Of a DNA stretch of 64,000 bases, positions 1 through 64,000 are shown piece by piece. How positions within the stretch are numbered: the stretch's first letter is position 1; each line of letters begins with the position of its first letter. The stretch is from Candidatus Woesebacteria bacterium RBG_16_42_24. GTDB lineage: Bacteria > Patescibacteriota > Microgenomatia > UBA8517. The notes beneath the pieces were generated by a model. That model was not told the origin of the DNA. It searched no databases and saw nothing but the letters and a program-made list of their open reading frames with translations. The stretch spans positions 146,537 through 210,536 of the forward strand of contig MGFX01000006.1 of NCBI GenBank assembly GCA_001792115.1. Direction: 5' to 3'. A program made the translations under genes and the position numbers.

Positions 1-207
1 CGATTGGAAGCTATTTCTGTATTAAGTAAAAGATTAAGTAGGGAGGATTATCCCAGGAGAATTATCTTTGAATCTAAAATATTGCTAAAGCAGATCTATT
101 TTTGAGGCTAGAATGAAGTCGTTTTGGTGGAGGCCTCCAATTTTGTGGGTCCAGAGTTCAATCCTGACCTATTTTAGCTAAAAAATTCAAGTTAATTCTT
201 ATGGGGG

Positions 208-465
208 CTATCTTACCTTTTGATATTCTTCGTAGGCAGTTGTAAAAGCGGAATTTACCGCCTTCATCAGTTCAATAACTTTAGCCTTGACGTCTACAGA
301 TTTCACTACATCGTTTTCAGCAAATCTGTGGGCCCAGACCTCAATCAATTTGGTTATTGATTCTCCCTCTTCAGTCGTACCCCCCGAGCTGACTATAGAG
401 CGACGAACCTTTTCTGAGTCCCAGTCCTCGGTTGTACCGTCTCTTTTTAGTACAGCAAGCGTCAT
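208..465 (-). CDS. Standalone ATP-cone domain protein (NrdR-like ATP cone without zinc ribbon)
   Basis: 85 aa; VLKRDGTTEDWDSEKVRRSI matches the ATP-cone consensus (V.KRDG..E.F...KI..SI). Confidence 0.55.
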   Translation of the reverse strand: MTLAVLKRDGTTEDWDSEKVRRSIVSSGGTTEEGESITKLIEVWAHRFAENDVVKSVDVKAKVIELMKAVNSAFTTAYEEYQKVR

Positions 466-475
466 ATATTCATTT

Positions 476-548
476 TAGATCATTTATAACAGATTTCAAG
501 AACACCGCGAATTATTAATTCGCGGATGAATTGAAACTGATATGTCAT
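476..548 (-). repeat. Structured repeat element R, core copy 1 (reverse orientation), immediately 3' of the DUF2207 gene
   Basis: Reverse complement reads ATGACATATCAGTTTCAATTCATCC-hairpin(CCGCGAATTaatAATTCGCGG)-GTGTTCTTGAAATCTGTTATAAA, near-identical to 8343-8410. Confidence 0.6.
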
Positions 549-565
549 GGGAAACTTCTTAAGTC

Positions 566-2341
566 CTACCAACTTCCTCCTCCCCCTCCGCCAAAACCAC
601 CTCCAGAGCCTCCCCCACCTCCAAAACCTGATCCCCCACTCGCGGCACCCTTTGGCCTTGAGGCAGAAATTCCCGAGCCGAGTCCGGTATTAATATAGCC
701 AAGAGAGGCGTTAAAGTGAACGATATTTAAATTAGTTCCATGATACCAATTCAAGTTTTTAATATCAGCGTCTTTGAAGGCTTGAATAAACTTTTCGGTT
801 ATGCCAAAGGCGATAGCGTAAGGAAGAACCTCCTCAAAAAAGTTGTGTTTCTCATAGATTTTCGTTCGCCAGGAGCCTAAGTTTAGAACTTCTTTAAAAC
901 CTACTATTTCGGCTAAAGCCTTTCTTCCTTTACCAGTCCTTGCCGGCATAAAAAATGAGAAGGCGATGATAATAAGTCCTGAACCTATAAAAGCAATGAA
1001 AAAAGAGGCGGGGCTTACGATAAATGGTGCAATTCCGCCTCCCAAAAAAAATCCCGCAAAAATAGTGATTATTCCCACTGCCAAGTACTTATTTCTAACC
1101 TCGTCCGGCCGGCCCTCAAAATAGCCATTCATAGTTAGATCTTCATATAGATTCTTTTCCGCCTCTTTCAAGCTTTGGTAGGCTTTTGGATGGAGTTTGG
1201 TTAGTACCGCGGGAATATCTCGCTTTTCGCTAAATAACATATCAAGAACTGAAAGCTCGTAGGGCTTTAAGACCCCCTCATCTTTTTTGGTATAGTGAAG
1301 GGTAAACTTAGTTTTTCCGAAAAGCCCTTTTTTTGATTCCTCTTCGATTTTTATAAATCCTCGCCTCGCCAAATCTATGACTGTCGCCGTAATGTCTCGA
1401 AGGTGTGCTTTCTCGTCTACCAAGGTTCCAACTTCTCCCGGAGATAAATTCCTAGGGGGACTCACGCTTGTTGATATTGCGTTCAGGTTCTCCAAAAGTG
1501 GAACAGGCTCCTCCCCCAGTTGCTCGTTGAAGATGTCGATGAATTTTTTATCACGACCCTTTAGCATATAAAGCCTAAACATGATTATTAAGACCGCAAT
1601 CGGGACCAAATAAAGCCAATTGTCCAAAAGAAAAATGAGGAGTTTTTGGGCTGATGTGGGGAAAGTTAAGGCGGATTTATCAAGGGCAACTGCAACTGTT
1701 AAACCTTGTTGGGGGTCAACATTTTTTGTAGTGAACGTGGCGGTATCTCTCTCCGAGGTCTTTGTGCAGTTTTCTTCTTGACTACCGAAATAGCCGGTAA
1801 AACAGGCGGTATTTATGAGGCTTCCGTCTGGAGTATAGACGTTGGCAGTTGCAGAAAGTATCGAGACAGGCCAATCGTTACCGGTTACATTCCAATAGAG
1901 CTCGGCAGACTCACCTGGCGTGGTAATAACCTGGCTAACTTTGTAGGTGATTACGTAGGTATTTCTCCCTGTTATTGTCAGATCCGGATCGCCGATTCTA
2001 ATTTTTGTGTTATTTCCTTCCTTGGTGATTTTTGTTTCTAACTTCTTCCCACCGGAATCCGTGACAGAGAGAAGGTTGAGGCGAATATTTAAGTTATTGC
2101 CATATTGTGTTTGGTATTTGACGGGGATTGTCCGATAAATTCCATGCTTTTGCAACCCCGCAAAGTCCACGATTATCGTTTCCGTGACGCCAACCGTGGT
2201 GTCTTGATTAACTCTAATGTCCGCCTTAAAGCTTTCAATTATCCAACCAGTATCATCTTGGGCATAGACTTTTCCTTGGGTTGCAAGAAAGAAAAGAAGA
2301 AAAACACTAAACACGCTAAAAATTTTCCTTAAAAGGAGCAT
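566..2341 (-). CDS. DUF2207-family membrane protein with Gly-rich C-terminal tail
   Basis: 591 aa; signal peptide, central TM segments, terminal GGSGFGGGGGSGGGFGGGGGGSW tail typical of DUF2207. Confidence 0.6.
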   Translation of the reverse strand: MLLLRKIFSVFSVFLLFFLATQGKVYAQDDTGWIIESFKADIRVNQDTTVGVTETIIVDFAGLQKHGIYRTIPVKYQTQYGNNLNIRLNLLSVTDSGGKKLETKITKEGNNTKIRIGDPDLTITGRNTYVITYKVSQVITTPGESAELYWNVTGNDWPVSILSATANVYTPDGSLINTACFTGYFGSQEENCTKTSERDTATFTTKNVDPQQGLTVAVALDKSALTFPTSAQKLLIFLLDNWLYLVPIAVLIIMFRLYMLKGRDKKFIDIFNEQLGEEPVPLLENLNAISTSVSPPRNLSPGEVGTLVDEKAHLRDITATVIDLARRGFIKIEEESKKGLFGKTKFTLHYTKKDEGVLKPYELSVLDMLFSEKRDIPAVLTKLHPKAYQSLKEAEKNLYEDLTMNGYFEGRPDEVRNKYLAVGIITIFAGFFLGGGIAPFIVSPASFFIAFIGSGLIIIAFSFFMPARTGKGRKALAEIVGFKEVLNLGSWRTKIYEKHNFFEEVLPYAIAFGITEKFIQAFKDADIKNLNWYHGTNLNIVHFNASLGYINTGLGSGISASRPKGAASGGSGFGGGGGSGGGFGGGGGGSW

Positions 2342-2389
2342 AATACTAATTTATCATATAATCTGATACTCTAAAGGCATAATCTTTGG

Positions 2390-3157
2390 ATGAAAGCCAT
2401 TAAAATCCTATTTTTATTTCTTCTACTTATAGCAGTCGGGGTAGTAATGTTTAAAATAGGCAACGCAGTTCCTAAAAAAGAAACACCACTCCCCGCTCCT
2501 AAAGTAATGGGGGTATCGGAAGTTGTAGTGGCCGGCGAAGAATATTCCTTTACGACCATTAAAGTGACAGATGCTTCAAGAGTAAAACTTTTGCCGAACT
2601 TTTTGGAACAAAAGACGTCAGAAGAAATTATTAATGAAGGAAGATGTAAAAATTTGGTGAACGGAGGATTCTATTCGGAGAAATTTACACCCATTGGACT
2701 TTTTATAAGTGAGCGAGAAGAAATACAAAAGAGACAGATAAATGCAACATTTAACGGATTTTTTCTAGTAAGCGAAGGAAATATTCCTGAGATTTTAAGA
2801 GAGACTCGGGATGAGGAATATAGAATTGGTCTTCAAGCTGGCCCTATCCTCATTTTGAATTCCACCCCTTTAATACTTAAGCTTAAAGAGGAAGAGCAGG
2901 AGAAAGATAGAAGGGTTATTGTCGCGCTAAATGATAAAGGAGAGACATTTTTTATTGTCGTATTTACACAAAACTCTGTTTTTTCAGGACCGACCCTAGC
3001 ATCTCTACCTGAACTTTTACAAGAAGTTCAAAATTCCTTAGGCGAAAATTTTGTTTCTGCGCTAAACCTGGACGGAGGTGCTGCATCAACTTTTTGGGGT
3101 GAGGGGGCAAGACTCAAAGAGCTATCCCCTATCGGAAGTTACTTCTGTATAAACTAA
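2390..3157 (+). CDS. Phosphodiester glycosidase family protein (DUF2233/NAGPA-like)
   Basis: 255 aa; N-terminal signal anchor; C-terminal LNLDGGAASTFW motif resembles the DUF2233 LDGGGSS signature. Confidence 0.5.
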   Translation: MKAIKILFLFLLLIAVGVVMFKIGNAVPKKETPLPAPKVMGVSEVVVAGEEYSFTTIKVTDASRVKLLPNFLEQKTSEEIINEGRCKNLVNGGFYSEKFTPIGLFISEREEIQKRQINATFNGFFLVSEGNIPEILRETRDEEYRIGLQAGPILILNSTPLILKLKEEEQEKDRRVIVALNDKGETFFIVVFTQNSVFSGPTLASLPELLQEVQNSLGENFVSALNLDGGAASTFWGEGARLKELSPIGSYFCIN

Positions 3158-3160
3158 TAT

Positions 3161-3178
3161 CTCGCGCAGGAAATGGGG
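3161..3178 (+). repeat. Intergenic motif family 1 copy a (CTCGCGCAGGAAATGGGG), abuts stop of the SET gene
   Basis: Core CGCGCAGGAAATGGGG read directly; followed immediately by TTA (reverse-complement stop of 3179..3679). Confidence 0.7.
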
Positions 3179-3679
3179 TTAGTGTTTTCTTGTCAATCTG
3201 TCTATTTCGTTTTCGTGTTCCTTAACAAACCAGTTGTCTAAATATGGCAGATACCTAATCTGTAAATCTTTCGGCAACTTGAAAAAATTGCCTTGATATA
3301 CTCCTCTACAATTTTTACTTCCACAATGACAATCAAAAGTTCCATCGTTATATCCATTTATAGAATAATCATAAGTAATTTCATCGCCTTTTTTAATATC
3401 TTTCATCGCAAAAACTTTCCTTTTACCTTCTATTGTTTTTACATAAGTTGAGGAGTCACAAGAGTGATTGATGTGTCTTTCCGGAGGTTGCATCAAAACT
3501 ATTTTCCCATCGGCTAAATAGTCGCATTCATACTCATGTTGGTATTTTGTTAATTTGGAAGGATCTTTTACTGCGTGCGAGTCATTAATTTCTAAAACAA
3601 TTTCTCCTTTTTTGATGTTTTCTAAAGCATATACGCCTTTTCCTTGAATTTTAGAAACTTTTACTGTAACCCTTTTCAT
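3179..3679 (-). CDS. SET-domain protein (lysine methyltransferase fold) with post-SET Cys cluster
   Basis: 166 aa; NHSCDSS, GDEITYDY and CHCGSKNCRG motifs. Confidence 0.7.
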   Translation of the reverse strand: MKRVTVKVSKIQGKGVYALENIKKGEIVLEINDSHAVKDPSKLTKYQHEYECDYLADGKIVLMQPPERHINHSCDSSTYVKTIEGKRKVFAMKDIKKGDEITYDYSINGYNDGTFDCHCGSKNCRGVYQGNFFKLPKDLQIRYLPYLDNWFVKEHENEIDRLTRKH

Positions 3680-3707
3680 AATTGAAGTATATTTAGAAAT
3701 TTTTAAA

Positions 3708-3728
3708 CACCCGAAGGAAATGGGCCCC
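3708..3728 (+). repeat. Intergenic motif family 1 copy b (CACCCGAAGGAAATGGGCCCC)
   Basis: Degenerate copy of the GCAGGAAATGGGGCC core, 12 nt from the stop of 3741..4070. Confidence 0.55.
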
Positions 3729-3740
3729 TATGTTTGTCTT

Positions 3741-4070
3741 TTAGAACAGCTTGCCACCAAGCGGAACATCTTTGTCTGGTACAACAAGAATTGCTTTTCC
3801 TTCTTCATCAGGAAAACCCAAAGTTAGGACTTCTGATACTGCGGGTCCCATCTGAAAAGGTGGAAGGTTCACAACTCCTGCAATTAACCTTCCTTTAAGT
3901 TCTTCTTTTTTGTAATGAGTGAATTGACCGATTGATTTTTTGACTCCGATTTCCGGGCCAAAATCTACCTCCATCTTGTAACATGGTTTACGCGCCTCGG
4001 GGTAATCCTCAACCTTTACAATTTTTCCCACCCTTATGTCAAGTTTATTGAAGTCGTCAATAGTAGCCAT
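3741..4070 (-). CDS. csaA: tRNA-binding protein (CsaA/Trbp111-like OB-fold, EMAP domain)
   Basis: 109 aa; LDIRVGKIVKVEDYPEARKPCYKMEVDFG is typical of CsaA/YgjH tRNA-binding domains. Confidence 0.7.
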   Translation of the reverse strand: MATIDDFNKLDIRVGKIVKVEDYPEARKPCYKMEVDFGPEIGVKKSIGQFTHYKKEELKGRLIAGVVNLPPFQMGPAVSEVLTLGFPDEEGKAILVVPDKDVPLGGKLF

Positions 4071-4100
4071 TTCGAATATTATAGCAGTTTAATTTTTAGA

Positions 4101-4132
4101 GCCCACGCAGGAAATGGTTTTGAAATTGGGGG
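4101..4132 (+). repeat. Intergenic motif family 1 copy c (GCCCACGCAGGAAATGG...GGGGGC)
   Basis: ACGCAGGAAATGG core with flanking GCCC/GGGC arms; lies in the divergent region upstream of 3741..4070 and 4228..5091. Confidence 0.55.
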
Positions 4133-4227
4133 CCTGCTTACAGGGACGGTCCTTGTAAGCGACTACCAAAGCTGACGGTTGCATATCTGAATTTTTCCTA
4201 AACACCGGAAAAGATATAATAATAACT

Positions 4228-5091
4228 GTGATTATAAAAGGCAAAAAAGAATTTATTGACCAGATAACGAAATTCGACATAAAGACCAAATATGCAGTTG
4301 TAAAACCTAATTGGAAAAGTAACCATGAAGGCGAATTCACCGAGCCAGAAATACTTAGCTGGCTTTTTGAGGCTCTGCCAAACCAGAAAAAGATTGTCGT
4401 AGAAAGCTATACTCCCTGGAGAGGATTAAAATTTATTGAATCCGATTCTCATAAAGGAAAGGGAGTAACTCTTGATGGTGGTAAGGCTCACTGGGATTTC
4501 TACAAGGAGCAAGACCAGCATTTTTTAGGTACAACAGGAATAGGTAACGTATTAAAGAAACACAAAGTAGACTATATAAATATTACAAACGAAGTTTGGG
4601 GTGGAAAATGTATTGGTCCGGAGGTTATAAAAAAGGAAGTTACTGATAAGAAAGAAAGGATTACGTGGGAGGAGCTCTACTCCTATATACCTCAAAAACT
4701 TTATCAAATACGAAAATCGTCAACGCTAATCAGCTTGTCCAAAATTAAAATTGAGGAGGGTATCCAGGCAATCTATATTAGTATGTCAATAAAAAATCTT
4801 TTTGGACTTATTCCCCATCCATCTCGCTGGATACCTTTCCACGGAGAAAATCACGAGTCGGTATCAGAGGTAACGCGCGATATTTACACACTCTACACGC
4901 TTTTATTCGATAAGACCCTCTGGGTTGCTGAAGGCATTAAAACTTTAGTTAGAAATTATTGTGAGCCTCACCAAAAGGTGGTCGAAAATCAAAACTTATT
5001 ATTCGTTGGTCGGAGTGCAAAACAAGTTGATTCTGAAGCCTGCAAAATTCTTGGAATAGACCCCGCTAAGGTTCCCCATCTCCACTTATAA
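4228..5091 (+). CDS. Hypothetical protein, possibly DUF362-like
   Basis: 287 aa; N-terminal YAVVKPNW resembles the DUF362 start; otherwise unrecognised. Confidence 0.3.
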   Translation: MIIKGKKEFIDQITKFDIKTKYAVVKPNWKSNHEGEFTEPEILSWLFEALPNQKKIVVESYTPWRGLKFIESDSHKGKGVTLDGGKAHWDFYKEQDQHFLGTTGIGNVLKKHKVDYINITNEVWGGKCIGPEVIKKEVTDKKERITWEELYSYIPQKLYQIRKSSTLISLSKIKIEEGIQAIYISMSIKNLFGLIPHPSRWIPFHGENHESVSEVTRDIYTLYTLLFDKTLWVAEGIKTLVRNYCEPHQKVVENQNLLFVGRSAKQVDSEACKILGIDPAKVPHLHL

Positions 5092-5113
5092 CTACGTAAG
5101 AAAATTCACACTA

Positions 5114-5129
5114 CTCGCGCAGGAAACGG
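5114..5129 (+). repeat. Intergenic motif family 1 copy d (CTCGCGCAGGAAACGG)
   Basis: Between the convergent stops of 4228..5091 and 5139..5819. Confidence 0.6.
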
Positions 5130-5138
5130 TCTTCGTCT

Positions 5139-5819
5139 TTATGCTAAGACATAATCCGCGTAAGCGATTGTAAGAAGCTCGTCTTCGACTATTTGCATCT
5201 CTGCAAGCCTTATGTCCTCTTCGCTGTACTCTTCATCTGGCCCGAGCTCTAAACGGTCTCTAACCATAAAATCTGTTGGTTTGTAGTGGTCTGGAAACAC
5301 GCGTTTTGCAACAAGAATGTCTTTCAGAAAAGCCGACCATTCCACCGTCTCACTACTTTGGGTCAAACTGCTTTTCTCGATGGAACCAACCTCTTTTGCC
5401 AAGTCTCTAAGTGGTTGAGGAATCCTATGCCACCCTGCGGGCTGCCTGCTATTTCGTATTACCTTTTCACCGCCGCCTAAATCTTTACCAATGAGTATTG
5501 TGGGGAAACCTCTGGCATTAACCGGAGTTAGAACAAACCCGACTGAAATTCCGCCGTCAGGCGTTTTGACGGAGAACTGCTTAGGATCTGTTTGCACAAT
5601 TCGAATTGCAAGGAGTTTGTTATCGATTGTCGGAATGGAGAAAAACTTTTCTCCCAAAACCCAGCCGCCAAACTGCCTAAAGTCGTAGCCCGGCCAGTCG
5701 CTAAAATCCCAATCACTACCTTCAGGTTCGGCTCCGGTAAGATAGTCCTTATTGGACATAATTTCACCAAGGATATCCGAAAACGAAAGCGTGGTTTCCT
5801 CTTCTTCTTTCCCTGCCAT
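5139..5819 (-). CDS. Hypothetical protein
   Basis: 226 aa ORF, acidic N-terminus, no recognisable motif. Confidence 0.4.
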   Translation of the reverse strand: MAGKEEEETTLSFSDILGEIMSNKDYLTGAEPEGSDWDFSDWPGYDFRQFGGWVLGEKFFSIPTIDNKLLAIRIVQTDPKQFSVKTPDGGISVGFVLTPVNARGFPTILIGKDLGGGEKVIRNSRQPAGWHRIPQPLRDLAKEVGSIEKSSLTQSSETVEWSAFLKDILVAKRVFPDHYKPTDFMVRDRLELGPDEEYSEEDIRLAEMQIVEDELLTIAYADYVLA

Positions 5820-5863
5820 ATATTTTTAGAAAAAGTGAGGGAAATTATAACATAAATAATTCG

Positions 5864-5886
5864 GAGGCCGCGCAGGAAATGGGGCC
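5864..5886 (+). repeat. Intergenic motif family 1 copy e (GGAGGCCGCGCAGGAAATGGGGCC), abuts stop of 5887..6165
   Basis: Full core flanked by GGCC arms; TTA stop follows directly. Confidence 0.7.
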
Positions 5887-6165
5887 TTATGCCGAAGATT
5901 GAATTTGGAGTTTCTTTTCAACTTTTGAAATTCTAGGTTCGTGATCTTCATAAACTTTATGAGTTAATATTTCCTGCCCTTCTCTTATTACCTTGAGCTC
6001 GCCCATTACCTCATCCATTTTTCCATAAAATTCATCTTTTGTTGGAAGGTGACTGATATCATCTTTAGTTGCGATTCTGTTTTCAATAGCATCATCCAAC
6101 CGTTCGTCAAATGTAACTTCCATTAAGTCTTTAATCGCCATGAGATCTTTGTTTGTAAGTGCCAT
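5887..6165 (-). CDS. Hypothetical small protein
   Basis: 92 aa, charged and helical, no known motif. Confidence 0.35.
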   Translation of the reverse strand: MALTNKDLMAIKDLMEVTFDERLDDAIENRIATKDDISHLPTKDEFYGKMDEVMGELKVIREGQEILTHKVYEDHEPRISKVEKKLQIQSSA

Positions 6166-6211
6166 AGCGCTATTTAACTATAGAACGCCTATTTCGTCAA
6201 GCAAAAGATAT

Positions 6212-6235
6212 GTGGCCCGCGCAGGAAATGGGGCC
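6212..6235 (+). repeat. Intergenic motif family 1 copy f (GTGGCCCGCGCAGGAAATGGGGCC)
   Basis: Full core with GGCCC/GGGCC arms in the divergent region between 5887..6165 and 6263..7255. Confidence 0.7.
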
Positions 6236-6262
6236 TCAATGTATCCAATTTGGTAAACTTAC

Positions 6263-7255
6263 TTGATGGATAAAAATATAAAGCCGGGTTACAAAAAATA
6301 TTTGGCTTCAATGCACGGAAAGTTTATTACCCCCGATGATGTGATTAGAGAGGTTGTAAAAGAGGGGGCTGGTAATTTGGTATCGAAAAAACGAATTATT
6401 GCAGGCGAAGTGAGTGAGGTATACAACATTATTTTAGAAAACAAAAAGCCCGTAATCCTTCGAATTTCAAGAAGTCCACGGCCAAACTTTCTTCAAGATA
6501 AGTGGGCAATGGAGCAAGTCAAAAAGCTGGGTGTTCCTGTTCCTGAAATCCTACTTATTAAATACCTAATTGTTGGGAATCAAGAACTTTCCTTTTGTTT
6601 AATGGAGAAAGCGGAAGGAAAATCACTCGAGAGGGGGGGCATAAATTTTGAATCGCTTCCCGAAGCAATAAGGAAATCGTATATCTTACAAGCTGGAGAA
6701 ATTCTATCCAAAATTCACTCCATTGAAACCCTAGGTTTTGGATGGATTATTGGAGAGGGAAAGGCGGAATACAACACCTCTGAAGAAATTATTGACGAAC
6801 TGTTAAAAAGAAAAGAGAGGATATATAAGGTCGCTGATGCTCAAAAGTTTGATCGACGGCTTGTCGACGAAGCCCTGGACATTGTAGGCAGATTCAGGGA
6901 AAGATATTCTCACATTAACCCCCACCTAAACCATGCAGACTACGGGCACAAGCACTTTATGGTAAAGAAGGGAAAAATTGTGGCTGTTTTGGATTGGGGT
7001 GGAGTACGAAGCGATTCACCAATATATGATTTCGCTAATTGGGATTATTGGTACGGGCATTACATTCCGACCAATTGGTTAAAAGAAGGCTACCAGAACA
7101 AACAACTATTTGACGAGAATTTTGAAGACACCCTTCACGTTATGAGAATCATGAAAGGGATAGAAATAGCCGATTGGTACGAGTCGCAAAACTATGGAGA
7201 GGCAGTTGAAAAAGCACTTGCCAAGTTGACCGATGACTTGAATTACTTCAAGTGA
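6263..7255 (+). CDS. Phosphotransferase-family protein (APH/choline-kinase-like fold)
   Basis: 330 aa; LNHADYGHKHFMV (Brenner-like HxD motif) and VLDWGG (DxG) arrangement of the APH/kinase-like family. Confidence 0.55.
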   Translation: MMDKNIKPGYKKYLASMHGKFITPDDVIREVVKEGAGNLVSKKRIIAGEVSEVYNIILENKKPVILRISRSPRPNFLQDKWAMEQVKKLGVPVPEILLIKYLIVGNQELSFCLMEKAEGKSLERGGINFESLPEAIRKSYILQAGEILSKIHSIETLGFGWIIGEGKAEYNTSEEIIDELLKRKERIYKVADAQKFDRRLVDEALDIVGRFRERYSHINPHLNHADYGHKHFMVKKGKIVAVLDWGGVRSDSPIYDFANWDYWYGHYIPTNWLKEGYQNKQLFDENFEDTLHVMRIMKGIEIADWYESQNYGEAVEKALAKLTDDLNYFK

Positions 7256-7276
7256 TTATTAGCATTTAAGCGCTTA

Positions 7277-7295
7277 CAGCGAAGGAAGTGGGACC
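7277..7295 (+). repeat. Intergenic motif family 1 copy g, degenerate (CAGCGAAGGAAGTGGGACC)
   Basis: Matches copy b (CGAAGGAAaTGGGcCC); sits 2 nt from the RidA stop. Confidence 0.45.
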
Positions 7296-7297
7296 AT

Positions 7298-7648
7298 TTA
7301 GCCTTTTGAAGCTATCAAACTAATTTCAATTTTCGCACCCATTGGCAGCTCCTTCACACATACAGTTTCTCTGGCTGGATAAGGTTCCGAAAAATAACTT
7401 CCATAAATTTCGTTAACATCCCCGTATAAGGACATGTCTGTTACATAAATCGTGGTTTTAACAACGTCGGCAAAAGTCACACCCGCTTTTTCAAGTACCC
7501 CTTTCAAATTTTTCATTACCTGATGGGTTTGCTCTTTTATACTTCCCTCCAAAAGTTTTCCCTCCGGAGTCAAATAAACCTGACCTGATGTAAAGACAAA
7601 ATTGTCTTTTGTAACGGAGGGAGAAAAAGGGAGTTTTGGGTGACCCAT
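7298..7648 (-). CDS. ridA: RidA/YjgF-family protein (reactive intermediate deaminase)
   Basis: 116 aa; C-terminal PARETVCVKELPMGAKIEI matches the RidA signature. Confidence 0.8.
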   Translation of the reverse strand: MGHPKLPFSPSVTKDNFVFTSGQVYLTPEGKLLEGSIKEQTHQVMKNLKGVLEKAGVTFADVVKTTIYVTDMSLYGDVNEIYGSYFSEPYPARETVCVKELPMGAKIEISLIASKG

Positions 7649-7670
7649 ACGAGCTGATTATATCAAAACC

Positions 7671-7689
7671 TGTGTGCAGGAAGTAGGTT
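7671..7689 (+). repeat. Intergenic motif family 1 copy h, degenerate (TGTGTGCAGGAAGTAGGTT)
   Basis: 13/18 match to copy a; just 3' of the stop of 7697..8242. Confidence 0.4.
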
Positions 7690-7696
7690 CTTGTAA

Positions 7697-8242
7697 TTAT
7701 TCCAGAAGATATTCCCAGCCTGGTTGCCAAGCTTTTTTCTTTCTCCAATCCTCGGCAAAAGCTTGCTTCCAAGTTTTTCCTTTTATAAGTACATCCAAAG
7801 CCAGCTGAGGTGCTTTATGGGCAACAATGGCGACATGTTTTCCATCGTAATTTTCTTTTAAGAAATCCAAAAAATCCTGAATTCTTTTCTCAACATCTTC
7901 GTAGCTTTCACCATTGGGAAACCTTTTTGTAATATTTTCTTCTTGCTTCGGCTCGACAATCTTCGATGGTTTGCCGTTTAAATCCCCATAATTACACTCA
8001 CGTAATCTCTTATCGTAAATAATTTCAACAATCCCGCCAAAAGTGAGATTTGCTGAATCTGCCGATCTTTTCAAATCAGAACAGAAGACAACATCAAATT
8101 TCTTGCCCTTTACTTGCTTTCTCAGCTCTTTCGACTCCCGTACTCCTTTTTCAGAAAGTTCTGCATCCGACCAACCAGAAGATATCCCCGTCTCATTATC
8201 GGTAGTTGTCCCATGAACAAAATATGTAATTTTTACAGGCAT
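7697..8242 (-). CDS. Histidine phosphatase family protein (phosphoglycerate-mutase-like)
   Basis: 181 aa; N-terminal FVHGTTTDNE (RHG-like) and SDLKRS motifs. Confidence 0.6.
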   Translation of the reverse strand: MPVKITYFVHGTTTDNETGISSGWSDAELSEKGVRESKELRKQVKGKKFDVVFCSDLKRSADSANLTFGGIVEIIYDKRLRECNYGDLNGKPSKIVEPKQEENITKRFPNGESYEDVEKRIQDFLDFLKENYDGKHVAIVAHKAPQLALDVLIKGKTWKQAFAEDWRKKKAWQPGWEYLLE

Positions 8243-8261
8243 AAATAAATTTATGACATCC

Positions 8262-8412
8262 TCCGCGGACTAAAAGTCCGCGGTTTCCCTTCAAAGGAGG
8301 ATGATACTTCGACAAGCTCAGTATCATTCTGAGTATTATCGAAGAATGACATATCAGTTTCAATTCATCCCCGATTTAATCGGGGTGTTCTTGAAATCTG
8401 TTATAAACTTGA
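8262..8412 (+). repeat. Structured repeat element R, full copy 2 (nested hairpins + conserved core)
   Basis: CATCCTCC-[GCGGAC...GTCCGC]-GGAGGATG nested hairpin, then the CTTCGA...TCGAAG hairpin, then core ATGACATATCAG...CCCCGATTtaaTCGGGG...TGTTATAAA. Confidence 0.6.
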
Positions 8413-8421
8413 TTTATTCTA

Positions 8422-8450
8422 CTTCGGGGCTAATTTGAAGACAAATTATT
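8422..8450 (+). repeat. Intergenic motif family 2 copy a (CTTCGGGGCTAATTTGAAGACAAATTATT), abuts stop of the HAD gene
   Basis: Read directly; ends 1 nt before the CTA (TAG) stop of 8452..9102. Confidence 0.7.
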
Positions 8451-8451
8451 T

Positions 8452-9102
8452 CTACAATATTTTCTTAATTTCTTTTAATTCTTTAATCATTTTGAAGGCT
8501 AGTGACTCCAGCTCGGGGTGGGGATCTTTGTTGACGGCAATGCCGTAGTGAAGTTCTCGGAAAAGTGCTATGTCGCTATCACCGTCTCCGATTACGGAAC
8601 ATCTCTCTTTCTCTATATTATTTCTTGAAATAAATTCGTTAAATTGCTCAAGCTTTTTTGCCGCCTGGTCAGCATAATAATTAAGATCCACTAGGTTGCC
8701 CTCTTTATCCCAAATTAAATCTGTATTTGCATACCAGTGGGGTATACCCAGCCTTTCTGCAATGGCCTCGACATAAAGGTCAACAGATCCGGAAATTAAA
8801 CACAGTCGGTAGAACTTTTTAAGATACTCTACAATTTCAACTACATCCTTTTTAAATTTCCAAGATCTAAACATTTTTTCCATATATTTTTTATTCGCGT
8901 TTCGCGTACTTCTCCAAAGACCAATTAATTCTTTCTTTGCGTCAAGGTAAGACAACTTACCTTTTCTGAAACGTTCTTCAAATATATCAACATGGGTAGC
9001 ACGGGAAGCTCCCAACCCTTCGGTGATTTCGTACCAGGAAATGGTTTCAGTCAAAGTCCCGTCTATATCTAAAATAACTGTATCAATTTTTTCTTTTAGC
9101 AT
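8452..9102 (-). CDS. HAD-superfamily hydrolase (HAD-IB / phosphoserine-phosphatase-like)
   Basis: 216 aa; ILDIDGTLT motif I and IGDGDSDIALF motif IV. Confidence 0.75.
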   Translation of the reverse strand: MLKEKIDTVILDIDGTLTETISWYEITEGLGASRATHVDIFEERFRKGKLSYLDAKKELIGLWRSTRNANKKYMEKMFRSWKFKKDVVEIVEYLKKFYRLCLISGSVDLYVEAIAERLGIPHWYANTDLIWDKEGNLVDLNYYADQAAKKLEQFNEFISRNNIEKERCSVIGDGDSDIALFRELHYGIAVNKDPHPELESLAFKMIKELKEIKKIL

Positions 9103-9138
9103 TCTTTTTCAAAATTTTATCACGATCCTGAGTTTTAC

Positions 9139-9175
9139 CGAAGGACTCCGAAGCTACTTTGAAGACAAATTATTT
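9139..9175 (+). repeat. Intergenic motif family 2 copy b (CCGAAGGACTCCGAAGCTACTTTGAAGACAAATTATT), overlaps stop of the VOC gene
   Basis: GAAGACAAATTA runs into the TTA stop of 9170..9589. Confidence 0.7.
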
Positions 9176-9589
9176 TATGGATTCTTCGAATTTTTTGTGA
9201 GGAGAGTCCGGCTGAGCTTGGACCATTTCTAATTTATTTCCCTCTGGGTCAAAAAGAAATGCTGTAAGATTATTGTCTCGCAGTTTTAAAATTTCAGAAT
9301 CAAAAGCCACCCCCCTCCCCTCCATTTCTTTCTTGGTATTGGCTAGATCATCAACAGTGAAGCTTATGTGACGAACTCCCAGACTTTTTGTATCATCGAA
9401 GACTGGTCTTTTTTCGCCGCCTAAGCAAAGTTCTAAATATTGTCCTTCGGAGATATGAAGAAAGACTATTCTTAAAGACCCGTCGTCATTCGTAATTCGG
9501 AAAGCCTCGGTCAATCCCAATCCCCTGCAATAATAATCCAGCATCTTATCAATGTCTTTTACTCTTATAGCGACGTGTCCAAATCTCAT
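9170..9589 (-). CDS. VOC-family protein (glyoxalase/bleomycin-resistance/dioxygenase fold)
   Basis: 139 aa; MRFGHVAIRVKDIDKMLDYYCRGLGL N-terminal VOC pattern. Confidence 0.7.
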   Translation of the reverse strand: MRFGHVAIRVKDIDKMLDYYCRGLGLTEAFRITNDDGSLRIVFLHISEGQYLELCLGGEKRPVFDDTKSLGVRHISFTVDDLANTKKEMEGRGVAFDSEILKLRDNNLTAFLFDPEGNKLEMVQAQPDSPHKKFEESIK

Positions 9590-9605
9590 AGATTAATTCT
9601 AAGTT

Positions 9606-9630
9606 GGAACCGATCTCAAGACAAATTTTA
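9606..9630 (+). repeat. Intergenic motif family 2 copy c (GGAACCGATCTCAAGACAAATTTTA)
   Basis: AAGACAAATT core overlapping the TTA stop of 9628..10083. Confidence 0.55.
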
Positions 9631-10083
9631 AAATCTGCTTTCGAGCCAGAGCTTGGTGAAGAAGATTGTAAAAATTATAGAAACTACAGTGACACACTGC
9701 CAGATTATTTGGTGTATAAACCAAACAGAATCATTATGGAAAATGGAATGAAACGGAAGCTTTTCGGGCGGATTTCTGTTTATAGTGGAGAATTGCTGGT
9801 TAAACCAATAAATAGTTTCACCCAGACTTCTAACCACCCAAAAAACGGAGATAATTAGAAGGAATAAATACCAGTCGTTTAGCAAATAAGAAACCAGCGA
9901 AGAAGCAATCCAAAATGGGCCAAAAACGACCGCATCTCCCCAAGCGATAATTCCTAATAGATTAAGGTTTGGAGTAAGGCCGTAAGCGTTTTTGCGATAT
10001 TTACATTCATAATATCCCTTCACAAATACCCCAAGATTTACCAGAGCGTAGGCCCAAATAACGAGTTGCTGCCAATTCTCCAT
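9628..10083 (-). CDS. Hypothetical integral membrane protein
   Basis: 151 aa with 4 predicted hydrophobic helices; no known motif. Confidence 0.45.
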   Translation of the reverse strand: MENWQQLVIWAYALVNLGVFVKGYYECKYRKNAYGLTPNLNLLGIIAWGDAVVFGPFWIASSLVSYLLNDWYLFLLIISVFWVVRSLGETIYWFNQQFSTINRNPPEKLPFHSIFHNDSVWFIHQIIWQCVTVVSIIFTIFFTKLWLESRF

Positions 10084-10095
10084 ATCTGAATTGTA

Positions 10096-10124
10096 CCTCG
10101 GAGCTAATTTGAAGACAAATTATT
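10096..10124 (+). repeat. Intergenic motif family 2 copy d (CCTCGGAGCTAATTTGAAGACAAATTATT), abuts stop of 10123..10488
   Basis: Near-identical to copy a; ends at the TTA stop. Confidence 0.7.
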
Positions 10125-10488
10125 AAGTCTGATTTGCGGTTTCTTTATAAGCAGAAAATAAATGGTTTATAGCTTGCTTAGCCATACGTTTATCTTGAAT
10201 TAACTCCCACATAACAATAGCTCCTTGGAGACCAAGTAATAATTTGTATAATGAATACGGGACGGTCTGCGGATTACCCATTATCTCCTGTCTTGCCTGT
10301 GCCCAACTGATAGCGATTTCCCTGGGTGATATATGCTTATCCGCTATTCTTTCGACAAGGACTCTACAAACATCGTAAGGGTATCCACTAGCCAGTGAAC
10401 TATGCTTCCTGAGACGGTGCATTAACTCGCCAGAAGATGGCATATTTATTACCTCTTCCACCTCTCCGACCCTTTTTGCTTCAATCAT
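10123..10488 (-). CDS. Hypothetical protein
   Basis: 121 aa ORF without recognisable motifs. Confidence 0.4.
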   Translation of the reverse strand: MIEAKRVGEVEEVINMPSSGELMHRLRKHSSLASGYPYDVCRVLVERIADKHISPREIAISWAQARQEIMGNPQTVPYSLYKLLLGLQGAIVMWELIQDKRMAKQAINHLFSAYKETANQT

Positions 10489-10520
10489 GAAAAGAATTAT
10501 ATCACTATTTAGAGTGAATT

Positions 10521-10772
10521 CTATTTTTTGCCATCGAGACGGGCAACTGGTTTTACCCCCTTAAAAGTGCCGTTTAAAAATTGAGTTACTAGCCGGTTTA
10601 CTTTTTCTCTATATAACCAGGCGTAAGCGGAACTAAGTGTTACCTTGGATGAATGTAAAGAGCTTCCGGAAATTAGACGTACATCTTCAACGGTAGGATG
10701 GATACCTCTTTTTATGGTTTGGACAACCAAAATAATATCATCTCGAGATGGTAAATGACTTCTCTCGTGCAT
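10521..10772 (-). CDS. Hypothetical protein (start moved to internal ATG, MHERSHLP...)
   Basis: ORF track begins at a TTG; an in-frame ATG at 10770-10772 is the more plausible start. Confidence 0.35.
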   Translation of the reverse strand: MHERSHLPSRDDIILVVQTIKRGIHPTVEDVRLISGSSLHSSKVTLSSAYAWLYREKVNRLVTQFLNGTFKGVKPVARLDGKK

Positions 10773-10799
10773 AATTTTTGCGGGCAATGGCTAATTCTA

Positions 10800-10828
10800 C
10801 TCCGAAGCTAATTTGAAGACAATAATTT
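10800..10828 (+). repeat. Intergenic motif family 2 copy e (CTCCGAAGCTAATTTGAAGACAATAATTT)
   Basis: In the divergent region between 10521..10787 and 10903..11595. Confidence 0.65.
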
Positions 10829-10902
10829 AGCTTAAGTCTAAAATTGGTTAAGTAGGCTTCACTAGACATTTAACAATCTAAGGTAAATAATTGCTCTGAA
10901 AT

Positions 10903-11595
10903 ATGGAACTAAAAATACACGATTTTCAATTATCAATTCTGCGGGAGCTTCTTTTTAGACCCAACGCGCGCTTTCGGGATTTAAAGAAAGTAGATATTAC
11001 GAATGACCACTTTACTTTTCATTTAAAACAGCTGGTTAAGGAAGGATTGGTTATAAAACAAAACAAGGTTTACAGTCTTACAGACGAAGGAAAAGAGTTT
11101 GCAAATAGAATGGATACTGAGGCACTTAGGATTGAGAGACAGGGGAAAATAGCAGTCGGGCTTCATGCGGTAAGACTTAGAAATGGTAAGACGGAACACC
11201 TTGTACATCAAAGGCTTAAAGAACCCTTTTATGGCTGGTACGGATCCCAGAGCGGAAAAGTAAGGTGGGGAGAAAATCCTTTGGACTGCGCTAAAAGAGA
11301 ATTTAGAGAGGAAACCGGGCTTACAGGAAAATTTACACTTAAGGGAATTGTTCACTACCACCACTTTCATCAAGACGGAAGGTTGCTTGAAGATAAATAT
11401 TTTTGGATTTATAAGGTGGAAAACACAAAGGGAGATTTTATGGAAGAGGTCCCAGAGGGTAAAAATATATGGATAAGTGAGGCCAAATATCGAAAACTGA
11501 AAAACGTTTTTGCAACTTTTGACGAAGTTCGCGAGGTATTAAATAGTAAAAAGCTACTTTATTTAGATAGAGCAAGATTTGTTAAGAGCTACTAA
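10903..11595 (+). CDS. Winged-helix / NUDIX hydrolase fusion protein
   Basis: 230 aa; Nudix box GKVRWGENPLDCAKREFREETGL (GX5EX7REUXEEXGU); N-terminal HTH-like region. Confidence 0.7.
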   Translation: MELKIHDFQLSILRELLFRPNARFRDLKKVDITNDHFTFHLKQLVKEGLVIKQNKVYSLTDEGKEFANRMDTEALRIERQGKIAVGLHAVRLRNGKTEHLVHQRLKEPFYGWYGSQSGKVRWGENPLDCAKREFREETGLTGKFTLKGIVHYHHFHQDGRLLEDKYFWIYKVENTKGDFMEEVPEGKNIWISEAKYRKLKNVFATFDEVREVLNSKKLLYLDRARFVKSY

Positions 11596-11624
11596 AAAGC
11601 TCTCGGTGAGGTTTTAGGTCTTTT

Positions 11625-11650
11625 CCCCGAAGCTACTTTGAGGACAACCC
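11625..11650 (+). repeat. Intergenic motif family 2 copy f, degenerate (CCCCGAAGCTACTTTGAGGACAACCC)
   Basis: CCGAAGCTACTTTGA-GGACAA matches copy b; abuts the CTA stop of hppA. Confidence 0.55.
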
Positions 11651-13890
11651 TAGCTGGTGACCGAGACTCGGTATTTTTTGCTCTGCCAGATTCCCCAGAC
11701 GAAAATCGCGATAAGAACGGCAATTGCCACTTTTGCCCCAAAAGTTCCGTGGTACTGGACGATAACCGGCGCGGCAATAAGGCTGACCAGGTTCACAACT
11801 TTAATCATAGGGTTAAGCGCAGGTCCGGCAGTATCCTTTAGTGGATCCCCTACCGTATCTCCCTCAACCGAAGCCTTGTGGGCGTCAGATCCCTTACCTC
11901 CAAAGTGGCCGTCCTCGATAAACTTCTTGGCATTATCGAGTGCGCCTCCGGCAACAGACATATAAACTGCTAAAAGTTGTCCCGTGAGTATTACTCCCGC
12001 AAGAAATGCTCCCAAAGCCTCAACTTCGAAAATAAGTCCCACAAGCAGTGGCAGGGAAACCGAAATAGCCACCAAACTTATTAAGTCTTTTTGGGCTGCG
12101 GCGGTTGTGATACTCACAACCTTTTCGTATTCGGGAGTTTTGGTCCCTTCCATTACCCCAGGAACCTTAAACTGTTTTCTTACTTCTTCAACCACCTTAA
12201 TGGCTGCTCTTGCAACAGCCTTAATGGCAATTGCGGCAAAAAGAAGGGGCAAGGCTCCCCCCAGCAAAAATCCAATTACGGTTGGAAGAGAAGAAATTCG
12301 AATTGATTCAAGAACCTGAACTCCTATTCTTTCCTGTACGATCCCCACGTCTGTTATGAATGAAAAGAAAAGGGCGGTTGCCGCAATAACCGCGGAAGCA
12401 ATTGCCAGCTGTTTGGTTATCGCTTTGGTGGTATTTCCAACAGAGTCCAAGTCCGCCATTATTTTTGCTGCGCTTTCGGGAACCCCAGCCATCTCCCCTA
12501 TTCCGTTGGCATTATCTGCAATTGGTCCGAATGCATCCATCGCTACGTTATTTCCGGTCAGGGACAACATTCCAATTCCGATCATCGCTACCCCGTATAA
12601 CATGTAAATGGGCGGCATTCCCCAGTAGATAAGAAGGCTTGAGGCAAGGGCCGCGCAAATTACGAATACGCTCCAGACCGAAGATTCCATACCAACCCCG
12701 AGACCCGAAAGGATTGTGGTTGCACTTCCGGTTTTGGTTGACTCCGCAATCTCAAGAACGGGCCGCCTCTTGTAAGAAGTGAAGTAAGAGGTAAGAGGAT
12801 TAAATGCAACCGCCAGGGCGATTCCGACGGCATTAAGAAGAGCTAGTTTCCACTCCCCCGCATAAAACATTGCAAAGGCAAAAGCCGAAAGAACCGTAAA
12901 AACACTTGAGAGTTCATAGCTTCTAAACATGGCTTCTTCCGCGTCTTTAGCACGCAGCCATTTCGCTGGAAATTTTTCCCAAATGGGAACGGCTAGCGTT
13001 CCGATGATTGAGGAAACAACTCCAATTGCGCGGACCACTAAGGGGTAAACTATCCAGAAAGACTGACCCGTTAAGTGATAAAGAACAAGCCCTAAAATTA
13101 AAGAAGAAACAATTGTTACTTCGTAAGACTCGAAGATATCGGCTGCCATTCCGGCGCAGTCCCCGACGTTATCCCCGACAAGGTCTGCTACAACCCCCGC
13201 ATTTCTCGGATCATCCTCGGGTAAGTTTTTCTCGACTTTACCCACAAGGTCTGCTCCCATGTCAGCGGCCTTGGTATAAATTCCTCCCCCTATTCTCATA
13301 AAAAGGGCAACGAGTGTTCCTCCGAAACCAAAACCCAGAAGTGCGTCGGGCGCAGCTTTGCCAAAAACCATAAATATAATTGTTCCCCCGAGAAGCCCGA
13401 GTCCGTCCGTAAGCATTCCGGTAAATGTTCCCGCCCTGTAGGCTGTAGTTAAGGCGCCGTTATAATCCCCTTTTACTGCCTTTGCGGTGACCCTCACATT
13501 TCCCTCAATGGCAACCCTCATTCCGAGTTGTCCGACAAGAGTGGAGAAAGTTGCACCAACAATAAAGGCGATAGTTCGGCCTAAAGCGACTATCAAAGTT
13601 GCATTGTCGCCAAATCTGGCAACTGCTTCGCTAGACGGCGGAACAACGTAGACGCTTAAGAAGAGGATCACAATTAATGCAAGAAGCACAAGAGTAATTG
13701 TTTTTAGTTGTTTTCTAAGGTACCCCTCCGCTCCCCGCTTAATAGCTTTCCAGACGGTTTGCATTTTTTCGGTGCCCTTATCCTCTGAAGAAGTTTTCTT
13801 CCAAAGCCAGAGGGCATAGATAAGGGCCGAAAAGGCAACGCCTATTACTCCCCAAATCATCATTTGCTCAAAAGCGGCTAATTCATTCAT
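11650..13890 (-). CDS. hppA: Membrane-bound K+-dependent H+/Na+-translocating pyrophosphatase
   Basis: 746 aa; multiple TM helices; GDNVGDCAGMAADIFESYEV and DLVGKVE motifs diagnostic of V-type PPases. Confidence 0.93.
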   Translation of the reverse strand: MNELAAFEQMMIWGVIGVAFSALIYALWLWKKTSSEDKGTEKMQTVWKAIKRGAEGYLRKQLKTITLVLLALIVILFLSVYVVPPSSEAVARFGDNATLIVALGRTIAFIVGATFSTLVGQLGMRVAIEGNVRVTAKAVKGDYNGALTTAYRAGTFTGMLTDGLGLLGGTIIFMVFGKAAPDALLGFGFGGTLVALFMRIGGGIYTKAADMGADLVGKVEKNLPEDDPRNAGVVADLVGDNVGDCAGMAADIFESYEVTIVSSLILGLVLYHLTGQSFWIVYPLVVRAIGVVSSIIGTLAVPIWEKFPAKWLRAKDAEEAMFRSYELSSVFTVLSAFAFAMFYAGEWKLALLNAVGIALAVAFNPLTSYFTSYKRRPVLEIAESTKTGSATTILSGLGVGMESSVWSVFVICAALASSLLIYWGMPPIYMLYGVAMIGIGMLSLTGNNVAMDAFGPIADNANGIGEMAGVPESAAKIMADLDSVGNTTKAITKQLAIASAVIAATALFFSFITDVGIVQERIGVQVLESIRISSLPTVIGFLLGGALPLLFAAIAIKAVARAAIKVVEEVRKQFKVPGVMEGTKTPEYEKVVSITTAAAQKDLISLVAISVSLPLLVGLIFEVEALGAFLAGVILTGQLLAVYMSVAGGALDNAKKFIEDGHFGGKGSDAHKASVEGDTVGDPLKDTAGPALNPMIKVVNLVSLIAAPVIVQYHGTFGAKVAIAVLIAIFVWGIWQSKKYRVSVTS

Positions 13891-14007
13891 TAGTATTAAA
13901 ATCGACCCGCGAAGGGGTCACATGCCTTATTCTAAAAAAAGTTTGGAGAATTTGCAATATTTATTTATCTAGTAGAATTTAAGACAGATTTCTTAACGAG
14001 GTAGTTC

Positions 14008-14038
14008 TTGACAAAACTTTACTACGATACTATATAGT
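14008..14038 (+). promoter_or_regulatory. Sigma70-type promoter of the TrpR-like gene (TTGACA-17 nt-TATATA), overlapped by a palindrome
   Basis: TTGACA at 14008-14013, 17-nt spacer, TATATA at 14031-14036; ATG at 14050. Confidence 0.55.
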
Positions 14039-14046
14039 ATCGTAGT
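14021..14046. promoter_or_regulatory. 26-bp perfect palindrome ACTACGATACTATATAGTATCGTAGT (candidate operator)
   Basis: Perfect dyad read directly; embeds the -10 element of the promoter. Confidence 0.5.
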
Positions 14047-14049
14047 GAG

Positions 14050-14499
14050 ATGACTAAGGTGTCTAGATTACCATTAAGAAACGATGTTTGGGGTAGGATT
14101 TTCAAACTCTTTATAGAAACACTTGCAGGAGTTAAAGAAGAAACCAAACTAGAGATGTTTGTACGAGACTTTTTTTCGCCCACCGAAAGAATAATGTTTG
14201 CAAAGCGTCTCGCTGCCTCCGTACTTTTGTCTAAGGGTCATAACTATCAAAATATTAGACAAATATTGAGGATAAGCCCCTCGACAATTGCTAGAATAAA
14301 CTTGAAAGTAAAATATGAAGGCAAGGGGCTAAATGTTGTTATTGCAGATATATTGAGAAAACAAGATGCAAGAATTATTTGGAAAGAGATTGAAGATCTG
14401 TTCGATCTTCCCACTAAAGCTAGCTTAAAGTCCCCCGAAAGGTTTAAGAGAGGGCTTGCCCGCCAGCAAGAGATCACCGAACTTAAAGAAAGATTTTAG
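14050..14499 (+). CDS. TrpR-like / YerC-YecD family DNA-binding protein
   Basis: 149 aa; FFSPTERIMFAKRLAASVLLSKGHNYQNIRQILRISPSTIARIN matches the TrpR/YerC HTH region. Confidence 0.6.
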   Translation: MTKVSRLPLRNDVWGRIFKLFIETLAGVKEETKLEMFVRDFFSPTERIMFAKRLAASVLLSKGHNYQNIRQILRISPSTIARINLKVKYEGKGLNVVIADILRKQDARIIWKEIEDLFDLPTKASLKSPERFKRGLARQQEITELKERF

Positions 14500-14502
14500 C
14501 AG

Positions 14503-14530
14503 CACTACAATACTATATAGTATTGTAGTG
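14503..14530. promoter_or_regulatory. 28-bp perfect palindrome CACTACAATACTATATAGTATTGTAGTG (second operator copy or bidirectional terminator hairpin)
   Basis: Near-copy of the 14021-14046 palindrome, 4 nt after the stop of the TrpR-like gene, between convergent genes. Confidence 0.45.
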
Positions 14531-14589
14531 TGAGATTAGTGCGTATCTTTAAAAGTTGTGTTTGATTGTCGAAGTAGCGGTAAGCAGAT

Positions 14590-15195
14590 TTAGATTTTCT
14601 TTAGAGAGGAAAGGATTGAGTCCATTTCATCGAGCATGGTTTTGGTTTTCCCTGCTGGAGTAATGTAAGCAATGTGGCCATAGAGAGTTGGGGCCCCCCA
14701 GCCGTATTGGGTTTTGTGACAAATCCCAAAGCCGCTTGAAGATAACTCCTCCCCGGTCCAGCTTCGTCTAAATAAGTCCGAGCTTTGGATGGTGATTTCT
14801 TTAAATGCGTCGTAGCGGGCGCTTGGGCCTTCAGTATCCGCATCCCCCGGGTAAAGGCAGACCGCTCCCCCAAACCCTCCCTGGGTGATTGAGATTTGAT
14901 AAGCGCCTTTTGTAAGAATAATTTTTTCATCGTCGGCCCCCGAGGACTCTCGGGTATCTTGCCAGTCATCAGGAACGCTTAATTCGTACTTGGGGAAGGA
15001 AAGAATCCCGCCTCCGGTAACTTTTTTTGTATTTTTTGCAGGAGTTGTAGGGGTTAAGGTAGGTGAATTTAGGGATGTTTGGGGAGAAGTTGTTTCCGGT
15101 TTCTTTAACGAAAATCCAAATTTGCCTATGCCAAAAGAAAGAGCTGCAACGAGGATGATTATGATTGCTATTAAGATTGGGACAAGATATTTCAT
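14590..15195 (-). CDS. Hypothetical exported/anchored protein
   Basis: 201 aa; N-terminal TM helix then Ser/Thr/Pro-rich linker; no known domain. Confidence 0.4.
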   Translation of the reverse strand: MKYLVPILIAIIIILVAALSFGIGKFGFSLKKPETTSPQTSLNSPTLTPTTPAKNTKKVTGGGILSFPKYELSVPDDWQDTRESSGADDEKIILTKGAYQISITQGGFGGAVCLYPGDADTEGPSARYDAFKEITIQSSDLFRRSWTGEELSSSGFGICHKTQYGWGAPTLYGHIAYITPAGKTKTMLDEMDSILSSLKKI

Positions 15196-15196
15196 G

Positions 15197-17197
<2,001 letters not shown>

Positions 17198-17317
17198 TTA
17201 TACCCCAAAATGAGGGTAAATGGAAGGAAAAAATCAGTATTCCGGTACTCCGGTATTCCAGTTTTCAGTTTATCGGTTTACCGGTTGACCAGTCTGACTG
17301 GACTACTGGAATACTGG

Positions 17318-17923
17318 TCAACTGATTCTTATAACAAAATTAGTAAGCTGCAAAAGGACATTTCCGTTGGCGTAAAGTGCATTAAGGACTTTAACAGCCT
17401 TTTTTAAATTCTGCGCGTTTTTTACCCAATCCCCATTTCCTTTTACGAGATCTTGGTGCCAGGAGGATATTAATTCATCCAAGAAATTTACGGCCTCCTC
17501 TCTTTTTTTAATGCTATCCACAAATAGTAATTTTTCTGGAGTCTTAAGTCTTAAGAATTCTGATACCTTTTCACTTTCCACTTTTAACTTTTTACTTTTC
17601 ACTCGTATAACCTGGCACCTCGATAAAATGGTGGGAAGGACCTTTTTGGAGGAGGTTGCAGAGAGAACATAATAGAGATTATCCTGAGGCTCCTCCAGAG
17701 CCTTCAAGAAGGCGTTTTGGGCCTCGATGGTCGCCTCATCTATACTCTTAATATATATAGCGCAAGGTCTATCTTGCGAGAGCCTGCTTATGCGAGAAAG
17801 GGCCCGGACATCTTCTATTTTTGCCAGTGGAAAGGGGGTTAGTTGGGCTTTAACCTTTTTTGATAGCTTCTCCACCTCTTTGACTAGGTCCGGGTCACTA
17901 CCTATTAGCAAAAATGAATGCAC
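17318..17923 (-). CDS. holB: DNA polymerase III delta-prime subunit-like clamp-loader protein
   Basis: 201 aa; AFLKALEEP and TILSRCQ motifs without Walker A. Confidence 0.55.
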   Translation of the reverse strand: MHSFLLIGSDPDLVKEVEKLSKKVKAQLTPFPLAKIEDVRALSRISRLSQDRPCAIYIKSIDEATIEAQNAFLKALEEPQDNLYYVLSATSSKKVLPTILSRCQVIRVKSKKLKVESEKVSEFLRLKTPEKLLFVDSIKKREEAVNFLDELISSWHQDLVKGNGDWVKNAQNLKKAVKVLNALYANGNVLLQLTNFVIRIS

Positions 17924-18030
17924 GGCAAGAGAAGTATTATGAAAGCTATCCCGCTTGTCAATAGTTCGACTTCGCTCACTATGATACTTCTCTTGCGGGC
18001 GACATCGCCATGAGGCATAATAGTTAAAGT

Positions 18031-19770
18031 ATGGCTGCCCAAATGGCGGTTTCTTCGGCGGTAAATGGAGACAGTGCCAAGACCTTGGCTGACATTCTAG
18101 TTACCCAGGGGGCTTTTAGCGTAGATCTAGCCAAGCAAGTAAAACTCGCGGAGGTCCAAACGGGCAAATCCCAAGAAGAGATATTAAAGTCTCAGAATCT
18201 TGTGTCTGAAACCGACCTGGTTAAGGCCAAAGCTGCACTTTATAACATTCCCTACGTCGATTTGGCAAATTTACCCGCTTCTCCCGAAGCTCTCGCGGTC
18301 CTTCCTCAAGAAGTTGCAGAAAAGTTTAAGGTATTCCCTATTTCGGTAGATTCTGCTCAAAAACAACTGATACTTGCGATGACAGATCCGATGGATCTTA
18401 CCGCCATCGAATTTATTGAACAAAAAGCGTCATTAAGAGTTAAACCAGTAGCTGCAGAACCAACCAAAATTGCTGAATTTATCGTCTCCCGTTATTCAAC
18501 CTCCCTGGCCGAAGAGGTTACGGAGGCCCTGAAAGAAGTTGGCCCAGAGGGAGGAAATCTAAAGATTTTTGATACTACAAGGGTGGGCCTAATCAGGGAG
18601 GAGAAAATTGCCGAAATAGTTTCTCATATCCTGGAATTTGCCATGAAATCTCGCTCCTCCGATGTACATATAGAACCCCAGGAAAAGTCGACTAGAGTGC
18701 GCTATCGAATAGATGGAATATTGCAGGAAAAGCTTACTACTCCAAAAGATTTGCACGAAGCATTAGTTTCGAGGATAAAAATTCTATCTGGAATGAAGAT
18801 CGACGAAAGAAGGATTCCTCAAGATGGGAGGTTTAATTTTAAAGCCGGGGGGGAGGAAGTCGACCTTCGTGTTTCGTCTCTTCCCACCGCCTGGGGAGAA
18901 AAGATGGTTTTAAGGCTTCTTAAAAAATCCGGGGGGGTACCGTCTTTACCCGAACTTGGACTCCGCGGTCGCGCTCTTAAAAATTTAGAAGATGCAATTT
19001 TGCGCCCCCATGGAATTATTATCCTTTGTGGCCCCACAGGAAGCGGGAAAACAACGACTCTTTATTCAGTTATTACAAAAATCTCAACGCCCAAAGTAAA
19101 TATTATTACCCTGGAAGACCCTATCGAGTATAAGATTGCGGGGGTAAATCAGGTTCAGATTAATCCTGCGGCCGGACTGTCTTTTGCCTCGGGACTAAGG
19201 AGTTTTTTAAGGCAAGACCCGAATATTATTTTGGTCGGAGAAATTCGTGATAAAGAAACCGCAGATTTGGCAATACAGGCCTCATTAACCGGTCACTTGG
19301 TTTTTTCTACGCTTCATACTAACGATGCCTCGGGTGCCCTCCCCAGACTTATTGATATGGGAGCAGAGCCCTACCTTCTGGCTTCGTCGATAACCGCAAT
19401 TGTTGGTCAAAGAGTCGTCAGGCAAATACACAAAGATTGTAAAGTAGGATATTCCCCAGACCCTAAGGTGCTAGCCGATATGAAGGCGGTACTTGGGAGC
19501 TTGTGGCCGGTGGGGCGCGATGGACAGCTTTATAAAGGCGGAGGAGACGCGGAATGTGACAATTCAGGGTATTTCGGAAGAATCGGAATTTTTGAGGTAT
19601 TGCCAGTCAGCGAAAAAATTAGTAGGCTAATATTGGAGAGGGCAGCGAGTTCCGCCATTGAGCGTGAAGCCCGCGAAGAGGGAATGATTACTCTTAAACA
19701 AGACGGGTATTTGAAGGTCTTAGAGGGGCTCTCAACAATTGAAGAGGTTCTTAGAGTCGCCCAAGAATAA
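18031..19770 (+). CDS. pilB: Type IV pilus assembly ATPase PilB (GspE family, with N-terminal T2SSE_N domain)
   Basis: 579 aa; Walker A GPTGSGKTT, Asp box, His box HTNDA. Confidence 0.9.
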   Translation: MAAQMAVSSAVNGDSAKTLADILVTQGAFSVDLAKQVKLAEVQTGKSQEEILKSQNLVSETDLVKAKAALYNIPYVDLANLPASPEALAVLPQEVAEKFKVFPISVDSAQKQLILAMTDPMDLTAIEFIEQKASLRVKPVAAEPTKIAEFIVSRYSTSLAEEVTEALKEVGPEGGNLKIFDTTRVGLIREEKIAEIVSHILEFAMKSRSSDVHIEPQEKSTRVRYRIDGILQEKLTTPKDLHEALVSRIKILSGMKIDERRIPQDGRFNFKAGGEEVDLRVSSLPTAWGEKMVLRLLKKSGGVPSLPELGLRGRALKNLEDAILRPHGIIILCGPTGSGKTTTLYSVITKISTPKVNIITLEDPIEYKIAGVNQVQINPAAGLSFASGLRSFLRQDPNIILVGEIRDKETADLAIQASLTGHLVFSTLHTNDASGALPRLIDMGAEPYLLASSITAIVGQRVVRQIHKDCKVGYSPDPKVLADMKAVLGSLWPVGRDGQLYKGGGDAECDNSGYFGRIGIFEVLPVSEKISRLILERAASSAIEREAREEGMITLKQDGYLKVLEGLSTIEEVLRVAQE

Positions 19771-19775
19771 TACAG

Positions 19776-20840
19776 ATGAGTAATATAAAACATTTGCTTG
19801 AGCTCACGGTCGAAAGGAATGCTTCCGACCTTCACGCAATTAACGGTATTCCGCCAACCTTAAGAATAGAAGGCCAACTCCACCCCGTACCTAATGAGGC
19901 TGTTTCAACGCCCGACACAATCTATTCCTATCTTAAAGAGATTCTTTCTACGGAGATGCTCGAGAGGCTCGTTGTCAATAAAGAAATAGACTTTTCCCTT
20001 GCCTTTTCCGAGAAAGCCAGATTCAGGGTAAATGCCTACTCAACAAAGGGGTCTTTTGCAATTTCATTTAGAAAAATTCCGCTTGAAATACCCGAAATAG
20101 ACTCTTTGGGGCTTCCGAAAATTCTGCATTCGTTCACTTCCCTACGCCAAGGATTTATTTTGGTGACAGGCCCAACCGGACACGGAAAGTCGACGACAAT
20201 TGCTGCCGTACTTGATGAGATAAACCATACTCGGGAAACTCACATCATCACAATTGAGGACCCCATCGAATTTATCTTCAAATCTCAAAAATCGATAATT
20301 TCCCAAAGGGAGATGGGGGTCGACACGCACTCTTGGCAGATTGCCTTAAGAAGTGTTCTTAGAGAAGACCCCGACGTAGTTTTAGTCGGGGAAATGAGGG
20401 ATTATGAGACCATTGCGGCGGCTCTCACCGTAGCTGAAACGGGCCATTTAGTTTTTGCCACATTACACACAAACTCCGCTGCTCAGACGATAGATAGAAT
20501 TGTAGACGTGTTTCCGGACGAGCAACAGGAGCAGGTGCGCCTCCAGCTTTCAAACGTCATTGAGGCCGTATTTTCCATGAGACTTGTTCCCGGTACTACT
20601 GGAAACAGGGTTGTTGCCTATGAAATGATGTTGGGTTCCCCGGCAATCAAAACTGCCATTCGCGATGGCAAGACCCACCAAATAGACAATATTTTACAGA
20701 CTTCACAAGAGATTGGCATGAACACCCTGGAAGTATCCCTCGCCTCTTTAATCAAAAGCGGGAAGGTAAATCTTGAGACCGCCCAATCCTACTCCTTAAG
20801 ACCGGAAGAGTTAAACAGACTTATCCGCTCCGCCAGATAG
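19776..20840 (+). CDS. pilT: Twitching-motility retraction ATPase PilT
   Basis: 354 aa; GPTGHGKSTT Walker A; PilT-type AIRDGK region. Confidence 0.85.
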   Translation: MSNIKHLLELTVERNASDLHAINGIPPTLRIEGQLHPVPNEAVSTPDTIYSYLKEILSTEMLERLVVNKEIDFSLAFSEKARFRVNAYSTKGSFAISFRKIPLEIPEIDSLGLPKILHSFTSLRQGFILVTGPTGHGKSTTIAAVLDEINHTRETHIITIEDPIEFIFKSQKSIISQREMGVDTHSWQIALRSVLREDPDVVLVGEMRDYETIAAALTVAETGHLVFATLHTNSAAQTIDRIVDVFPDEQQEQVRLQLSNVIEAVFSMRLVPGTTGNRVVAYEMMLGSPAIKTAIRDGKTHQIDNILQTSQEIGMNTLEVSLASLIKSGKVNLETAQSYSLRPEELNRLIRSAR

Positions 20841-20845
20841 TCAAT

Positions 20846-22057
20846 ATGCAAAGGTATAGATATAAAGCCAAGAATAGAAATGGGGACATAGTAGCCGGGG
20901 AGGTAGAAGCCTCCACCTCGCTTTTGGCCGCAAAACTCGTTCGTCAAAAAGGCTTGGTAGTTATTTCTATAACGCCTATATCAAAAGGCATACTGGATCT
21001 ATTTGCCAAAGTAAGAGACAACATTTCCTATGGAGACCTGGCTGTATTCACCAGACAGCTTGCAACCATGATCAACGCGGGCCTTCCTCTTACCGAGGCA
21101 CTACTTATATTAAGAGCTCAGTCAAAGCCCGCTTTACAAAAAATTGTTGCTCAGGTTTTGGCAGACGTTGAGGGCGGAACAGCTCTCTCCTCGGCTTTCG
21201 CTAAACACTCGAGGGTTTTTTCTCCCTCGTATATTGCCTTGGTACGCTCGGGTGAGGTAGGAGGACTTTTAGATACTGTTTTGGTAAGACTCGCCGACAA
21301 TATGGAAAAAGAGCAAGAGTTTAGAGGTAAGGTAAAGGGGGCACTCATTTACCCCGCAATTATTGTGGCCGGAATGTTTATTGTGGGGTTTATTATGATG
21401 GTCTTTGTCATCCCCAGACTTCTTAGCCTATACACGGAATTTGGCGCAAAAATTGAGCTTCCGTTTCCGACACGGGTGTTAATGTTTGTTTCTGGAGCAT
21501 TGTCGAAATTCTGGCCAATTCTTCTTATCTTAACCGGCGCGGCAATATATGGATATGGGTTATATAGAAAGTCCCCGAAAGGAAGAAGAAAAACCGATGA
21601 GCTTCTTTTTAAAATTCCTATTTGGGGGGAGCTTCAAAGACAAATTATATTAACCGAGCTAACCAGGACCCTTTCTTTGTTAGTTGGAGCGGGAGTTTCT
21701 ATTCTTGAGAGCTTGCAAATAACCTCTGAAGTTGTACCGAACGTAGTCATATCCGATGCCCTTAAAGACGTCTCCAAGCAGGTAGAAAAAGGATTTCCTG
21801 TCGCCTATTCTTTTGCCAAACACCCCGACGCTTTCCCTTTTATTCTCTCCCAGATGATCTCGGTCGGAGAGGAAACGGGGAAAATGGACGAGGTATTATC
21901 AAAAGTTTCCCACATTTTTGAAGTTGAGAGCGATCAAAAAGTTAAAACCCTAACCAGCTCAATCGAGCCTATAATTATGATTTTCCTCGGGGTCGGAGTC
22001 GGATTTTTGGTAGTAGCCATTATTTTGCCGATTTACAACCTGACGACCCAATTATAA
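20846..22057 (+). CDS. pilC: Type IV pilus platform protein PilC (GspF family)
   Basis: 403 aa; two T2SS-F repeats, 3 TM helices. Confidence 0.85.
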   Translation: MQRYRYKAKNRNGDIVAGEVEASTSLLAAKLVRQKGLVVISITPISKGILDLFAKVRDNISYGDLAVFTRQLATMINAGLPLTEALLILRAQSKPALQKIVAQVLADVEGGTALSSAFAKHSRVFSPSYIALVRSGEVGGLLDTVLVRLADNMEKEQEFRGKVKGALIYPAIIVAGMFIVGFIMMVFVIPRLLSLYTEFGAKIELPFPTRVLMFVSGALSKFWPILLILTGAAIYGYGLYRKSPKGRRKTDELLFKIPIWGELQRQIILTELTRTLSLLVGAGVSILESLQITSEVVPNVVISDALKDVSKQVEKGFPVAYSFAKHPDAFPFILSQMISVGEETGKMDEVLSKVSHIFEVESDQKVKTLTSSIEPIIMIFLGVGVGFLVVAIILPIYNLTTQL

Positions 22058-22255
22058 AGGATAGTAAAGATTGCTCGGAGAACGCCTTTCTCAAAAACAC
22101 TCGTCGAGTTAGTTCTCGTTCGGCAGTTTTGCCCACTCCTCACTTAGCGTCTCGCCAGCCCGAATTCTCTTACTAGATTTAGGCTCTTTCTGGGGCTGGT
22201 TCGACATATTTTTCGAAAGGGCCCTCCTCGCTCACTCGCTATTGGTATAGGGTAC

Positions 22256-22290
22256 TTGACAGGGGCGTAAACTTATTTGATACTGAATAT
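22256..22290 (+). promoter_or_regulatory. Candidate sigma70 promoter for the major pilin (TTGACA-17-GATACT) inside a 288-nt leader region
   Basis: TTGACAggggcgtaaacttatttGATACT read directly; strong SD GAGGGGGTG precedes the ATG at 22345. Confidence 0.4.
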
Positions 22291-22344
22291 AGACTACTTT
22301 TTGTTTCCTTTAAGAAGCGAGAGGGGGTGAAATTTGACTAAAAT

Positions 22345-22899
22345 ATGACTGCCCGATTTAAAGGTTTTACACTCGTAGAACTTCTTATTGTTATCGCAAT
22401 CATCGGAGTTTTGGCGGTTGTAGTTCTTATCGCCATTAACCCGGTGGAGCAATTAGCCAAAACCAGGGATGCGGGAAGAATTTCGACTGTCACCCAGCTT
22501 GGACACGCTGTACAGGCGTATTACACGTCACATGCAACCCAGACAGACCCATATCCTTTGGCGGCTACCTGGAACGCTGATTTGACGGCATCTGGAGAAC
22601 TTACCGTATTTCCGAGTGGAATAGCTTATACCGGAAGCCCTGACGTTTGTACTGAGAACGACGAACCTGGGACTGACGCAACCTACTGCTACGACTTGGA
22701 TTTATCAGGAGCAATACCTCCCGGGGCAATTGTTTACTCTCGATTGGAATCACTGAACCAGAACAACAAGTGTACTAGTCCGGATATAGCTTTTGTTCTA
22801 TTCTCAACTGCAGACGGACGTGGAGGAGTTGTGTGTGCTGCTGATGCACTCCCGGGAAGCATTAACCCACTAAACTCTGGACTCTTTGATTACAAGTAA
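22345..22899 (+). CDS. Type IV major pilin candidate (class III signal peptide)
   Basis: 184 aa; MTARFKG/FTLVELLIVIAIIGVLA prepilin leader and N-terminal helix. Confidence 0.85.
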   Translation: MTARFKGFTLVELLIVIAIIGVLAVVVLIAINPVEQLAKTRDAGRISTVTQLGHAVQAYYTSHATQTDPYPLAATWNADLTASGELTVFPSGIAYTGSPDVCTENDEPGTDATYCYDLDLSGAIPPGAIVYSRLESLNQNNKCTSPDIAFVLFSTADGRGGVVCAADALPGSINPLNSGLFDYK

Positions 22900-22981
22900 A
22901 GGTTGCTTGGCTAGGAGTTTATACGAAAGCGCCAGAAGAGCTACTTAAAGTATAAGTGGCAGCTGGCGCTAGCGTATTGAA

Positions 22982-23773
22982 ATGGAACTAATTTATACTT
23001 TTTTAGTCCTCATCTTGGGCCTAGCCGTGGGTTCATTCGTCTCGGCTCTCACCTATAGAGTCCCCAGGGGAATAAGTATTGCCAAGGGTCGCTCATTTTG
23101 CCCCAAATGCAGCGCCAAAATTTCCTGGTATGACAATATTCCCCTTCTCTCCTATTTGGCCTTAGGGGGAAAATGTAGGAGATGCAAAGAGAAAATTTCC
23201 CTGCGCTACCCCCTGATAGAGGGAGCGACTGCTCTCGGTTTCCTATACCTTTTTTCCTATAGCTGTCCCCCGGGAAGCTTTGAAGTAGCCTGTCTTTGGA
23301 AGAGTGCTACCGGAAGCCTTTATTTGCCATTTTTACTTTTTATTTTTACCTTAATGACGGCCATTTTCGTCATCGATTTGGAGAGTCAAATTATTCCTGA
23401 CAGCTTGGTTTTTACCCTTTTTATCTCAACTTTTCTAATTTTAATCAGCACAGACCTTCCAATCTTTACCCACCTTGTATCTGGATTTAGCGCGGCGCTT
23501 TTTCTTCTTGTTCTTTTTTTAATCACCAAACAAAAAGGAATGGGGTTGGGAGATGTTAAACTCGCCCTTTTTGCTGGGGCCTTTTTAGGATGGCCCCACA
23601 CGGTTACTTGGCTTTTTGCTAGTTTTGTACTTGGAGCAGTGGTGGGAGTTATCTTAATACTTCTTAAGAAAGCCTCTTTCGGAAAACACATTCCCTTCGG
23701 ACCCTTTTTGGTAGTATCCTTTTTTGTAAGCGTGTTTTTTGGAGAAAGGATTTTAGCCTGGTTAAATTTCTAA
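22982..23773 (+). CDS. pilD: Prepilin peptidase PilD (A24 family)
   Basis: 263 aa; tetra-Cys CPKC...CRRC zinc motif, polytopic, GLGDVKL catalytic region. Confidence 0.85.
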   Translation: MELIYTFLVLILGLAVGSFVSALTYRVPRGISIAKGRSFCPKCSAKISWYDNIPLLSYLALGGKCRRCKEKISLRYPLIEGATALGFLYLFSYSCPPGSFEVACLWKSATGSLYLPFLLFIFTLMTAIFVIDLESQIIPDSLVFTLFISTFLILISTDLPIFTHLVSGFSAALFLLVLFLITKQKGMGLGDVKLALFAGAFLGWPHTVTWLFASFVLGAVVGVILILLKKASFGKHIPFGPFLVVSFFVSVFFGERILAWLNF

Positions 23774-23780
23774 ATAAGGA

Positions 23781-24395
23781 ATGAAATTTTTCACTAAACA
23801 AGAACTGTTCGCGATTTTTGCCATTCTTCTTGTAATAATTTTAATCTCTCTTGCCAACTTTAAGGTTTCTTTAAGACGAGCCCGGGATGCCCAAAGAAAA
23901 AATGACATCGGGGCAATAGCAGACGGGCTTAATCGCTACGCAAATGATTTTGCCAAATATCCTCTCGCCTCCCCCGATGGGAAAATTTTAGCTTGTCGGC
24001 CGGTAATTTCTGAAGATAAAAACAAAAGAAAAATAGTCGAATTTGAACCTTGTGAATGGGAGAAAGACGCACTTGCCGACGCCCTGGACCCTACTTTCCC
24101 CAGCTATATCAAAAATTTGCCATCCGATCCACAAGACGATCTGGGCGTAAGCTATTTATATTTATCAAATGGAGCCAGATTTCAAATTTATGCGGTTCTT
24201 GAGGGAGTGGACGAGGACGAATATGACCCTAAAATAGTTGCCAGGAACTTAATGTGCGGGATAAGGATTTGTAATTTTGGCCGCTCAACAGGAGTTCCTC
24301 TTGATAAATCTATTGAAGAATACGAAAATGAATTAATAATAGAAAATTCCAAATTCCAACGACAAAGTCGGTTACTCTTTCCAAATGCCAAATAA
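23781..24395 (+). CDS. Pseudopilin / minor pilin-like protein (GspG-like helix)
   Basis: 204 aa; N-terminal hydrophobic helix then RARDAQRKNDIGAIADGL typical of T2SS/T4P pseudopilins. Confidence 0.65.
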   Translation: MKFFTKQELFAIFAILLVIILISLANFKVSLRRARDAQRKNDIGAIADGLNRYANDFAKYPLASPDGKILACRPVISEDKNKRKIVEFEPCEWEKDALADALDPTFPSYIKNLPSDPQDDLGVSYLYLSNGARFQIYAVLEGVDEDEYDPKIVARNLMCGIRICNFGRSTGVPLDKSIEEYENELIIENSKFQRQSRLLFPNAK

Positions 24396-24936
24396 ATATC
24401 AAAATTCTAAATTCATATTTGCTAGTTTGAAATATAAATTTAACTGGAAATTGGAAACTGGAAATTGGAAACTGGTTCGCGGTTTCACCTTAATAGAACT
24501 TTTGCTGGTTATATCTATTATCGGGATATTGGCCACATTCACCCTCTTTTATTATCCCTCAGCCCAAAAGCAGGCCAGAGACGCACAGAGAAGGTCGGAT
24601 ATTAAACAATACCAGACACTTCTTGAAACTTTTGCGGGAAGTAATAACAATCTTTATCCATCAAGAACTACCATTCGGCGCCCCGACGAGCTTTGCGGCA
24701 GCTGTGGTGCTGCTTGCCCCCTTGGACAGCTCAGTTGTCCCCGGGATCCTTCAAGTACTACTTATGAATATTCCTACCTAAGTAACGGGACAGGAAGCCC
24801 CAACAACACAGCAACGCAATATGTCTTGTGGACTACTTTAGAAAATATCCCCATTACAACTTATTGGATTGTTTGTTCCAGCGGAAGGACCGGTACCAGC
24901 ACAGTCGTTCCCCCTAATTCTGACTGCCCAATATGA
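24385..24936 (+). CDS. Pilin-like protein with prepilin leader ...WKLVRG/FTLIELLLVISIIGILA
   Basis: 183 aa; canonical GFTLIE motif; leader partly encoded by heptanucleotide repeats. Confidence 0.75.
   Translation: MPNKYQNSKFIFASLKYKFNWKLETGNWKLVRGFTLIELLLVISIIGILATFTLFYYPSAQKQARDAQRRSDIKQYQTLLETFAGSNNNLYPSRTTIRRPDELCGSCGAACPLGQLSCPRDPSSTTYEYSYLSNGTGSPNNTATQYVLWTTLENIPITTYWIVCSSGRTGTSTVVPPNSDCPI
24444..24475 (+). repeat. Heptanucleotide tandem repeat (YTGGAAA)x4 inside the leader-peptide coding region of 24385..24936
   Basis: ctggaaa ttggaaa ctggaaa ttggaaa ctgg read directly. Confidence 0.9.
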
Positions 24937-25442
24937 TTAACAGAAACTCAAAACTCAAAACTCAAAACTCAAAATTCCTGCGTGCGCAGGCAGGCAAAAC
25001 TAATTCTACATTCGGTTTTACCCTGATTGAGCTTCTCGTGGTTATATCGATAATTGCCGTTTTGGCCGGGATATCTATTTTCGGACTCCAGGGAGCCCGG
25101 GAGTCTGCAAGGGACGGTCGCAGGAAAGCCGACCTCGAACAAATTCGTGCCGGACTTGAATTATATAAGGCTGACTGCGGCGACTACCCGGCCACGTTAC
25201 CGCCCCCCCCAAATCCGCTTCTTGGAGATAATTCTCCTTCTTCTTGCTTGGCAACCAATACCTATATCTCAAGCGTTCCCGACGACCCCAACCCGGGGCG
25301 GGACTATAATTACGCAAGATTGACTTCTAGAACTTATGAACTTTGTTCAGCCCTTGAGAGAGTAACGTCGCCCAGTGTTTCTTGCGGCGGAGATTCCACC
25401 TGCGGTACGCCAGATTGTACTTATAAAGTAGTAAACCCCTAG
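24933..25442 (+). CDS. Pseudopilin-like protein (GspG-like), leader ...TNSTFG/FTLIELLVVISIIAVLAG
   Basis: 169 aa; GFTLIE motif; QGARESARDGRRKADL pseudopilin helix. Confidence 0.75.
   Translation: MINRNSKLKTQNSKFLRAQAGKTNSTFGFTLIELLVVISIIAVLAGISIFGLQGARESARDGRRKADLEQIRAGLELYKADCGDYPATLPPPPNPLLGDNSPSSCLATNTYISSVPDDPNPGRDYNYARLTSRTYELCSALERVTSPSVSCGGDSTCGTPDCTYKVVNP
24944..24964 (+). repeat. Heptanucleotide tandem repeat (AAACTCA)x3 at codons 4-11 of 24933..25442
   Basis: aaactca aaactca aaactca read directly, 9 nt after the ATG. Confidence 0.9.
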
Positions 25443-25453
25443 AGGACAAAATT

Positions 25454-25474
25454 TAATGACTAATGACTAATGAC
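25454..25474 (+). repeat. Heptanucleotide tandem repeat (TAATGAC)x3 creating three ATGs in three successive frames at the start of 25470..25958
   Basis: taatgac taatgac taatgac; SD AGAGGA at 25441-25446; only the third ATG (25470) is in frame with the pilin. Confidence 0.9.
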
Positions 25475-25958
25475 AAATGAAAGAAAAGGCTATACCCTTG
25501 TTGAAATTTTGGTAGTGATTTCCATCGTCGGCTTACTTTTTGGCGTAGGCTTCGTAAGTTATAGAGAGTTTTCGCGAAGACAAGCACTTGCCGGCGCTGC
25601 GCGGCAGGTTGGGGGCGACCTTAGGCTTGCACAGGAACTTGCCCTTGCCGGGAAAAAGCCAGCCGTTTGTGGAGCAAACGCCTTGGACGGGTACCAGTTC
25701 GTAGTCACCCCCCCCAATTCATACCGGGTCAGAGCCGTATGTAATCTTACTACGGCTATTGAGAAAACCGTTGTTGTCAGTTCCGGGGTGAGCATATCGG
25801 GCTTAGTCCCCGATCTTACTCCGTCCAACACGATTCTCTTTAAGACTTTGAGCGGGGGCACAAATATTCCCGCGGGTACAACAGTAATTACCCTTACCCA
25901 AGATGTAACTGCCGACACTCGTCGAATCACCGTAACTGCAGGAGGAGAAATACGATAA
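25470..25958 (+). CDS. Pseudopilin-like protein (GspH/FimT-like), leader MTNERKG/YTLVEILVVISIVGLL
   Basis: 162 aa; prepilin motif and N-terminal hydrophobic helix. Confidence 0.7.
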   Translation: MTNERKGYTLVEILVVISIVGLLFGVGFVSYREFSRRQALAGAARQVGGDLRLAQELALAGKKPAVCGANALDGYQFVVTPPNSYRVRAVCNLTTAIEKTVVVSSGVSISGLVPDLTPSNTILFKTLSGGTNIPAGTTVITLTQDVTADTRRITVTAGGEIR

Positions 25959-25959
25959 T

Positions 25960-25987
25960 AAACTCAAAACTCAAAACTCAAAACTCA
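25960..25987 (+). repeat. Heptanucleotide tandem repeat (AAACTCA)x4 directly after the stop of 25470..25958
   Basis: Four perfect units read directly. Confidence 0.9.
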
Positions 25988-25996
25988 AAATTATTT

Positions 25997-26017
25997 GGAA
26001 ACTGGAAACTGGAAACT
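25997..26017 (+). repeat. Heptanucleotide tandem repeat (GGAAACT)x3 upstream of / in frame with the 26039 pilin-like gene
   Basis: ggaaact x3 followed by ggaaatt; in-frame translation gives WKLETGN, as in the 24385 leader. Confidence 0.9.
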
Positions 26018-26038
26018 GGAAATTCCTCGCGAAGCGAG

Positions 26039-26467
26039 GTGGGTCAGTCTCTTTTTGAGGTAATTGTAGCCATCGGAGTTATCGCAGCAGTCATTGTGGG
26101 GGTTGTCGTTTTGGCCACGAATTCAATAAGAAATACTACTTTTACGCGAAATAATTCATTAGCAACCCGCTATGCCCAAGAGGCCATTGAGTGGTTGAGA
26201 GGAGAAAGGGACGCAGACTGGGCTACTTTTCGGGCTAATGCAGGGGTTTCCGGTAATAAGTATTGCCTCGATGCCCTTAACTGGACAAAGCCTCAAGCCT
26301 GTAATGCTACCGAAGTAATAAGCGATACTATACTTACCAGAAGTGTAACGTTTTCCAATATTCTTGCGACCCAAGTTAATGCTAACGTCACGGTCTCCTG
26401 GAACGATTCCCAAGGGGCGCACCAGGTGGCAACCAGCACTGTATACACCGATTGGAGGTCGAGGTAA
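26039..26467 (+). CDS. Pilin-like protein (GspI/PilV-like); apparent GTG start, may start upstream
   Basis: 142 aa; G/QSLFEVIVAIGVIAAV prepilin-type N-terminus; no upstream in-frame ATG. Confidence 0.6.
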   Translation: MGQSLFEVIVAIGVIAAVIVGVVVLATNSIRNTTFTRNNSLATRYAQEAIEWLRGERDADWATFRANAGVSGNKYCLDALNWTKPQACNATEVISDTILTRSVTFSNILATQVNANVTVSWNDSQGAHQVATSTVYTDWRSR

Positions 26468-26950
26468 ATGGGAAAAAGGGAAACTGGCGGCTTTTCGGTG
26501 ATTGAGATACTGGTTGTAGTTTTAGTATTTGTAACTCTTGCGGTTTTGGCCACCGAAAGCTTACTTCTTTCACTTAGGGGTTCAAAAAGGTCCGAGTCTT
26601 CAATCGGTGTTAGGGAGAACTTAAACTATGCGCTTTCGATTATGGAGAGACAATTGCACAATGCGGAGAGTATTACCCTTTGTACCCCGACAGAAATTAC
26701 CTATACTGATACCAACGCCCTGACTGCCAAGTTTTCCTGCGACCTTACTAATGGATTTGTAGCATCATCGTCTGCCCAGCTAACCTCAAGCGAAGTAAGA
26801 ATCACTGCCTGTAATTTTACTTGTACTACGGGAAGCGCGGGAATTCCAGCGTCCGTTTCAATTTCGCTTACGGCGGAGGACGCCGACTCGGGAGGCCTTG
26901 AACAGCAACAGGTAACCACCAATACCCAAATAATGCTCAGAACTTATTAG
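26468..26950 (+). CDS. Pseudopilin-like protein (GspJ/PilW-like), leader MGKRETG/GFSVIEILVVVLV
   Basis: 160 aa; GFSVIE prepilin motif. Confidence 0.7.
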   Translation: MGKRETGGFSVIEILVVVLVFVTLAVLATESLLLSLRGSKRSESSIGVRENLNYALSIMERQLHNAESITLCTPTEITYTDTNALTAKFSCDLTNGFVASSSAQLTSSEVRITACNFTCTTGSAGIPASVSISLTAEDADSGGLEQQQVTTNTQIMLRTY

Positions 26951-26994
26951 CTGGTGTTGACCTGGGTTTGTCCCATTGGTAAGATTAATTAGTA

Positions 26995-27900
26995 ATGATG
27001 AAAAACCTGTCCGGACCCCGAGAGAAGGGTCAAGCTCTTTTGGTAGTACTTCTTTCGATGGCCGTAATTCTAACTGTTGTACTCTCGATTATTTCCCGTT
27101 CTATAACCGATATTTCTCTGACTTCTTATTCAGAAGATGCTTTAAGAGCTTTCTCTGCAGCCGAGGCGGGAGTGGAGCGGGCTTTGATAGTCGGTACAGA
27201 CGTCAGCGAGGCAATTGGAGATGCATCCTTCATAGCAAACGTATCGGGGCTAGGAGAGGGCTCTAGCTTCTTCAATTATCCAGTCGAAATTTACTCTGGG
27301 GAGAGCGTTTATATTTGGTTCGTCTCCCATAATCCGACAACAGGTGCTCTGACTTGTTCGGGACAACCTTGTTTTACGGGAAATAGCGCAGAATTTTGTT
27401 GGGGAAAACCAGGCACGCCTCCTGATGATTCAAGTCCGGCAATAGAGGTTTCTTACTTGATAGATATGTCGCAGAGGGGCGTATTAAATGGAAATTTTGT
27501 AGACGCGCTTATTGGAAGGAGTGTTCATGATCCGAACTCCGGAAGACAATCAATTAACAAGTTTCAATTAGCTCAATCATCTGGGTGTAGTATGCCCGAT
27601 GGTACGAATTACGCTTTCACAAGCGGCAGCATTCCTTTGACGGGTATTCCTTGTTATCAAACTCCCGGGTGTATGCTAGCTGTTAGAGTCCGCTCGCTAT
27701 ACAATCCGGTTTCCAGCCCAAATCCAATAGGGATTAAGGTTGGGGGTGGACTTCTGCCAGCCCAAGGAAAATTAATCAAGTCTCAAGGGACCACTTCTTC
27801 CCAATCTTCGGTCAGGAAAATAGAAGCTTACAGGACATTCGGTGGGCCAGCGCCAATCTTTGACGCGACAGTATTCAGCCAGGGCAGTGTTAGCAAATAA
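26995..27900 (+). CDS. PilX/GspK-like minor pilin
   Basis: 301 aa; N-terminal GQALLVVLLSMAVILTVV hydrophobic segment; large Ser/Gly-rich periplasmic part. Confidence 0.55.
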   Translation: MMKNLSGPREKGQALLVVLLSMAVILTVVLSIISRSITDISLTSYSEDALRAFSAAEAGVERALIVGTDVSEAIGDASFIANVSGLGEGSSFFNYPVEIYSGESVYIWFVSHNPTTGALTCSGQPCFTGNSAEFCWGKPGTPPDDSSPAIEVSYLIDMSQRGVLNGNFVDALIGRSVHDPNSGRQSINKFQLAQSSGCSMPDGTNYAFTSGSIPLTGIPCYQTPGCMLAVRVRSLYNPVSSPNPIGIKVGGGLLPAQGKLIKSQGTTSSQSSVRKIEAYRTFGGPAPIFDATVFSQGSVSK

Positions 27901-27905
27901 TACAA

Positions 27906-28919
27906 ATGAGTGTTGGACTCGATATTGGCTCCAAAACAATCAAAATTGTCGAGCTAGCAAGGGACGCTAGCGGTTTTAAATTGCGTGGTTCGGGTGTAAT
28001 TGGCTATTCAGGCAATCCGCCAGAGCACGCTCAAGACGATAAGGAACTTGGTAGCCTTGCAACCGCTATTAAAAAACTGCATAGAGAGGCCAATATTTCC
28101 TCAAGAGAAATCGCCGTAGCACTTCCCGAACCGCAAGTTTTTACCCGGGCAATAAAATTTCCACCTTTAAATGACCAGGAGGTAGCTTCTGCGGTTAAAT
28201 GGGAGGCCGAACAATATATTCCCATTCCAGTGTCTGAAGCCGTAATTCAGCACCAGATACTGGAAAGAAGAGAAGCCGAGTCTCCCCCTGAAGTTTTGGT
28301 TCTATTGGTAGCCGCTCCGAAGGCGCTCATTGAGAAGTACATCAGAGTAATTGAATTGGCTGGGTTAAATGTGGTTGCGGTTGAAACCGAACTCATGGCA
28401 TTGGTGCGCGCACTCGCTCCACCAGATCAGACTGTGTTACTCGTTGATTTTGGTGCTCGCTCCACAGATATCGCTATAGCTAAAAATGGCCAACTTGCGT
28501 TCACCCGTTCAATTCCCACAGCGGGAGAAGCTTTCACCAGGGCCGTCGCACAGTCACTTGGAGTTCAGGTCGCCCAAGCAGAAGAATATAAAAGAGCCTA
28601 TGGGTTTTCGGAATCACAACTCGAGGGTAAAATTAAGAGCGCCCTCGATCCTGTATTTACAATAATTAATGAGGAAATTAAAAAAGCAATCCACTTCTAT
28701 CAAGCTGAGGAGAAGGGCGAGACTCCAAAGTCAGTAATCGTTTCGGGTGGAAGTTCGGGACTACCGGAAATGATTGGGGCAATGACCAGATCCCTCAATC
28801 TTGAGGTTGTAATCGGAAATCCCTTTGCAAAGGTGCTAGTTGACCCTGCGGTTGCAAAAACGGTAGCTCCTTATGCTCCGCTTTACCCTATTTCAGTAGG
28901 ACTGGCAATGAGGAGATAG
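27906..28919 (+). CDS. pilM: Type IV pilus assembly protein PilM (actin-like ATPase fold)
   Basis: 337 aa; MSVGLDIGSKTIKIVEL N-terminal actin-fold motif. Confidence 0.8.
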   Translation: MSVGLDIGSKTIKIVELARDASGFKLRGSGVIGYSGNPPEHAQDDKELGSLATAIKKLHREANISSREIAVALPEPQVFTRAIKFPPLNDQEVASAVKWEAEQYIPIPVSEAVIQHQILERREAESPPEVLVLLVAAPKALIEKYIRVIELAGLNVVAVETELMALVRALAPPDQTVLLVDFGARSTDIAIAKNGQLAFTRSIPTAGEAFTRAVAQSLGVQVAQAEEYKRAYGFSESQLEGKIKSALDPVFTIINEEIKKAIHFYQAEEKGETPKSVIVSGGSSGLPEMIGAMTRSLNLEVVIGNPFAKVLVDPAVAKTVAPYAPLYPISVGLAMRR

Positions 28920-28922
28920 GCT

Positions 28923-29450
28923 ATGGTCCAAATTAACTTGCTGCCCACCGATTTAGCCCCAAGGCCGTCGGTAATAAGAGTTTCGGGTATTGTCAAAAGG
29001 ATTTTGGTTGTGGGATTTATTATTTTTATTTTGGCGGGGGCAATAGCGGCAGCTTTATATTTGTTTTATTCAAGAGAGCTTTCGGACTCGAAGGCAAAAG
29101 TCAGTGAACTTAAAACAAACATTAAAGCCCTTGAGGTGACAGAGACAAGACTCATTTTGGTTCGGGATAGATTAGAAAAAGCCGGGCTCATTTTGGGGGC
29201 GGAGAGTTCGATGGACGAGGTGGAGTCAGCTGCAAAATTGGTTACAAATTTCCCGCAGGGAGTAATCCTCTCTGACGCAAAATTTCAAAAGGAAACCTCT
29301 GATCTTACGTTAAATTCTCCAAATACAACGGTCCTTAGAGAACTTTTTAAAGTTCTTACGGGAAGCAGTTTATATAAAAACATCGACATGACCTCATTCT
29401 CTTTCTCACCACAAGGAGGTTTTGACATTAAAATCCAACTTATTAAATGA
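28923..29450 (+). CDS. pilN: PilN-like inner-membrane pilus assembly protein
   Basis: 175 aa; short cytoplasmic INLLP start, single TM, coiled coil. Confidence 0.6.
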   Translation: MVQINLLPTDLAPRPSVIRVSGIVKRILVVGFIIFILAGAIAAALYLFYSRELSDSKAKVSELKTNIKALEVTETRLILVRDRLEKAGLILGAESSMDEVESAAKLVTNFPQGVILSDAKFQKETSDLTLNSPNTTVLRELFKVLTGSSLYKNIDMTSFSFSPQGGFDIKIQLIK

Positions 29451-30136
29451 AAATATTTGATCCCGGAAGTATTCTGACAAATGTGAGGGTCCTGATCGGA
29501 CCGACAGCTTTCTTAGGGGCTTTGGTGATTCTTTCAGTTATTGCCCTTAGGGTCGGAGTTTCCCGGGTCGTTTTTCTGCGAACCCAAGTAGCAGAATCCA
29601 AAAATGAAGAAAGACACTTAACCGAGAAGCTCGAAGTTCTTAAGTCTTCTGAGGCAAGTGCCCTACCCCTTGCGGACTTAAGCCTAATTGCAGTGCCTTC
29701 CGATAATCCTGCACTTACAATAATTTCCCAGGTAAAAGCTTTAGCGAGTCAGAAAGGTATTGCTATCACGTCTTTCGAGGCTAAACAGGCTTCTAGCGTA
29801 GAAGAGGATATTTCTAAAACGGAAATTGAACTGGTTCTTGCCGGCGAAATGCGTTCCTTATTAGACTTTTTACAGGCCCTCAAAACTATTTCTCCGCTTG
29901 TAACTTTAGATCAAACGACACTTCGTCAGGAATCAGGGGCAGCAAGAGTAGACGTACTTCTTTTGGGCAATTTTGCTTCCCTGCCGCAAACGCTTCCTTC
30001 GCTATCGTCTCCCTTTAATGAGCTAACCGCCGAGGAAAAGGATATTTTGGCGAAGATTTCGTCTTACTCTCAGCCCCAATTTACCGAGGTTTTACCGTCC
30101 GGGCCTTACGAGAGAACGGACCTCTTTAATTTCTAA
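29447..30136 (+). CDS. pilO: PilO-like inner-membrane pilus assembly protein
   Basis: 229 aa; single N-terminal TM, coiled coil; follows pilM and pilN. Confidence 0.5.
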   Translation: MKIFDPGSILTNVRVLIGPTAFLGALVILSVIALRVGVSRVVFLRTQVAESKNEERHLTEKLEVLKSSEASALPLADLSLIAVPSDNPALTIISQVKALASQKGIAITSFEAKQASSVEEDISKTEIELVLAGEMRSLLDFLQALKTISPLVTLDQTTLRQESGAARVDVLLLGNFASLPQTLPSLSSPFNELTAEEKDILAKISSYSQPQFTEVLPSGPYERTDLFNF

Positions 30137-30366
30137 TCCAGTTCTTCTATCAAGAGGTTAATAGACTTTTTTTCAAGAGTTGCCCTTACCTTAACAAGAT
30201 TTCTTATTGTTTTTATTGTTTTGCCTTCCTTGCCGATTATAAGGCCCATATATTCGGGTTTGGCTCGTATTGTAAAAACAATGAGTGAGTCCTCATTTTT
30301 TTCATCGACCTCAAAATCCTCGTTTCCGGTAATATTTTTTACCAAATAAGAGATTAAATCTTTCAT
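30133..30366 (-). CDS. KH-domain RNA-binding protein (YlqC/UPF0109 family)
   Basis: 77 aa; GLIIGKEGKTIKTIRNLV KH GXXG loop; directly downstream of rpsP. Confidence 0.65.
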   Translation of the reverse strand: MKDLISYLVKNITGNEDFEVDEKNEDSLIVFTIRAKPEYMGLIIGKEGKTIKTIRNLVKVRATLEKKSINLLIEELD

Positions 30367-30593
30367 TTGTGTAATTGAGAAATAAGAGCAGTCACCCCTT
30401 TTGAGAGCTTAGCCCCTTGAGCTTGCCAACTTTTTACTTTTGTAGTATCAATTTTTTTGTAGTCCTTAGAGGGTTGCCAAAATCCCAGAATATCCAAATT
30501 TTTGCCGCCCTTTTTGACTTTTTTGTCGACCACTACAATACGATAAAAGGTCTTTCGTCTGACTCCTACCCGATGTAATTTTATTACCAACAT
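30363..30593 (-). CDS. rpsP: 30S ribosomal protein S16
   Basis: 76 aa; MLVIKLHRVGVRRKTFYRIVV matches bS16. Confidence 0.9.
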   Translation of the reverse strand: MLVIKLHRVGVRRKTFYRIVVVDKKVKKGGKNLDILGFWQPSKDYKKIDTTKVKSWQAQGAKLSKGVTALISQLHK

Positions 30594-30624
30594 AGTAAAA
30601 GATTGTACCTATTTTTCGGCTAAT

Positions 30625-31329
30625 TTACAAGAGAGATTTTAGGGCCATCTCGGCAGCCTTCTGTTCGGCCTCGCTTTTATTTTTACCCTGCCCACTAGCT
30701 AACGCTTGATTCTCAACTACCACTTCAACTATAAAGCTCTTGGCGTGGTCGGGTCCCGATTCATGGGTAACTACGTATCTTGGAGCAGGTTTGCCCTTAG
30801 CCTGAATCAATTCTTGTAGTCTACTTTTTGCGTCTTTCAAGTCGTGTTTCGCCTTTTCTGAAATTTGGGAGAAAAGATGTAACTTAAGAAATTGATAAAC
30901 CTTGATGACTCCTTGGTCGATGTATAAAGCTCCAATTATTGCCTCAACTGTATCCGCAAGGAGCGAGGAATTTTCCCGACCACCCCCCTCTTCCTCCCCC
31001 TTAGAAAGGTAGAGTTTCGCTCCAACTTTTAGTTTTTCGGCAATTCCGGCCAAATTTTGGGTATTTACCAGGTTTGCGCGAAGTGCGGTTAAATACCCTT
31101 CGGGTTTATCGGGATATCGCTCGTAAATCTCTTTTGAGACTAAAAATTCTAAGATTGCGTCTCCCAAGAATTCTAGGCGTTCATTTGAACCTCGAACTTT
31201 TGGGTTTTCGTTGACCCAAGAACGATGTGTCAAGGCTTGAGTCAAGAGCTCTCGGTTAGCAAATAAAGAGCTTAACTCATCCAGGTTTTTCATTTTATTT
31301 GATTTCTTCGTGAGAGGAGAGAGCTTCAA
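30625..31329 (-). CDS. rnc: Ribonuclease III
   Basis: 234 aa; ERLEFLGDAILEFLVS RNase III signature plus C-terminal dsRBD. Confidence 0.9.
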   Translation of the reverse strand: MKLSPLTKKSNKMKNLDELSSLFANRELLTQALTHRSWVNENPKVRGSNERLEFLGDAILEFLVSKEIYERYPDKPEGYLTALRANLVNTQNLAGIAEKLKVGAKLYLSKGEEEGGGRENSSLLADTVEAIIGALYIDQGVIKVYQFLKLHLFSQISEKAKHDLKDAKSRLQELIQAKGKPAPRYVVTHESGPDHAKSFIVEVVVENQALASGQGKNKSEAEQKAAEMALKSLL

Positions 31330-31543
31330 TTAAATCCCCTACGGTTTCTAGTTCGGTAAAATCAAGATGAGTAGTATTAAATCCTTCTTTTTCCAGCAAA
31401 TGGGTGAAATCTGTCAAATCTGTAGGAGTCATATGCAGGTCTTCGCTAAAAAAATCCTCTTCGTCTATATCCTCTGGCTCAACTCCTATATGGGAAGACA
31501 AGAGTTCCTTAATTTTGGTTTTACTGTCGGATACCTCATCCAT
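31295..31543 (-). CDS. Acyl-carrier-protein-like small acidic protein (non-canonical: DSL serine replaced)
   Basis: About 82 aa from the internal Met; ACP-like helix pattern EDLHMTPTDLTDFTHLLE where ACP has EDLGADSLDTVELVMALE. Confidence 0.4.
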   Translation of the reverse strand: MDEVSDSKTKIKELLSSHIGVEPEDIDEEDFFSEDLHMTPTDLTDFTHLLEKEGFNTTHLDFTELETVGDLIEALSSHEEIK

Positions 31544-31910
31544 CGGATTTTTTCTCCTTTTCAATATTAGAATAAATAGTACCCAATACGCCATTTACGA
31601 ATGCGGCCGAGGATTCAGCGCCGAACTCCTTGGCCAGCTCAACCGCTTCGTCAATTACCACTTTTGGAGGCGTATTTTCGTTTTCCATTTCATAGATTGC
31701 GAGTCTTAAAATTGCCAGGTCGATTCGATTTAACTTGTCGACCGGCCAAGCAGTTGCGGCTTTCTCGATCTTATTATCAATTTTTGGAAGTTTTGCGACG
31801 ACGTTCTTGGCCATTTGATTTAAATTTGGCTGGTGAGTAAAGTCTTCTGCAAAAAGATATTTAAGCGTCTCTCTTCTTTTGAGGTGGCGGGGGTCGAAGG
31901 CAGTCTTCAT
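31536..31910 (-). CDS. nusB: Transcription antitermination factor NusB
   Basis: 124 aa; NusB fold residues (RRETLKYLFAED..., DLAILRLAIYEM). Confidence 0.8.
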   Translation of the reverse strand: MKTAFDPRHLKRRETLKYLFAEDFTHQPNLNQMAKNVVAKLPKIDNKIEKAATAWPVDKLNRIDLAILRLAIYEMENENTPPKVVIDEAVELAKEFGAESSAAFVNGVLGTIYSNIEKEKKSDG

Positions 31911-32062
31911 TTATAGAATCCACAGTATGGGCAAGCCCTGTGAGGCTCTTTAAGTTTTTTACAGTTTGGACAGGGTGTTAGATTTGGGAGCCTAAAGACT
32001 TTTTTACCTTGCCTTCTTCCGGACCTACCCTTCGTACTTTTCTTTTTTGGTACTGGTGCCAT
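31907..32062 (-). CDS. rpmF: 50S ribosomal protein L32 (start placed at MAPVPKKK)
   Basis: PVPKKKSTKGRSGRR...CPNC...CPYCGFYK zinc-ribbon bL32. Confidence 0.8.
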   Translation of the reverse strand: MAPVPKKKSTKGRSGRRQGKKVFRLPNLTPCPNCKKLKEPHRACPYCGFYK

Positions 32063-32125
32063 ATTTATCTCTAGTAACTCACGCACAATTTTAACCGAAG
32101 GCAACCATACTTGGCAACCACCAGA

Positions 32126-34147
32126 TTAGTTTGGGGCGATTCCTTTGTCTTTTAGCATTTTAGTTAGTTCTGGATAATCGTTGGGGTTTTGAGAGATAGC
32201 AAGGGCAACCTCTTTTGCCTTTTTAATGAGTTTGCTATCTTGCCAAGAAGCTATTTTTAGGTTAAGAAAACCACTTTGTTTTACCCCAAAGACTTCACCC
32301 GGGCCACGAAGTTTAAGATCCAACTCCGCCAGTTCAAAACCGGATAAAGGTCTAGTCAATGCATTTAGGCGTGTTGCGACGTTTCTTCCCGTATTTTGGG
32401 CAAAAATTAGACAATAAGACTTTTGAAAGCTTCTGCCGACCCTACCACGTAGCTGATGAAGTTGAGCCAACCCAAATCGCTCTGCTCCTTCTATGACCAT
32501 AACAGCCGCGTTTGGAATGTCTATTCCAACTTCAACAACAGGGGTTGCAACCAATACTTGTGTAAAGTTTCTGGTAAAATTTTCTATAGCCAGATTCTTA
32601 TCCTTAAGAGACATTTTGCCGTGAATTAAGCCCAATTTGACTTTGGGCATTAATTTTTGAAGGTTATCAAACTCCTTGGTCGCTGCCTTAACTTGGACAA
32701 AAGTTTCGACTTGCGATTCTTCAATTAGGGGGCAAATAACAAAAGCTTGTACTTTATCTTTTAGAATCTTTTCTTCCATCCATCCATAAGCAGCTTCGCG
32801 CTTTTTGAGCGGAACAATCCAGGTGGTTATTTTTTTGCGTCCGATTGGTAATTCACGCAAGGCGCTTAAATCAAGGTCTCCATAAACAGTCAGGGCGACG
32901 GTTCGTGGAATGGGTGTAGCAGTCATGGTGAGAACATGAGGCGAGATTTTTCTACTCCCAACCTTTCGGATTAAATGTGCTCTTTGCTCGACGCCGAACC
33001 TATGTTGTTCATCAATTACAACTAAGGCGACCTTGTCAAAATCAACTTTTCGGTGAATTAAAGCATGTGTGCCAACGAAAACGTCTGTTTTACCAATGTC
33101 TTTTTTAATTCCTTCGGATGTAACCAACGTAACCCTGACTTTATAGGGAGAGAATAACTTACTTAGTGTTTCGTAATGTTGTTGAGCAAGAATTTGAGTC
33201 GGAGCCATAAAAACAGACTGATAGCCGTTTGAGAAAGAAACAAATGATGCCAAAGCCGCGACCACGGTTTTGCCGCTCCCGACATCTCCCTCAAGAATCC
33301 TATTCATGGGAAAGTCGTTTGTAAGATCCTGTAAAATCTCTTCAGTTGCTTTAGTTTGCGAGGATGTGAGAGTAAAAGGTAGCGAGCTTGCGAATGCCTC
33401 CACTTCTTTTTGATCGACAATTAGTTTATATGCAGCTTCGTTTTTTAACCATTCCTCTTTACGATAAAGACTCGAAAGTTGAAGAAAAAGTAATTCGTTA
33501 AAGGAAAGTCGGAGCTTTCCTTTTTGAGCATCCTCCAAACTTTTGGGGAAATGAACCGCTTCAATCGATTGAGCTAAAGAAAGAAAACCAAAGGAATTAA
33601 GAAGTTTCTGGGGCAAAAATTCTTCAAATCCTTGTTTTATAAGAGGGTAAGCTAGCGCAATCTTTGTTCGTAACCATTTTGACGAGACTCCAGCAGTTTC
33701 GTGATAAATGGGGATGAGTCTTCCGGTATGAACTCCGGGAGCGGTCTTTGCAATCTCATATTCTGGAGAGATTAAGGTCTTTTTCCTTGAAAACCACCCT
33801 ATTTTCCCGGCCAGAAGAACCATTGTTCCTTCAGGCAGATTCTTAACTAAAAAGGGTTGGTTGAACCAGACAACATCAATTGTCCCCGTCCTATCCTGGA
33901 CTTTAGCCAATTGAAGCTTCCTGCCCCATTTGGTGTAGATATTTTTGATTGAAATTATTTCGCCTCCGACTGTGGCCAGCTCATCGGGGATGAGAGATGA
34001 AATTTTCTTTGTGTTTCTAAAGTCTAAATATCTAAAAGGCACATGCAGGAGAAGATCCTCGATTGTGAATATCTCGAGCTTTTCTAAGCGTCTAGTGTAT
34101 GCAGGGCCGACTGAAGGTAACGAAATAATCGCTGACGTAAGTTTCAT
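32126..34147 (-). CDS. recG: ATP-dependent DNA helicase RecG
   Basis: 673 aa; wedge/OB N-terminal domain, GDVGSGKT Walker A, DEQHRFGV, QLRGRVGR. Confidence 0.9.
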   Translation of the reverse strand: MKLTSAIISLPSVGPAYTRRLEKLEIFTIEDLLLHVPFRYLDFRNTKKISSLIPDELATVGGEIISIKNIYTKWGRKLQLAKVQDRTGTIDVVWFNQPFLVKNLPEGTMVLLAGKIGWFSRKKTLISPEYEIAKTAPGVHTGRLIPIYHETAGVSSKWLRTKIALAYPLIKQGFEEFLPQKLLNSFGFLSLAQSIEAVHFPKSLEDAQKGKLRLSFNELLFLQLSSLYRKEEWLKNEAAYKLIVDQKEVEAFASSLPFTLTSSQTKATEEILQDLTNDFPMNRILEGDVGSGKTVVAALASFVSFSNGYQSVFMAPTQILAQQHYETLSKLFSPYKVRVTLVTSEGIKKDIGKTDVFVGTHALIHRKVDFDKVALVVIDEQHRFGVEQRAHLIRKVGSRKISPHVLTMTATPIPRTVALTVYGDLDLSALRELPIGRKKITTWIVPLKKREAAYGWMEEKILKDKVQAFVICPLIEESQVETFVQVKAATKEFDNLQKLMPKVKLGLIHGKMSLKDKNLAIENFTRNFTQVLVATPVVEVGIDIPNAAVMVIEGAERFGLAQLHQLRGRVGRSFQKSYCLIFAQNTGRNVATRLNALTRPLSGFELAELDLKLRGPGEVFGVKQSGFLNLKIASWQDSKLIKKAKEVALAISQNPNDYPELTKMLKDKGIAPN

Positions 34148-34276
34148 TATTTAGAACAATGATACTACAATCTAGAAAGCGCTTAAGAAGGGAATAATCG
34201 AGGTAAATATTAGAGCCAAGCTGGCTATAACCACCAAAATGACAAATAATTTCCTTTGTTTATTAGAAAGTAGCAT

Positions 34277-35425
34277 TTATTTAACTTTAAGAAAATTTTT
34301 TTTGCCGACTTTGATTTCATCTCCAGATTTTGGTTTATAGTTAGTATCTTTTATCACTTTTCCACCAATTTCTACCGCCCCCGCGTCGATGAGCCTTTTT
34401 GCATCGCTAATACTTGCGAGAGAGGTATATGGCGCAATTGTTAAAGCCAGGGTACCCCTTGTATCAACTTCTGTATTATATTTTGGTTTTCTCTCTTGAA
34501 ATGTTGTTTCGAAATATTCTTGACTAGGTTCAACCGAGTCGTTGCCCCAAAGCATATCTACTATTTCCGAAGCAAGACGTTTTTTCTCTCCCATTGGATC
34601 TTTTCTTATTTTCTCTTCAAGACCCACTAAATCTTCTTCCGTAAGAAGCTCAAACCCGGGCAGAATTGTTTCGTCCGGGAAAGATAAGATACCTGCATAG
34701 AAATTTTCGGGAGTGGAATCCAAAAATAGTGCGTTTCCTGTTGTTTTCCCAACCTTATTCCCATCTTTATCTACGAGCAGTTTTGTCGCTAATACATATT
34801 TTTCTCTACCTTTGAAGGTTTTTAAAAGAGTTCTTCCCGCAAGCATGTTAAAAATTTGGTCAGATCCCCCAACTTCAAGGTCAACCTCCATTTCCAGAGA
34901 GTCGATTCCTTGGGCTATCGGGTAGAGAAACTCGCTCAAATAGATTGGCTCATTTTTCTTGAGTCTTAAGTCAAACATGTCCCTTTCTATCATCTGTTGC
35001 ACAGTGAAGTTTGAGGCTATATCTATGAGGTCTTTAAATGTCTTTTTGTCGTTCCATTCGGAGTTGTAGAGTATCTTTGCAGGATTTTCTCCTCCAAAAT
35101 CTAACACTTTCGAGATTTGTTCTTTCCATTTTTCGGTGTTTTTGATTACCTCTTCCCGATTTAGTTTTTTTCTTGCAATGAGCTTGTCGGAAGGGTCCCC
35201 AATCATTCCTGTGAAATCCCCGATAAGAAAAATTACCTCGTGGCCAAGTTTTTGGAATTGTCTAAGTTTAAATAGACCTACCAGGTTTCCCAGGTGGAGG
35301 GATGGCATAGAGGGGTCGAAACCTTGGTAGAGCTTGATTTTGCGAGAGGACATTAACTTAATAAGTCCATCCCGTGAAGGTAGAATTTCGGCAACTCCCC
35401 TGGTTAAAACTTGATCAATGTCCAT
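34277..35425 (-). CDS. tyrS: Tyrosine--tRNA ligase (with C-terminal S4 domain)
   Basis: 382 aa; HLGN (HIGH) and KVGKT (KMSKS) motifs, GFDPSMPSLHLG. Confidence 0.9.
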   Translation of the reverse strand: MDIDQVLTRGVAEILPSRDGLIKLMSSRKIKLYQGFDPSMPSLHLGNLVGLFKLRQFQKLGHEVIFLIGDFTGMIGDPSDKLIARKKLNREEVIKNTEKWKEQISKVLDFGGENPAKILYNSEWNDKKTFKDLIDIASNFTVQQMIERDMFDLRLKKNEPIYLSEFLYPIAQGIDSLEMEVDLEVGGSDQIFNMLAGRTLLKTFKGREKYVLATKLLVDKDGNKVGKTTGNALFLDSTPENFYAGILSFPDETILPGFELLTEEDLVGLEEKIRKDPMGEKKRLASEIVDMLWGNDSVEPSQEYFETTFQERKPKYNTEVDTRGTLALTIAPYTSLASISDAKRLIDAGAVEIGGKVIKDTNYKPKSGDEIKVGKKNFLKVK

Positions 35426-35465
35426 TTATACCTATTTTAGGCATACTTTGCTACAATGACAAGTA

Positions 35466-38039
35466 ATGTGGAGAGATAGGGTAAGAAAAAGAAGGCTATC
35501 CCGTATAAGTAGCCTGGGAGCCCTCAATAGCCGAAAAATATTAAAGATTGTCAAATTTGCCTTTTTGGGAGTGATTGGACTCTTTTTTGCGACCTTTTTG
35601 CTACTTCCCGTTTTTGCATTTAATTTGCCCTCCCCCGACCAAGTGGTCAGGCGGGAGGGATTTTCTACCAAGATTTTAGATAGAAACGGTGAGGTCCTCT
35701 ATGACATTTTCTTAGACCAAAGAAGAACATTGGTTCCCTTGGACGAAGTGCCGCTTTACATGAGACAAGCAACTATCGCAATTGAAGATAAAAACTTTTA
35801 CAAGCACCAGGGTTTTGATCCAACGGGATACTTGCGCGCAATCTACAATATCGTCGTCAATAGAAGGCTCCAAGGAGGCTCGACCCTTACCCAACAGCTG
35901 GTCAAAAATGTCCTCCTCTCTCCCGAAAGAACGATATTTAGAAAAGTGAGAGAATTCATTCTTGCTATCCAGATCGAGAGAAAATACACAAAAGACGAAA
36001 TTTTACAGATGTATCTTAATGAGGCTCCTTATGGAGGAACAGCTTGGGGGGTGGGGTCTGCCGCTGAAATTTACTTTGGTAAAAAAGTAAAAGACTTGAC
36101 GCTTATTGAATCAGCGGTTTTGGCCGGTATGCCCCAAAGACCCTCGGTTTACTCTCCCTATTCATCGACTCCCAATGCATATATGGGGCGCACGCAGGAA
36201 GTTTTAAGAAGAATGCGAGAGGATGGATATATCTCCAAAGACCAAGAGGAGTCTGCCAAACGTGAGCTTGATAATGTCAAGTTTCAAGAAAGAGGAGCCA
36301 GTTTCAAAGCTCCGCACTTTGTTCAATATGTACAGAAGGTTCTTTCTGAAAGGTATGGAGAAGTAGTGGTTGAACAAGGGGGGCTTAAAGTTACAACTAC
36401 TCTTGATTTAGAACTACAGGAAAAAGCCGAAGATATAATTAAGGAAGAAATTGATAAAGTCGAGAAGCAAAATATTACAAATGGCGCGGCAGTTGCACTA
36501 AATCCCGAAACAGGGGAAATTTTGGCTATGGTTGGGTCAAAAGATTTTAACGCCCCCGACTACGACGGTCAATTTAACACCGCGGTTCAAGCCCTCAGAC
36601 AACCGGGAAGTTCTATTAAACCTGTTACTTATGTAACCGCTCTTAAGGAGGGCTACACGGCTTCTACACTTTTAATGGACGTTGAGACTACTTTCCCCGG
36701 TGGAGAAGGCCAGCCTGATTATAAGCCAGTAAATTATGACGGAAAATTTCGAGGCCCTATGCAAGTACGCTTTGCCCTAGCCAATTCTATAAACATGGCT
36801 GCAGTTAAGATGCTCGCAATGGTTGGGATTGAGGATACGTTAGAGACCGCCTATGACCTAGGAATTTCGACTCTTGAACCTACAAAGGAAACTTTAAGCC
36901 GAGTTGGGCTTTCATTAACGCTTGGTGGGGGTGAGGTCAGGCTGTATGAGCTAACTAGCGCGTACGCAGCGTTTATGAACGGCGGATTTAGGGTCGACCC
37001 TGTGGCTATTCTCAAAGTAGAAGATTCTAAGGGTAAAGTGCTCGAGGAGATAAAGCCCAAAAAAGGAAAAAGAGTATTAAGTCCCGAGCAGGCTTTCGTT
37101 ATTGCCGATATTCTTTCTGATAATAATGCCCGTTCCGAAATTTTCGGGACAAATTCACTTCTTAACATTCCCGGTAAAACCGTGGCGGTTAAGACCGGAA
37201 CTACTAACGATAAACGCGACAACTGGACCATTGGAGGAAACTCGCAGGGCGTTGTAGGAACATGGGTCGGAAATAACGACTACTCCCCCATGCTACAAGT
37301 CGCATCCGGTGTTTCAGGCGCTTCTCCGATTTGGAGAAGGGTACTTCTGGAACTTTTGAAGGATAAGCCGGCAGTTAAATTTGAAATTCCCTCAGGTATA
37401 GTCACAGCTTCTGTAGATAGCATTTCTGGATACCGTGCTCACGACGGGTATGCTTCAAGGAGCGAATATTTTATTAAGGGTACAGAACCCGGCGAGGATT
37501 CGGTGCATGTCAAATTAAAAGTTTGTAAATCAGACGGAAAATTGGCGACACCCAGCGATATTGCCAGTGGAAACTTTGAGGAAAAAGAGTTTTTCGTTTT
37601 CAAGGAAGAGGATCCTTTCGCCGGCCCCGGCGAACCTAATCGTTGGCAGGAAGGAATATTGGCCTGGTTGAGTACTCAGGGGGATTCACGCTACCATCCT
37701 CCAGGAGATTACTGCGGCACGTCAACTCCAGTAAACGTGGAGTTTGATACTCCGGCTGACCATACTTCGGGCTTACCCAACACCTTTAAGGTCAAGGTTA
37801 GAGCCGATTCCACTTCTGATATTGTCCTGATCGAGCTTGAAGTGGACGGAACCAAAATTAGGACTTTTACGGGGCCGCCATATGAGCAGGATGTGACGCT
37901 TTCCGATGGAGTTCATACAATCAGGGCTAAGGCCAGAGACGCCAACGGCAAGGAATCTGATAGAAGTATTACAATTGGAGTAAATGTTGCTTGGGACTAC
38001 TCCCCTTCTCCTACTCCAAGCCCTACACCAACCCCTTGA
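35466..38039 (+). CDS. Class A penicillin-binding protein (PBP1A: GT51 transglycosylase + transpeptidase) with C-terminal Ig-like/PT-rich extension
   Basis: 857 aa; GT51 EDKNFYKHQGFD, RGGSTLTQQL; transpeptidase SSIKP, SNS-like, KTGT. Confidence 0.9.
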   Translation: MWRDRVRKRRLSRISSLGALNSRKILKIVKFAFLGVIGLFFATFLLLPVFAFNLPSPDQVVRREGFSTKILDRNGEVLYDIFLDQRRTLVPLDEVPLYMRQATIAIEDKNFYKHQGFDPTGYLRAIYNIVVNRRLQGGSTLTQQLVKNVLLSPERTIFRKVREFILAIQIERKYTKDEILQMYLNEAPYGGTAWGVGSAAEIYFGKKVKDLTLIESAVLAGMPQRPSVYSPYSSTPNAYMGRTQEVLRRMREDGYISKDQEESAKRELDNVKFQERGASFKAPHFVQYVQKVLSERYGEVVVEQGGLKVTTTLDLELQEKAEDIIKEEIDKVEKQNITNGAAVALNPETGEILAMVGSKDFNAPDYDGQFNTAVQALRQPGSSIKPVTYVTALKEGYTASTLLMDVETTFPGGEGQPDYKPVNYDGKFRGPMQVRFALANSINMAAVKMLAMVGIEDTLETAYDLGISTLEPTKETLSRVGLSLTLGGGEVRLYELTSAYAAFMNGGFRVDPVAILKVEDSKGKVLEEIKPKKGKRVLSPEQAFVIADILSDNNARSEIFGTNSLLNIPGKTVAVKTGTTNDKRDNWTIGGNSQGVVGTWVGNNDYSPMLQVASGVSGASPIWRRVLLELLKDKPAVKFEIPSGIVTASVDSISGYRAHDGYASRSEYFIKGTEPGEDSVHVKLKVCKSDGKLATPSDIASGNFEEKEFFVFKEEDPFAGPGEPNRWQEGILAWLSTQGDSRYHPPGDYCGTSTPVNVEFDTPADHTSGLPNTFKVKVRADSTSDIVLIELEVDGTKIRTFTGPPYEQDVTLSDGVHTIRAKARDANGKESDRSITIGVNVAWDYSPSPTPSPTPTP

Positions 38040-38044
38040 CATTG

Positions 38045-38053
38045 GTATGGTAT
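38045..38053 (+). promoter_or_regulatory. Extended -10 promoter element TGGTATAAT upstream of 38081..38464
   Basis: TGnTATAAT read directly; RBS AAAAGAGG 1 nt before the ATG at 38081. Confidence 0.4.
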
Positions 38054-38080
38054 AATTTGCTAACCCGCCCACAAAAGAGG

Positions 38081-38464
38081 ATGGCAGTAAGAGAAAGAGA
38101 CTTTCAATATTGCACTCCGGAAGCCCTTCCTGAGAGTTGGGAGATTACCCGTGTCGAGATTCGAAGGGGCCACAAGACATATATTCCCACCAAAATCCGA
38201 AGAGACGGTAGCGGTCCTTACTCACATTTTGTGCTAGAAGAGATCCGTTGGCTTCATACGCGTATAGAAGCTCTTAGAGGAGGATCGACTGAATTAAACC
38301 AAGCTGAAACAATGTCTAATGAGGAACGCAGGAGGAGTTATATTAATGTAATAAATACGTTTTGTGGTCACGAGAATGCTACTATAGAATTTATTCCAAT
38401 TAAAGGCGGGAGTTTTAATTATCGGCTCGCTTTGAAAAATGGTAATGGTAACAACGGCCATTAA
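38081..38464 (+). CDS. Hypothetical protein (start moved to MAVRERDF...)
   Basis: 127 aa from an ATG with a strong RBS; no recognisable domain. Confidence 0.4.
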   Translation: MAVRERDFQYCTPEALPESWEITRVEIRRGHKTYIPTKIRRDGSGPYSHFVLEEIRWLHTRIEALRGGSTELNQAETMSNEERRRSYINVINTFCGHENATIEFIPIKGGSFNYRLALKNGNGNNGH

Positions 38465-40410
38465 CCCTTAATAACGCCGCCAAATTTTTCATTGAGTCTT
38501 CTGATTACTAATTTACGGATTTCATCTACTTCACCATCAGTTAAGGTTTTGCTTGGGTGTTGATACCAGAGGCGGAATGTGTAGGAATCTTGAAAGGTGT
38601 CAGTAAGCTCTACCCTAGCTATTAACTTATCTGACGATTTTATAGAAGAAATTACTTCGCCAATCTTGGTTCTTCCAGGAAATGATAAAGTAATATCCTC
38701 AATTTGGGCCGGATATTTGGGAATGGCCGTAAAGCTTCCAACCTCCTTACTGTCTGCTCTTAATTCTTCTACATCAATTTCGTAGTAAAAGGAGCCTTCT
38801 TCTAACTCTCCGAAGGAGCCAATCTCTCTTGGGCCAGATTTGACGCTCAATCTCCGGCTGGGCAAGTAGTGTGGCCCCTCCTCGGGTGTGAGTTTTCCTT
38901 CAAATTTCAGTTCCGCAAGCAGGCCTTCAATCATACCTTTAGCTTCTCTAAAGGAGCTACCAACGAATATTCCGGCAAGAGTCATTTTCTCTTCTGGTAA
39001 ATCCTGCCTGCCGGCCGGCAGGTATATATTTGCCATTTCGAAAAGATGATACGGCTCTTTCTCTCCGGAGTTTTCCTTAGCCGCTTTGACAAGAGAAGGC
39101 ATTAAGGAAGTTCTTAGGTACTCCCCTTCAGGACCTAGGGGATTTTTTAGTTTTAGACCACTTGGGGCTTCACCGGAAGAAACTAAAGAAAGCGTGTAAA
39201 CTTCGGCTGCCCCGTAGCCCTTCAGAATGCTTTTGATTTTGCTTTCGAATTCAAATGGAGAATTAACCAACGGTTCTGGTATTGCCCCCTCCATTAATTT
39301 GCTTGGAAGCTTGTGGTAGCCATAAATTCTGGCAATCTCTTCAACAATGTCTTCAGGAAGGGACACGTCGTTTGCTCTCCATGAAGGAACAAGGACTTCT
39401 AGAGTGCCTCCTCTCCAGTTTGCCTCGAATCCTAAAGACCCGAATATTTGTGTTATGTTACTTTTAGAAAGCGAAATACCCAACCTACTATTTATGAAAT
39501 CGAGGTTAGTTTGAACCTTCATGGGTTTATAGGGATTGGGATAGATATCAAGTATTTCTTTTTCTGCCTTACCCTTGGTGAGACTTTCAAATAAATCAAT
39601 TCCGCGAGAAATACCTAGACTAACCAATTCCGGGTCGAGACTTTTTTCGAAAAGAACCGCCGCCTCGGTTCGGTGAGCCAAGCTCATAGAAGTTTTTCTA
39701 ATGTTTACTGGATTATAAGTTTGGACAAAAAGAAGAATATTTTTGGTAGTTTCGTCGACTGCTGAATTTTCCCCTCCCATAATTCCGGCAAGGTCAATGA
39801 GTCTTCCCTTTCCATCCTCAATTACAATATCGTCTCCGAAAAGAGCGTGGGTCTTTCCGTCAAGAGTTGTTAGCTTCTCTACTCTTCTACTTTTGCGTAG
39901 TACCATTTTTGCTCCTAAGATTTTGTCATAGTCAAATGTATGAACCGGTTGTCCAAGCTCGTGCATAATGTAGTTTGAAATATCAACAACGTTATTTATC
40001 GGTCTTACTCCGCATAAGCTAAGCCTTTCCTTCATCCAATCTGGAGACTGGGCGATACTAACATTTCTTATTAAAACAGCAGAGAATCTGGGACACAAAC
40101 TAGAATCAACATTAACTTCTAAGTAATTCACCTTGCTAACAAATTTAAGATTACCTACTTTTATCGGATAAAGTAAGGCCTTGACGCCAAATTGGGGCAA
40201 GATTGCGCAAGCTTCTCTGGCTATACCAAATACCGAGGCAGAGTCGACCCTATTGGTAGTTACTTCAATCGAATAGATTGAGTCGCTGCCTACCCTTTCG
40301 ACCTTTTCAACAGAAGGCCCGCACAGGGAGAGGTCCTCCGCAATTTTATTTGTGGATGCCTTAGTCTGCAAAAAGTCTCTCAGCCAGTTGTCCGGCACTA
40401 ATATATTCAT
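38461..40410 (-). CDS. pheT: Phenylalanine--tRNA ligase beta subunit (compact form lacking N-terminal tRNA-binding domain)
   Basis: 649 aa; B3/B4, B5 and catalytic-like domains; adjacent to pheS. Confidence 0.85.
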   Translation of the reverse strand: MNILVPDNWLRDFLQTKASTNKIAEDLSLCGPSVEKVERVGSDSIYSIEVTTNRVDSASVFGIAREACAILPQFGVKALLYPIKVGNLKFVSKVNYLEVNVDSSLCPRFSAVLIRNVSIAQSPDWMKERLSLCGVRPINNVVDISNYIMHELGQPVHTFDYDKILGAKMVLRKSRRVEKLTTLDGKTHALFGDDIVIEDGKGRLIDLAGIMGGENSAVDETTKNILLFVQTYNPVNIRKTSMSLAHRTEAAVLFEKSLDPELVSLGISRGIDLFESLTKGKAEKEILDIYPNPYKPMKVQTNLDFINSRLGISLSKSNITQIFGSLGFEANWRGGTLEVLVPSWRANDVSLPEDIVEEIARIYGYHKLPSKLMEGAIPEPLVNSPFEFESKIKSILKGYGAAEVYTLSLVSSGEAPSGLKLKNPLGPEGEYLRTSLMPSLVKAAKENSGEKEPYHLFEMANIYLPAGRQDLPEEKMTLAGIFVGSSFREAKGMIEGLLAELKFEGKLTPEEGPHYLPSRRLSVKSGPREIGSFGELEEGSFYYEIDVEELRADSKEVGSFTAIPKYPAQIEDITLSFPGRTKIGEVISSIKSSDKLIARVELTDTFQDSYTFRLWYQHPSKTLTDGEVDEIRKLVIRRLNEKFGGVIKG

Positions 40411-40438
40411 ATATGTATGATAAGATGATATATCATCA

Positions 40439-41464
40439 TTAGAATTGCCTAAGGAATTGAAGGCCAGAACTATATAAAAGGCGTATATCTGGGATGGAAA
40501 GACCAGACTTCATCATGTACGTTCTCTCAACTCCCCAGCCAAAAGCGAATCCTGTATATTTACTTGGATCGATACCCCCATTTTTGAGAACGACAGGGTG
40601 AACCATCCCGGCCCCACCCAATTCAAGCCAGCCTCCTTTGCAGACTTTACAACCCTTCCCTTCGCAAATCCCACAGGTAATGTCTACTTCGAAGGAAGGC
40701 TCAGTGAATTGAAAGTGGAAGGGACGTAGTCTTGTTTTTCTTTCTTTCCCAAAGAAATTTCGGGCGAAGTAATCAAGCGTTCCTTTTAGGTGAGCAATCG
40801 ATATCCCCTCATCTATGACCAAACCTTCGAATTGATGAAACATTGGAAAGTGTGAGACGTCGATTTGTCTTCTATAACACTTGGCAATATTTATCATCCT
40901 TATTGGAGGTGTTTTTACTCGCTGCATTTCCCTTAACTGACCGGATGATGTTTGAGGAGTCAGTACCATTTCGCCGAACTTTGGATGATTGAGGCCTTCC
41001 ACAAAAAACGTTTCCCACTCATCCCGCGCCGGGTGGTCTTTGGGCATATTAAGTCCCCCAAAAGCAAACCAGTCCCACTCAACTTCAGGATAGCGAACTC
41101 TGACAAAACCAATTTGGGCAAATGTATTTGCGATTTCATCAATTGCATGAGTTACGAGATGGAGATGGCCTCGAGGAGGTTTTATCCCCGGAATTGTGGG
41201 GTCAAACCAATCACGGGCAGATTCTTTGAGAGAATTTTTTCTTTCAGAAAGAAGTGAGGTAAGTGCATTTTTGGCCTCGTTGATCAAAACTCCGACGAGC
41301 TTTTTTTCCTCACTAGGGACTGACTTTATCCTCTTAAATAACTCCGTTAATTTCCCGCTTCTTCCAAGGTAAGCAATTCTTAATTCTTCCAAGTCTTCCG
41401 CCGACTTCGCGGCAGAAATTTGGGCTATTGCCTGATTTTTTAGACTAAGTATTTCTTCTCTCAT
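40439..41464 (-). CDS. pheS: Phenylalanine--tRNA ligase alpha subunit
   Basis: 341 aa; class II motifs, FPMFHQFEGL, GWGVER. Confidence 0.93.
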   Translation of the reverse strand: MREEILSLKNQAIAQISAAKSAEDLEELRIAYLGRSGKLTELFKRIKSVPSEEKKLVGVLINEAKNALTSLLSERKNSLKESARDWFDPTIPGIKPPRGHLHLVTHAIDEIANTFAQIGFVRVRYPEVEWDWFAFGGLNMPKDHPARDEWETFFVEGLNHPKFGEMVLTPQTSSGQLREMQRVKTPPIRMINIAKCYRRQIDVSHFPMFHQFEGLVIDEGISIAHLKGTLDYFARNFFGKERKTRLRPFHFQFTEPSFEVDITCGICEGKGCKVCKGGWLELGGAGMVHPVVLKNGGIDPSKYTGFAFGWGVERTYMMKSGLSIPDIRLLYSSGLQFLRQF

Positions 41465-41550
41465 AAGTTGATACCCATTTTATAGTATAGGCTTGATTGA
41501 GAAAATAGCATTGTTAAATTACGTTCCTGTCTTCAGGTTACGATTTAGTT

Positions 41551-41850
41551 CTAACAATTTTCCCAAGCTTCAAGACTAGGCCCCTTCAGGTATATAGTTG
41601 CGTCAGGATGTTCCTCCCGAACATTAGGATTATTCTCACGGGGGGCTAGGATTTTTGCCGCTTCTGTTTGTGAATTGTGTTTTGCATGTAAATCTAGAAC
41701 TTCCTGGTCCGAAAGACCTGCAACACTAATATTGCGATTGGCTAAGGCTAAAGTAGCGCGAGTTACTTCTAGACCAGATTTCCATGGGGAGCCACCCCCA
41801 CATACATCTGAATGTGAATGATAAATTTTTATTTCTTTCATATGTATCAC
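41551..41850 (-). CDS. Hypothetical protein inserted between rplT and pheS
   Basis: 99 aa ORF with RBS GGGGTGA 5 nt before the ATG; no known motif. Confidence 0.4.
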   Translation of the reverse strand: MIHMKEIKIYHSHSDVCGGGSPWKSGLEVTRATLALANRNISVAGLSDQEVLDLHAKHNSQTEAAKILAPRENNPNVREEHPDATIYLKGPSLEAWENC

Positions 41851-41865
41851 CCCATTTCTTTACCA

Positions 41866-41895
41866 ATAAAAAACCTCCCCTTCGGGAGGTTATTC
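41866..41895 (-). terminator. Rho-independent terminator (AACCUCCC-GAAG-GGGAGGUU + UUUUUUAUU) between rplT and the 99-aa ORF/pheST
   Basis: 8-bp GC-rich perfect stem with GAAG loop followed by a U tract on the minus strand. Confidence 0.7.
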
Positions 41896-41986
41896 CCAAC
41901 AGAGCTTCAACCTCCCTACTTAAGAGAGGGTAAAGCTAAAGAATGTAACTGATAAAACTTTTGTCATTAGAGTGATTTTAACTTGT

Positions 41987-42325
41987 TTATTTGACTATTT
42001 CAACAATTTTCTTAAATGTGTTAGGGTCATTCACTGCAATGTCGGCTAAAATTTTTCTATCTAGTTCAATTTCGGCTTTTTTGAGACCTGCCACGAATTT
42101 TGAATAGGATAACCCTTCTTCCCTCACTGCTGAATTGAGTCTGATAATCCAAAGACTTCTTAGATCTCGCTTCCTTAATTTTCTTCCGTGGTACGCATAT
42201 TGCCCAGCATGAAGTAAAGCTTCTTTTGCGGCTTGGATTCTTACCCTTCGAGCCTGCTTAAAGCCCTTAGCCCTAGCAAGAAATTTTCTGTGGCGCCTAG
42301 CCGATGTTGATTTTACTCTTGCCAT
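41987..42325 (-). CDS. rplT: 50S ribosomal protein L20
   Basis: 112 aa; [22 protein letters not shown]... Confidence 0.93.
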
Positions 42326-42349
42326 GGTTTGATTTTACTAAGGACAAAA

Positions 42350-42544
42350 TTACTTGCCAAGTACCTTTCTAATTTTTCTGGCATAAACATTTTTTACCTT
42401 GGTCGGCCTTCGGAGGCGTCTAAGCCTTTTAGCCGATTTCCCCACACTTAAGTGTCGGGCGAAAGCCTTGCGTCTTAAGACTTTCCCATTCTTTGTAATT
42501 CTAAATCTATTAGTTAACGACTTTCTTGTCTTTGCCTTCGGCAT
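42350..42544 (-). CDS. rpmI: 50S ribosomal protein L35
   Basis: 64 aa; MPKAKTRKS... Confidence 0.9.
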   Translation of the reverse strand: MPKAKTRKSLTNRFRITKNGKVLRRKAFARHLSVGKSAKRLRRLRRPTKVKNVYARKIRKVLGK

Positions 42545-43067
42545 ATATCTGCTCTACTCTCTTTTTCCCTAATGGTGAAATTATAGTTATTAAGTGTCGG
42601 CCAAAAAATTTTGGCTCCATATCGGTGATAACAGTACCCCCTAAAATGTCTAAGATTCTTTTTATCAAAAGGTAACCGAACCTCGTACTCCCCATTTGGC
42701 GTCCTGTGAAAACTACCACGACCTTGACTTTATCTTTATCGCTTAAAAATTCTCTGATTCTTTCAATCCTAAAGTTGAAATCATTCTCAGCAATAAAAGG
42801 CGAAAATCTTATTTCTTTTATCTCTCCGCCTTTGGCTCTCTTTTGCTGACTCCTTAGTTTTTTCTCTTCTTGATAGCGAAACTTACCCAGGTCAACTATC
42901 TTGGCAACGGGCGGGTTGGCAGCGGGAGCAATTTCGATAAGCGCGAGTTTCAAACTTTTTGCTTTGGCTAAGGCAGTCTCCCTTGTAAGAATTCCAAGTT
43001 GCTTTCCAGCGCCATCTATGACTCGAAGCTTCTCGGCTCTAATTTGGTCGTTGATTCTATAACTCAC
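42510..43067 (-). CDS. infC: Translation initiation factor IF-3
   Basis: 185 aa; RINDQIRAEKLRVIDGAGKQLGIL N-domain, C-domain KVKVVVVFTGRQM. Confidence 0.9.
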   Translation of the reverse strand: MSYRINDQIRAEKLRVIDGAGKQLGILTRETALAKAKSLKLALIEIAPAANPPVAKIVDLGKFRYQEEKKLRSQQKRAKGGEIKEIRFSPFIAENDFNFRIERIREFLSDKDKVKVVVVFTGRQMGSTRFGYLLIKRILDILGGTVITDMEPKFFGRHLITIISPLGKKRVEQIYAEGKDKKVVN

Positions 43068-43113
43068 CTGAACTTGTTAAATTGTAACATCCTTGAAGCT
43101 ATTTCACAAATCA

Positions 43114-44865
43114 TCATAAACTCTTGGTTTCAATCTCTTTTCTTATATTACCAATAAATTTGTCAATTGAAAGTGCTCCGGAATCTTTACCGCTTCTACC
43201 ACGCACAGAAACCGTTTTTTCCTTCTCTTCTTTATCTCCTAAAATGAGCATGTATGGAATTTTTTGAATTTGAGCGTCTCTTATTTTGGCTTGCAACCTT
43301 TCGTTTCTTTCGTCTAGCTCTGCTCGAATACCATTTTCTTTGAGTTTCTCCCAAACGCTCTTGGCATAGGAGAGATTTTTGTCGGTAATTGGAAGTACTT
43401 TAACTTGAACCGGAGAAAGCCAAACGGGAAAGTTTCCTCCCCAGTGCTCGATGAGGAAGGCAATAAAGCGCTCGTGCGACCCAAGGGGCGCGCGGTGGAT
43501 AATAACGGGAGTTTCTTCTTTGCCGCTTTTATCAACATATTTTAAGTTGAACCTTTTTCCCATAAATAGGTCAATCTGGTTTGTTGAAATTCCGAATTCT
43601 CTACCAATTGAGGAGCGGATTACGAAATCAATCTTTGGGCCGTAAAATGCGGCGCTTCCGATGTCCTCGACCATTTTGATATCAACTTTACCTGCAGCCT
43701 CACGCATCAGCCCCTCTGCGAGTTTCCACATATCCTCGTCTCCATGGTATTTTTTCTTGTTTGTTGGATCCCTTAATGAAAGAACCAAATGGTATTCAGT
43801 AATCCCTAAGGTTTTATAATAGTATTCGTGAAGCCTCATGACGTTCACAAATTCCCCGACAGCTTGCTCTGGGGTACAGTAGATGTGGGAGTCGTTTTGG
43901 CTGAACCCCCGCACCCTCATCATACCGAAAAGCTCTCCTGAGGCCTCATAGCGGTAGCAAGTCCCGTACTCTGCAAGCCTTAAAGGGAGTTCTTTATAGC
44001 TTCTTACCTTCGACTTATAAATCATGTGGTGGTGCGGGCAGTTCATGGGTTTGAGATAATATTCCTCTCCCCCCTCCCCCTTCATCGGAGGGTACATGTC
44101 GTCTTTATAATAAGGGAGGTGGCCGGATGTAAAGTAAAGACCCGACTTTGTGATATTGGGAGTGGTGACCCTCTGATATCCCCAGGCTTCTTCGGTTTCC
44201 TTGGCCCACTTTTCAATCTCCTCTTTAATGATGTTGCCTTTGGGGAGCCAGAGGACGAGTCCGGGTCCTACTTCCTCGGAAATGGTAAAAAGCTCGAGTT
44301 CTTTACCAATTTTTCTGTGGTCGCGTTTTTTTGCCTCCTCAAGGTCGGCCAAATATTTGTCTAATTCTTTTTGAGTCGCAAAAATAGTTCCGTAGATACG
44401 CGTAAGCATGGTGTTTTTCTCGCTTCCTCGCCAATATGCCCCCGCGACAGAAAGAAGTTTGAAGTATTTAATTTCTTTGGCTGGATTATCTATGTGGCCA
44501 CCCCGACAAAGATCAATAAAATTTCCGGATTGATAAACCGTTATGTCCTGGTTATCTTTTTCAAATTCCCTAATTAGTTCGAGCTTATATTGGTTGTCCT
44601 TGAATCTTTCCTTGATCGCATGAATCGATTCATGAAAGCGCCTGAATTCCTTCCAATCTTTTACAAGCTGGTGCATTTTTTCCTCTATTTTTACTAAATC
44701 TTCCTCCGAAATTTTGGTATCAGCGAAGTCAAAATCATAGTAAAAACCATTCTCTATTGGAGGCCCGAGGGTAGGCTTAGCATTTGGCCACAATGAAGTT
44801 ACCGCCGCAGCCAAGAGGTGCGAAGTTGAATGTCTCAAATTATCTAAATTATTCTTCGTTGCCAC
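43114..44865 (-). CDS. thrS: Threonine--tRNA ligase (compact; N-terminal TGS domain reduced/absent)
   Basis: 583 aa; second additional domain, class II core, HRAPLGSHERFIAFLIEH, C-terminal anticodon-binding domain. Confidence 0.93.
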   Translation of the reverse strand: MATKNNLDNLRHSTSHLLAAAVTSLWPNAKPTLGPPIENGFYYDFDFADTKISEEDLVKIEEKMHQLVKDWKEFRRFHESIHAIKERFKDNQYKLELIREFEKDNQDITVYQSGNFIDLCRGGHIDNPAKEIKYFKLLSVAGAYWRGSEKNTMLTRIYGTIFATQKELDKYLADLEEAKKRDHRKIGKELELFTISEEVGPGLVLWLPKGNIIKEEIEKWAKETEEAWGYQRVTTPNITKSGLYFTSGHLPYYKDDMYPPMKGEGGEEYYLKPMNCPHHHMIYKSKVRSYKELPLRLAEYGTCYRYEASGELFGMMRVRGFSQNDSHIYCTPEQAVGEFVNVMRLHEYYYKTLGITEYHLVLSLRDPTNKKKYHGDEDMWKLAEGLMREAAGKVDIKMVEDIGSAAFYGPKIDFVIRSSIGREFGISTNQIDLFMGKRFNLKYVDKSGKEETPVIIHRAPLGSHERFIAFLIEHWGGNFPVWLSPVQVKVLPITDKNLSYAKSVWEKLKENGIRAELDERNERLQAKIRDAQIQKIPYMLILGDKEEKEKTVSVRGRSGKDSGALSIDKFIGNIRKEIETKSL

Positions 44866-45002
44866 TTAAGCTGATTTTATCTTATTCAGGGCTAGGCTGC
44901 AAAGGAGATTAGCGACTTTTTGTATCAGGTTGAAGAACGCCGAAAATATTTCCTTCAGCATCTTTGAAATATTGGTGCCAACCGACTCCGTGAATTAGAT
45001 TT

Positions 45003-45533
45003 TTAGGGAAAACAGTTTGGCCAGAGATTTCCTTTGCCGATTGAGACGACATAGGCTGCTGTTTGGGCCGATTCTTCGGCATTGTAACGAAGGTCCAAAT
45101 TTGTATCTTCTCCTATTGCCTGTCGGTTACTTGTCCAGCTGGATTTACCAAACTGGTAAAGACCGACATAGGGCCCGTTTACCGCCAGAGGATTAAAACC
45201 CGATTCACAAGTTGCGATGTGCCGCATTACATTGGGGTCTACTCCATATTGGGCGGCAAAGCGCTCAATATATGCGTGGATTTGCTCGGGAGGTATTGTT
45301 GGAACGGGGATTGGGGTAGGAATGGGACTTGGGCTTGGGGTCGGAGAGGGTGTTGGAGTAGAAGTAGGCGTAGGGGTTTGAGAAGGAGAAGGGGTGACGG
45401 TTGGAGAAGTGGTGGGTGTTGTCACTAAGCTCAAAACTTCCCCTTTGATACCTCCCTTAAAAAACCAGAGAATCCCAGCGATCCCCAAACCCAAAATTGC
45501 AAGAAATATGTATTTCCGAACATTTCTCATCAC
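45003..45533 (-). CDS. Secreted transglycosylase-like (Rpf-like) domain protein with Pro/Thr/Ser-rich linker
   Basis: 176 aa; signal anchor, TPSPTP linker, C-terminal IATCESGFNPLAVNGPYVGLYQFGKSSW matches the transglycosylase-like CESGG...GLQF motif. Confidence 0.7.
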   Translation of the reverse strand: MMRNVRKYIFLAILGLGIAGILWFFKGGIKGEVLSLVTTPTTSPTVTPSPSQTPTPTSTPTPSPTPSPSPIPTPIPVPTIPPEQIHAYIERFAAQYGVDPNVMRHIATCESGFNPLAVNGPYVGLYQFGKSSWTSNRQAIGEDTNLDLRYNAEESAQTAAYVVSIGKGNLWPNCFP

Positions 45534-45604
45534 GCAAGATTATATCATTCGGGTTATCTTGGCTCTAAGGAGTAAGAAGACCTAGTTTTTAGATAGTAAT
45601 ATTG

Positions 45605-45676
45605 TGGACCCGGGGGGAATTGAACCCCCTACTCTTCCATGCCATGGAAGCATGTTACCGGTATACCACGGGCCCT
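45605..45676 (-). tRNA. tRNA-Ala (anticodon GGC), G3:U70 present, CCA not encoded
   Basis: Reverse complement GGGCCCGTGGTATACCGGTAACATGCTTCCATGGCATGGAAGAGTAGGGGGTTCAATTCCCCCCGGGTCCA folds as a cloverleaf. Confidence 0.85.
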
Positions 45677-45701
45677 TTTAACAAAACTAGTATAGCAAAA
45701 A

Positions 45702-47516
45702 TTATCGGCTTTTAAGAACAAAGTGGCTTCTTCTGGCTTGGGTTTCGTCAAGAATTATTTTCCTTATCCTGACACTTTTTGGTGTAACCTCGACGAGTTC
45801 GGTTTCGTCGATGTATTCAAGTGCATTTTCCAAAGACATGGCTTTAGGGGTATTAAAGTGAATCGAAGTTCCATCGCCTTTTGATCGCATATTGGAAAGC
45901 TGTTTTTCTTTACAAACATTAACCCAGATATCGTCGTATCTTGAATTTTGCCCAACAACTTGCCCTTTGTAGACTTTTTCGGCCGGTCCGTAAAACATTT
46001 CTCCTCTATCCTGAACGTTAACCAGTCCATAAAGCCTTGTTTCACCCGTTTCAAAGGCAACCAAGGAACCCCTGTCTCTTGTTTTTTGAAAGCCGTCGTC
46101 GGGTAAAAAGGCCTCAAAAGAAGCGTTTATGATCCCTAATCCTTTCGTATCGGTAATAAATTCGGATCTAAAACCGATTAATTCCTTAGTCGCCACTAAA
46201 TATTCCAAGTAAACGATTCCTTCGACATTGTCCATATCTTTAAGTTCGGCATGTCGCTGACCCATTTTGTTAATTACCTTTCCGGAGTATTCTTCGGGAA
46301 CTTCGATAAAGACTTTCTCATAAGGGGTATGGGTTTTGCCGTCAACTATCTTGGTAATAACTTGCGGTCGGCTAACTTGTAATTCATATCCTTCACGTCT
46401 AAGTCTTTCGATAAAAATGGCCAAATGAAGTTCCCCCCTTCCGGAAATAGTCCAAGTGGTGTTGACGTTTTCTTCAACTCTTAGGGCAACGTCTGTTTCT
46501 AATTCTTTAAAAAGCCGCATCCTTATTTGGCTTGAGGTTTTGAATTGGCCTTCTTTTCCTCCGAAGGGAGAATTATTGACCATGAAGATCATTTTGACCG
46601 TAGGTTCTTCAATATCAAGTAAAGGTAGCGCAACCGGACTTTCGATATCGGCTATCGTTTCCCCGATATTAATATCGGAAATTCCCGATACAGATACAAT
46701 ATCGCCGGCTTGGGCTTCTTCGACATATATCTTCCCCAAACCCTTAAAAGTAGCAATCGAGGTAATTTTGGCCGTATTGATATTTCCTTCCCGATCGATT
46801 TGAGCCACATCCTGACCGTTTTTAACAACACCGTTTGAAATTTTTCCTGTCGCGATACGGCCTTTATAGTCGTCTTTTCCCAAAGTAGAGATTCTTAACT
46901 GCAGAGGCTTAGTGCTGTCACCTATCGGTTCGGGGATATATTCCAAAATAGCTTCAAAAACCGGCCCAATTCCGGTCATTTCGGAAAGATCGGACTTGAC
47001 TCCGGCCCGACCGTTTCGGCCCGATGCGTAAACAATCGGAAAAATAGCGTTATCTTCATCGGCCCCAAGTTCCAAAAACAAATTAAAAGTTTTATCGATG
47101 GCATAATCCGGCCGTGCATCTTTTCTGTCTATTTTATTGATAACTACAATAATTTTTAATCCCATTTTTAATGCCTGCTTTAAAACAAAACGGGTTTGGG
47201 GCATTGGGCCTTCTTTGGCATCAACCAAAAGTAAAGCTCCGTCGGCCATGGATAAAACACGCTCTACCTCTCCGCCGAAATCGGCGTGGCCAGGTGTATC
47301 GATGATGTTAATCTTAACGCCTTTGTATAAAATTGAAGCGTTTTTGGAGAATATTGTGATACCCCTTTCTCGTTCAAGGTCGTTTGAATCCATTATCTGC
47401 TTAACCTCATCAAGGTCTTTTTTAAGTTCTGTATGGGATTGGCGCAATAGAGCGTCAACCAGGGTAGTTTTACCGTGGTCTACATGAGCGATAATGGCAA
47501 CGTTTCTTATATTCAT
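45702..47516 (-). CDS. typA: Translational GTPase TypA/BipA
   Basis: 604 aa; AIIAHVDHGKTTLVDALL G1, DTPGHADF G3, TypA-specific C-terminal domain. Confidence 0.93.
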   Translation of the reverse strand: MNIRNVAIIAHVDHGKTTLVDALLRQSHTELKKDLDEVKQIMDSNDLERERGITIFSKNASILYKGVKINIIDTPGHADFGGEVERVLSMADGALLLVDAKEGPMPQTRFVLKQALKMGLKIIVVINKIDRKDARPDYAIDKTFNLFLELGADEDNAIFPIVYASGRNGRAGVKSDLSEMTGIGPVFEAILEYIPEPIGDSTKPLQLRISTLGKDDYKGRIATGKISNGVVKNGQDVAQIDREGNINTAKITSIATFKGLGKIYVEEAQAGDIVSVSGISDINIGETIADIESPVALPLLDIEEPTVKMIFMVNNSPFGGKEGQFKTSSQIRMRLFKELETDVALRVEENVNTTWTISGRGELHLAIFIERLRREGYELQVSRPQVITKIVDGKTHTPYEKVFIEVPEEYSGKVINKMGQRHAELKDMDNVEGIVYLEYLVATKELIGFRSEFITDTKGLGIINASFEAFLPDDGFQKTRDRGSLVAFETGETRLYGLVNVQDRGEMFYGPAEKVYKGQVVGQNSRYDDIWVNVCKEKQLSNMRSKGDGTSIHFNTPKAMSLENALEYIDETELVEVTPKSVRIRKIILDETQARRSHFVLKSR

Positions 47517-47613
47517 ACCCTAAAAAAATAAAAAGCCGCTTTTTTGCAGCTTTAATAAAGAAAGCTTTAAAACTAAGTTAAGTATAAACCTATAGGATTA
47601 TTTAAGCAATTTA

Positions 47614-47689
47614 GGTGGACGGTAAGGGACTCGAACCCCTGACCTCTTACACGTCAAGTAAGCGCTCTAGCCAACTGAGCTAACCGTCC
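47614..47689 (-). tRNA. tRNA-Val (anticodon GAC)
   Basis: Reverse complement GGACGGTTAGCTCAGTTGGCTAGAGCGCTTACTTGACGTGTAAGAGGTCAGGGGTTCGAGTCCCTTACCGTCCACC. Confidence 0.85.
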
Positions 47690-47721
47690 AGGTACGGATA
47701 TTATACATTCTGAAGAAAACT

Positions 47722-48354
47722 TTAACCAGCTGAACGTTGAAGGTAATGGTCTGGGGAAAGAAGGAACTTGCTTCCGTGCTTTTTGTATATAGACCAATAG
47801 TTTTTCTTGTCCGCCCTTTTATTTACTGCAGAGAGCCAGTGACTGGCATGTTCGATCTTCTTTCTAAAGGAGGTAATAAACTCCAGTAACCTTTCAAAAA
47901 ATACCAGATGGTAGACTCCCGGATTTGCCGGAGCCTGGATGACGGCTATTTCAACCTCTTGAGCCAAATCCTGGGTAGATTGGGCCAGAGTTAATGTTTC
48001 TTGCATTATGGCGTGGAGCTGGAGTTTGAGTTTGTTACTTTCTCGCTCGATAAGAGCCACCTCTTCTTCTCTAAGCTTTCGCTCAAGTGCAAGTTGGTTT
48101 TTTAATTTTTTGTTTTCTTCGAACTTACCAGAAAAAACTTCATCAAACTCTAAGCTTTCTCCAGGAGCCATTTCAGCTTGGTATTTCTTGGGTTCACGAA
48201 ATCCGAATATCTGATCGAGGGCGTCTTTTGACGACCCTTCTAAAAGGTCCTTTTTTAGGCTCATTGAGGTTCCGGAGCCAATATCCTTAAGCGCCTCGAG
48301 CACATTTTGGCGCCTGACTTGCTTTTGAAATTTGGATTTTTGAGTTTTATCCAC
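47722..48354 (-). CDS. Hypothetical coiled-coil protein
   Basis: 210 aa; heptad-rich central region; basic N-terminus. Confidence 0.4.
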   Translation of the reverse strand: MDKTQKSKFQKQVRRQNVLEALKDIGSGTSMSLKKDLLEGSSKDALDQIFGFREPKKYQAEMAPGESLEFDEVFSGKFEENKKLKNQLALERKLREEEVALIERESNKLKLQLHAIMQETLTLAQSTQDLAQEVEIAVIQAPANPGVYHLVFFERLLEFITSFRKKIEHASHWLSAVNKRADKKNYWSIYKKHGSKFLLSPDHYLQRSAG

Positions 48355-48368
48355 TCTAATTCGGAATC

Positions 48369-49253
48369 TTATAATAAGGAAGTTAGGGAGTCAAGCGCGC
48401 TTCGCTTTTTTAGGATTGAAGCTATAAGTCTCCTTCTTTCGGGGGTGTTCAGGTTTTCAAAGGATTTTTCGTCAGCGGCGTTTTCTTTAAGGGCGGCGTC
48501 GATTTCGGTTTCGCTAACTTTGATATCCTTTTCTTCCGCAATTCTAGAAAGAACCAAGTCGAGCTTCAAGGCTTCCCTGGCTTGGACTTGGTATTCGCCC
48601 CTTAATGTTTCAGGAGTTTTCCCGATTGAGGCCAGATATTTTTCAAGAGATAGCCCTAATCTCTCTGTTCGCTCCAATAGTCCAGCGAGTCTCGTGTCAA
48701 CCTCCTCATCTATTAAAGGTCTGGGTACATTTACCTCGCTTGTTGAAATCAGGACTTTTATAACTTCCTGCTCCTTTTCTTCTTTTGTTTTTTCTTTTGG
48801 CTTTTCCGATTTGCCCTTGTCTGGAGTCCAGATTGATCCAACTTTGGCAGTACTTGCGATAGCATTCTGATAATCCCCCAACTTTATCTCGGGCATTTCA
48901 CAGGTAGTCGCCCTTATTTGCCAATCCTCGTCTTCTTTTGCGCTAACTAGCTCAAACCTCGGGTAAATAAGGGGTTTTATGCTGAATTTTGTAATTGCAT
49001 CACCTAAAGCCTTAGGCAGAAGTTTTGCCAGAGTTTTCTCTATTAAGGTCGATTCTGAAATCCGTTCTTTGACTTTTGTAATAGGAGCCCTACCCTTGCG
49101 GAATCCGGGGATCTCGGTGTCATGGGCTAGCTCGGCCAAAGCTTCTTCTTTTGAGCTTTTAATCACGGCAAACGGAATTTTAAATGTAATCTGAATTGTT
49201 CCGTCGGCCTCGCGTGCAAGAACTGAATCAATTTGTTGGTCCGCCTTTGTCAT
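48369..49253 (-). CDS. tig: Trigger factor (compact form; start placed at MTKADQQ)
   Basis: About 294 aa; ribosome-binding signature IPGFRKGRAPITKV (TF PGFRxGKxP) in the N-domain. Confidence 0.7.
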   Translation of the reverse strand: MTKADQQIDSVLAREADGTIQITFKIPFAVIKSSKEEALAELAHDTEIPGFRKGRAPITKVKERISESTLIEKTLAKLLPKALGDAITKFSIKPLIYPRFELVSAKEDEDWQIRATTCEMPEIKLGDYQNAIASTAKVGSIWTPDKGKSEKPKEKTKEEKEQEVIKVLISTSEVNVPRPLIDEEVDTRLAGLLERTERLGLSLEKYLASIGKTPETLRGEYQVQAREALKLDLVLSRIAEEKDIKVSETEIDAALKENAADEKSFENLNTPERRRLIASILKKRSALDSLTSLL

Positions 49254-49289
49254 TTTTACAAAAATATCCACGCACAATGCGTGGGATGC

Positions 49290-49432
49290 CTATTTTACCA
49301 GAGGAGTAACAAAAATGCTATGACATTCCCCCCGCCCTAAAAGGCGGGTCTTCTTCTGTAAGAGAATGACATATCAGGATTCGATCCCTCCCCGATTAAA
49401 TCGGTGTTTCCTTGAATGATGTTATGAACCCC
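49290..49432 (+). repeat. Structured repeat element R, full copy 3
   Basis: CCGCCCtaaaagGCGGG hairpin, then GAATGACATATCAGGATTCGATCCCTCCCCGATTaaaTCGGTGTTTCCTTGAATGATGTTATGAA, about 75% identical to copy 2. Confidence 0.55.
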
Positions 49433-49732
49433 CTTTGTGTTGGGTTTTGAATTGAGTCGCATTAAATTTCCCCTGTTGGCCTTTAGCCCCAAATTTGCTC
49501 TGTTTGAAAAAATCTGGAGTCCTAAAACCTAAAGAAGGTCCTGCTTTCTTCTTTACAAAGGAACTTTTCTGTTTCATATATCATAATTGTAAATTGTAAA
49601 TTGATAATTGTAAATTTATGTTTTATACTTTAATTGCCAAAGTGTGTTTAATGGATAGTCTTCGAGTAAGCTTCCGTTAATCCTCGAGGCGTTCGATGCT
49701 TTCAATCGTTAGAAAGGAGGTAATTAAAATAC

Positions 49733-49996
49733 ATGGCTACCAAGCTATTTGTAGGTAATCTTGACTATACTGTTACGTCCGACGATCTTAAGGCGGCATT
49801 TGCAGGAGTAGGCACAGTTGTAGACGCCGTAGTTATTTCAGACAAAATGACCGGCAGAAGTAGGGGTTTCGGATTTGTGGAAATGAGCTCTGAAGCAGAG
49901 GTTAAAGATGCAATCGAGAAACTGAATGGATCCGACCTTAAGGGTAGAAAGATAAACGTAAACGAAGCTCGCCCTCCCAGAGAAACCCAAGCCTAA
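49733..49996 (+). CDS. RRM-type RNA-binding protein
   Basis: 87 aa; RNP2 LFVGNL and RNP1 RGFGFVEM motifs. Confidence 0.85.
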   Translation: MATKLFVGNLDYTVTSDDLKAAFAGVGTVVDAVVISDKMTGRSRGFGFVEMSSEAEVKDAIEKLNGSDLKGRKINVNEARPPRETQA

Positions 49997-50001
49997 TTTT
50001 T

Positions 50002-50340
50002 TTAGTCGCTTGCGAGTTTGTGAAGAAACCACGATACTAGCGATAGTACAATCGAGGCAAGTATTGCTGTGGTGAAGGTGCTTATAGAGAAACCTGGTAC
50101 GATTTTGCTTACCACCCAAAGCAGGAACACGTTAATTAAGAAAGCCGTAATACCAAAAGTAAGAATCGATATCGGAAGCGCTATAAGCTGAACAATAGGA
50201 CGGATAAAGGTATTGACGATTCCGATTACGATAGCGGCAACAAGAGCCGCCCATACACCTGTGAGAGTAAATCCTGGGACCAAGTAGGCTACAACAAAAA
50301 GTGTAAAAACGTTGATCGCAAGACGTACAACAAGTTTCAT
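50002..50340 (-). CDS. YvlD-like membrane protein (phage holin family 4, PF04020)
   Basis: 112 aa; aligns with B. subtilis YvlD (AYLVPGF...AALVAAIVIGIVNTFIRPI...LTFG...IVPGF). Confidence 0.7.
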   Translation of the reverse strand: MKLVVRLAINVFTLFVVAYLVPGFTLTGVWAALVAAIVIGIVNTFIRPIVQLIALPISILTFGITAFLINVFLLWVVSKIVPGFSISTFTTAILASIVLSLVSWFLHKLASD

Positions 50341-50358
50341 TACTTCATATTGAACGAT

Positions 50359-51369
50359 TTAGAAAGTATTTGTCAAATGCTTATGAAAAAAAACAATATT
50401 TCTCGCTACAACAACATCCCAAGAAAGATTTAAGTTGTGGTCTGCTTTCTGATAAACGTAATAGTTTAAGTCCAATTTTAGGTTTAGAAGAGAATTAGCC
50501 AACTCTTCGGACCAAATAGCCGGTACGGCATCATCATTAGTCCCCTGGTGAAGTTCAATGGGTGCTTTGATTTTATGATAATTCAAATCAATAGCATAAA
50601 GGTCTGGATCGTATAATTCCTCAAACTTTGCGAGCTCTCTGCGTATCAGTTTGCCTCTATCTTCAGATTCATCAGTGTAATAAAGGATTGAATAAGGGAA
50701 AGGTTTGGAAACCGGGGCCCAAAGTACAGTTGGATAAGGCTGTTGTGTAACTTCTAGGACCGTGAGAGCTATTTGTCCCCCGTTTGAGTGTCCCCAGATT
50801 AATGTATTTTTCTTATCCCACTTGTCAATTGAATCCAACGATTTTAACAATGTCAGTGCTGTAGTGTAGGTCTGGAATCTTGATTCAAAAATACTTCCGG
50901 CTTCTGCGTCAGATCCCCCATAGCCTAGGAAGTCAGGTGCGATAGTAATATACCCGTTTGAAGCAAAATACTCCCCGGCGCGTTTAGTGCCGTCACCAGT
51001 CTTATAGATTTCTTGGTCGACGTAACCTCGGAACATTACAACTAAGGGGAATGGTCCCTCACCCTTGGGGATGTTAAGAAGCCCTGTTACTTTCTTCTTT
51101 TCCTTCCCGGTGAGTGCGGGATCTAAATTGAAAGAGAAGGTGAGTGAGCTGAACCCGACTTCGTCCTTAACGGTCTCTGCTATTTCTATTTGAGACATGG
51201 GAATATCACTATAGGAAAGATTTTCAATCGTATATTTATCGAGGGGACGTGGTTTAATTTGATTGATAAAAGGTGGAGCTTGGGTTTCTTTTGGGAAGAA
51301 ATTTAGTAATAAATATACTGATCCCGCTCCGAGTACAAATATAAAAATGGCTGAAAGAATCCTTTTCAC
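50359..51369 (-). CDS. Alpha/beta-hydrolase fold esterase/dienelactone-hydrolase-like protein
   Basis: 336 aa; signal anchor; nucleophile elbow GHSNGG; downstream Asp/His. Confidence 0.65.
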   Translation of the reverse strand: MKRILSAIFIFVLGAGSVYLLLNFFPKETQAPPFINQIKPRPLDKYTIENLSYSDIPMSQIEIAETVKDEVGFSSLTFSFNLDPALTGKEKKKVTGLLNIPKGEGPFPLVVMFRGYVDQEIYKTGDGTKRAGEYFASNGYITIAPDFLGYGGSDAEAGSIFESRFQTYTTALTLLKSLDSIDKWDKKNTLIWGHSNGGQIALTVLEVTQQPYPTVLWAPVSKPFPYSILYYTDESEDRGKLIRRELAKFEELYDPDLYAIDLNYHKIKAPIELHQGTNDDAVPAIWSEELANSLLNLKLDLNYYVYQKADHNLNLSWDVVVARNIVFFHKHLTNTF

Positions 51370-52790
51370 TTAAATAACATTTGTACTGCCGTAAAGGCCG
51401 AGAATCCTCCGTAGAAGACAAATGCTAATCCTACAAAAAACATTCTTATGACGGAGGGCCTGAGTTCTTTGGCAATGGCTGTTAGATTGAGCCAAAGGAT
51501 TAAACCGGTGTATATAAACATGGACATCGCATTTAGGACAGCTCCGGTGACTACAAGAGAAAGAGGTTCAGTAAATCCCAAAGCGAAAATTATTATACCT
51601 GCCAGAATCTGGAACGCTAAAAAGGCGAAAAAGAATAAATGTAGCCTACTCACCTTGAAGCGGTTAGGTGAGAGGAGCACCAGATTCTCACTCATTATCC
51701 TGGCATTCGAGCCAAATACAGAGAATTGAGTACCAAAAAGCATCAATGCTGCCATTAGGAGAAAAAATGTACCCATAAAAGCGAATGTTTTTTCTGCGAT
51801 CACACCCGACTCAAAAATAACAAAATTTATGCTCGTTTCAACACCTTTCGAACCGTGAACTGTTGAGTAAGCTAGAAGAGAAAGAAGAAGCATAGTGAAG
51901 GCTCCGGTTGCCCAAAATATAATTGCGTGCTCGATATTAATCCTTCTCCACCAGGTTTTAAATTTAGTAAGATTTTCGTTGGTTGTATCAAAAGTTGTCC
52001 CTGTCAAAACTATGCTCTCTTTCTTTCCTGCTAAAATATTTATGATGTGGCCGGAATAGGAACCCATTCCATAACCTTTCTCTTTTACATAAAGAGATTG
52101 GGCAAGGTTAAGATTTCCGCCTGCTCCGGCGTAGGCTAAAGCGGCCAAGAAGGTGGCGAAAGGCAGCCCCGCGGGCAGAAACCAGAAGTTTTCTCCTTTT
52201 CCGATTACGCCCTGGGTTAAAGCTGCCCAGTCGCTCCCTTTTGCTAAAAATAAGGTAATTATAAGTACGAAAGGAATGCCTACTAAAATTATTGCTTTTT
52301 GTACCCTTTCTTGTGTTTTATAGACGACGCGACCAAGACTATATAGAACGCCTATTAGGAGAAGAAAAAGTATGCCGATAAGACCCGAATAAGGAATTCC
52401 AACCCCTTTTGCAAAGACGGTTGCGGAAGCTGCGATTATTCCGGGCCACATCCAAGGAATGAATGTGGTCAAGATAAACCAAACCGGCGCTAAGTTGCCG
52501 AATTTTCGGGTAAGCCCTACAAATATACTCTCGCCAGTGACAAGCGTATAACGTTCAATTTCCATATTTATGAAGAATTGGAAGGTGATTCCAAGAATTG
52601 CGGCCCAGATAATTCCGAGGCCAAAATTTGAGGAAAGATACGGCCAAAGTATTAGTTCGCCACTTCCCAATCCTACACCAAGAATAATAAAACTCGGACC
52701 AATAAGCTTAAGTAAGGGTGGCGCTGGGGGTAATTCATTTTTTGCAAGTGGGGAAAGTGCTGACATTAACTTTAGTGTACAAGATTTCAT
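51366..52790 (-). CDS. Polytopic membrane protein, putative transporter (Nramp-related fold?)
   Basis: 474 aa; at least 11 hydrophobic helices; weak resemblance of GPSFIILGVGLGSGE to the Nramp TM1 region, but no DPGN motif. Confidence 0.3.
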   Translation of the reverse strand: MKSCTLKLMSALSPLAKNELPPAPPLLKLIGPSFIILGVGLGSGELILWPYLSSNFGLGIIWAAILGITFQFFINMEIERYTLVTGESIFVGLTRKFGNLAPVWFILTTFIPWMWPGIIAASATVFAKGVGIPYSGLIGILFLLLIGVLYSLGRVVYKTQERVQKAIILVGIPFVLIITLFLAKGSDWAALTQGVIGKGENFWFLPAGLPFATFLAALAYAGAGGNLNLAQSLYVKEKGYGMGSYSGHIINILAGKKESIVLTGTTFDTTNENLTKFKTWWRRINIEHAIIFWATGAFTMLLLSLLAYSTVHGSKGVETSINFVIFESGVIAEKTFAFMGTFFLLMAALMLFGTQFSVFGSNARIMSENLVLLSPNRFKVSRLHLFFFAFLAFQILAGIIIFALGFTEPLSLVVTGAVLNAMSMFIYTGLILWLNLTAIAKELRPSVIRMFFVGLAFVFYGGFSAFTAVQMLFK

Positions 52791-52817
52791 TTATACGCTC
52801 CAGATGTGTAATATTAG

Positions 52818-53927
52818 TTGACAATGAAAACCGTGATTCATCAGATACGAACGCCAGTAAAGAGAGAAGGAGCGGGTAGATACCTTATGCTCACTCTAAT
52901 CAGTTTTGCGCTATCCGTAATAGTAACCAGAGTCATCTTGCAGGTCACTAATTATCCTCAGCTAGCTTGGGGAGAGTTTCATATTGCGCACATACTTTTT
53001 GGCGGCCTCATGCTATTTGTGGCTGCACTTTTGCCTTTAGTTTTGGCTAATCGCTCAATTTATGTAGCCAGCGCAGTACTATCCGGAGCGGGAGTAGGCT
53101 TATTTATTGATGAAGTAGGAAAATTTATAACACGCCAAAATGACTACTTTTATGCGCCAGCTATGCCGATAATCTATGCTTTTTTCCTTTTGACAGTACT
53201 CGTCTATTTTCAGGTAAGGAAAAGACCTAGAAAGGATGCAAGGGCAGAGCTCTATCGGTCTCTTGATTCCATGGCCGAGATTCTTGACTATGATTTAGAA
53301 CCGCACGAGTTCGCTTCCCTCAAAAGAAGATTAAAATACGTCTCCCAGAGGAAAGAATCACCGGCATTGGCAGATCTGGCTGGTAAGCTTTTAAAATTTC
53401 TGGATTTTCGGCAGCTAGATATAGTTCCAAGAAGTCATAATTTAATTGAAAGAGTGGGAGTAAAACTTGAGAAGTTTGAAGAGAAATATATTCGCAAAGG
53501 GTTATATAAAGCAGCGCTTATATTGTGGCTGACTGCCTCCGGGATAATTGCGATCTCGGATCTAGCAAGGAGCTATGTGGCATTTTTCTCGTATGAGGCT
53601 CTTTATGAACTAGTTTCTAGACTGATTTCTTCAGGTATTTTAGTAAGTGATGCGAGTATCTACTGGTTTTTAGTAAGACTTAGTCTTGAGGCACTCGTGG
53701 GGGTCGCTTTAGTAGTATCTGCATTTCTTTTAGCTAAAGGTTCGGAAAAAACCGGCGTATCGATTGCCTACTACGGTATTCTTCTTTCCTTAACTACGGT
53801 CAATCTGTTAGTCTTCTACTTCGACCAAACAAGAGCTTTTCTTTCAACCGCTGGCCAACTTACACTTCTTCTTATGATTATCCATTTCCAGCATAGATTT
53901 TTATATTCTTCAGAAACCATCTCTTGA
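52818..53927 (+). CDS. Hypothetical polytopic membrane protein
   Basis: 369 aa; 6-8 hydrophobic helices; no known motif. Confidence 0.4.
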   Translation: MTMKTVIHQIRTPVKREGAGRYLMLTLISFALSVIVTRVILQVTNYPQLAWGEFHIAHILFGGLMLFVAALLPLVLANRSIYVASAVLSGAGVGLFIDEVGKFITRQNDYFYAPAMPIIYAFFLLTVLVYFQVRKRPRKDARAELYRSLDSMAEILDYDLEPHEFASLKRRLKYVSQRKESPALADLAGKLLKFLDFRQLDIVPRSHNLIERVGVKLEKFEEKYIRKGLYKAALILWLTASGIIAISDLARSYVAFFSYEALYELVSRLISSGILVSDASIYWFLVRLSLEALVGVALVVSAFLLAKGSEKTGVSIAYYGILLSLTTVNLLVFYFDQTRAFLSTAGQLTLLLMIIHFQHRFLYSSETIS

Positions 53928-54015
53928 TCCTTCGACTAACGCTCAGGATCTGCGTACTCTTCAGGAGTTAATAAGGTACTTGACTTCGGGTTTTCTTCGG
54001 TAGTATAAAGGGTAG

Positions 54016-54276
54016 ATGCTTGAGAAAATCTCCGCTCCTGTATCGGTTGGATTCACCTTCGACCACACTACTCGTAGGGTAATCCCTAAATGGGTAATCT
54101 GGGAAGGGCGCACTTACCCTATTGAGAAAGTCGGGCTTCACCACACTTATAGAGCTGGTAGAACTCTATTCCATGTCTTTTCAGTTGCCTCAAAAACCCT
54201 TTTTTTTAGGCTTGTACTTAATACAGATACCTTGCATTGGAGATTGGAGGAGATTTCCGATGGAATGTCAGACTAA
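54016..54276 (+). CDS. Hypothetical small protein
   Basis: 86 aa ORF, no motif. Confidence 0.25.
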   Translation: MLEKISAPVSVGFTFDHTTRRVIPKWVIWEGRTYPIEKVGLHHTYRAGRTLFHVFSVASKTLFFRLVLNTDTLHWRLEEISDGMSD

Positions 54277-54391
54277 AAATCGGTTTATCGGTTTCTCGGT
54301 TATCAGATATCGGTGGATCGGCTTGTCAGATTACAAAATCCGAAAATCCGAAAAACTGAAATCAGAAGACTGATGACCTGACAAACTGAAT

Positions 54392-55639
54392 ATGTTGGCT
54401 TTCAATCCCAAACCCTCAACCATAATGCACCTGGACCTTAATTCCTGTTTTGCGACGATTGAGCAACAGGCAAATCCGCAGCTTCGGGGCAAACCCATCG
54501 CGGTTGCCGCCTACACCACCCCATCCGGTTGCATCATTGCCCCTTCGGTTGAGGCCAAAAGATATGGGATCAAGGTCGGAATGAGGGTCAAAGACGGCAA
54601 ACTTCTCTATCCAGGCTTGATAGTTCTTTCTCCCGACCCATGGAAATATAGAAACGTACACCTTGCCCTTCGAAGAATCGTTTCCGATTATACCGACAAA
54701 TTTGTGCCGAAGAGTATTGATGAATTCGTTTTAGACCTAGAAGGATACCCCTGTTTAGTAGCAAGTAGTATGCAGCAAGTAGCAAGGGAGATTAAGGAGA
54801 GAATCAAGGAGGAGATCGGAGAATGGCTGACGGTTTCAGTGGGAATTGCCCCAAACAAATTTCTTGCCAAAACTGCAGCCTCCCTCCATAAACCCGACGG
54901 GTTGGATGAGATTGATAAAGAAAACTTTGCCAAAGTTTATTCGGGCCTTAAACTTACGGAGCTATGTGGGATAAAACTTCGAAACGCAGTTCGGCTAAAC
55001 AACATGGGCATATTTAGCGTTTTGGATTTCTTCGAGGCACCATATCCTAAGCTGAAGGCTGCCTTTGAATCGATCCTTGGATACTATTGGTATTTGCGCT
55101 TGCGAGGTTGGGAAATAGACGACGTTGTTTTTGGCAGACGCTCATATGGCAATTCTTTCGCCCTGCCTAGGCCATTAGTAACAGTTGAAGAGCTCTCTCC
55201 TGTTCTTTCTAAACTCGTTCAAAAAATGGGAGCAAGATTTAGGCGGGCTGGATATAAAGCCAAAGGAGTTCATTTGGCAATCGCCTACCGGGACGGAACA
55301 TTTTGGCACCAGGGAGTTACAACCACAAGAATCTTATTCGACAGCAGGGACATTTATAGAGTCGCATTTAGACTTCTTAATCGAAGTCCCTATAGAAAAG
55401 CTGTCAGGGAGCTCGCCGTATCGGTTTTTAACTTGATAGATGAGCCGTCTTTGCAGCTTGAACTATTTGACGACCTAAGGAAAAAGGAGCGAATAGTGAA
55501 TGCGGTCGATGCCGTAAATGAACGCTGGGGAGACTTTGTCATAACTCCAGCTCGCATGCTTGGAACTAAAAATGCCGTAATTGACAGAATCGCCTTTGGC
55601 GGAGTCAAGGAACTCGAGGAATTTACCCTTCGATATTAG
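54392..55639 (+). CDS. dinB: Y-family DNA polymerase IV
   Basis: 415 aa; MHLDLNSCFATIE (UmuC motif I), SVGIAPNKFLAK. Confidence 0.85.
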   Translation: MLAFNPKPSTIMHLDLNSCFATIEQQANPQLRGKPIAVAAYTTPSGCIIAPSVEAKRYGIKVGMRVKDGKLLYPGLIVLSPDPWKYRNVHLALRRIVSDYTDKFVPKSIDEFVLDLEGYPCLVASSMQQVAREIKERIKEEIGEWLTVSVGIAPNKFLAKTAASLHKPDGLDEIDKENFAKVYSGLKLTELCGIKLRNAVRLNNMGIFSVLDFFEAPYPKLKAAFESILGYYWYLRLRGWEIDDVVFGRRSYGNSFALPRPLVTVEELSPVLSKLVQKMGARFRRAGYKAKGVHLAIAYRDGTFWHQGVTTTRILFDSRDIYRVAFRLLNRSPYRKAVRELAVSVFNLIDEPSLQLELFDDLRKKERIVNAVDAVNERWGDFVITPARMLGTKNAVIDRIAFGGVKELEEFTLRY

Positions 55640-56153
55640 TTAAATCGACGGCCGTTCCTACTCCAACTTTGTTTTTTTCAGAGAACCCTCCCGCGACCTC
55701 TAAGACATAATCGACTAATCCGTCAGGAATTAGTAGGGGTAATTCGCGGTCCGCTGTTCCTTCTGCGGGAGGTTGAACTTCCTTTGTGATTTGGGTAATT
55801 TTTCCGTCATTTATCCAAATTATGTCAATGGGAATCAGCATTCCCTTCATCCAAAAGGATGGTTTAAAGTCTTTGTTTGCAAATACGAAGAGCATCCCTT
55901 CATTTGGGGCTAAAGATTTTCTTCCGGAAAGTCCCTTAGAGCGCTCGCTATCCTCATCGGCTACCTCAACTAAAAGTTCAACCTCACCTACTTTAAGGAC
56001 TTTCTTATCCCCTATTGTGGTTTGGACAGTTTTTGAAGCATATGAGCCAGGATTGGAAAGAGCCTTCTGGGCCTCTTGTGGGTATTTAGTGAATACTCCC
56101 AGAATAACAATTAATGCCGCAACAGCTGCAAGGAGTAAAAACGTCTGCTTCAT
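55623..56153 (-). CDS. DUF192-family protein (COG1430)
   Basis: 176 aa; signal anchor; IPIDIIWIN...YVLEVAGG pattern typical of DUF192. Confidence 0.55.
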   Translation of the reverse strand: MKQTFLLLAAVAALIVILGVFTKYPQEAQKALSNPGSYASKTVQTTIGDKKVLKVGEVELLVEVADEDSERSKGLSGRKSLAPNEGMLFVFANKDFKPSFWMKGMLIPIDIIWINDGKITQITKEVQPPAEGTADRELPLLIPDGLVDYVLEVAGGFSEKNKVGVGTAVDLTNIEG

Positions 56154-56407
56154 TATCTAACAGTTTGTATCAGATCCTGCGAAGGGGTAGAATCCTGCCT
56201 TCTAGGGTTCTTCAAAGAGAAAAAATAACTAATAAGGCCCAAAAGAATTACAGCCATACAGGCTAAAATTAAGAAATTATTGTTGTCCTTAAATTCCTTC
56301 ATAATAGATTTCAAGGAAACCCTAGATTTTTATCTAAGGAGGAATTGAACCTACTATATCATCCTCCCTCAGGGAAACCGCAAACTTTAGTTTGCTTAAG
56401 GATGTTA

Positions 56408-56611
56408 TTAGAATCCTTGGTATTCCCAGGTTTCCTGATTAAAAGCTTCGTCACCTAAAATTTTCGGACTATCACCCCAGGAGGTGGTACTAAGAAAAGT
56501 GTAAGACATAGCTACTAAAAGAGCAAAGACGAAAACGGGCAAGAGAAAAAGGAGAATGTTAAGGGAATTGTTGAGACGGTTTTTGTGGAGATGTAAGATT
56601 TCTGGCAGCAT
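56408..56611 (-). CDS. Small hydrophobic protein
   Basis: 67 aa, one TM helix. Confidence 0.25.
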   Translation of the reverse strand: MLPEILHLHKNRLNNSLNILLFLLPVFVFALLVAMSYTFLSTTSWGDSPKILGDEAFNQETWEYQGF

Positions 56612-56715
56612 ACTTCTATTTTACACGAGATTGCAAATAGGTGAAAATAGGTTAAGATTTCTTAGATGGTAAGAAAGTACCCTAAATACCCTAGATTATT
56701 TAGTCAGCACTTCTA

Positions 56716-57792
56716 ATGCCCGACCTGTTTATCCGTTCAAAATTAAATCCCATTTTAAGAAATATCCCGGGCCATGATTGGGAGGCAGTTAAAGTCTACA
56801 ATCCGGGTGTTATTTTCCACGAAGGGAATTTCCATCTTTTCTACCGTGCGGTTGGTAGAGGCAAGGGACGGCATTCGGCGATTGGCTACGCTATTTCAAA
56901 AGATGGAGAACATTTTAAAAGATTAGCAAAACCACTATTAGATAGAGATGAAGGAAACCCCCATGAATATCGAGGGTTAGAAGATCCCCGACTTACAAAA
57001 ATTGATGACACTTTTTATATGGCTTATGCTGCTTATGATGGTAGTTCAGTTAGATTGTCGATCGCAACTTCTAAAGATCTCAAAAAATGGGTAAAACATC
57101 CTCCGGCTTTTAAAGACTTTCTTTTAACAAAAATGGGTGGAGTTTTTGTGAAGTGGATAGAAGGAAAGCCAATTGATCTATATAAGCCCAAAACACCCGA
57201 GCGTGATATTAGAACAAAAGCAGGTGGTATTTTTCCAGAGAAAATCGGCGGTAAATACTGGATGTTATTTAATGAGTTTCGCATTTGGCTTGCTCAATCA
57301 GACGACTTGATAACATGGAACGCCCTCCCCGGACCTTATATTGGGCCCAGGAAGGGAAGTGAATTATTTGACAACGTATTTGTAGAGATGGGACCTCCTC
57401 CCATAAAAACCGACAAAGGGTGGCTAGTTCTTTATCACGGTATAGACTTAAAAGACATTTATCGCTTGGGCTTTATTCTACTAGATATTAATGATCCAAA
57501 AAAAATTATATACCGCTCAGATCAAGCGATATTTGAGCCAAGCGAGCGTTATGAGAAAGAAGGTATTTACGATATCCTTCCTGGTGGACTAGACAAAATT
57601 TTAAATATGAATACATTCGAATTAAGACAGTATTTAGGGAATCTAACCAATAAGGGAATTATGCCGGAAGTAATTTTTTGCTGCGGAGCAGTAGTGGTAG
57701 AAAATGATTTAAGAATCTATTATGGTGCTGGAGACACATCTATTTGTACTGCTACCGTTTCTCTTGAGAAAATTCTGTCTTTAGCAAGTTGA
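56716..57792 (+). CDS. GH130-family glycoside phosphorylase/hydrolase (DUF377, beta-mannoside-type)
   Basis: 358 aa; NPGVIFHEGNFHLFYRAVG and LEDPRLTKIDDTFYMAY five-bladed propeller motifs of GH130. Confidence 0.7.
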   Translation: MPDLFIRSKLNPILRNIPGHDWEAVKVYNPGVIFHEGNFHLFYRAVGRGKGRHSAIGYAISKDGEHFKRLAKPLLDRDEGNPHEYRGLEDPRLTKIDDTFYMAYAAYDGSSVRLSIATSKDLKKWVKHPPAFKDFLLTKMGGVFVKWIEGKPIDLYKPKTPERDIRTKAGGIFPEKIGGKYWMLFNEFRIWLAQSDDLITWNALPGPYIGPRKGSELFDNVFVEMGPPPIKTDKGWLVLYHGIDLKDIYRLGFILLDINDPKKIIYRSDQAIFEPSERYEKEGIYDILPGGLDKILNMNTFELRQYLGNLTNKGIMPEVIFCCGAVVVENDLRIYYGAGDTSICTATVSLEKILSLAS

Positions 57793-57867
57793 AATTGTAA
57801 ATCCCTACGTATACGATCCTTAATTTGACTATTAACACCTGGACCACTACAATACTGATCCAAAGCT

Positions 57868-58203
57868 ATGAGTAAAGCAGAATTAAAAGCAGAATCATTA
57901 GATACTTTTAGAAATTGGTGGTTCGTTAATCAGGGAGATCCGGATATACCATATAACCCACAGGATGAGTGGACTATAGCACTCAGACGAAGACATAGAC
58001 TTCCTATCGATGCCACATTAATCGATGTTCTAAGAGTAGCCATGGAACTTGTAGAAAAACCCGGTTGGGAACATGAGGCCTCTGAACTAGTTCTTAATCG
58101 TCGACTTGAAACTTCAGAATTCAGGGCTTTATTACCTTTCCCTGAAGGAAGTACACCTGAACAAAAAATTATAATTCTTCTGCAGAAAACACTTCGAAAA
58201 TAA
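57868..58203 (+). CDS. Hypothetical protein
   Basis: 111 aa ORF. Confidence 0.35.
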   Translation: MSKAELKAESLDTFRNWWFVNQGDPDIPYNPQDEWTIALRRRHRLPIDATLIDVLRVAMELVEKPGWEHEASELVLNRRLETSEFRALLPFPEGSTPEQKIIILLQKTLRK

Positions 58204-58215
58204 ATATTTCTTTTG

Positions 58216-58301
58216 TGCCAGGGACAGGACTCGAACCTGCACTCCCGTTAAAGGGAACACGGCCCTAAACCGTGTGTGTCTGCCAATTTCACCACCCTGG
58301 C
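58216..58301 (-). tRNA. tRNA-Leu (anticodon TAG), long variable arm
   Basis: Reverse complement GCCAGGGTGGTGAAATTGGCAGACACACACGGTTTAGGGCCGTGTTCCCTTTAACGGGAGTGCAGGTTCGAGTCCTGTCCCTGGCA. Confidence 0.85.
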
Positions 58302-58312
58302 TTTAGGCTATA

Positions 58313-58942
58313 TTATACCAGTTTGGGTCTTTTTGAGGCCTTCGGTTTGCCTAAATAAATGTTCAATGTCTTATACCCCGATAAAACTAGAGCTATTGCA
58401 CGCATGGAACCGTCGTCTATATCTCCGGCCATCTTTTTTAGACACCAAGTTCTACCTTTAGTGCCGGTTCCACCCTCAAATACAATTGGGAATAAATATT
58501 CATCGGAGCTTATAATATCTGCAAAATCCATAATTCTGGGTATTGCTCTTTTGGACCTTGCACGCATACGTTTGGAGTTATTTTTTATCGCTTTTTTGAC
58601 ATAGGCAGCTGTTTGTTCGAGCGAGCAACAAGTCCAAGCCGAAGGCAAGCCCCCTGCTTGTCTCCACACTCCGAGCTCATTTATAGTAGCACTAGCCAGC
58701 CACCAATTACTATTGTTATATGCTTTTAATCTCCCTTTCGAACCTTCAGCTACGATATCATCCAACTGCTTCTGACTGAGCTTATTTGTAGAGTATTTTG
58801 AGTGACTAAGTTTACTTAAAAATTGAGATCTCGCAAGCTTAGGTAAAAATTTCGTCCCTTTCCGACGAGAAAGTTTAAGCTTGTCTGCTGCTACAAAGGC
58901 ACGTTTTACATTTAGAGGAGGAACTCTTTTTAAAAGGTTCAT
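58313..58942 (-). CDS. Hypothetical basic protein
   Basis: 209 aa; K/R-rich N- and C-termini; no recognised motif. Confidence 0.4.
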   Translation of the reverse strand: MNLLKRVPPLNVKRAFVAADKLKLSRRKGTKFLPKLARSQFLSKLSHSKYSTNKLSQKQLDDIVAEGSKGRLKAYNNSNWWLASATINELGVWRQAGGLPSAWTCCSLEQTAAYVKKAIKNNSKRMRARSKRAIPRIMDFADIISSDEYLFPIVFEGGTGTKGRTWCLKKMAGDIDDGSMRAIALVLSGYKTLNIYLGKPKASKRPKLV

Positions 58943-58967
58943 GCCTAGCAGTCAATTATACCTCAAC

Positions 58968-59495
58968 TTAGCCTTCCAGGTCGAAGTATATAGGGAGAGA
59001 TTCGATTTTTTGCATGAAAAATTTTACCTTCCAAGCCCAAGTTGAGCTAGGAGGAGCGTAGCGCCTGGCGATACGATTGATAGTTGGTGCTCCCCTATCT
59101 ATATACTTTTCCCTAAGGGCTTTGCCTACAACTTCAATCGATTCGTCCCAAGAACTAAATTGATAGTTCCCGTTTGCCCATCCATAAGCGTTAAACGAAT
59201 TTTTGGGAATTCTTTTACCGAATGTTGATTCTACCCCGGTGATTGCCGGAATAAGCCTCCAGTCGAGGTTATAGGTGTCGGCTACCTCAATAAATTTATC
59301 GGAGTAGCCAGCCAAAGGAGAATTATGAGATTCAAGATAACTCTTAAGAATCTCGGCTCTAGGGTCTTGCCCATTAACAACTTTAACCCTTAGAGAAGCA
59401 GAAGGGTCAGCCACGTAAGAAGCGGCCGCGACATGTCCGGCAAAAGAAAAAGTTAACAAAGCTAAGACTATAAGTATAGATAATATTTTTGACAT
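58968..59495 (-). CDS. Secreted glucosaminidase-like (FlgJ/LytD-type) domain protein, paralog A
   Basis: 175 aa; signal peptide; IPAITGVESTFGK...NAYGW resembles the PF01832 glucosaminidase core (ESgwG...N.fG). Confidence 0.5.
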   Translation of the reverse strand: MSKILSILIVLALLTFSFAGHVAAASYVADPSASLRVKVVNGQDPRAEILKSYLESHNSPLAGYSDKFIEVADTYNLDWRLIPAITGVESTFGKRIPKNSFNAYGWANGNYQFSSWDESIEVVGKALREKYIDRGAPTINRIARRYAPPSSTWAWKVKFFMQKIESLPIYFDLEG

Positions 59496-59510
59496 ATATC
59501 CTTTTCAACA

Positions 59511-59534
59511 AAAGAGGGTCGCCTGTTGGCGACC
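59511..59534 (-). terminator. Rho-independent terminator downstream of the methyltransferase gene (GAGGGUCGCC-loop-GGCGACCCUC + UCUUUUGUUG)
   Basis: 10-bp perfect stem, 4-nt loop, U-rich tail on the minus strand. Confidence 0.65.
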
Positions 59535-59675
59535 CTCATATATGTGAGTAGAGCCTTGCGGCACTACTCGAAAAATTCCAACGCTCGATACTGCAAAGCA
59601 GATCTTGCCTCGGAATCTAGGTAGTACTATATCATATACTTATAGGTCTTGTCAAGGGTGGGGATGTTTTTTAAG

Positions 59676-60446
59676 CTAATGAGGTCTCTTTTGCGCAAGA
59701 AGAAAAATAGAAGGACCGAAATTTATGAACCCAAAAGGAATTTGCAGTTTTTTTTCAATTGATATAAGCGTATCCAAGGGAAGGAGGCTTTTTAGTCTTG
59801 GGCTACGTATATTAGAGACGGAGCGCACCTCTAATATATCAAAGTCACATTCGATAAGTTTGTGTTTAATTACTTCAGGGTGGTAATTAAGAAAAGGCAG
59901 GGCAGCATCTCTAATTGATTTTTTACTGCGCAGGTCCTTCGGAAAAATGTCTAAGGGGAATGTCAGATTGCCTTTAAAAAATTCAGAAACTGTTGCTTTG
60001 AAGTGTTTTTTGTTGGCAAACTCTAAGATTAGGTATCCCCTATTTTTTAAAAGATTGCACATAATTTCTATTGCCCCCTCAATATCTTTTATGTGATGGA
60101 AGACTCTAACGCAGACAATTAAGTCCATACTTTTTGGCTTTATTTTCCCAGGTAAGTTTTCAATAGCGGAGTGGACGAAATAAAAGTTTTTAGAATTAAA
60201 TTTTTGTCTGGCTTGCGAGAGTAACTTGGAAGAGGGGTCGGAAAGGGTTATTTTTTTGGCTCGAAATGCGTATGAAGAAGTAAGCCTGCCGTAACCCGCG
60301 CCAATTTCTAAAATTGTTTTGGTCTCAGGAATTTTATTTAAGAAAGCCTTTATAGCTTCAACTTCCGATTGGTGCTCGTACTGCCTGCCTTCCCAGTAGG
60401 ACGGATAGTCGTAAGTATCGTAGTGTGCGCCCATAAACTTACTCAA
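59676..60446 (-). CDS. Class I SAM-dependent methyltransferase
   Basis: 256 aa; motif I ILEIGAGYGRLT; motif post-I LSDPS. Confidence 0.75.
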   Translation of the reverse strand: MSKFMGAHYDTYDYPSYWEGRQYEHQSEVEAIKAFLNKIPETKTILEIGAGYGRLTSSYAFRAKKITLSDPSSKLLSQARQKFNSKNFYFVHSAIENLPGKIKPKSMDLIVCVRVFHHIKDIEGAIEIMCNLLKNRGYLILEFANKKHFKATVSEFFKGNLTFPLDIFPKDLRSKKSIRDAALPFLNYHPEVIKHKLIECDFDILEVRSVSNIRSPRLKSLLPLDTLISIEKKLQIPFGFINFGPSIFLLAQKRPH

Positions 60447-60540
60447 ACTTTCTTTATTGAAGAAAGTTTGGCAAAGAAAAATTACAAAAATTTTGGAATA
60501 ACTGGTATTTTAGCACGAGGACATAAGAAAGGAGTCTGAT

Positions 60541-61185
60541 TCACTCCATTTCGGCCATGAATTTGCCCACTCCCTCTGACCACGAACCGGGAGAAAGAGG
60601 CGTGTATTTACTCATTATTTCCTCTAAGCTCTTATACCCTTTGTCTAAATACTCTTCTCTGATACCTTTCGACACTAGTTCAATTCCCTCTTGGAAAGAA
60701 GAAAAGCCCAAGGTTCCCTCGCTATGGATTCCCCAACCCCAACAGTTGTTTGATTCGGGAGGGATTTTCTTACAAAGGTTCGATTCCTGTTGGGCAATAG
60801 CCGTAGTTAAACGAAAATCAAGGCCATATTTATCGGCAGTATCTACGATAGATGGAGCGTAAGGCTCTAGCGGTGAGTCATAATAGGCAAGATACTGACG
60901 AACTAATTCATGTCTGGCATCTTCCTTGTTTACATACCCAGAAACGCTTGGGAAACTTGTGGGAAGTGAAGCATAAACTCGTACACCGGATTTGGGCGAA
61001 TCAAGGATATTTGTCTGTTTTTCAATACTGCCCACTTTAGTAATATCCGAAAGAGAAAATAAAGATACTAAACTAGCAATAATTACTACCGGGGTTATTG
61101 TAAAAAATAAAGAGGCGAGAATCATATTTTTCCAGAAGGAAAAATTTTCTCGCCCATCGTTAATATTTTCCATCTTTGTCAGCAT
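60541..61185 (-). CDS. Secreted glucosaminidase-like domain protein, paralog B
   Basis: 214 aa; TM anchor; LTTAIAQQESNLCKKIPPESNNCWGWG paralogous to 58968..59495. Confidence 0.5.
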   Translation of the reverse strand: MLTKMENINDGRENFSFWKNMILASLFFTITPVVIIASLVSLFSLSDITKVGSIEKQTNILDSPKSGVRVYASLPTSFPSVSGYVNKEDARHELVRQYLAYYDSPLEPYAPSIVDTADKYGLDFRLTTAIAQQESNLCKKIPPESNNCWGWGIHSEGTLGFSSFQEGIELVSKGIREEYLDKGYKSLEEIMSKYTPLSPGSWSEGVGKFMAEME

Positions 61186-61283
61186 GACATAGTTTGAAGC
61201 TGAAAGTCAAGCTATGGAAGCTGAAAGTTAGGCTCAAATAATGTATAATGTGATTCTGGCGGACCGCTTTTTAGATCGAAAAT

Positions 61284-61355
61284 GGGCCTGTAGCTCAATG
61301 GTAGAGCAAATCCCTCTTAAGGATGAGGTTGAAGGTTCGAATCCTTCCAGGCTCA
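61284..61355 (+). tRNA. tRNA-Lys (anticodon CTT)
   Basis: GGGCCTGTAGCTCAATGGTAGAGCAAATCCCTCTTAAGGATGAGGTTGAAGGTTCGAATCCTTCCAGGCTCA folds as a cloverleaf. Confidence 0.8.
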
Positions 61356-61384
61356 CAACGCCATTTTCGAACGCCGCATAGGGG

Positions 61385-61421
61385 GAGGAAGAGGTTGGAG
61401 GTTCGAGTCCTCCTGGGCTCA
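61385..61421 (+). other. tRNA-Lys-derived 3' fragment (variable loop + T-arm + 3' acceptor), diverged with compensatory T-stem changes
   Basis: GAGGTTGGAGGTTCGAGTCCTCCTGGGCTCA vs tRNA 3' half GAGGTTGAAGGTTCGAATCCTTCCAGGCTCA; no matching 5' acceptor strand upstream. Confidence 0.6.
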
Positions 61422-61448
61422 CTCAAAAATCTCCGCGGAGATTTTTGA
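61421..61448. terminator. Perfect palindrome CTCAAAAATCTCCGCGGAGATTTTTGAG (bidirectional terminator) after the tRNA fragment
   Basis: 13-bp perfect inverted repeat with A/T runs. Confidence 0.6.
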
Positions 61449-61556
61449 GTGCAAGCACACTATCAAACAGATTAGACGGTTCGAGGGATAAGAAGTTTAC
61501 CCTGAAAACGAAGTTTTTAGGGAATCCCCTGGGCTAACAATCTATGTTTCGTTCTC

Positions 61557-63638
61557 TTGACAATGAGTGAAAAAGCAGGCATTATATCCGTTGTGAAAAC
61601 AAAAAGGAGATCCTCGAGAGTTAGAAAATCGGAAGGTCGCTCAACATGGCTCATGGCTCTTTGGACATTAGTGGTTGTAGCTGTGTTGTTTGTGGGGATA
61701 CAAGTGTTAGGTAAGATAAAGGCGGCCTTTGGAGGATCAGTGCAGGCCGCCGGAACTGCAAATATTCAGGCTTCGGCTGATACTTATCTGCGAGAGGACG
61801 TGGCTGCTTCACCCGGAAATTTTAAGATTATTAATATTTCAAACGTAAGAAACAAGAAACATTGGGGTTTGGTGCGCTTTACGGTGGTCGGTTTGGATTC
61901 GACTGCTACAGTTGTATCAGCTAACATAAAGTTTTACGTGTCTAATGGTGTTAATAAAAACGGTTCGACCGTTTCGGCAGGGTATTTGTGTAAAGCGGTG
62001 GGGGGAAGTTGGAGCGAAGGATCTACAACATGGAACTCGACCAATAATCCGGTAGCTGATTGTAGTGCCACTTTTAATTTAGACACTCCAGGTGCGCCAG
62101 GGGCGGTGCCAGGGGAGACTAAGATCTCAGGAGATGTTTCATCGGTGGTGACTGGTAATGGAACATACGATTTCTATATCATGACAAATGTTTTAGATGA
62201 CGTGACATATTCATCTAAAGAGGCTGATACGACTTCTGCGGGGGGTGCGTTTGTGATCCCGGATAATTATCCGACATTGACTATTAATTGGCAGATGGAA
62301 GGCCAGATTACACCTACTCCGACTCCTACGGTACCGCTTACCCACGGGCCATTTGTGGGAGGAGTGACAGATACCGTAGCCAAAGTGTTTGTGAGAACTT
62401 CGTCTGCTACGTCGGTACAGCTTGAGTACAGCACGGTCCCTGATTTGTCTTCGGGAGTGATGCAGAGTGAAGTGAAGAATACGACTTCGAGTGCGGATTA
62501 CACAACAATTTTGGGACTGTCAGGATTGTCGGCCGGAACGACGTACTATTATTCGGTAGTGGGAAACAGTACTATCTATCACTTTACGACTTTCCCCTCC
62601 CAGCTTTCTTTACCGACCAGTTTGCAGTTTGCGGTATTCGCCGATTTGTCTTCTCAAGATGTTACTGCCCCTGGGTATATGACTGCGGCAAACATGAATC
62701 CTGCGTTTGTCGGACAAATTGGAGATTTAGGTCATCAGCCCGACCCAGGAGCGAGACCATTACCCATTGTTATTGAAAATTGGCGCAAGAGATTTAAGCA
62801 GGCTTATGGTGATTATGATCCCATGAGACCAGATGGTAAAGATTTTGCTAGTGCATTTAGGAACATTCCACTCTTTCACATTTGGGATGACCACGACTAT
62901 GGTAAGAACAATGCTGACAAAACTACCTTTTCAGGATCGGATGCTTATATAAGACCGCTTGTTGTGAATTCCTTCCTGGAGTACAACCCATTGTACGAAT
63001 TGGCTTCGGGCGATCCCTTGAACAAAGGTATGTGGTACAGCTTTAGGTATGGTAAGCTGGCTGAGGTTTATGTACTTGATGTAAGGTCTCAAAGATCACC
63101 GAATTCGACTTCTTTTTCAGATCCAACTAAGGCAATGTTGGGAACCGAACAAGAGGATTGGCTAAAGAATAGGTTGAGTACTGCTCAGGCCGATGGGGTG
63201 GTATGGAAAGTGATTGTGTCTCCGTCGAGTTGGAACCCGCTTGGGAAGGGTTACAACAATACTCCTAAAGGAGAGGACAACTGGGCGTTGTTTCCTATAG
63301 AACGGACTGAGTTGATTAACTATATTAACGATCCTGTGAATCCAATTCGAAATGTGTTTGTAGTGACGGGAGATATGCACACGGGGGGTGCATATGATGA
63401 CGGAACACATGGGGTTATTCCGGAGCTTACGGTACCCCACACTAATATCAACCAGCAGAACTATTGTACAGGTACAAACGTAAAGAGCATAGCTGATTGT
63501 GGACTGTGGACTCAGATATTGCCAGGGAAGAATAATGCAGGGTTTGGGTGGTTTGATTTGACTCCAACTAGCGCAAATCTCAAAGTTATCCGTGCCGACG
63601 GTTTCCAGCAGTTCTCTTATACCAGAACGGCACAATAA
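61557..63638 (+). CDS. Secreted PhoD-like metallophosphatase with N-terminal DNRLRE-type domain and Pro/Thr linker
   Basis: 693 aa; TM/signal; ADTYLRED...LVRF...ANIKFYV (DNRLRE-like); PTPTPTV linker; FAVFADLS, GDLGHQ, IWDDHDYG (PhoD WDDHE signature). Confidence 0.6.
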   Translation: MTMSEKAGIISVVKTKRRSSRVRKSEGRSTWLMALWTLVVVAVLFVGIQVLGKIKAAFGGSVQAAGTANIQASADTYLREDVAASPGNFKIINISNVRNKKHWGLVRFTVVGLDSTATVVSANIKFYVSNGVNKNGSTVSAGYLCKAVGGSWSEGSTTWNSTNNPVADCSATFNLDTPGAPGAVPGETKISGDVSSVVTGNGTYDFYIMTNVLDDVTYSSKEADTTSAGGAFVIPDNYPTLTINWQMEGQITPTPTPTVPLTHGPFVGGVTDTVAKVFVRTSSATSVQLEYSTVPDLSSGVMQSEVKNTTSSADYTTILGLSGLSAGTTYYYSVVGNSTIYHFTTFPSQLSLPTSLQFAVFADLSSQDVTAPGYMTAANMNPAFVGQIGDLGHQPDPGARPLPIVIENWRKRFKQAYGDYDPMRPDGKDFASAFRNIPLFHIWDDHDYGKNNADKTTFSGSDAYIRPLVVNSFLEYNPLYELASGDPLNKGMWYSFRYGKLAEVYVLDVRSQRSPNSTSFSDPTKAMLGTEQEDWLKNRLSTAQADGVVWKVIVSPSSWNPLGKGYNNTPKGEDNWALFPIERTELINYINDPVNPIRNVFVVTGDMHTGGAYDDGTHGVIPELTVPHTNINQQNYCTGTNVKSIADCGLWTQILPGKNNAGFGWFDLTPTSANLKVIRADGFQQFSYTRTAQ

Positions 63639-64000
63639 TCTAGTCTTCTTTAAACGAGGCTAAATTCCCAGCGAGAAAATATTGAAACTTCTTTGATTAG
63701 AAATTGACTTGTCCCCTTCATTTAATACGAAAGTTAACTTCAAAAGCCCTGAAACGCCCGGTGCTTTCAGCTTAAAAATCATTAGAGCGGAATGGAAAGG
63801 CTCAATAAGCGGAGCATAAACAAGCCGGGTAGTTTCGGTGGACTCCCCCACCTCGTTAAGAGTTAGGATTGTCTCCTCATTAAGTATAGTTTGGCCAAGG
63901 TTACTAACTACTAAAGCTACATAAAATTCACTACCCGACCTAATAATAAGAGGTCTAAATGTGGCTGCAATACGGGCCGAAGCGACTCTCTCTGGTTGCC

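Follow-up and report, generated by a model that had tools for sequence, protein, structure and literature searches.

The insertion sequence IS608 has a hairpin near each end on its top strand and inserts 3' of TTAC with neither gain nor loss of DNA (PMC3201880, PMC5934647). Its left cleavage site precedes the left hairpin by 19 nt and is external to the element, whereas its right cleavage site is internal, 10 nt 3' of the right hairpin (PMC3201880). On the 5' side of each hairpin foot are four guide bases that pair with the site, AAAG with TTAC and GAAT with TCAA (PMC5934647). Alteration of the left guide alters the target, and the first base of the site, T-4, is contacted by the second base of the guide, A+17 (PMC3201880, PMC5934647). 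By our own reading, the two published pairs imply a rule in which site base 1 pairs with guide base 2, site base 2 with guide base 1, and site base 4 with guide base 4. A second point of reference is the HgcC RNA family (RF00062), which in Thermococcales and Methanocaldococcus is transcribed from IS605-OrfB/IS1341 transposase genes. We take HgcC to represent the right end of IS605-type elements, the region now called omega RNA. HgcC RNAs of Thermococcus kodakarensis start within IS605-OrfB transposase genes (PMC4247193), and a right-end-like tetraloop and motif is common to HgcC, transposase-overlapping RNAs, and a PATE-derived RNA (PMC4615843). The mobile elements of candidate-phyla bacteria have been little charted; a full-text literature search returned no paper on MITEs in these bacteria and nothing relevant on structured RNAs in Microgenomates or candidate phyla.

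The stretch of DNA analysed here, 64 kb from a Woesebacterium and referred to as the window, contains four copies of a repeat of ~110 nt, element R, two on each strand, as found by repeat search and by a covariance model. Across the whole window, the covariance model we built scores these four copies at 61–94 bits and gives no other significant match. The three copies put forward in the original prediction all exist and were quoted correctly, with the core 12-mer ATGACATATCAG exact in all three and the central hairpins as written (CCGCGAATTAATAATTCGCGG, CCCCGATTTAATCGGGG, and CCCGATTAAATCGG); a fourth copy, at 56303–56408 (−), had been missed. Copies 1 and 2 belong to subfamily A and copies 3 and 4 to subfamily B, and the limits of the four were set from empty sites, as described below.

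Copy 1 (488–548, −; 61 bits) is flanked by ATAA at 484–487 and is a short form, with the right half alone (61 nt, ATGACATATCAG...CTGTT); its sequence looks like the outcome of a deletion between the two ATGACAT direct repeats. Hairpin HP2 of this copy (505–525, −) is a left-end imperfect palindrome when read on the + strand, and folds as single-stranded DNA with −15 kcal/mol (z −6.1). Copy 2 (8253–8402, +; 85 bits; fold z −8.0), with flank ATAA at 8403–8406, is full-length and carries an optional hairpin of 41 nt between its left and right halves (8305–8345, +; CTTCGA..CTCAG..CTGAG..TCGAAG). This extra hairpin recurs at the same position in three other loci (L062, 4707–4862; L078; and L084), and copy 2 as a whole is identical in L172, a contig of the same strain. 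Copy 3 (49320–49423, +; 92 bits), with flank ATGA at 49424–49427, is one of two B copies that are not fused to a long ORF. Its insertion point adjoins the stop codon of a small ORF (49422–49577, −), and the first bases of the element complete that stop. Copy 4 (56303–56408, −; 94 bits) is more diverged; its flank ATGA (56299–56302) is the start codon of a 49-amino acid membrane ORF, and base 56408 is the final base of the upstream stop codon.

At gathering thresholds, Rfam identifies only four tRNAs in the window, and no family reaches its gathering score on element R. ARAGORN finds no tRNA at the copies, which rules out a tRNA-like reading of GGTTCAATTCC. A CRISPR-repeat reading of GAACACCCCGATTAAATCGGGGATGAATTGAAAC is also ruled out: the match to CRISPR-DR9 has an E value of 0.47, there is no array, and the copies are single and dispersed.

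The family of element R was sought in a single scan of species-representative genomes with a degenerate pattern derived from the core. The scan yielded 91 stretches, ~8 of them chance matches, nearly all from Woesebacteria, Shapirobacteria, and other Microgenomates assemblies; many of the records are mislabelled 'Gammaproteobacteria' in their titles. In a metagenome scan, the PolIV of the window as query gave 80 orthologous loci, and the density of copies is 4 in 720 kb of these PolIV loci versus 4 in the 64-kb window. Altogether, more than 100 copies occur in Woesebacteria and Microgenomates assemblies, with lengths of 106–118 nt and with pairing preserved. Two of the loci have a known RNA less than 200 nt from an R copy: L028 a glmS ribozyme (7070–7279, −; 54.8 bits) and L079 a 16S rRNA gene (5734–7436, +). 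The 3' region of this 16S rRNA carries an insertion and ends in ...GGTGAACTCCTAC, versus the usual anti-Shine-Dalgarno tail CACCTCCTTA.

The consensus of element R reads ATGACATCCTCC-(HP1)-GGTTTCC-(P3)-GGAGGATGACAT-ATCAGCGTTCAA in its 5' part, followed by TTCATCC-(HP2)-GGTTTTC-TTGAATGCTGTT and then by ATAA or ATGA. Five helices were identified with RNAalifold and our own pair counts. P1 is formed by AUGACAUCCUC and GAGGAUGACAU, P4 by AUCAGCGUUCAA and UUGAAUGCUGUU; HP1 and HP2 are variable hairpins, and P3 is a small hairpin. HP1 and HP2 are located in direct modules, with TCCTCC-hairpin-GGTTTCC occurring twice, and compensatory changes maintain both hairpins. The '80 nt of nested hairpins' noted earlier upstream of the core are present and are in fact the conserved left half of the element (P1, HP1, and P3). 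The subfamilies differ in the second module and in the flank, with TTCATCC...GGTTTTC and ATAA in subfamily A, and TTCCTCC...GGT(T/A)TCC and ATGA in subfamily B.

Among 118 aligned matches (including 14 weak opposite-strand echoes of the same copies), 94% of cells are paired, and both sides have changed in 35 of 37 pairs. None of 500 shuffles reaches the observed covariation, and pairing falls to 34–44% when partner columns are slid, so the earlier claim of covariation beyond chance holds for the family as a whole. This covariation reflects folding that is required by element R itself, most likely as single-stranded DNA. A small ORF starting at the 5' ATG was considered and rejected: the lengths of 106–118 nt take every value and some copies stop early, indicating no frame constraint.

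It is close to certain that element R is mobile DNA, as four empty sites attest. The locus L093 is collinear with the window over 47–57 kb, at 72–80% nucleotide identity, and is devoid of copies 3 and 4; the corresponding sites measure 122 and 132 nt in the window versus 19 and 26 nt in L093. At the empty site of copy 4, the upstream stop and the downstream start overlap as TAATG, and the filled site reads ...TTCTA|ATAACAT...CTATT|ATGAAGG; once the 106-nt element is removed, the distance between shared anchors is the same in both. Copy 1 is absent from the sister genomes L174–L177, whose DUF2207 protein is 82–83% identical. Their spacer between the DUF2207 gene and the ATP-cone gene is 39 nt, versus 100 nt in the window, which equals 39 nt plus the 61 nt of copy 1. 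A copy in L106, independent of the window, is absent in L119 and L117, and its flanks agree in length after removal. Excision of the stretch AT(G/A)ACAT...CTG(T/C)T gives exact length matches at three of the four sites (39=39, 12=12, and 22=22 nt), thereby defining the boundaries of the element, with no gain of flanking DNA.

Most pairs from the first 91 loci are no longer syntenic where the element is inserted; the two usable pairs (the window with L055, and L091 with L080) have the same genes with and without a B copy. For copy 2, no empty site was found through homologues of the adjacent histidine phosphatase, which are 75–78% identical across many phyla (L172 being from the same strain). 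The histidine phosphatase gene (7697–8242, −) has homologues of 72–79% identity in Woesebacteria, Shapirobacteria, Parcubacteria, Moranbacteria, Peregrinibacteria, and even Nanoarchaeota assemblies, and is absent from the syntenic region of L174; such even conservation is unusual and suggests horizontal spread. Two features next to copy 3 are shared with L093. The small ORF at 49422–49577 (−) encodes a lysine- and glycine-rich protein of 51 amino acids (MKQKSSFVKKKAG...KGGS) with the same C-terminus there, and a hairpin (CCACGCA-caa-TGCGTGG, 49255–49277), followed on the − strand by a T-run, is kept just before the start of the trigger-factor gene. This is an odd placement for a terminator-like signal, directly upstream of a start codon.

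Copies within one genome have hairpin sequences in common, for example in DYGS01 (L001, L010, L022, L023, and L090) and in LBWP01 (L033, L042, L050, and L058), which amounts to copy-and-paste spread. Of the two possibilities raised in the original prediction, a small RNA gene or a MITE-like element, the second is borne out by these shared hairpins together with presence and absence between close relatives and exact boundaries. Viral contigs gave two chance pattern matches and no match to the covariance model.

The end architecture of element R becomes apparent on the reverse strand. At the left, the target T(T/C)AT is followed by the element, which begins AACAGCATTCAAG and continues with a guide, (A/G)AAA, and the hairpin HP2'. 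At the right, a guide GAAA precedes the hairpin HP1', which is followed by AGGATG and T(C/T)AT, the last bases of the element. The distance from target to hairpin is 16–17 nt at the left, and that from hairpin to end is 10 nt at the right; the forward strand would show the opposite asymmetry. Terminal inverted repeats of at least 10 bp are absent, the ends of R matching at 5 of 7 positions only.

In 91 of 108 copies the flank is AT(A/G)A, which the top strand reads as T(C/T)AT. The guide changes with the flank. Guides of the AAAA type occur with TTAT in 59 copies and GAAA or GATA with TCAT in 30, with two exceptions. The flank is specific to the subfamily: A has target TTAT and guide AAAA, and B has target TCAT and guide GAAA or GATA. 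At the right end, TCAT occurs with guide GAAA. The pairing rule of IS608 is satisfied by both left-end variants and by the right end, and guide position 3, which is unpaired, is the only one to vary freely (A, T, C, or G, as in AACA, AAGA, AATA, and GATA). The link between guide and target involves two common states only. In 21 B copies whose 5' end is ATAA, the 3' ATG still opens a gene, and the empty orthologue already has this ATG; the 3' ATGA is therefore flank and not element. Since the flank is not inherited with the element, its link with the guide reflects target choice and not shared descent.

We consider element R to be probably a non-autonomous element of the IS200/IS605 type, similar to PATEs. 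It would consist of a left end and a right end fused without genes, the type called PATE in archaea. The active, or 'top', strand would be the reverse complement of the orientation used in the original prediction. A Y1 (HUH) transposase supplied in trans would bind the two hairpins on single-stranded DNA, and the 4-nt guide on the 5' side of each hairpin foot would locate the corresponding cleavage site by pairing with it. The strand would then leave as an excised single-stranded circle and be pasted 3' of T(T/C)AT, with flanking bases neither added nor lost. P1 and P4 may stack and hold both ends together. Several points count against this model, among them the negative transposase screens and the low HgcC scores given below, the ambiguity of a 2-bp AT duplication, and the small number of guide-target states. 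In addition, the right-end cleavage site is buried within P1, a helix of 11 bp, unlike in IS608, and the copies in the window, two per strand, give no sign of the replication-strand bias known for IS608. On one contig of 308 kb (DATDRP010000006.1), seven of seven pattern matches are on one strand.

A Y1 transposase or TnpB motif was found neither in the window nor in 1.57 Mb of fetched loci, by a regular-expression screen of fragments that has weak power. The same fragment sample yielded no autonomous parent with the same ends, and no transposase-like protein was recognized by eye among the ORFs of L033, a contig with three copies. Precomputed Pfam matches in the sister genomes mark a 739-amino acid tyrosine integrase split by a LAGLIDADG intein (L174, 15600–17819; L175, 9722–11941; and L176, 6406–8625).

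Element R is closely associated with gene starts. In 31 of 33 B copies, the element directly abuts the ATG that opens a long ORF (at least 49 amino acids, usually more than 100), and the encoded proteins are diverse, including GatB- and MreB-like proteins. The flank is ATGAA in 27 of the 33, suggesting that the real target may be TTCAT. Subfamily A copies ending in TGnTATAAT have an ATG 6–9 nt downstream in 11 of 22 cases, which places half of them in a leaderless promoter. Upstream stop codons fall within the first four bases of the element (A-TGA or A-TAA) in six copies from both subfamilies, and many more copies are located at most 16 nt from an upstream stop. Because ATGA and ATAA are complementary to TCAT and TTAT, surviving copies are located immediately before start codons (B) or within a TATAAT box that they split (A). 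In subfamily A, the split box is rebuilt by the last T of the element as TGTTATAAT. Landing at T|ATAAT or before ATGA, with the last base rebuilding the box, would explain how the insertion is tolerated.

These insertions occur in a genome with few Shine-Dalgarno sequences. Only 7 of 62 long ORFs in the window have one, which is near background, and 18 of 62 have a TAnnAT box 4–10 nt before the first start codon; from these sequences, the Woesebacterium of the window seems to rely largely on leaderless mRNAs and translation. A repeat of ~35 nt with the form TTGTCT-17 nt-TA(G/C)AAT occurs on the − strand at 8416–8450, 9140–9174, 9596–9630, 10090–10124, 10794–10828, 11627–11647, and 21615–21649. 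It is conserved beyond the hexamers (AATAATTTGTCTTCAAAnTAGCyyCGrrG), is followed by an ATG 6–7 nt later in several cases, and looks like a strong common promoter for leaderless mRNAs. Other features of the window include a perfect palindrome of 26–27 nt, ACTACGATACTATATAGTATCGTAGT, which occurs twice (14021–14047 and 14503–14529) on either side of an ORF (14050–14499) and looks like a paired operator, possibly resembling an NrdR box. Runs of 7-nt units (AAACTCA..., GGAAACT/GGAAATT) are located at 24436–24471, 24930–24976, and 25960–26022, upstream of genes 22362, 24480, and 25013, whose N-termini resemble type IV pilins.

The fusion of B copies to start codons raises the question of whether subfamily B has, in addition to being mobile, been co-opted by the host, in 5' leaders or between cistrons, as a module with a split ribosome-binding site. 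Such a module would keep a formerly leaderless or coupled gene translated. In B copies, GGAGG is located 7 nt before the P4/HP2 hairpin and AUG follows that hairpin; that these form a split ribosome-binding site, which would keep a gene expressed behind a 105-nt folded insert, is only an idea. The diversity of the fused genes, some of them essential, is consistent with co-option, as are the stop codons within the first element bases. So too are the 21 of 33 B copies that start with ATAA instead of ATGA, by which a 5'-terminal AUG is removed, and the loss in subfamily B of the U-run after HP2 (GGTTTCC or GGTATCC versus GGTTTTC). However, a TTCAT target already accounts for the fusion to ATG, GGAGG is locked in P1, Shine-Dalgarno sequences are rare in the genome, and sister genomes have the same genes without the insert. 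We consider it unlikely that subfamily B was co-opted in this way, and equally so that it serves to keep such genes translated.

Element R could instead be the MITE of a cut-and-paste DDE transposon, having very short terminal inverted repeats (~RACAKC), a 2-bp AT duplication, and internal helices that are incidental. Mobility and exact boundaries fit this equally well, the AT at the 5' end and the AT in the 3' flank are invariant, and 5' ATGACAT agrees at the 5 of 7 positions with the reverse complement of CTGTTAT. Target-site duplications, which the original prediction suggested looking for at the copy boundaries, are absent from the empty and filled sites apart from an ambiguous 'AT'; both the element and the flank start with AT, making a 2-bp AT duplication indistinguishable from none. 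A TA duplication was rejected, as it would introduce a discrepancy of one into all three exact length matches. A 6-nt repeat is moreover too short for known families of terminal inverted repeats, and a DDE transposon leaves unexplained the covariation at 35 of 37 pairs, the presence of two hairpin modules in direct orientation, a link between guide and target that obeys the IS608 rule, and the similarity to HgcC described below. A DDE origin is thus quite unlikely, and an IS200/IS605-type element accounts better for the observations.

The similarity to HgcC was seen in relaxed Rfam searches of the reverse strand, in which HgcC matched five of eight subfamily A loci with 26–34 bits and was the sole repeated family match in these loci besides tRNA. 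The gathering score was not reached (best 34.3 bits versus 50), and subfamily B gave no match. The alignment extends end to end on the reverse strand of A, covering hairpin-GAUGA..UGAAC and then GGAAAC-hairpin-GGAGGAnGUCA, with the middle of the model deleted. We give a slim chance to either of two further proposals: that subfamily B is a portable adaptor inserting exactly at start codons, in a lineage whose mRNAs are almost all leaderless, with a split ribosome-binding site or a fold coupling stop to start, or that the reverse strand yields orphan omega-type guide RNAs with the neighboring gene start as 3' guide. If one of these were true, a mobile element would rewire or target translation starts across Microgenomates.

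The other half of the original prediction, that R encodes a small RNA, fared less well. If R gave rise to trans-acting small RNAs, or to orphan guide RNAs resembling omega RNA, this would agree with the strongly conserved structure and with the resemblance of the reverse strand to an RNA expressed in archaea. A promoter-like 35-mer (8416–8450, −; TTGTCT-17 nt-TAGAAT), which adjoins copy 2 and belongs to its context and not to the element, faces into the reverse strand of this copy and would transcribe it as a leader of the gene at 7697–8242 (−). But no conserved promoter or terminator travels with R, TnpB was not found in the window or the fetched loci, and copies are embedded in mRNAs in both senses. 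Wobble pairs in the helices show no strand asymmetry, with 81 G.U versus 70 A.C and 31 of the 81 G.U from one fixed position; the lack of a G.U excess argues against a long-selected RNA on either strand. With A copies in both orientations, and Rfam families all below their gathering scores on R, a small RNA gene is very improbable.

Selection by the host for an intrinsic terminator, or for an mRNA-stabilizing hairpin similar to REP, is likewise highly improbable. In the forward sense, subfamily A has a GC-rich HP2 with UUUUCUU after it, a stretch that was aligned by Rfam to the terminator portion of anti-hemB, and copy 1 is located 3' of the DUF2207 gene, where it had been said to look like a terminator. 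That appearance calls for no such function, as sister genomes keep the gene pair with the 39-nt spacer and no hairpin. Furthermore, copies run antisense to their upstream gene in about half of subfamily A, the U-run of copies 1 and 2 (GGUGUUCUUG) is poor, other junctions are likewise found in sister genomes without R, and a terminator needs no P1, P3, or P4. Finally, a riboswitch or cis-regulatory leader is rejected for want of a fixed sense orientation: 58 copies share their strand with the downstream gene and 36 have it on the opposite strand, or 27 versus 36 for subfamily A when the 31 fused B copies, whose orientation is due to their target, are set aside.

As an IS200/IS605-type family with two target tetranucleotides and guides one base apart, element R would provide a natural test of the IS608 guide-target rule. 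It would also illustrate how an element can survive in a genome with almost no spare DNA, by means of sites (start codons and −10 boxes) that its own ends rebuild. The similarity to HgcC would tie a bacterial repeat to an archaeal RNA family of long-unknown function. In practical terms, element R accounts for the odd 'leaders' of 100 nt and the spurious small ORFs that appear in annotations of Woesebacteria, and its covariance model is usable for masking copies in annotation.

Compared with known systems, element R resembles Correia elements of Neisseria, ERIC, and RUP-type MITEs in being a repeat of 100–150 nt found beside genes and able to supply parts of promoters; however, R lacks the long terminal inverted repeats and the duplicated target (TA in Correia) of these elements. 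With REP and REPIN sequences and their RAYT (TnpA-REP), R shares a short length, high abundance, an intergenic location, the formation of hairpins, and probable movement by a Y1 enzyme. A REPIN pairs two REPs of ~25 nt, which carry a GTAG head, in inverted orientation, whereas R has two direct modules, ~110 nt, defined ends, a fixed flank tetranucleotide, and no GTAG. HgcC differs in that R has sub-gathering scores, a deletion of the middle of the model, no transposase gene, and a bacterial host. The closest correspondence is with IS608 and ISDra2. In contrast to these, R has no tnpA or tnpB in or near any copy examined, is hosted by a Microgenomates candidate-phyla bacterium, targets TTAT or TCAT instead of TTAC or TTGAT, and has hairpin stems that vary widely between copies; unlike IS608, it has two extra helices (P1 and P4) that zip the ends and bury the right cleavage site. 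In common with the ends of IS608 and ISDra2 and with archaeal PATEs, R has a subterminal hairpin near each end, on one strand, and no terminal inverted repeats. As in IS608 and ISDra2, insertion occurs 3' of a fixed tetranucleotide and flanking DNA is not gained. The left spacer is long and the right one short (16–17 and 10 nt, compared with 19 and 10 nt in IS608), and as in IS608, a 4-nt guide is located 5' of the hairpin foot, with the same three pairing positions.

Follow-up and report, generated by a model that had tools for sequence, protein, structure and literature searches.

How does a groundwater bacterium with a tiny genome, a member of Candidatus Woesebacteria, come to carry a row of small genes in which every gap holds the same short sequence? 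The motif, here called M1 (CGCGCAGGAAATGG; on the minus strand CCATTTCCTGCGCG), occurs in a 64,000-nt stretch of DNA analysed as a whole (the window), where eight co-oriented copies lie between 3158 and 7696, one in each of eight successive gene gaps. Is it a signal for the neighbouring genes, a repeat in its own right or the seam along which genes are joined? The sequence-only reading of this DNA had placed eight copies there, all intergenic and in one orientation, and each was found where it had been placed. Its distances also hold: for six copies the stop codon of a minus-strand gene is 2–17 nt away (at most 12 nt in five cases), and copies 3 and 6 sit in divergent gaps. The gene identities it gave (SET, CsaA/tRNA_bind, DUF362, APH, RidA and His_Phos_1) agree with precomputed Pfam and NCBIfam matches. 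The copies belong to an island limited by an H+-pyrophosphatase (H+-PPase) gene on one side and a NAGPA-family gene on the other, both conserved, with a variable interval between them:

2390..3157, plus strand: NAGPA-family gene, conserved island border, followed by the anchor M1
3163..3176, minus strand: M1 copy 1, the anchor (CCATTTCCTGCGCG), in a 21-nt convergent gap between the NAGPA and SET stops; 25.5 bits
3179..3679, minus strand: SET-domain protein, 166 aa (PF00856)
3710..3723, minus strand: M1 copy 2, degenerate (CCATTTCCTTCGGG), gap between CsaA stop and SET start
3741..4070, minus strand: CsaA/tRNA-binding protein, 109 aa (precomputed Pfam/NCBIfam matches)
4104..4117, minus strand: M1 copy 3 (CCATTTCCTGCGTG), CsaA/DUF362 divergent gap; 26.3 bits
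4228..5091, plus strand: DUF362 protein, 287 aa, reversed relative to most cassettes
5116..5129, minus strand: M1 copy 4, G variant (CCGTTTCCTGCGCG), DUF362/h226 convergent gap; 18.2 bits
5139..5819, minus strand: h226, hypothetical, without Pfam match, found again in other M1-punctuated arrays
5869..5882, minus strand: M1 copy 5, perfect, gap between h92 stop and h226 promoter; 25.9 bits
5887..6165, minus strand: h92, hypothetical protein
6218..6231, minus strand: M1 copy 6, perfect, APH/h92 divergent gap; 27.5 bits
6263..7255, plus strand: APH-family kinase, reversed
7278..7291, minus strand: M1 copy 7, degenerate (CCACTTCCTTCGCT), RidA/APH convergent gap
7298..7648, minus strand: RidA
7673..7686, minus strand: M1 copy 8 (CTACTTCCTGCACA), gap between His-phosphatase stop and RidA promoter; 15.9 bits
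7697..8242, minus strand: His-phosphatase (His_Phos_1), with M1 on its stop side and a second motif, M2, plus a structured leader on its start side
11650..13890, minus strand: H+-translocating pyrophosphatase, the other conserved island border

The order in the window is thus RidA-M1-APH-M1-h92-M1-h226-M1-DUF362-M1-CsaA-M1-SET-M1-NAGPA, with six genes between RidA and NAGPA. From copy to copy the spacing is 349–1060 nt, four of the eight M1-bearing gaps measure only 21–48 nt, GC content is heterogeneous among the cassettes (0.32–0.46) and about 30% of these are reversed. The orientation of M1 stays constant across tandem, convergent and divergent gene pairs. Its core, CCATTTCCTGC, is often lengthened to (A)AMCCATTTCCTGCGCGG and reads the same way as most cassette genes; information content is at its maximum at this asymmetric centre and falls outward, a profile that fits an exchange region needing a match between partner sites. 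Copies 2 and 7 have 2–3 core mismatches, yet they stand in the expected gaps.

Could this be a chance pattern, or a promoter or terminator used throughout the species? Only the intergenic location speaks for it. The 18-mer with up to three mismatches gave 4 matches against 0.00 expected (100 shuffles). A weight matrix trained exclusively with sites of other organisms and then run over the 64 kb returned M1 copies as its top six matches (15.9–27.5 bits); the seventh, at 12.5 bits, falls within coding sequence, and the other ~59 kb of the window have no comparable copy, nor is there a strong copy outside the island. No M1 copy was called as an intrinsic terminator (hairpin and U-run are missing, fold stability shows no excess, and some copies lie in divergent gaps) or as a sigma-70 promoter, the distance to a -10 element being variable. 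Such a general signal, or chance, is barely conceivable.

Does M1 form a structure? The suggestion that GGCC...GGCC arms close a hairpin does not hold. The arms exist at some copies, not as a general feature, no stem covaries, fold z-scores lie between -1.1 and +1.3, and matched and swapped flanks give equal stem length (permutation P=0.31). An inverted partner within 160 nt accompanies 3/8 copies (9–20 nt, 70–100% complementarity, on inconsistent sides). M1 matches none of the curated covariance models of Rfam 15 and lacks the clear dyad symmetry that tyrosine and serine recombinases usually need. A dif site was also considered and rejected, the core being asymmetric and flanked only by weak AACCC...GGGTT sequences. 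Another candidate is a small selfish repeat of REP/BIME or MITE type that has colonised the spaces between the island's genes by insertion, since M1 is short, intergenic, often found just after stop codons and in some copies provided with GGCC arms. This is improbable: M1 is not palindromic, folds with z-scores of about 0, keeps strictly to one orientation and to the island, and marks the points at which arrays begin and cease to be homologous (see below), which repeat insertion would not bring about; the window has no Y1/RAYT transposase.

What occupies this interval in related genomes? Between the H+-PPase and NAGPA genes the window has 14 genes, whereas sister species have one or two: two in L051 (AAA_15 and RidA), two in L054 and one in L059. 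Next to NAGPA, L062, L063, L065/L071 and L070 carry further different gene sets, so that on comparative grounds the interval is a hotspot. The anchor M1 persists beside the NAGPA stop, 0–5 nt past it, in the window and in L051 (9075), L063 (1274) and L065 (1898). In L051, from a sister species, the RidA|NAGPA gap holds a single M1, an ancestral-type copy. M1 was also expected at the AAA_15|RidA junction of L051 and is absent, an example of junctions without it. Within the species the array is identical across ten contigs from different samples, so that turnover is slow; this, like the junctions without M1, counts against the cassette mechanism proposed below.

Do the genes travel as units? Homologues of h226 (68–76% identity) occur on three unrelated contigs (L072, L073 and L074) among different small genes, with RelB/YafQ and Gp49/HTH pairs, a Ser hydrolase, an SDR and a NUDIX protein as neighbours. 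In these arrays nearly all inter-cassette gaps hold a co-oriented M1, which never separates the two genes of a toxin–antitoxin pair. In a three-way alignment of the h226 cassette, DNA homology begins at the upstream M1 (copy 5 in the window) and ends at the downstream one; beyond these copies the sequences are unrelated. The variants of M1 point the same way: CCGTTTCC follows h226 in both the window and L072, and CACTTCC follows RidA in both the window and L051, so that variants of the core (its left half) co-segregate with the upstream gene. RidA followed by M1 recurs in four contexts (window, L051, L072 and L196), the last being an array of RidA-M1-HAD-M1-h194-M1-AadA-like with a large serine recombinase at its edge. 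Individual cassette genes have extended -10 and sigma-70-like sequences in front of them, which are conserved together with the gene, though there are no expression data. The sequence-only reading had offered a cassette array with a shared site, and the relatives bear this out: genes between M1 copies vary as discrete units, a cassette gene recurs and homology has its limits at M1. That reading would have fallen if M1 had turned up in coding or random places, had no conserved position relative to gene ends or had been the canonical terminator. None of this came about: outside the island gaps the window, coding sequence included, is free of M1; in relatives too the motif lies beside gene ends, and it is not a general terminator.

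How could such an array be built? We lean, if only slightly, towards M1 being the junction site for mobile cassettes, which in a Woesebacteria subclade would form a sedentary, integron-like array, with site-specific exchange carried out by a recombinase encoded elsewhere. The cassette structure is demonstrated; recombination chemistry and recombinase are inferred, and so are site-specific, enzyme-catalysed exchange, a circular intermediate, the position of the crossover and the identity of the enzyme. A cassette would consist of one gene or one toxin–antitoxin pair with its own promoter, and would begin with the right part of one M1 and end with the left part of the M1 that follows. In its free form, probably a circle with one M1, it would recombine conservatively with a resident M1, the first of which would be the copy just past the stop of the conserved NAGPA gene. 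Every insertion would add one gene and one co-oriented M1, and recombination between two M1 copies would then excise or reshuffle cassettes. The crossover would fall inside the conserved core, roughly within TTCCTGCG, and the recombinase gene would lie elsewhere in the genome.

Is a dedicated enzyme needed at all? M1 could instead be a cis-acting element in the flank of each accessory gene (a site for an insulating or silencing protein, or a 3'-end signal), with shuffling left to natural transformation and homologous or short-homology recombination, for which M1 is only shared microhomology. This explanation, unlikely but not to be dismissed, draws on the position of M1 0–16 nt past the stop in most forward-oriented cassette genes, on the stability of the array within the species, on the full type IV pilus/competence-like cluster encoded in the window and on the lack of a dedicated recombinase linked to M1. 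There is a precedent too, as transformation-driven cassette shuffling is described for chromosomal integrons (PMC12614218). A cis-acting role is hard to square with an orientation that stays fixed whatever the arrangement of the flanking genes, with copy 6, which has a divergent promoter-like sequence on either side and is not needed there by any transcript, with the lack of any hairpin, U-run, terminator call or promoter call, and with the absence of M1 from ~59 kb of core genes. RecA-dependent exchange usually needs identity far longer than the 14 nt shared here, yet the breakpoints fall exactly at M1.

Where, then, would the recombinase of the proposed cassette array be? No recombinase is encoded in the 64 kb of the window, and none could be tied to M1. 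Among tyrosine recombinases the nearest, a generic Xer, is encoded ~4 kb past the left end of the window, and its gene is syntenic even in lineages without M1; this Xer-type protein scores 128.8 bits on the integron-integrase model TIGR02249, against a cut-off of 265. The large serine recombinase of L196 (Resolvase+Recombinase+Zn_ribbon domains) is a single case, on a contig that ends in a 114-nt perfect inverted repeat resembling a fold-back artefact. Neither an excised circle nor an empty site was seen, read data not being available.

M1 is not the only motif of the island. Between the His-phosphatase gene and the H+-PPase lies a second array, punctuated differently:

8416..11647, minus strand: second array, seven genes, six of seven gaps with the motif M2 (TTGTCTTCAAATTAGCTYCGGAG-TAnAAT)
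8429, 9153, 9596-9624 (weak), 10103, 10807 and 11632: M2 copies

The h88|h121 gap of this array has no M2. M2 meets a feature of sigma-70 promoters (-35/-10 hexamers whose distance from the gene start is fixed), unlike M1.

What would all this mean? The textbook example of a device that captures and stockpiles single genes is the integron, and in candidate-phyla-radiation bacteria, with their minimal genomes, the acquisition of accessory genes is poorly understood. Very small genomes had no complete integrons in one survey (PMC4889954). The wider claim, which could as well fail as stand, is that of an undescribed mode of gene capture parallel to integrons, with self-promoted single-gene or toxin–antitoxin cassettes, a short non-palindromic site of 11–18 nt and a non-IntI recombinase encoded elsewhere; M2, as a second type of site that bears a promoter, may serve the adjoining array. 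If true, this would be a second cassette system, structurally unrelated to integrons and built on a simple double-stranded site, and cassette-array architecture would have evolved more than once. Gene flow among uncultivated groundwater bacteria could then also be approached in concrete terms, and the short site, together with its recombinase, could be turned into a new tool for recombination.

How does the array compare with known systems? REP/BIME elements are palindromic, dispersed through the genome in both orientations and associated with RAYT transposases; M1 resembles them as a short intergenic repeat often near stop codons, but is neither palindromic nor dispersed nor present in both orientations. 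A dif or pdif site has 28 nt, with two ~11-nt inverted arms and a 6-nt spacer, and pdif orientation alternates. Xer/dif elements (IMEX and the pdif modules of Acinetobacter plasmids) share with the M1 array small modules, short recombination sites and reliance on a host recombinase encoded elsewhere, and near the M1 island an Xer-type enzyme is the sole recombinase seen. In contrast to dif/pdif, M1 lacks inverted arms and is always direct, and Xer is equally present in lineages without M1. Staphylococcal SCC islands use the ccr large serine recombinases, have a direct repeat of 15–18 nt at each junction and are anchored at the 3' end of rlmH/orfX. The M1 array likewise has a short direct repeat at every junction and its first site past the 3' end of a conserved gene, and in L196, one doubtful contig, it abuts a large serine recombinase gene. 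The units differ, being single genes of 0.35–1.1 kb with no recombinase inside, against multi-gene SCC elements of tens of kb.

The closest parallel is with integrons. Their attC sites, of ~55–140 nt with R''(RYYYAAC)...R'(GTTRRRY) boxes, fold as single strands; IntI, a tyrosine recombinase with an extra domain, is required in a complete integron and not in a CALIN, a cluster of attC sites without an integrase; and the cassettes are mostly promoterless, expressed from the common promoter Pc. Integrons and CALINs (PMC4889954) share with the M1 array mostly single-gene cassettes, a co-oriented site just past the stop codon, content that differs in close relatives, cassettes common to several arrays and toxin–antitoxin cassettes, and a CALIN also has no integrase beside it. 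Might M1 be an atypical attC, so divergent that a true integron or CALIN goes unrecognised here? Co-oriented sites after stop codons, single-gene cassettes of 0.35–1.1 kb and toxin–antitoxin cassettes would suit this, but it is highly improbable given four gaps of 21–48 nt (below any attC length), inverted partners at only three of eight copies and on inconsistent sides, no R''/R' boxes at M1 copies, no IntI, a nearby recombinase far below the integron-integrase cut-off and cassettes with promoter-like sequences of their own. This assessment rests on gap length, inverted partners, folding and flank permutation, not on an attC covariance-model score. An asymmetric site of 11–18 nt thus stands against an imperfect palindrome of 55–140 nt with R''/L''-L'/R' boxes; there is no folded-strand signature and no IntI, about 30% of the cassettes are reversed, they appear to carry their own promoters, and the host belongs to the candidate phyla radiation. 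The array behaves in the manner of an integron, but without any structural hallmark of the known ones.

M1, the short oriented motif at the junctions of the single-gene cassette array (about 3158-7696), occurs exactly once in each of the eight gaps from the NAGPA-family gene to the His-phosphatase gene, as seen by reading the region 2800-8200 directly. The sequence-only reading had described eight gene gaps with one co-oriented motif copy apiece, and direct reading, a core search and a weight matrix all confirm this. Allowing up to two mismatches, the core GCAGGAAATGG is found on the + strand at all eight positions (3166, 3713, 4107, 5119, 5872, 6221, 7281 and 7676), two of them (3713 and 7281) with a degenerate copy. 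The genes that it separates are as follows.

Genes of the M1 array and its borders
2390-3157, + strand, NAGPA
3179-3679, - strand, SET
3741-4070, - strand, CsaA
4228-5091, + strand, DUF362
5139-5819, - strand, hypothetical h226
5887-6165, - strand, hypothetical h92
6263-7255, + strand, APH
7298-7648, - strand, RidA
7697-8242, - strand, His-phosphatase

How specific is M1 to these gaps? The M1 18-mer with at most three mismatches gives four matches versus zero expected. With a weight matrix trained solely on M1 sites of other organisms, the best six matches in the 64 kb are six of the eight copies (15.9-27.5 bits), and the seventh-ranked match, at 12.5 bits, lies within a gene. An M1-like sequence, GAAACCATTTCCTGG, within the coding region of a HAD hydrolase (9029-9049, 8.5 bits) is probably due to chance. 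On the minus strand, along which the H+-pyrophosphatase (H+-PPase) gene and the majority of island genes run, M1 is CCATTTCCTGCGCG. In that reading every forward gene has M1 0-16 nt past its stop codon, ahead of the promoter-like sequence of the forward gene that comes next. Convergent and divergent gaps carry M1 too, in unchanged orientation, and the spacing from copy to copy is 349-1060 nt. At 0.39, the GC content of the whole island (3158-11649) is below the 0.43 of the remaining sequence (11650-64000), and it is also more heterogeneous, with individual genes at 0.32-0.46.

What kind of element is M1? The logo of 22 sites concentrates the information in CCATTTCCTGC, with a weaker GCGG on the right and (G)AAC on the left. 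That M1 is a general expression signal is unlikely: promoter and terminator predictions called zero M1 copies, and an Rfam search gave no match for it. GGCC hairpin arms had been suggested from the sequence, and they did not hold up as a consistent feature in the stem comparison or the RNA folds. The best stems of matched flanks average 3.05 bp versus 2.92 for swapped ones (permutation, P=0.31), and 20 RNA folds have z-scores of only -1.08 to +1.33, so a hairpin, RNA or single-strand structure is rejected. A REP-like repeat is likewise an unlikely identity for M1. The same grade applies to an atypical attC, which cannot fit because four of the gaps span merely 21-48 nt; a search within 160 nt of M1 found no consistent inverted partner, only three weak ones on inconsistent sides, and an attC-like partner was rejected.

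The identical array is present in ten contigs of the source species from different samples. In relatives the frame is kept (H+-PPase ... NAGPA-DUF2207-ATP-cone-GyrA) and the interior differs. A DUF2207 alignment scan of metagenomes yielded only nine loci, three of them informative (L062, L063 and L065).

Genes that relatives (loci on other contigs) have between the frame genes or next to them, with DUF2207 identity
L051, 82%, AAA_15 ATPase and RidA
L062, 82%, another gene ahead of RidA
L063, 83%, membrane protein and Asp/Glu racemase
L065 / L071, 82%, hydrolase, hypothetical, racemase
L070, 77%, HIT and TrpR-like gene
L054 / L059, 61-63%, PurA, with or without one additional gene

With its 14 genes in the window, the H+-PPase/NAGPA interval is a hotspot of gene content. 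The only M1 of L051 is in the RidA/NAGPA gap, and one copy of M2, the second motif family, lies past the H+-PPase stop there; in the window six genes lie between RidA and NAGPA, with M1 in each of the seven gaps. M1 is also beside the NAGPA stop in L063 and L065, next to a different gene, and is absent from L054 and L059. Of note, two Woesebacteria GWA1_42_12 assemblies (L057 and L058) break at or just before NAGPA, the island edge, which may reflect strain heterogeneity there.

Do the same cassettes recur in unrelated arrays? Homologues of h226 form 13 clusters, every one on short contigs; metagenome contigs, many of them short, are the evidence base throughout. Reading covered three of these contigs, from other environments: L072 and L073 (76% identity each) and L074 (68%). 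Here h226 has RelB/YafQ and Gp49/HTH pairs, a Ser hydrolase, SDR, NUDIX and hypotheticals as neighbours; nearly every inter-cassette gap holds M1, co-oriented irrespective of gene strand, and M1 never separates the partners of a toxin-antitoxin pair. In a three-way alignment of the h226 cassette, homology runs from the upstream to the downstream M1, covering a conserved promoter-like part and the gene, and the sequences are unrelated beyond the downstream M1. Together with the frame loci, these contigs bear out the expectation that genes between motifs vary as discrete units. Left-half variants of M1 go with the upstream gene (CCGTTTCC after h226 in both the window and L072, CACTTCC after RidA in both the window and L051) and the right flank goes with the downstream gene, which puts the point of exchange within the conserved core. 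M1 follows RidA in four contexts (window, L051, L072 and L196). L195, with an h226 homologue at 46% identity, has neither M1 nor M2, so M1 is limited to a subclade.

With moderate confidence, M1 is inferred to be a site of conservative site-specific recombination. The array would have started from a single M1 site beyond the NAGPA stop, every insertion would add a gene and one M1 copy, and the crossover would fall inside the conserved core, roughly within CCATTTCCTGCG. Could M1 instead be an element that accessory genes carry for protein binding or insulation, with shuffling by transformation and short-homology recombination? This is the main rival, possible but less likely, given that the orientation of M1 is constant, that it is found between divergent promoters, that it is confined to islands (the window was scanned, the rest of the source genome was not) and that breakpoints are exact at M1. 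The recombination site is favoured, although the data cannot fully separate the two.

Which enzyme would act on such a site? A search for a co-occurring recombinase had been proposed at first. The window has no recombinase genes, its remaining genes having core functions; some 4 kb past its left end there is a gene for a tyrosine recombinase. This gene is of the Xer type (it scores 228 bits with the archaeal XerA model and 129 bits with the integron-integrase model, whose cut-off is 265) and syntenic in lineages both with and without M1; as a generic Xer it was rejected as the linked enzyme. An M1 array in L196 has a gene for a large serine recombinase (7485-9041) as its direct neighbour; the end of that contig has a perfect inverted repeat of 114 nt (7346-7459 / 8871-8984) and could be an assembly fold-back. 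No enzyme is thus assigned to M1. L196 also has a third and longer repeat, of about 130 nt, which fills three gaps of its array (1-174, 802-1070 and 1854-1997), with an inverted copy at 7262-7351 beside the serine recombinase gene; within this repeat an M1-like CCGCATTTTTTGCGCGCG precedes a hairpin, the stem of which varies between copies with pairing kept. In a sister species the Xer-type gene is split by an intein with LAGLIDADG (L051, 15600-17819; also L052 and L057), giving a protein of 739 aa versus 299-318 aa in other lineages.

M2 (TTGTCTTCAAATTAGCTYCGGAG-TAnAAT, minus strand) punctuates the next seven genes (7697-11649), except for the gap between the hypothetical genes h88 and h121.

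M2 copies, minus-strand reading
8429-8444
9153-9168
9596-9624 (weak)
10103-10118
10807-10822
11632-11647

M2 begins 1-7 nt past the preceding stop and scores as a sigma-70-like promoter on the minus strand; just 6-10 nt separate its -10 element from the start codon, a hint of leaderless mRNAs. In the window as in L051, L054 and L059, a copy lies directly past the H+-PPase stop, irrespective of the next gene, and M2 is also present in the arrays of L063, L065, L071 and L074. M2 may be a second type of cassette junction. Unlike all neighbouring gaps, the h88/h121 gap (10488-10521, 32 nt) has neither motif; by analogy with the toxin-antitoxin pairs of L072 and L074, the two genes may form one cassette. 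The start of the His-phosphatase gene is separated from an M2 promoter-like site by a 173-nt leader (8243-8415, minus strand) with three hairpins in its fold (MFE -61.3 kcal/mol versus -35.2 for shuffles, z = -7.1), a candidate cis-regulatory RNA for which Rfam gave only a sub-threshold HgcC match (21 bits, E 0.15).

Is the system known elsewhere? In a collection of one genome per species, which does not include the source genome, the exact 18-mer gave 40 single matches and no arrays; these are in high-GC genomes and due to chance, and the exact sequence is not widespread. Two scans of viral contigs and a weight-matrix rescan gave only chance matches, in high-GC contigs. The earlier statement that no described system has this motif stands, as far as a literature search on integrons and cassettes in these bacteria goes. 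In its workings the array is like an integron or CALIN, but it fails their defining attC structure and IntI; it also resembles SCC-type tandem accretion, but lacks the multi-gene units and ccr genes of SCC.

What the first reader, a model, noticed from the sequence alone, without database searches (positions are those of the whole stretch)
3161..11650. A cassette-like accessory array: 16 small unrelated genes, each delimited by a conserved stop-adjacent motif
Taking the two motif families together, this 8.5-kb region reads as a series of single-gene modules. Each module is one ORF plus a conserved 3' element, and the ORFs encode typical cassette functions: methyltransferase, phosphotransferase, deaminase, phosphatases, glyoxalase, NUDIX. 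It is bounded on one side by the pyrophosphatase gene and the TrpR-like regulator. Formally this resembles integron or gene-cassette organisation (ORF + attC) or MITE-like punctuation. Two features argue against a canonical integron. The motifs are much shorter than attC sites and lack the R''-L''/L'-R' symmetric structure. No integrase or other recombinase is visible in the window. A novel site-specific gene-shuffling or regulatory system is therefore possible, but unproven.
Basis: inference. Interest (0 to 1): 0.7.

Follow-up and report, generated by a model that had tools for sequence, protein, structure and literature searches.

The report
Integron-like gene-cassette array in Woesebacteria
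A tiny-genome groundwater bacterium (Candidatus Woesebacteria) keeps about 14 unrelated small genes as swappable one-gene modules joined by two kinds of short, same-direction DNA sites; related genomes carry different modules at the same sites, so this looks like a gene-capture platform that works like an integron but has neither integron sites nor an integron integrase.

Summary
Within the 64-kb window, good copies of both motifs occur only in 3161-11650. All read on the minus strand, whatever the direction of the neighbouring gene, and they sit at gene-unit junctions. I count 14 genes, not 16.

The source is Candidatus Woesebacteria (CPR). Its own population is invariant. Relatives with the same backbone (H+-PPase ... 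NAGPA) hold at least eight different gene sets between the same two end sites.

A metagenome scan found about 43 more arrays, usually a B zone followed by an A zone.
- The same gene units recur in different orders.
- Motif-bearing junctions are 11-fold enriched at synteny breakpoints.
- Two near-identical contig pairs diverge exactly at ...TTGTCTTCAAATTAGCTT(C)|.
- A third pair differs by a single unit that carries its own B site at its 3' end.

B is a ~30-nt site with a perfect hairpin. It also supplies a -35 box to cassettes that bring a -10 box and a leaderless ATG.

There are no attC boxes and no IntI. The only nearby recombinase is a housekeeping Xer.

Verdict: a cassette array that works like an integron but is not one. 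The recombinase and the chemistry are unknown. I found no prior description.

The parts
11650..13890 (-). H+-translocating pyrophosphatase gene. It is the conserved backbone gene whose stop codon abuts the first B site, which marks the start of the array.
   Evidence: Pfam H_PPase, E 3e-228. In every relative with this backbone a B site follows the stop codon within 2-3 nt.
11625..11647 (-). B6, the array-proximal B site (TTGTCCTCAAAGTAGCTTCGGGG). It lacks the left palindrome arm and has no -10 box. I read it as the attI-like anchor site.
   Evidence: The same position is occupied in L093, L094, L096, L232 and L238.
10903..11595 (+). Cassette: wHTH-NUDIX protein, reversed relative to the array.
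   Evidence: Pfam NUDIX plus HTH. It is flanked by B6 and B5.
10794..10828 (-). B5 site: AAATTATTGTCTTCAAATTAGCTTCGGAG + TAGAAT.
10123..10772 (-). Two-gene unit (83 aa and 121 aa, unknown function) with no site between the genes. In L232 the homologues are separate units in the opposite order, with a B site between them.
10090..10124 (-). B4 site. It overlaps the stop codon of the 121-aa gene. TTGTCT-17 nt-TACAAT, then 6 nt, then ATG.
9628..10083 (-). Cassette: 151-aa membrane protein. Homologues sit in other contexts in L094, L096, L238 and L245.
9596..9630 (-). B3, a degenerate B site (TTGTCTTGAGATCGGTTCCAAC + TAGAAT).
   Evidence: The assembly gap in L002 lies exactly here.
9170..9589 (-). 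Cassette: glyoxalase/bleomycin-resistance family protein.
9140..9174 (-). B2 site. The stop codon TAA of the glyoxalase gene is part of the left arm of the site.
8452..9102 (-). Cassette: HAD hydrolase.
8416..8450 (-). B1 site. Its right half (CCCGAAG TAGAAT) travels with the His-phosphatase cassette in L247, L228 and L219.
7697..8242 (-). Cassette: histidine phosphatase. In this genome its leader (8243-8415) carries a ~150-nt hairpin-rich insertion.
7672..7690 (-). A8, a degenerate A site (CCTACTTCCTGCACA).
   Evidence: Read from the sequence.
7298..7648 (-). Cassette: RidA (L-PSP). In L093, L016, L221 and L233 it is the last unit before NAGPA.
7277..7296 (-). A7 site (CCCACTTCCTTCGCTG).
6268..7255 (+). 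Cassette: APH-family phosphotransferase (reversed).
6217..6236 (-). A6 site. It lies in a divergent intergenic region, so it is not the 3' end of any gene.
5887..6165 (-). Cassette: 92-aa protein of unknown function.
5868..5887 (-). A5 site.
5139..5819 (-). Cassette: 226-aa protein of unknown function.
5115..5134 (-). A4 site, between convergent genes.
4228..5091 (+). Cassette: DUF362 protein (reversed).
4103..4122 (-). A3 site, in a divergent intergenic region.
3741..4070 (-). Cassette: tRNA-binding-domain protein.
3709..3728 (-). A2 site.
3179..3679 (-). Cassette: SET-domain protein.
   Evidence: Homologues occur in arrays L222 and L239.
3162..3181 (-). A1, the distal end site of the array. 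It lies between the SET stop codon and the NAGPA stop codon. The same site closes the array in L093, L094, L096, L223 and L257.
2390..3157 (+). NAGPA-family (phosphodiester glycosidase) gene, the conserved backbone gene at the distal end of the array.

Best explanation
The region is a chromosomal gene-cassette array. It works like a sedentary integron but is built from different parts. Read on the minus strand (PPase towards NAGPA), each unit is a short 5' leader plus one gene (sometimes two), ending in a conserved junction site.

The B site:
- It is about 30 nt long: AAATAATT-TGTCTTCAAA-TTAGCTTCGGAG.
- Its core is a perfect hairpin, TAATTTG-TCTT-CAAATTA.
- A long variant has an extra G+C-rich hairpin inserted in the loop.
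- The hairpin part belongs to the 3' end of the upstream unit.
- What follows ...TTAGC(TTC) belongs to the downstream unit, so the exchange point lies in or at the right edge of the core.
- The site next to the PPase stop codon has only the right part and acts as the fixed entry or anchor site.

The A site:
- Units in the distal half of the array are joined by a second site type, A: (GAAC)CCATTTCC|TSCGCG.
- The exchange point there is central.

What is shown:
- Units are gained, lost, replaced and reordered at these sites between related genomes.
- The sites keep one orientation regardless of gene direction.
- The B core supplies a -35 box (TTGTCT). Many cassettes bring a -10 box exactly 17 nt downstream and a leaderless ATG 6 nt after it, so the junction forms a promoter.

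What is inferred:
- A site-specific, possibly hairpin-recognising, recombinase acting in trans excises units as circles and reinserts them.
- Its identity is unknown. The housekeeping Xer-type tyrosine recombinase is the only candidate seen nearby.
For: (1) Restriction and polarity. Good copies of A and B occur only in 3161-11650 of the 64 kb, all on one strand. In 98 unique B sites from many arrays the neighbour orientations are ++ 58, +- 17, -+ 20 and -- 3.

(2) Same backbone, different content. The window has 14 genes. L093/L016/L221/L233 have PPase|B|AAA-ATPase, RidA|A|NAGPA. L094 has UPF0182, a 153-aa gene and a racemase. L096, L232, L238/L223, L245 and L247 are further variants. L013 (PPase 81% identical) has no array.

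(3) More arrays. About 43 further arrays came from groundwater and sediment metagenomes, with up to 7 B and 6 A sites per fetched stretch and the B zone upstream of the A zone.

(4) Shuffling. In L252 the order is F19+F12 then F20r+F21r; in L253 it is reversed. F11, F18, F9, F35 and the His-phosphatase unit each have different neighbours in different arrays.

(5) Motif at breakpoints. A motif is present at 88 of 148 junctions with variable neighbours, against 7 of 61 with constant neighbours (odds ratio 11, p 5e-11).

(6) Exact breakpoints.
- L267 and L268 are 99.7% identical over 12.1 kb (one mismatch in the first 11.1 kb), then unrelated immediately after TTGTCTTCAAATTAGCTTC.
- L096 and L093 behave the same way at the first site, diverging one base earlier, after ...AGCTT.
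- L253 differs from L259 by one ~770-nt unit that ends in its own long-form B site.
- The window differs from L093 by 4.1 kb (six units) between A7 and A1, with only 7 nt in L093.

(7) Flank linkage. The 14 nt to the left of the core go with the upstream unit (identity 0.68 against 0.44 background). The 14 nt to the right go with the downstream unit (0.68 against 0.44-0.48).

(8) Selection on the site. Anchoring only on a 10-mer, 136 unique sites show conservation from -8 to +23, while the surrounding intergenic DNA is unalignable.

(9) Hairpin. Short B folds at -4.1 kcal/mol (z -2.9) and long B at -8.2 kcal/mol (z -4.5). In the long form 96.8% of cells pair, against 33-58% when partners are slid. 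There is one compensatory pair, and G.T pairs occur on the minus-strand reading only.

(10) Split promoter. TTGTCT-17 nt-TAnAAT is called at B1, B3, B4 and B5. A -10 box at 16-18 nt is present in 35 of 78 sites before forward genes, against 3 of 22 before reversed genes (p 0.012). The commonest distance from the -10 box to ATG is 6 nt.

(11) Cassette content is typical of cassette arrays: toxin-antitoxin pairs, NUDIX, glyoxalase, acetyltransferase, SET.
Against: - No recombinase is linked to the arrays. The window has none. About 510 kb of array loci contain only the syntenic Xer and, in one locus (L260), a large serine recombinase whose closest homologues lie in loci without A or B sites.
- The Xer is also present in L013, which has no array, and it scores far below the IntI model cut-off.
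- No excised circle or alternative junction has been observed. All evidence is comparative, from metagenome assemblies.
- Within the source population the array is invariant.
- In the PPase lineage, shared cassettes are about as diverged as the backbone. Part of the variation could therefore be differential loss.
- One rearrangement (L094 against L096) ends 29 nt outside a B site.
- Not every junction has a recognisable site: 41% of variable junctions lack one at my thresholds.
- Covariation support for the hairpin is thin (1 pair, 9 sequences; 184 of 500 shuffles do as well).
- A stem around A is not supported.
- The breakpoint statistics use partly redundant loci.
Confidence: 0.7

Rival explanations
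1. A and B are only local transcription signals: B is a promoter or operator, and A is a 3'-end or insulator element. On this view the locus is an ordinary variable island, and the differences arise by homologous or illegitimate recombination and deletion, with the conserved signals merely offering 20-30 nt of homology.
For: - B reads as TTGTCT-17 nt-TAnAAT with a leaderless ATG at four window sites and in 45% of sites before forward genes.
- A and B usually lie within a few nt of the stop codon of the upstream forward gene (median 6 nt).
- No dedicated recombinase was found.
- One event ends outside a site.
Against: - The sites keep one orientation in +-, -+ and -- gene contexts, where they cannot serve the adjacent genes (40 of 98 sites). 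A3 and A6 lie in divergent regions, and B6 has no -10 box and faces a reversed gene.
- The sites are absent from the other ~55 kb of the window, which has many promoters of its own.
- Conservation covers the promoter spacer and the palindrome, not just the hexamers.
- Neither motif is terminator-like.
- A 19-nt hairpin inserted between TTGTC and the rest of the site would destroy the promoter spacing, yet it recurs in 9 sites.
- Breakpoints are sharply at the core.
Confidence: 0.15
2. The array is a true integron remnant: a cluster of attC sites lacking an integrase (CALIN). Its attC sites would be very divergent and recognised by an IntI encoded elsewhere in the genome or lost.
For: - The architecture matches: one ORF plus a 3' site, sites in one orientation, an anchor site at one end, toxin-antitoxin and small-enzyme cassettes, and array lengths of 2 to more than 20 units.
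- CALINs without a nearby intI are common in bacteria (PMC4889954).
Against: - No RYYYAAC...GTTRRRY box pair occurs in the array on either strand.
- B is ~30 nt with a perfect 7-bp stem. A has no supported stem. Known attC sites are larger; the 57-141 nt range is from my own knowledge.
- No IntI was seen in any annotated flank. The only tyrosine recombinase scores 126 bits against the IntI cut-off of 265.
- Complete integrons were absent from very small genomes in the survey of PMC4889954.
Confidence: 0.07
3. The motifs are small selfish repeats (REP- or MITE-like) that spread into intergenic spaces. On this view the genes are not mobile.
For: The elements are short and intergenic, B is partly palindromic, and long and short forms exist.
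Against: - The repeats are confined to one locus per contig and all lie in one orientation.
- It is the genes between them that differ and change order.
- The flanks co-segregate with the neighbouring units.
- A unit is inserted together with its own site.
- There are no terminal inverted repeats or target duplications around individual sites.
Confidence: 0.05
4. The apparent shuffling is an artefact of metagenome assembly, with chimeric joins at the repeated sites.
For: One scaffold (L002) has a gap exactly at a site. Every compared sequence is a metagenome contig.
Against: - The repeated core is at most 35 nt. That is far below the final k-mer that I take the 'k141_' contig names to indicate (my reading of the names, not a tool result).
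- The window arrangement is reproduced in 12 independent contigs from ENA, NCBI and JGI.
- Several alternative arrangements are each seen in more than one assembly: L093/L016/L221/L233, and L094/L095.
Confidence: 0.03

Closest known systems
Sedentary chromosomal integrons and CALIN cassette arrays (attC sites, IntI)
   Same: - Arrays of mostly single-gene units, each ending in a recombination-type site.
- All sites in one orientation, with occasional reversed genes.
- A distinct anchor site at the proximal end.
- The site is split so that its right end belongs to the next unit.
- The site often overlaps the stop codon.
- Content is rich in toxin-antitoxin pairs and small enzymes.
- Content is strain-specific at a fixed chromosomal locus.
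   Different: - No attC R/L boxes, and the site is ~30 nt rather than 57 nt or more.
- The loop and core sequence is conserved, rather than the structure only.
- Two site families are segregated into zones.
- No IntI is present.
- There is no single Pc promoter. Instead each junction can form its own promoter from a site-borne -35 box and a cassette-borne -10 box.
- The host is a ~1-Mb CPR genome, a size class in which integrons were not found (PMC4889954).
Acinetobacter pdif/dif modules (XerC/XerD-dependent module shuffling)
   Same: - Small accessory modules (including brnTA and higBA toxin-antitoxin pairs) bounded by ~28-bp sites.
- No dedicated recombinase; the housekeeping Xer is exploited.
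- Crossovers are centred on the sites.
- B can be parsed as 9-11 nt + 6 nt (GTCTTC) + 11 nt with inner inverted repeats (TAATTT/AAATTA), like a dif site.
   Different: - pdif sites alternate in orientation (C/D, D/C) and lie on plasmids (PMC13141974). Here all sites are direct repeats on a chromosome.
- B has no sequence similarity to dif consensus arms.
- The long B form has 19 nt inserted in what would be the 6-bp spacer, which a duplex Xer site should not tolerate.
- The A site has no dif-like symmetry.
Tandem SCC / pseudo-SCC elements at the 3' end of rlmH in staphylococci (from my own knowledge, not tested here)
   Same: Successive insertions at the 3' end of a conserved housekeeping gene. 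Each is bounded by direct repeats of the integration site sequence. Many elements lack their own recombinase.
   Different: SCC elements are 10-60 kb and are moved by Ccr large serine recombinases. Here units are 0.3-1.5 kb. The one large serine recombinase seen (L260) is not associated with arrays elsewhere.
REP/BIME repeats, and hairpin-plus-nick sites of HUH enzymes (IS200/IS605 ends, oriT) (from my own knowledge, not tested here)
   Same: A short hairpin with an exchange point a few nt 3' of the hairpin foot. There is strand asymmetry (G.T pairs on one strand).
   Different: No HUH or RAYT gene was seen. The sites are not dispersed. The units carry cellular cargo genes, not transposase genes.

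Membership tests
Integron (complete) | An intI gene (tyrosine recombinase with the IntI-specific additional domain) adjacent to the array. | tested here: not met
   No recombinase lies in the window. The flanks of L001, L093, L094, L267, L268 and L269 show only a Xer-like gene ~7 kb away. It scores 126 bits on TIGR02249 against a cut-off of 265 and 250 bits on XerC/XerD.
Integron / CALIN | attC sites: imperfect inverted repeats R''(RYYYAAC)-L''...L'-R'(GTTRRRY), 57-141 nt, with structure conserved rather than sequence. | tested here: not met
   Regex for the R''...R' pair: 0 hits in the array and 4 in the rest of the window. B is ~30 nt and sequence-conserved. A has no significant stem. The attC covariance model itself could not be run.
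Integron / CALIN | Units behave as cassettes: presence/absence and reordering with junctions at the sites. | tested here: met
dif modules (Xer-dependent) | 28-bp sites made of two 11-bp Xer-binding arms around a 6-bp spacer, similar to the chromosomal dif site. | tested here: inconclusive
   B can be parsed as arms around GTCTTC with the inner palindrome TAATTT/AAATTA. The dif site of this lineage is unknown. No B-like site lies next to xer. The long B form has a 19-nt insertion in the spacer.
dif modules (Xer-dependent) | Neighbouring sites alternate in orientation (C and D modules). | tested here: not met
   All sites are direct repeats. The rule is taken from PMC13141974.
Intrinsic transcription terminators | A G+C-rich hairpin followed by a T tract, oriented with the gene. 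| tested here: not met
   No A or B site is called by the terminator scan. Site orientation is independent of gene direction.
Sigma-70 promoter | -35 and -10 hexamers 16-18 nt apart, upstream of a gene on the same strand. | tested here: inconclusive
   Met at B1, B3, B4 and B5, and in 35 of 78 sites before forward genes. Not met at B2 or B6, in 43 of 78 forward cases, or at most sites before reversed genes. No transcript data are available.
REP / MITE-like dispersed repeats | Dispersed through the genome in both orientations, with repeat copies inserted independently of gene content. | tested here: not met
   The repeats are confined to the array and lie on one strand. The gene content between them varies.
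Known RNA families (Rfam 15) | A covariance-model match at the sites. | tested here: not met
   No match at A or B, even at E <= 1-5.

The most novel reading that the evidence does not exclude
This is a previously undescribed site-specific cassette-capture system of Woesebacteria (CPR), unrelated to integrons. On this reading:
- It uses a minimal ~30-nt hairpin site (B) and a second site type (A).
- It has a fixed anchor at the 3' end of a housekeeping gene.
- Its junctions assemble a promoter from a site-borne -35 box and a cassette-borne -10 box.
- Its recombinase is encoded elsewhere, either the single housekeeping Xer acting on a folded site or an enzyme not yet recognised.
- It would be a main route of accessory-gene exchange, including between diverged lineages, in these ~1-Mb genomes.
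Probability: 0.45. Interest if true: 0.9.

Novelty: new variant of a known kind. Interest (0 to 1): 0.8.

Why it matters
- CPR bacteria have tiny genomes, and how they gain and lose accessory genes is poorly understood. Integrons were not found in genomes of this size class.
- A dedicated cassette platform covering about 1% of the genome, shared across many groundwater Woesebacteria populations, would be a concrete and testable mechanism for their strain-level variation. It exchanges toxin-antitoxin pairs, NUDIX, glyoxalase, SET and similar small genes.
- It would also explain transfer between diverged lineages: 12 kb at 99.7% identity ends at a site, next to backbone that is only 74% identical.
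- The site is short, sharply defined and predicts exact circular junctions. The idea can therefore be tested directly on existing read sets and with oligonucleotide substrates.
- If the enzyme is the housekeeping Xer or a new protein, this would be an independent invention of the integron principle, and possibly a compact new recombination tool.
- The split-promoter junction would be a new solution to the problem of expressing captured genes.

Tried and rejected
- Canonical attC: no R''/R' box pairs.
- Terminators: none at the sites.
- Known RNA families: none.
- A hairpin around the short A site. It looked convincing in the window copies (GGCCC...GGGCC, AACCCC...GGGGTT) but is not better than permuted flanks over 33 sites. 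Dropped.
- Covariation in the long B form: only one compensatory pair, not significant with 9 sequences. Kept only as a structural observation.
- Viral contigs: B gave one hit, which I judge to be chance from the pattern's information content. The 15-nt A pattern gave only single matches per contig, which I also take as chance.
- Looking for an array-linked recombinase:
  - Candidate large or reversed ORFs next to arrays turned out, by inspection of their sequences, to look like pilin, C39-like peptidase, MFS transporter, SGNH lipase, phosphoribosyltransferase, ABC-F and PEP-utilising enzyme; none looks like a recombinase.
  - The recurrent reversed 195-aa gene is a SET-domain protein.
That screen missed the L260 large serine recombinase, so it was insensitive for serine recombinases.
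  - The L260 recombinase was followed up. Its family is very common in CPR, and its two closest homologues (80% and 73% identical) sit in loci without A or B sites. Rejected as the array enzyme.
- The TrpR-like gene next to PPase: present near arrays in the window and in L267, absent in L093 and L094. No consistent link.
- GC skew as a clue to the replication strand: the array-forward strand is G-rich in all 13 long loci, but this is confounded with coding-strand bias. Not used.
- The genome-contig scan with PPase gave only two close relatives. The rest were distant PPases from other phyla.

Full report
**1. What is in the window**

ORF listing and Pfam give the following layout.
- Left backbone: a DUF2207 membrane protein (566-2341, minus strand) and a NAGPA-family gene (2390-3157, plus strand).
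- Fourteen small genes, in order:
  - SET 3179-3679 (-)
  - tRNA-binding domain 3741-4070 (-)
  - DUF362 4228-5091 (+)
  - unknown, 226 aa, 5139-5819 (-)
  - unknown, 92 aa, 5887-6165 (-)
  - APH 6268-7255 (+)
  - RidA 7298-7648 (-)
  - His-phosphatase 7697-8242 (-)
  - HAD 8452-9102 (-)
  - glyoxalase 9170-9589 (-)
  - unknown membrane protein, 151 aa, 9628-10083 (-)
  - unknown, 121 aa, 10123-10488 (-)
  - unknown, 83 aa, 10521-10772 (-)
  - wHTH-NUDIX 10903-11595 (+)
- Right backbone: the H+-pyrophosphatase gene (11650-13890, minus strand).

The two motif families are real.
- A has 7 good copies plus a degenerate one. B has 5 good copies plus a degenerate one.
- Relaxed anchors find no good copy elsewhere in the 64 kb, and all copies are on the same strand.
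- The rest of the window is housekeeping: gyrB, a type IV pilus cluster, ribosomal proteins, tRNA synthetases, RecG, a DinB-type polymerase. It contains no recombinase.

**2. Anatomy, read on the minus strand (PPase towards NAGPA)**

Printed in this direction, the B sites read [stop codon, 0-8 nt] AATAATTTGTCTTCAAATTAGCTYCGRRG, followed at B1, B3, B4 and B5 by TAGAAT or TACAAT. At B3 and B4 the ATG follows 6 nt later. That is a sigma-70-type promoter (TTGTCT, 17 nt, TAnAAT) for a leaderless gene, and the scan tool calls exactly these four.

The A sites read (GG)CCCCATTTCCTGCGCG(GG). They lie 0-13 nt after the stop codon of a forward gene.

The sites do not follow the genes.
- A3 and A6 lie in divergent intergenic regions.
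- A1, A4 and A7 lie between convergent genes.
- B6 has no -10 box and faces the reversed NUDIX gene.
- Each reversed gene is bracketed by two sites in the standard orientation.

This looks like insertion of a unit at a site, with the site present on both sides afterwards. Neither motif is terminator-like, attC-like or a known RNA family.

**3. Origin and population**

The NAGPA protein is named in the database as a protein of Candidatus Woesebacteria bacterium RBG_19FT_COMBO_42_9. Twelve contigs from ENA, NCBI and JGI assemblies carry the same array at 99.9-100% identity. The only apparent difference is a run of N in one scaffold, exactly over B3. At the level of this one population the region is therefore invariant.

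**4. Related genomes with the same backbone**

The genome scan with the PPase found L016 (PPase 96% identical) and L013 (81%). NAGPA homologues led to L093-L096, and the metagenome scan added more. All share the backbone gyrB...PPase | variable | NAGPA-DUF2207...gyrA...xer. The variable part is:

| Locus | Content between PPase and NAGPA |
|---|---|
| Window | 14 genes |
| L093 / L016 / L221 / L233 | B, AAA-ATPase (481 aa), RidA, A |
| L094 / L095 | B, UPF0182 (951 aa), B, 153 aa, racemase, A |
| L096 | B, 117 aa, B, 153 aa, racemase, A |
| L232, L238/L223, L245, L247 | four further combinations |
| L013 | no sites; only two genes before gyrA |

In every array the first B site follows the PPase stop codon, and an A site precedes the NAGPA stop codon.

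**5. Arrays elsewhere**

A degenerate 23-nt B pattern found 47 metagenome stretches, of which about 43 are AT-rich (G+C 33-47%) groundwater or sediment contigs.
- Most have 2-7 B sites on one strand.
- Several have an A zone downstream of the B zone.
- Further examples came from SET-domain homologues (L267-L270).
- Some arrays have other backbone neighbours: a pilin gene, an SGNH-lipase-like gene, or a 113-aa gene. The first two labels are my reading of the translated sequences.
- The units are 60-260-aa genes or gene pairs. Examples are HTH/RelE-like, DUF433/PIN-like and CopG/BrnT toxin-antitoxin pairs, NUDIX, glyoxalase, nitrilase, SRPBCC, SET and acetyltransferase.

**6. Are the sites the boundaries of mobile units?**

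- (a) Order changes. In L252, F11|B|F19+F12|B|F20r+F21r. In L253, F30|B|F20r+F21r|B|F19+F12|B|F74. Many other units (F18, F9, F35, His-phosphatase, the 151-aa gene) have different neighbours in different arrays. Loss alone cannot give this.
- (b) Site enrichment at breakpoints. Downstream of genes shared between loci, a site is present at 88 of 148 junctions where the neighbour varies, and at 7 of 61 where it is constant (odds ratio 11, p 5e-11). The loci are partly redundant, so the p-value is indicative only.
- (c) Sharp end points.
  - L267 and L268 are 99.7% identical for 12.1 kb (a single mismatch in the first 11.1 kb) and become unrelated immediately after ...ATATATTTGTCTTCAAATTAGCTTC. 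Their far backbone is only 74% identical.
  - L096 shares a 99.7% identical PPase end with L093 and diverges within one base of the same point of the first site (after ...AGCTT), while its other side matches L094.
- (d) A single-unit insertion. L253 has one extra unit of ~770 nt relative to L259. It is inserted after a short B site and ends in its own long B site. Because the loop insertion stays with the inserted unit, the exchange point lies to the right of the hairpin loop.
- (e) A block difference in the A zone. The window has 4.1 kb (six units) between A7 and A1 where L093 has 7 nt. The L093 site looks like the left part of A7 joined to the right part of A1.
- (f) Flank linkage. Across all arrays, the 14 nt to the left of the 16-nt B core co-segregate with the upstream unit and the 14 nt to the right with the downstream unit. 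For example, the right half CCCGAAG-TAGAAT goes with the His-phosphatase unit in four contexts.
- (g) A counter-example. One event, L094 against L096, ends 29 nt outside a site. Not all change is site-specific.

**7. The sites themselves**

B site:
- Anchored only on TGTCTTCAAA, 136 unique sites show conservation from -8 to +23: AAATAATT-TGTCTTCAAA-TTAGCTTCGGAGTA. It is strongest in the core and decays to the right. Neighbouring intergenic sequence is not alignable even between homologous units.
- The core contains the perfect palindrome TAATTTG-TCTT-CAAATTA (DNA hairpin -4.1 kcal/mol, z -2.9).
- Nine sites carry a 19-nt G+C-rich hairpin inserted in the loop: TAATTTGTCC..GGGACGT-TCG-ACGTCC-TTCAAATTA (-8.2 kcal/mol, z -4.5).
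  - 96.8% of cells pair.
  - There is one compensatory pair (A-T/G-C).
  - G.T pairs exist only on the minus-strand reading.
  - With nine sequences the covariation is not significant.
- Tolerance of a loop insertion fits a folded (hairpin or cruciform) site better than a duplex site with a fixed spacer.
- The PPase-proximal sites lack the left arm, so they cannot fold.

A site:
- It has a conserved core, (GAAC)CCATTTCCTSCGCG, and a long form with an internal G+C hairpin.
- The flank stem that looks good in the window copies is not supported over 33 sites.

Contexts and promoter:
- The neighbour contexts of B are ++ 58, +- 17, -+ 20 and -- 3.
- A -10 hexamer at 16-18 nt is present in 45% of sites before forward genes and in 14% before reversed genes (p 0.012).
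- The promoter is therefore split between the site (-35 box) and the incoming unit (-10 box and ATG).

**8. Recombinase**

- The only recombinase in the neighbourhood is a 318-aa Xer-type tyrosine recombinase beyond gyrA, ~7 kb from the A end and outside the window.
  - It scores ~250 bits on the XerC and XerD models and 126 bits on the IntI model (cut-off 265).
  - It is syntenic in L013, which has no array.
  - In the L093 lineage it carries an intein.
- Annotated flanks of four other arrays show no recombinase.
- A tblastn screen of ~510 kb found only this Xer. That screen was insensitive to serine recombinases.
- Reading the large ORFs revealed one large serine recombinase in L260, just after RidA where an A site is expected.
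  - No other array locus has a homologue.
  - The family is very common in CPR.
  - Its two closest homologues lie in loci without sites.
  - I take it as an unrelated integrative element.
- The enzyme is therefore unknown. The candidates are:
  - the housekeeping Xer acting in trans, as in Acinetobacter dif modules;
  - an unrecognised enzyme;
  - or, less likely given the selection on the site and the sharp end points, RecA-dependent recombination on ~30 nt of identity after DNA uptake.

**9. Comparison with known systems**

- Functionally the array behaves like a sedentary integron or CALIN (PMC4889954). It fails the defining tests, lacking both attC and IntI.
- It resembles dif modules (PMC13141974) in using short sites without a dedicated recombinase. 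B can be parsed as arms around a 6-nt spacer. But the sites are direct rather than alternating, chromosomal rather than plasmid-borne, unlike dif in sequence, and tolerant of a spacer insertion.
- Literature searches for integrons or cassette arrays in CPR, Patescibacteria, Microgenomates or Woesebacteria found no description of this.

**10. Verdict**

- I rate the cassette-array explanation, with exchange at the A and B sites, at about 0.7. The site-specific (enzyme-mediated) step is inferred, not shown.
- Novelty: a new variant of a known kind. It is the integron principle with a new site type, in a new lineage, without IntI.
- There is a substantial chance that it is an independent, new recombination system.

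Noticed in passing
window 8243-8451: A ~150-nt insertion sits in the leader of the His-phosphatase unit, relative to L247, L228 and L219. It is bounded by ATAA on both sides. It has two strong hairpins (8263-8283, 8369-8385) with T tails on the + strand, and a weak HgcC-like Rfam hit (E 0.16, 21 bits against a gathering score of 50). It could be a MITE-like element or a small RNA.
   Followed up: partly
L002 17198-17216 (= window 9587-9624): The NCBI scaffold of GCA_001792155.1 has a run of N exactly over the degenerate B3 site. Assemblers appear to stumble at these repeats.
   Followed up: yes
L093 2047-4266 and L221: In this lineage the Xer-type recombinase gene carries an intein (739 aa; Intein_splicing plus LAGLIDADG).
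   Followed up: no
L001 1050-1849 (about 6 kb left of the window start): About 800 nt have no ORF and no tRNA, between DUF5656 and the 238-aa gene upstream of xer. This is possibly a non-coding RNA gene. It was not searched against Rfam.
   Followed up: no
window 3680-10800 and the related arrays: Most cassette genes look leaderless. A -10-like hexamer (often an extended TGnTAnAAT) ends 6-8 nt before the ATG, with no Shine-Dalgarno sequence.
   Followed up: partly
window 11650-13890: Outside its own lineage, the closest PPase relatives are Anaerolineae/Chloroflexota at 72% identity. This suggests the PPase gene was itself acquired horizontally.
   Followed up: no
L267 against L268; L096 against L093/L094: These are mosaic genomes. 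In the first pair, 12 kb at 99.7% identity lies next to backbone only 74% identical. In the second case, a 99.7% identical PPase end is joined to an array and NAGPA of another lineage. The joins are at B sites, which implies recent exchange between diverged lineages.
   Followed up: yes
L260 3458-4921: A large serine recombinase (Resolvase + Recombinase + Zn ribbon) with a 424-aa unknown gene lies directly after RidA, where other arrays have an A site. The last 20 codons of the recombinase are repeated in inverted orientation at 3340-3399. This is probably an integrative element that landed in the array.
   Followed up: partly
window 14050-14499; L267 33-383: A TrpR-related (YerC/YecD-like) gene lies a few kb from the array in two unrelated backbones, but not in L093 or L094. 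Chance or a weak association.
   Followed up: partly
L241 3713-3765, L262 2940-2995, L227 768-820, L252 5593-5685, L247 3439-3480: At the B-to-A transition, a B site is followed within 13-17 nt by an A site. This looks like an 'empty' unit of ~25 nt and suggests two adjoining arrays, each with its own entry point.
   Followed up: partly
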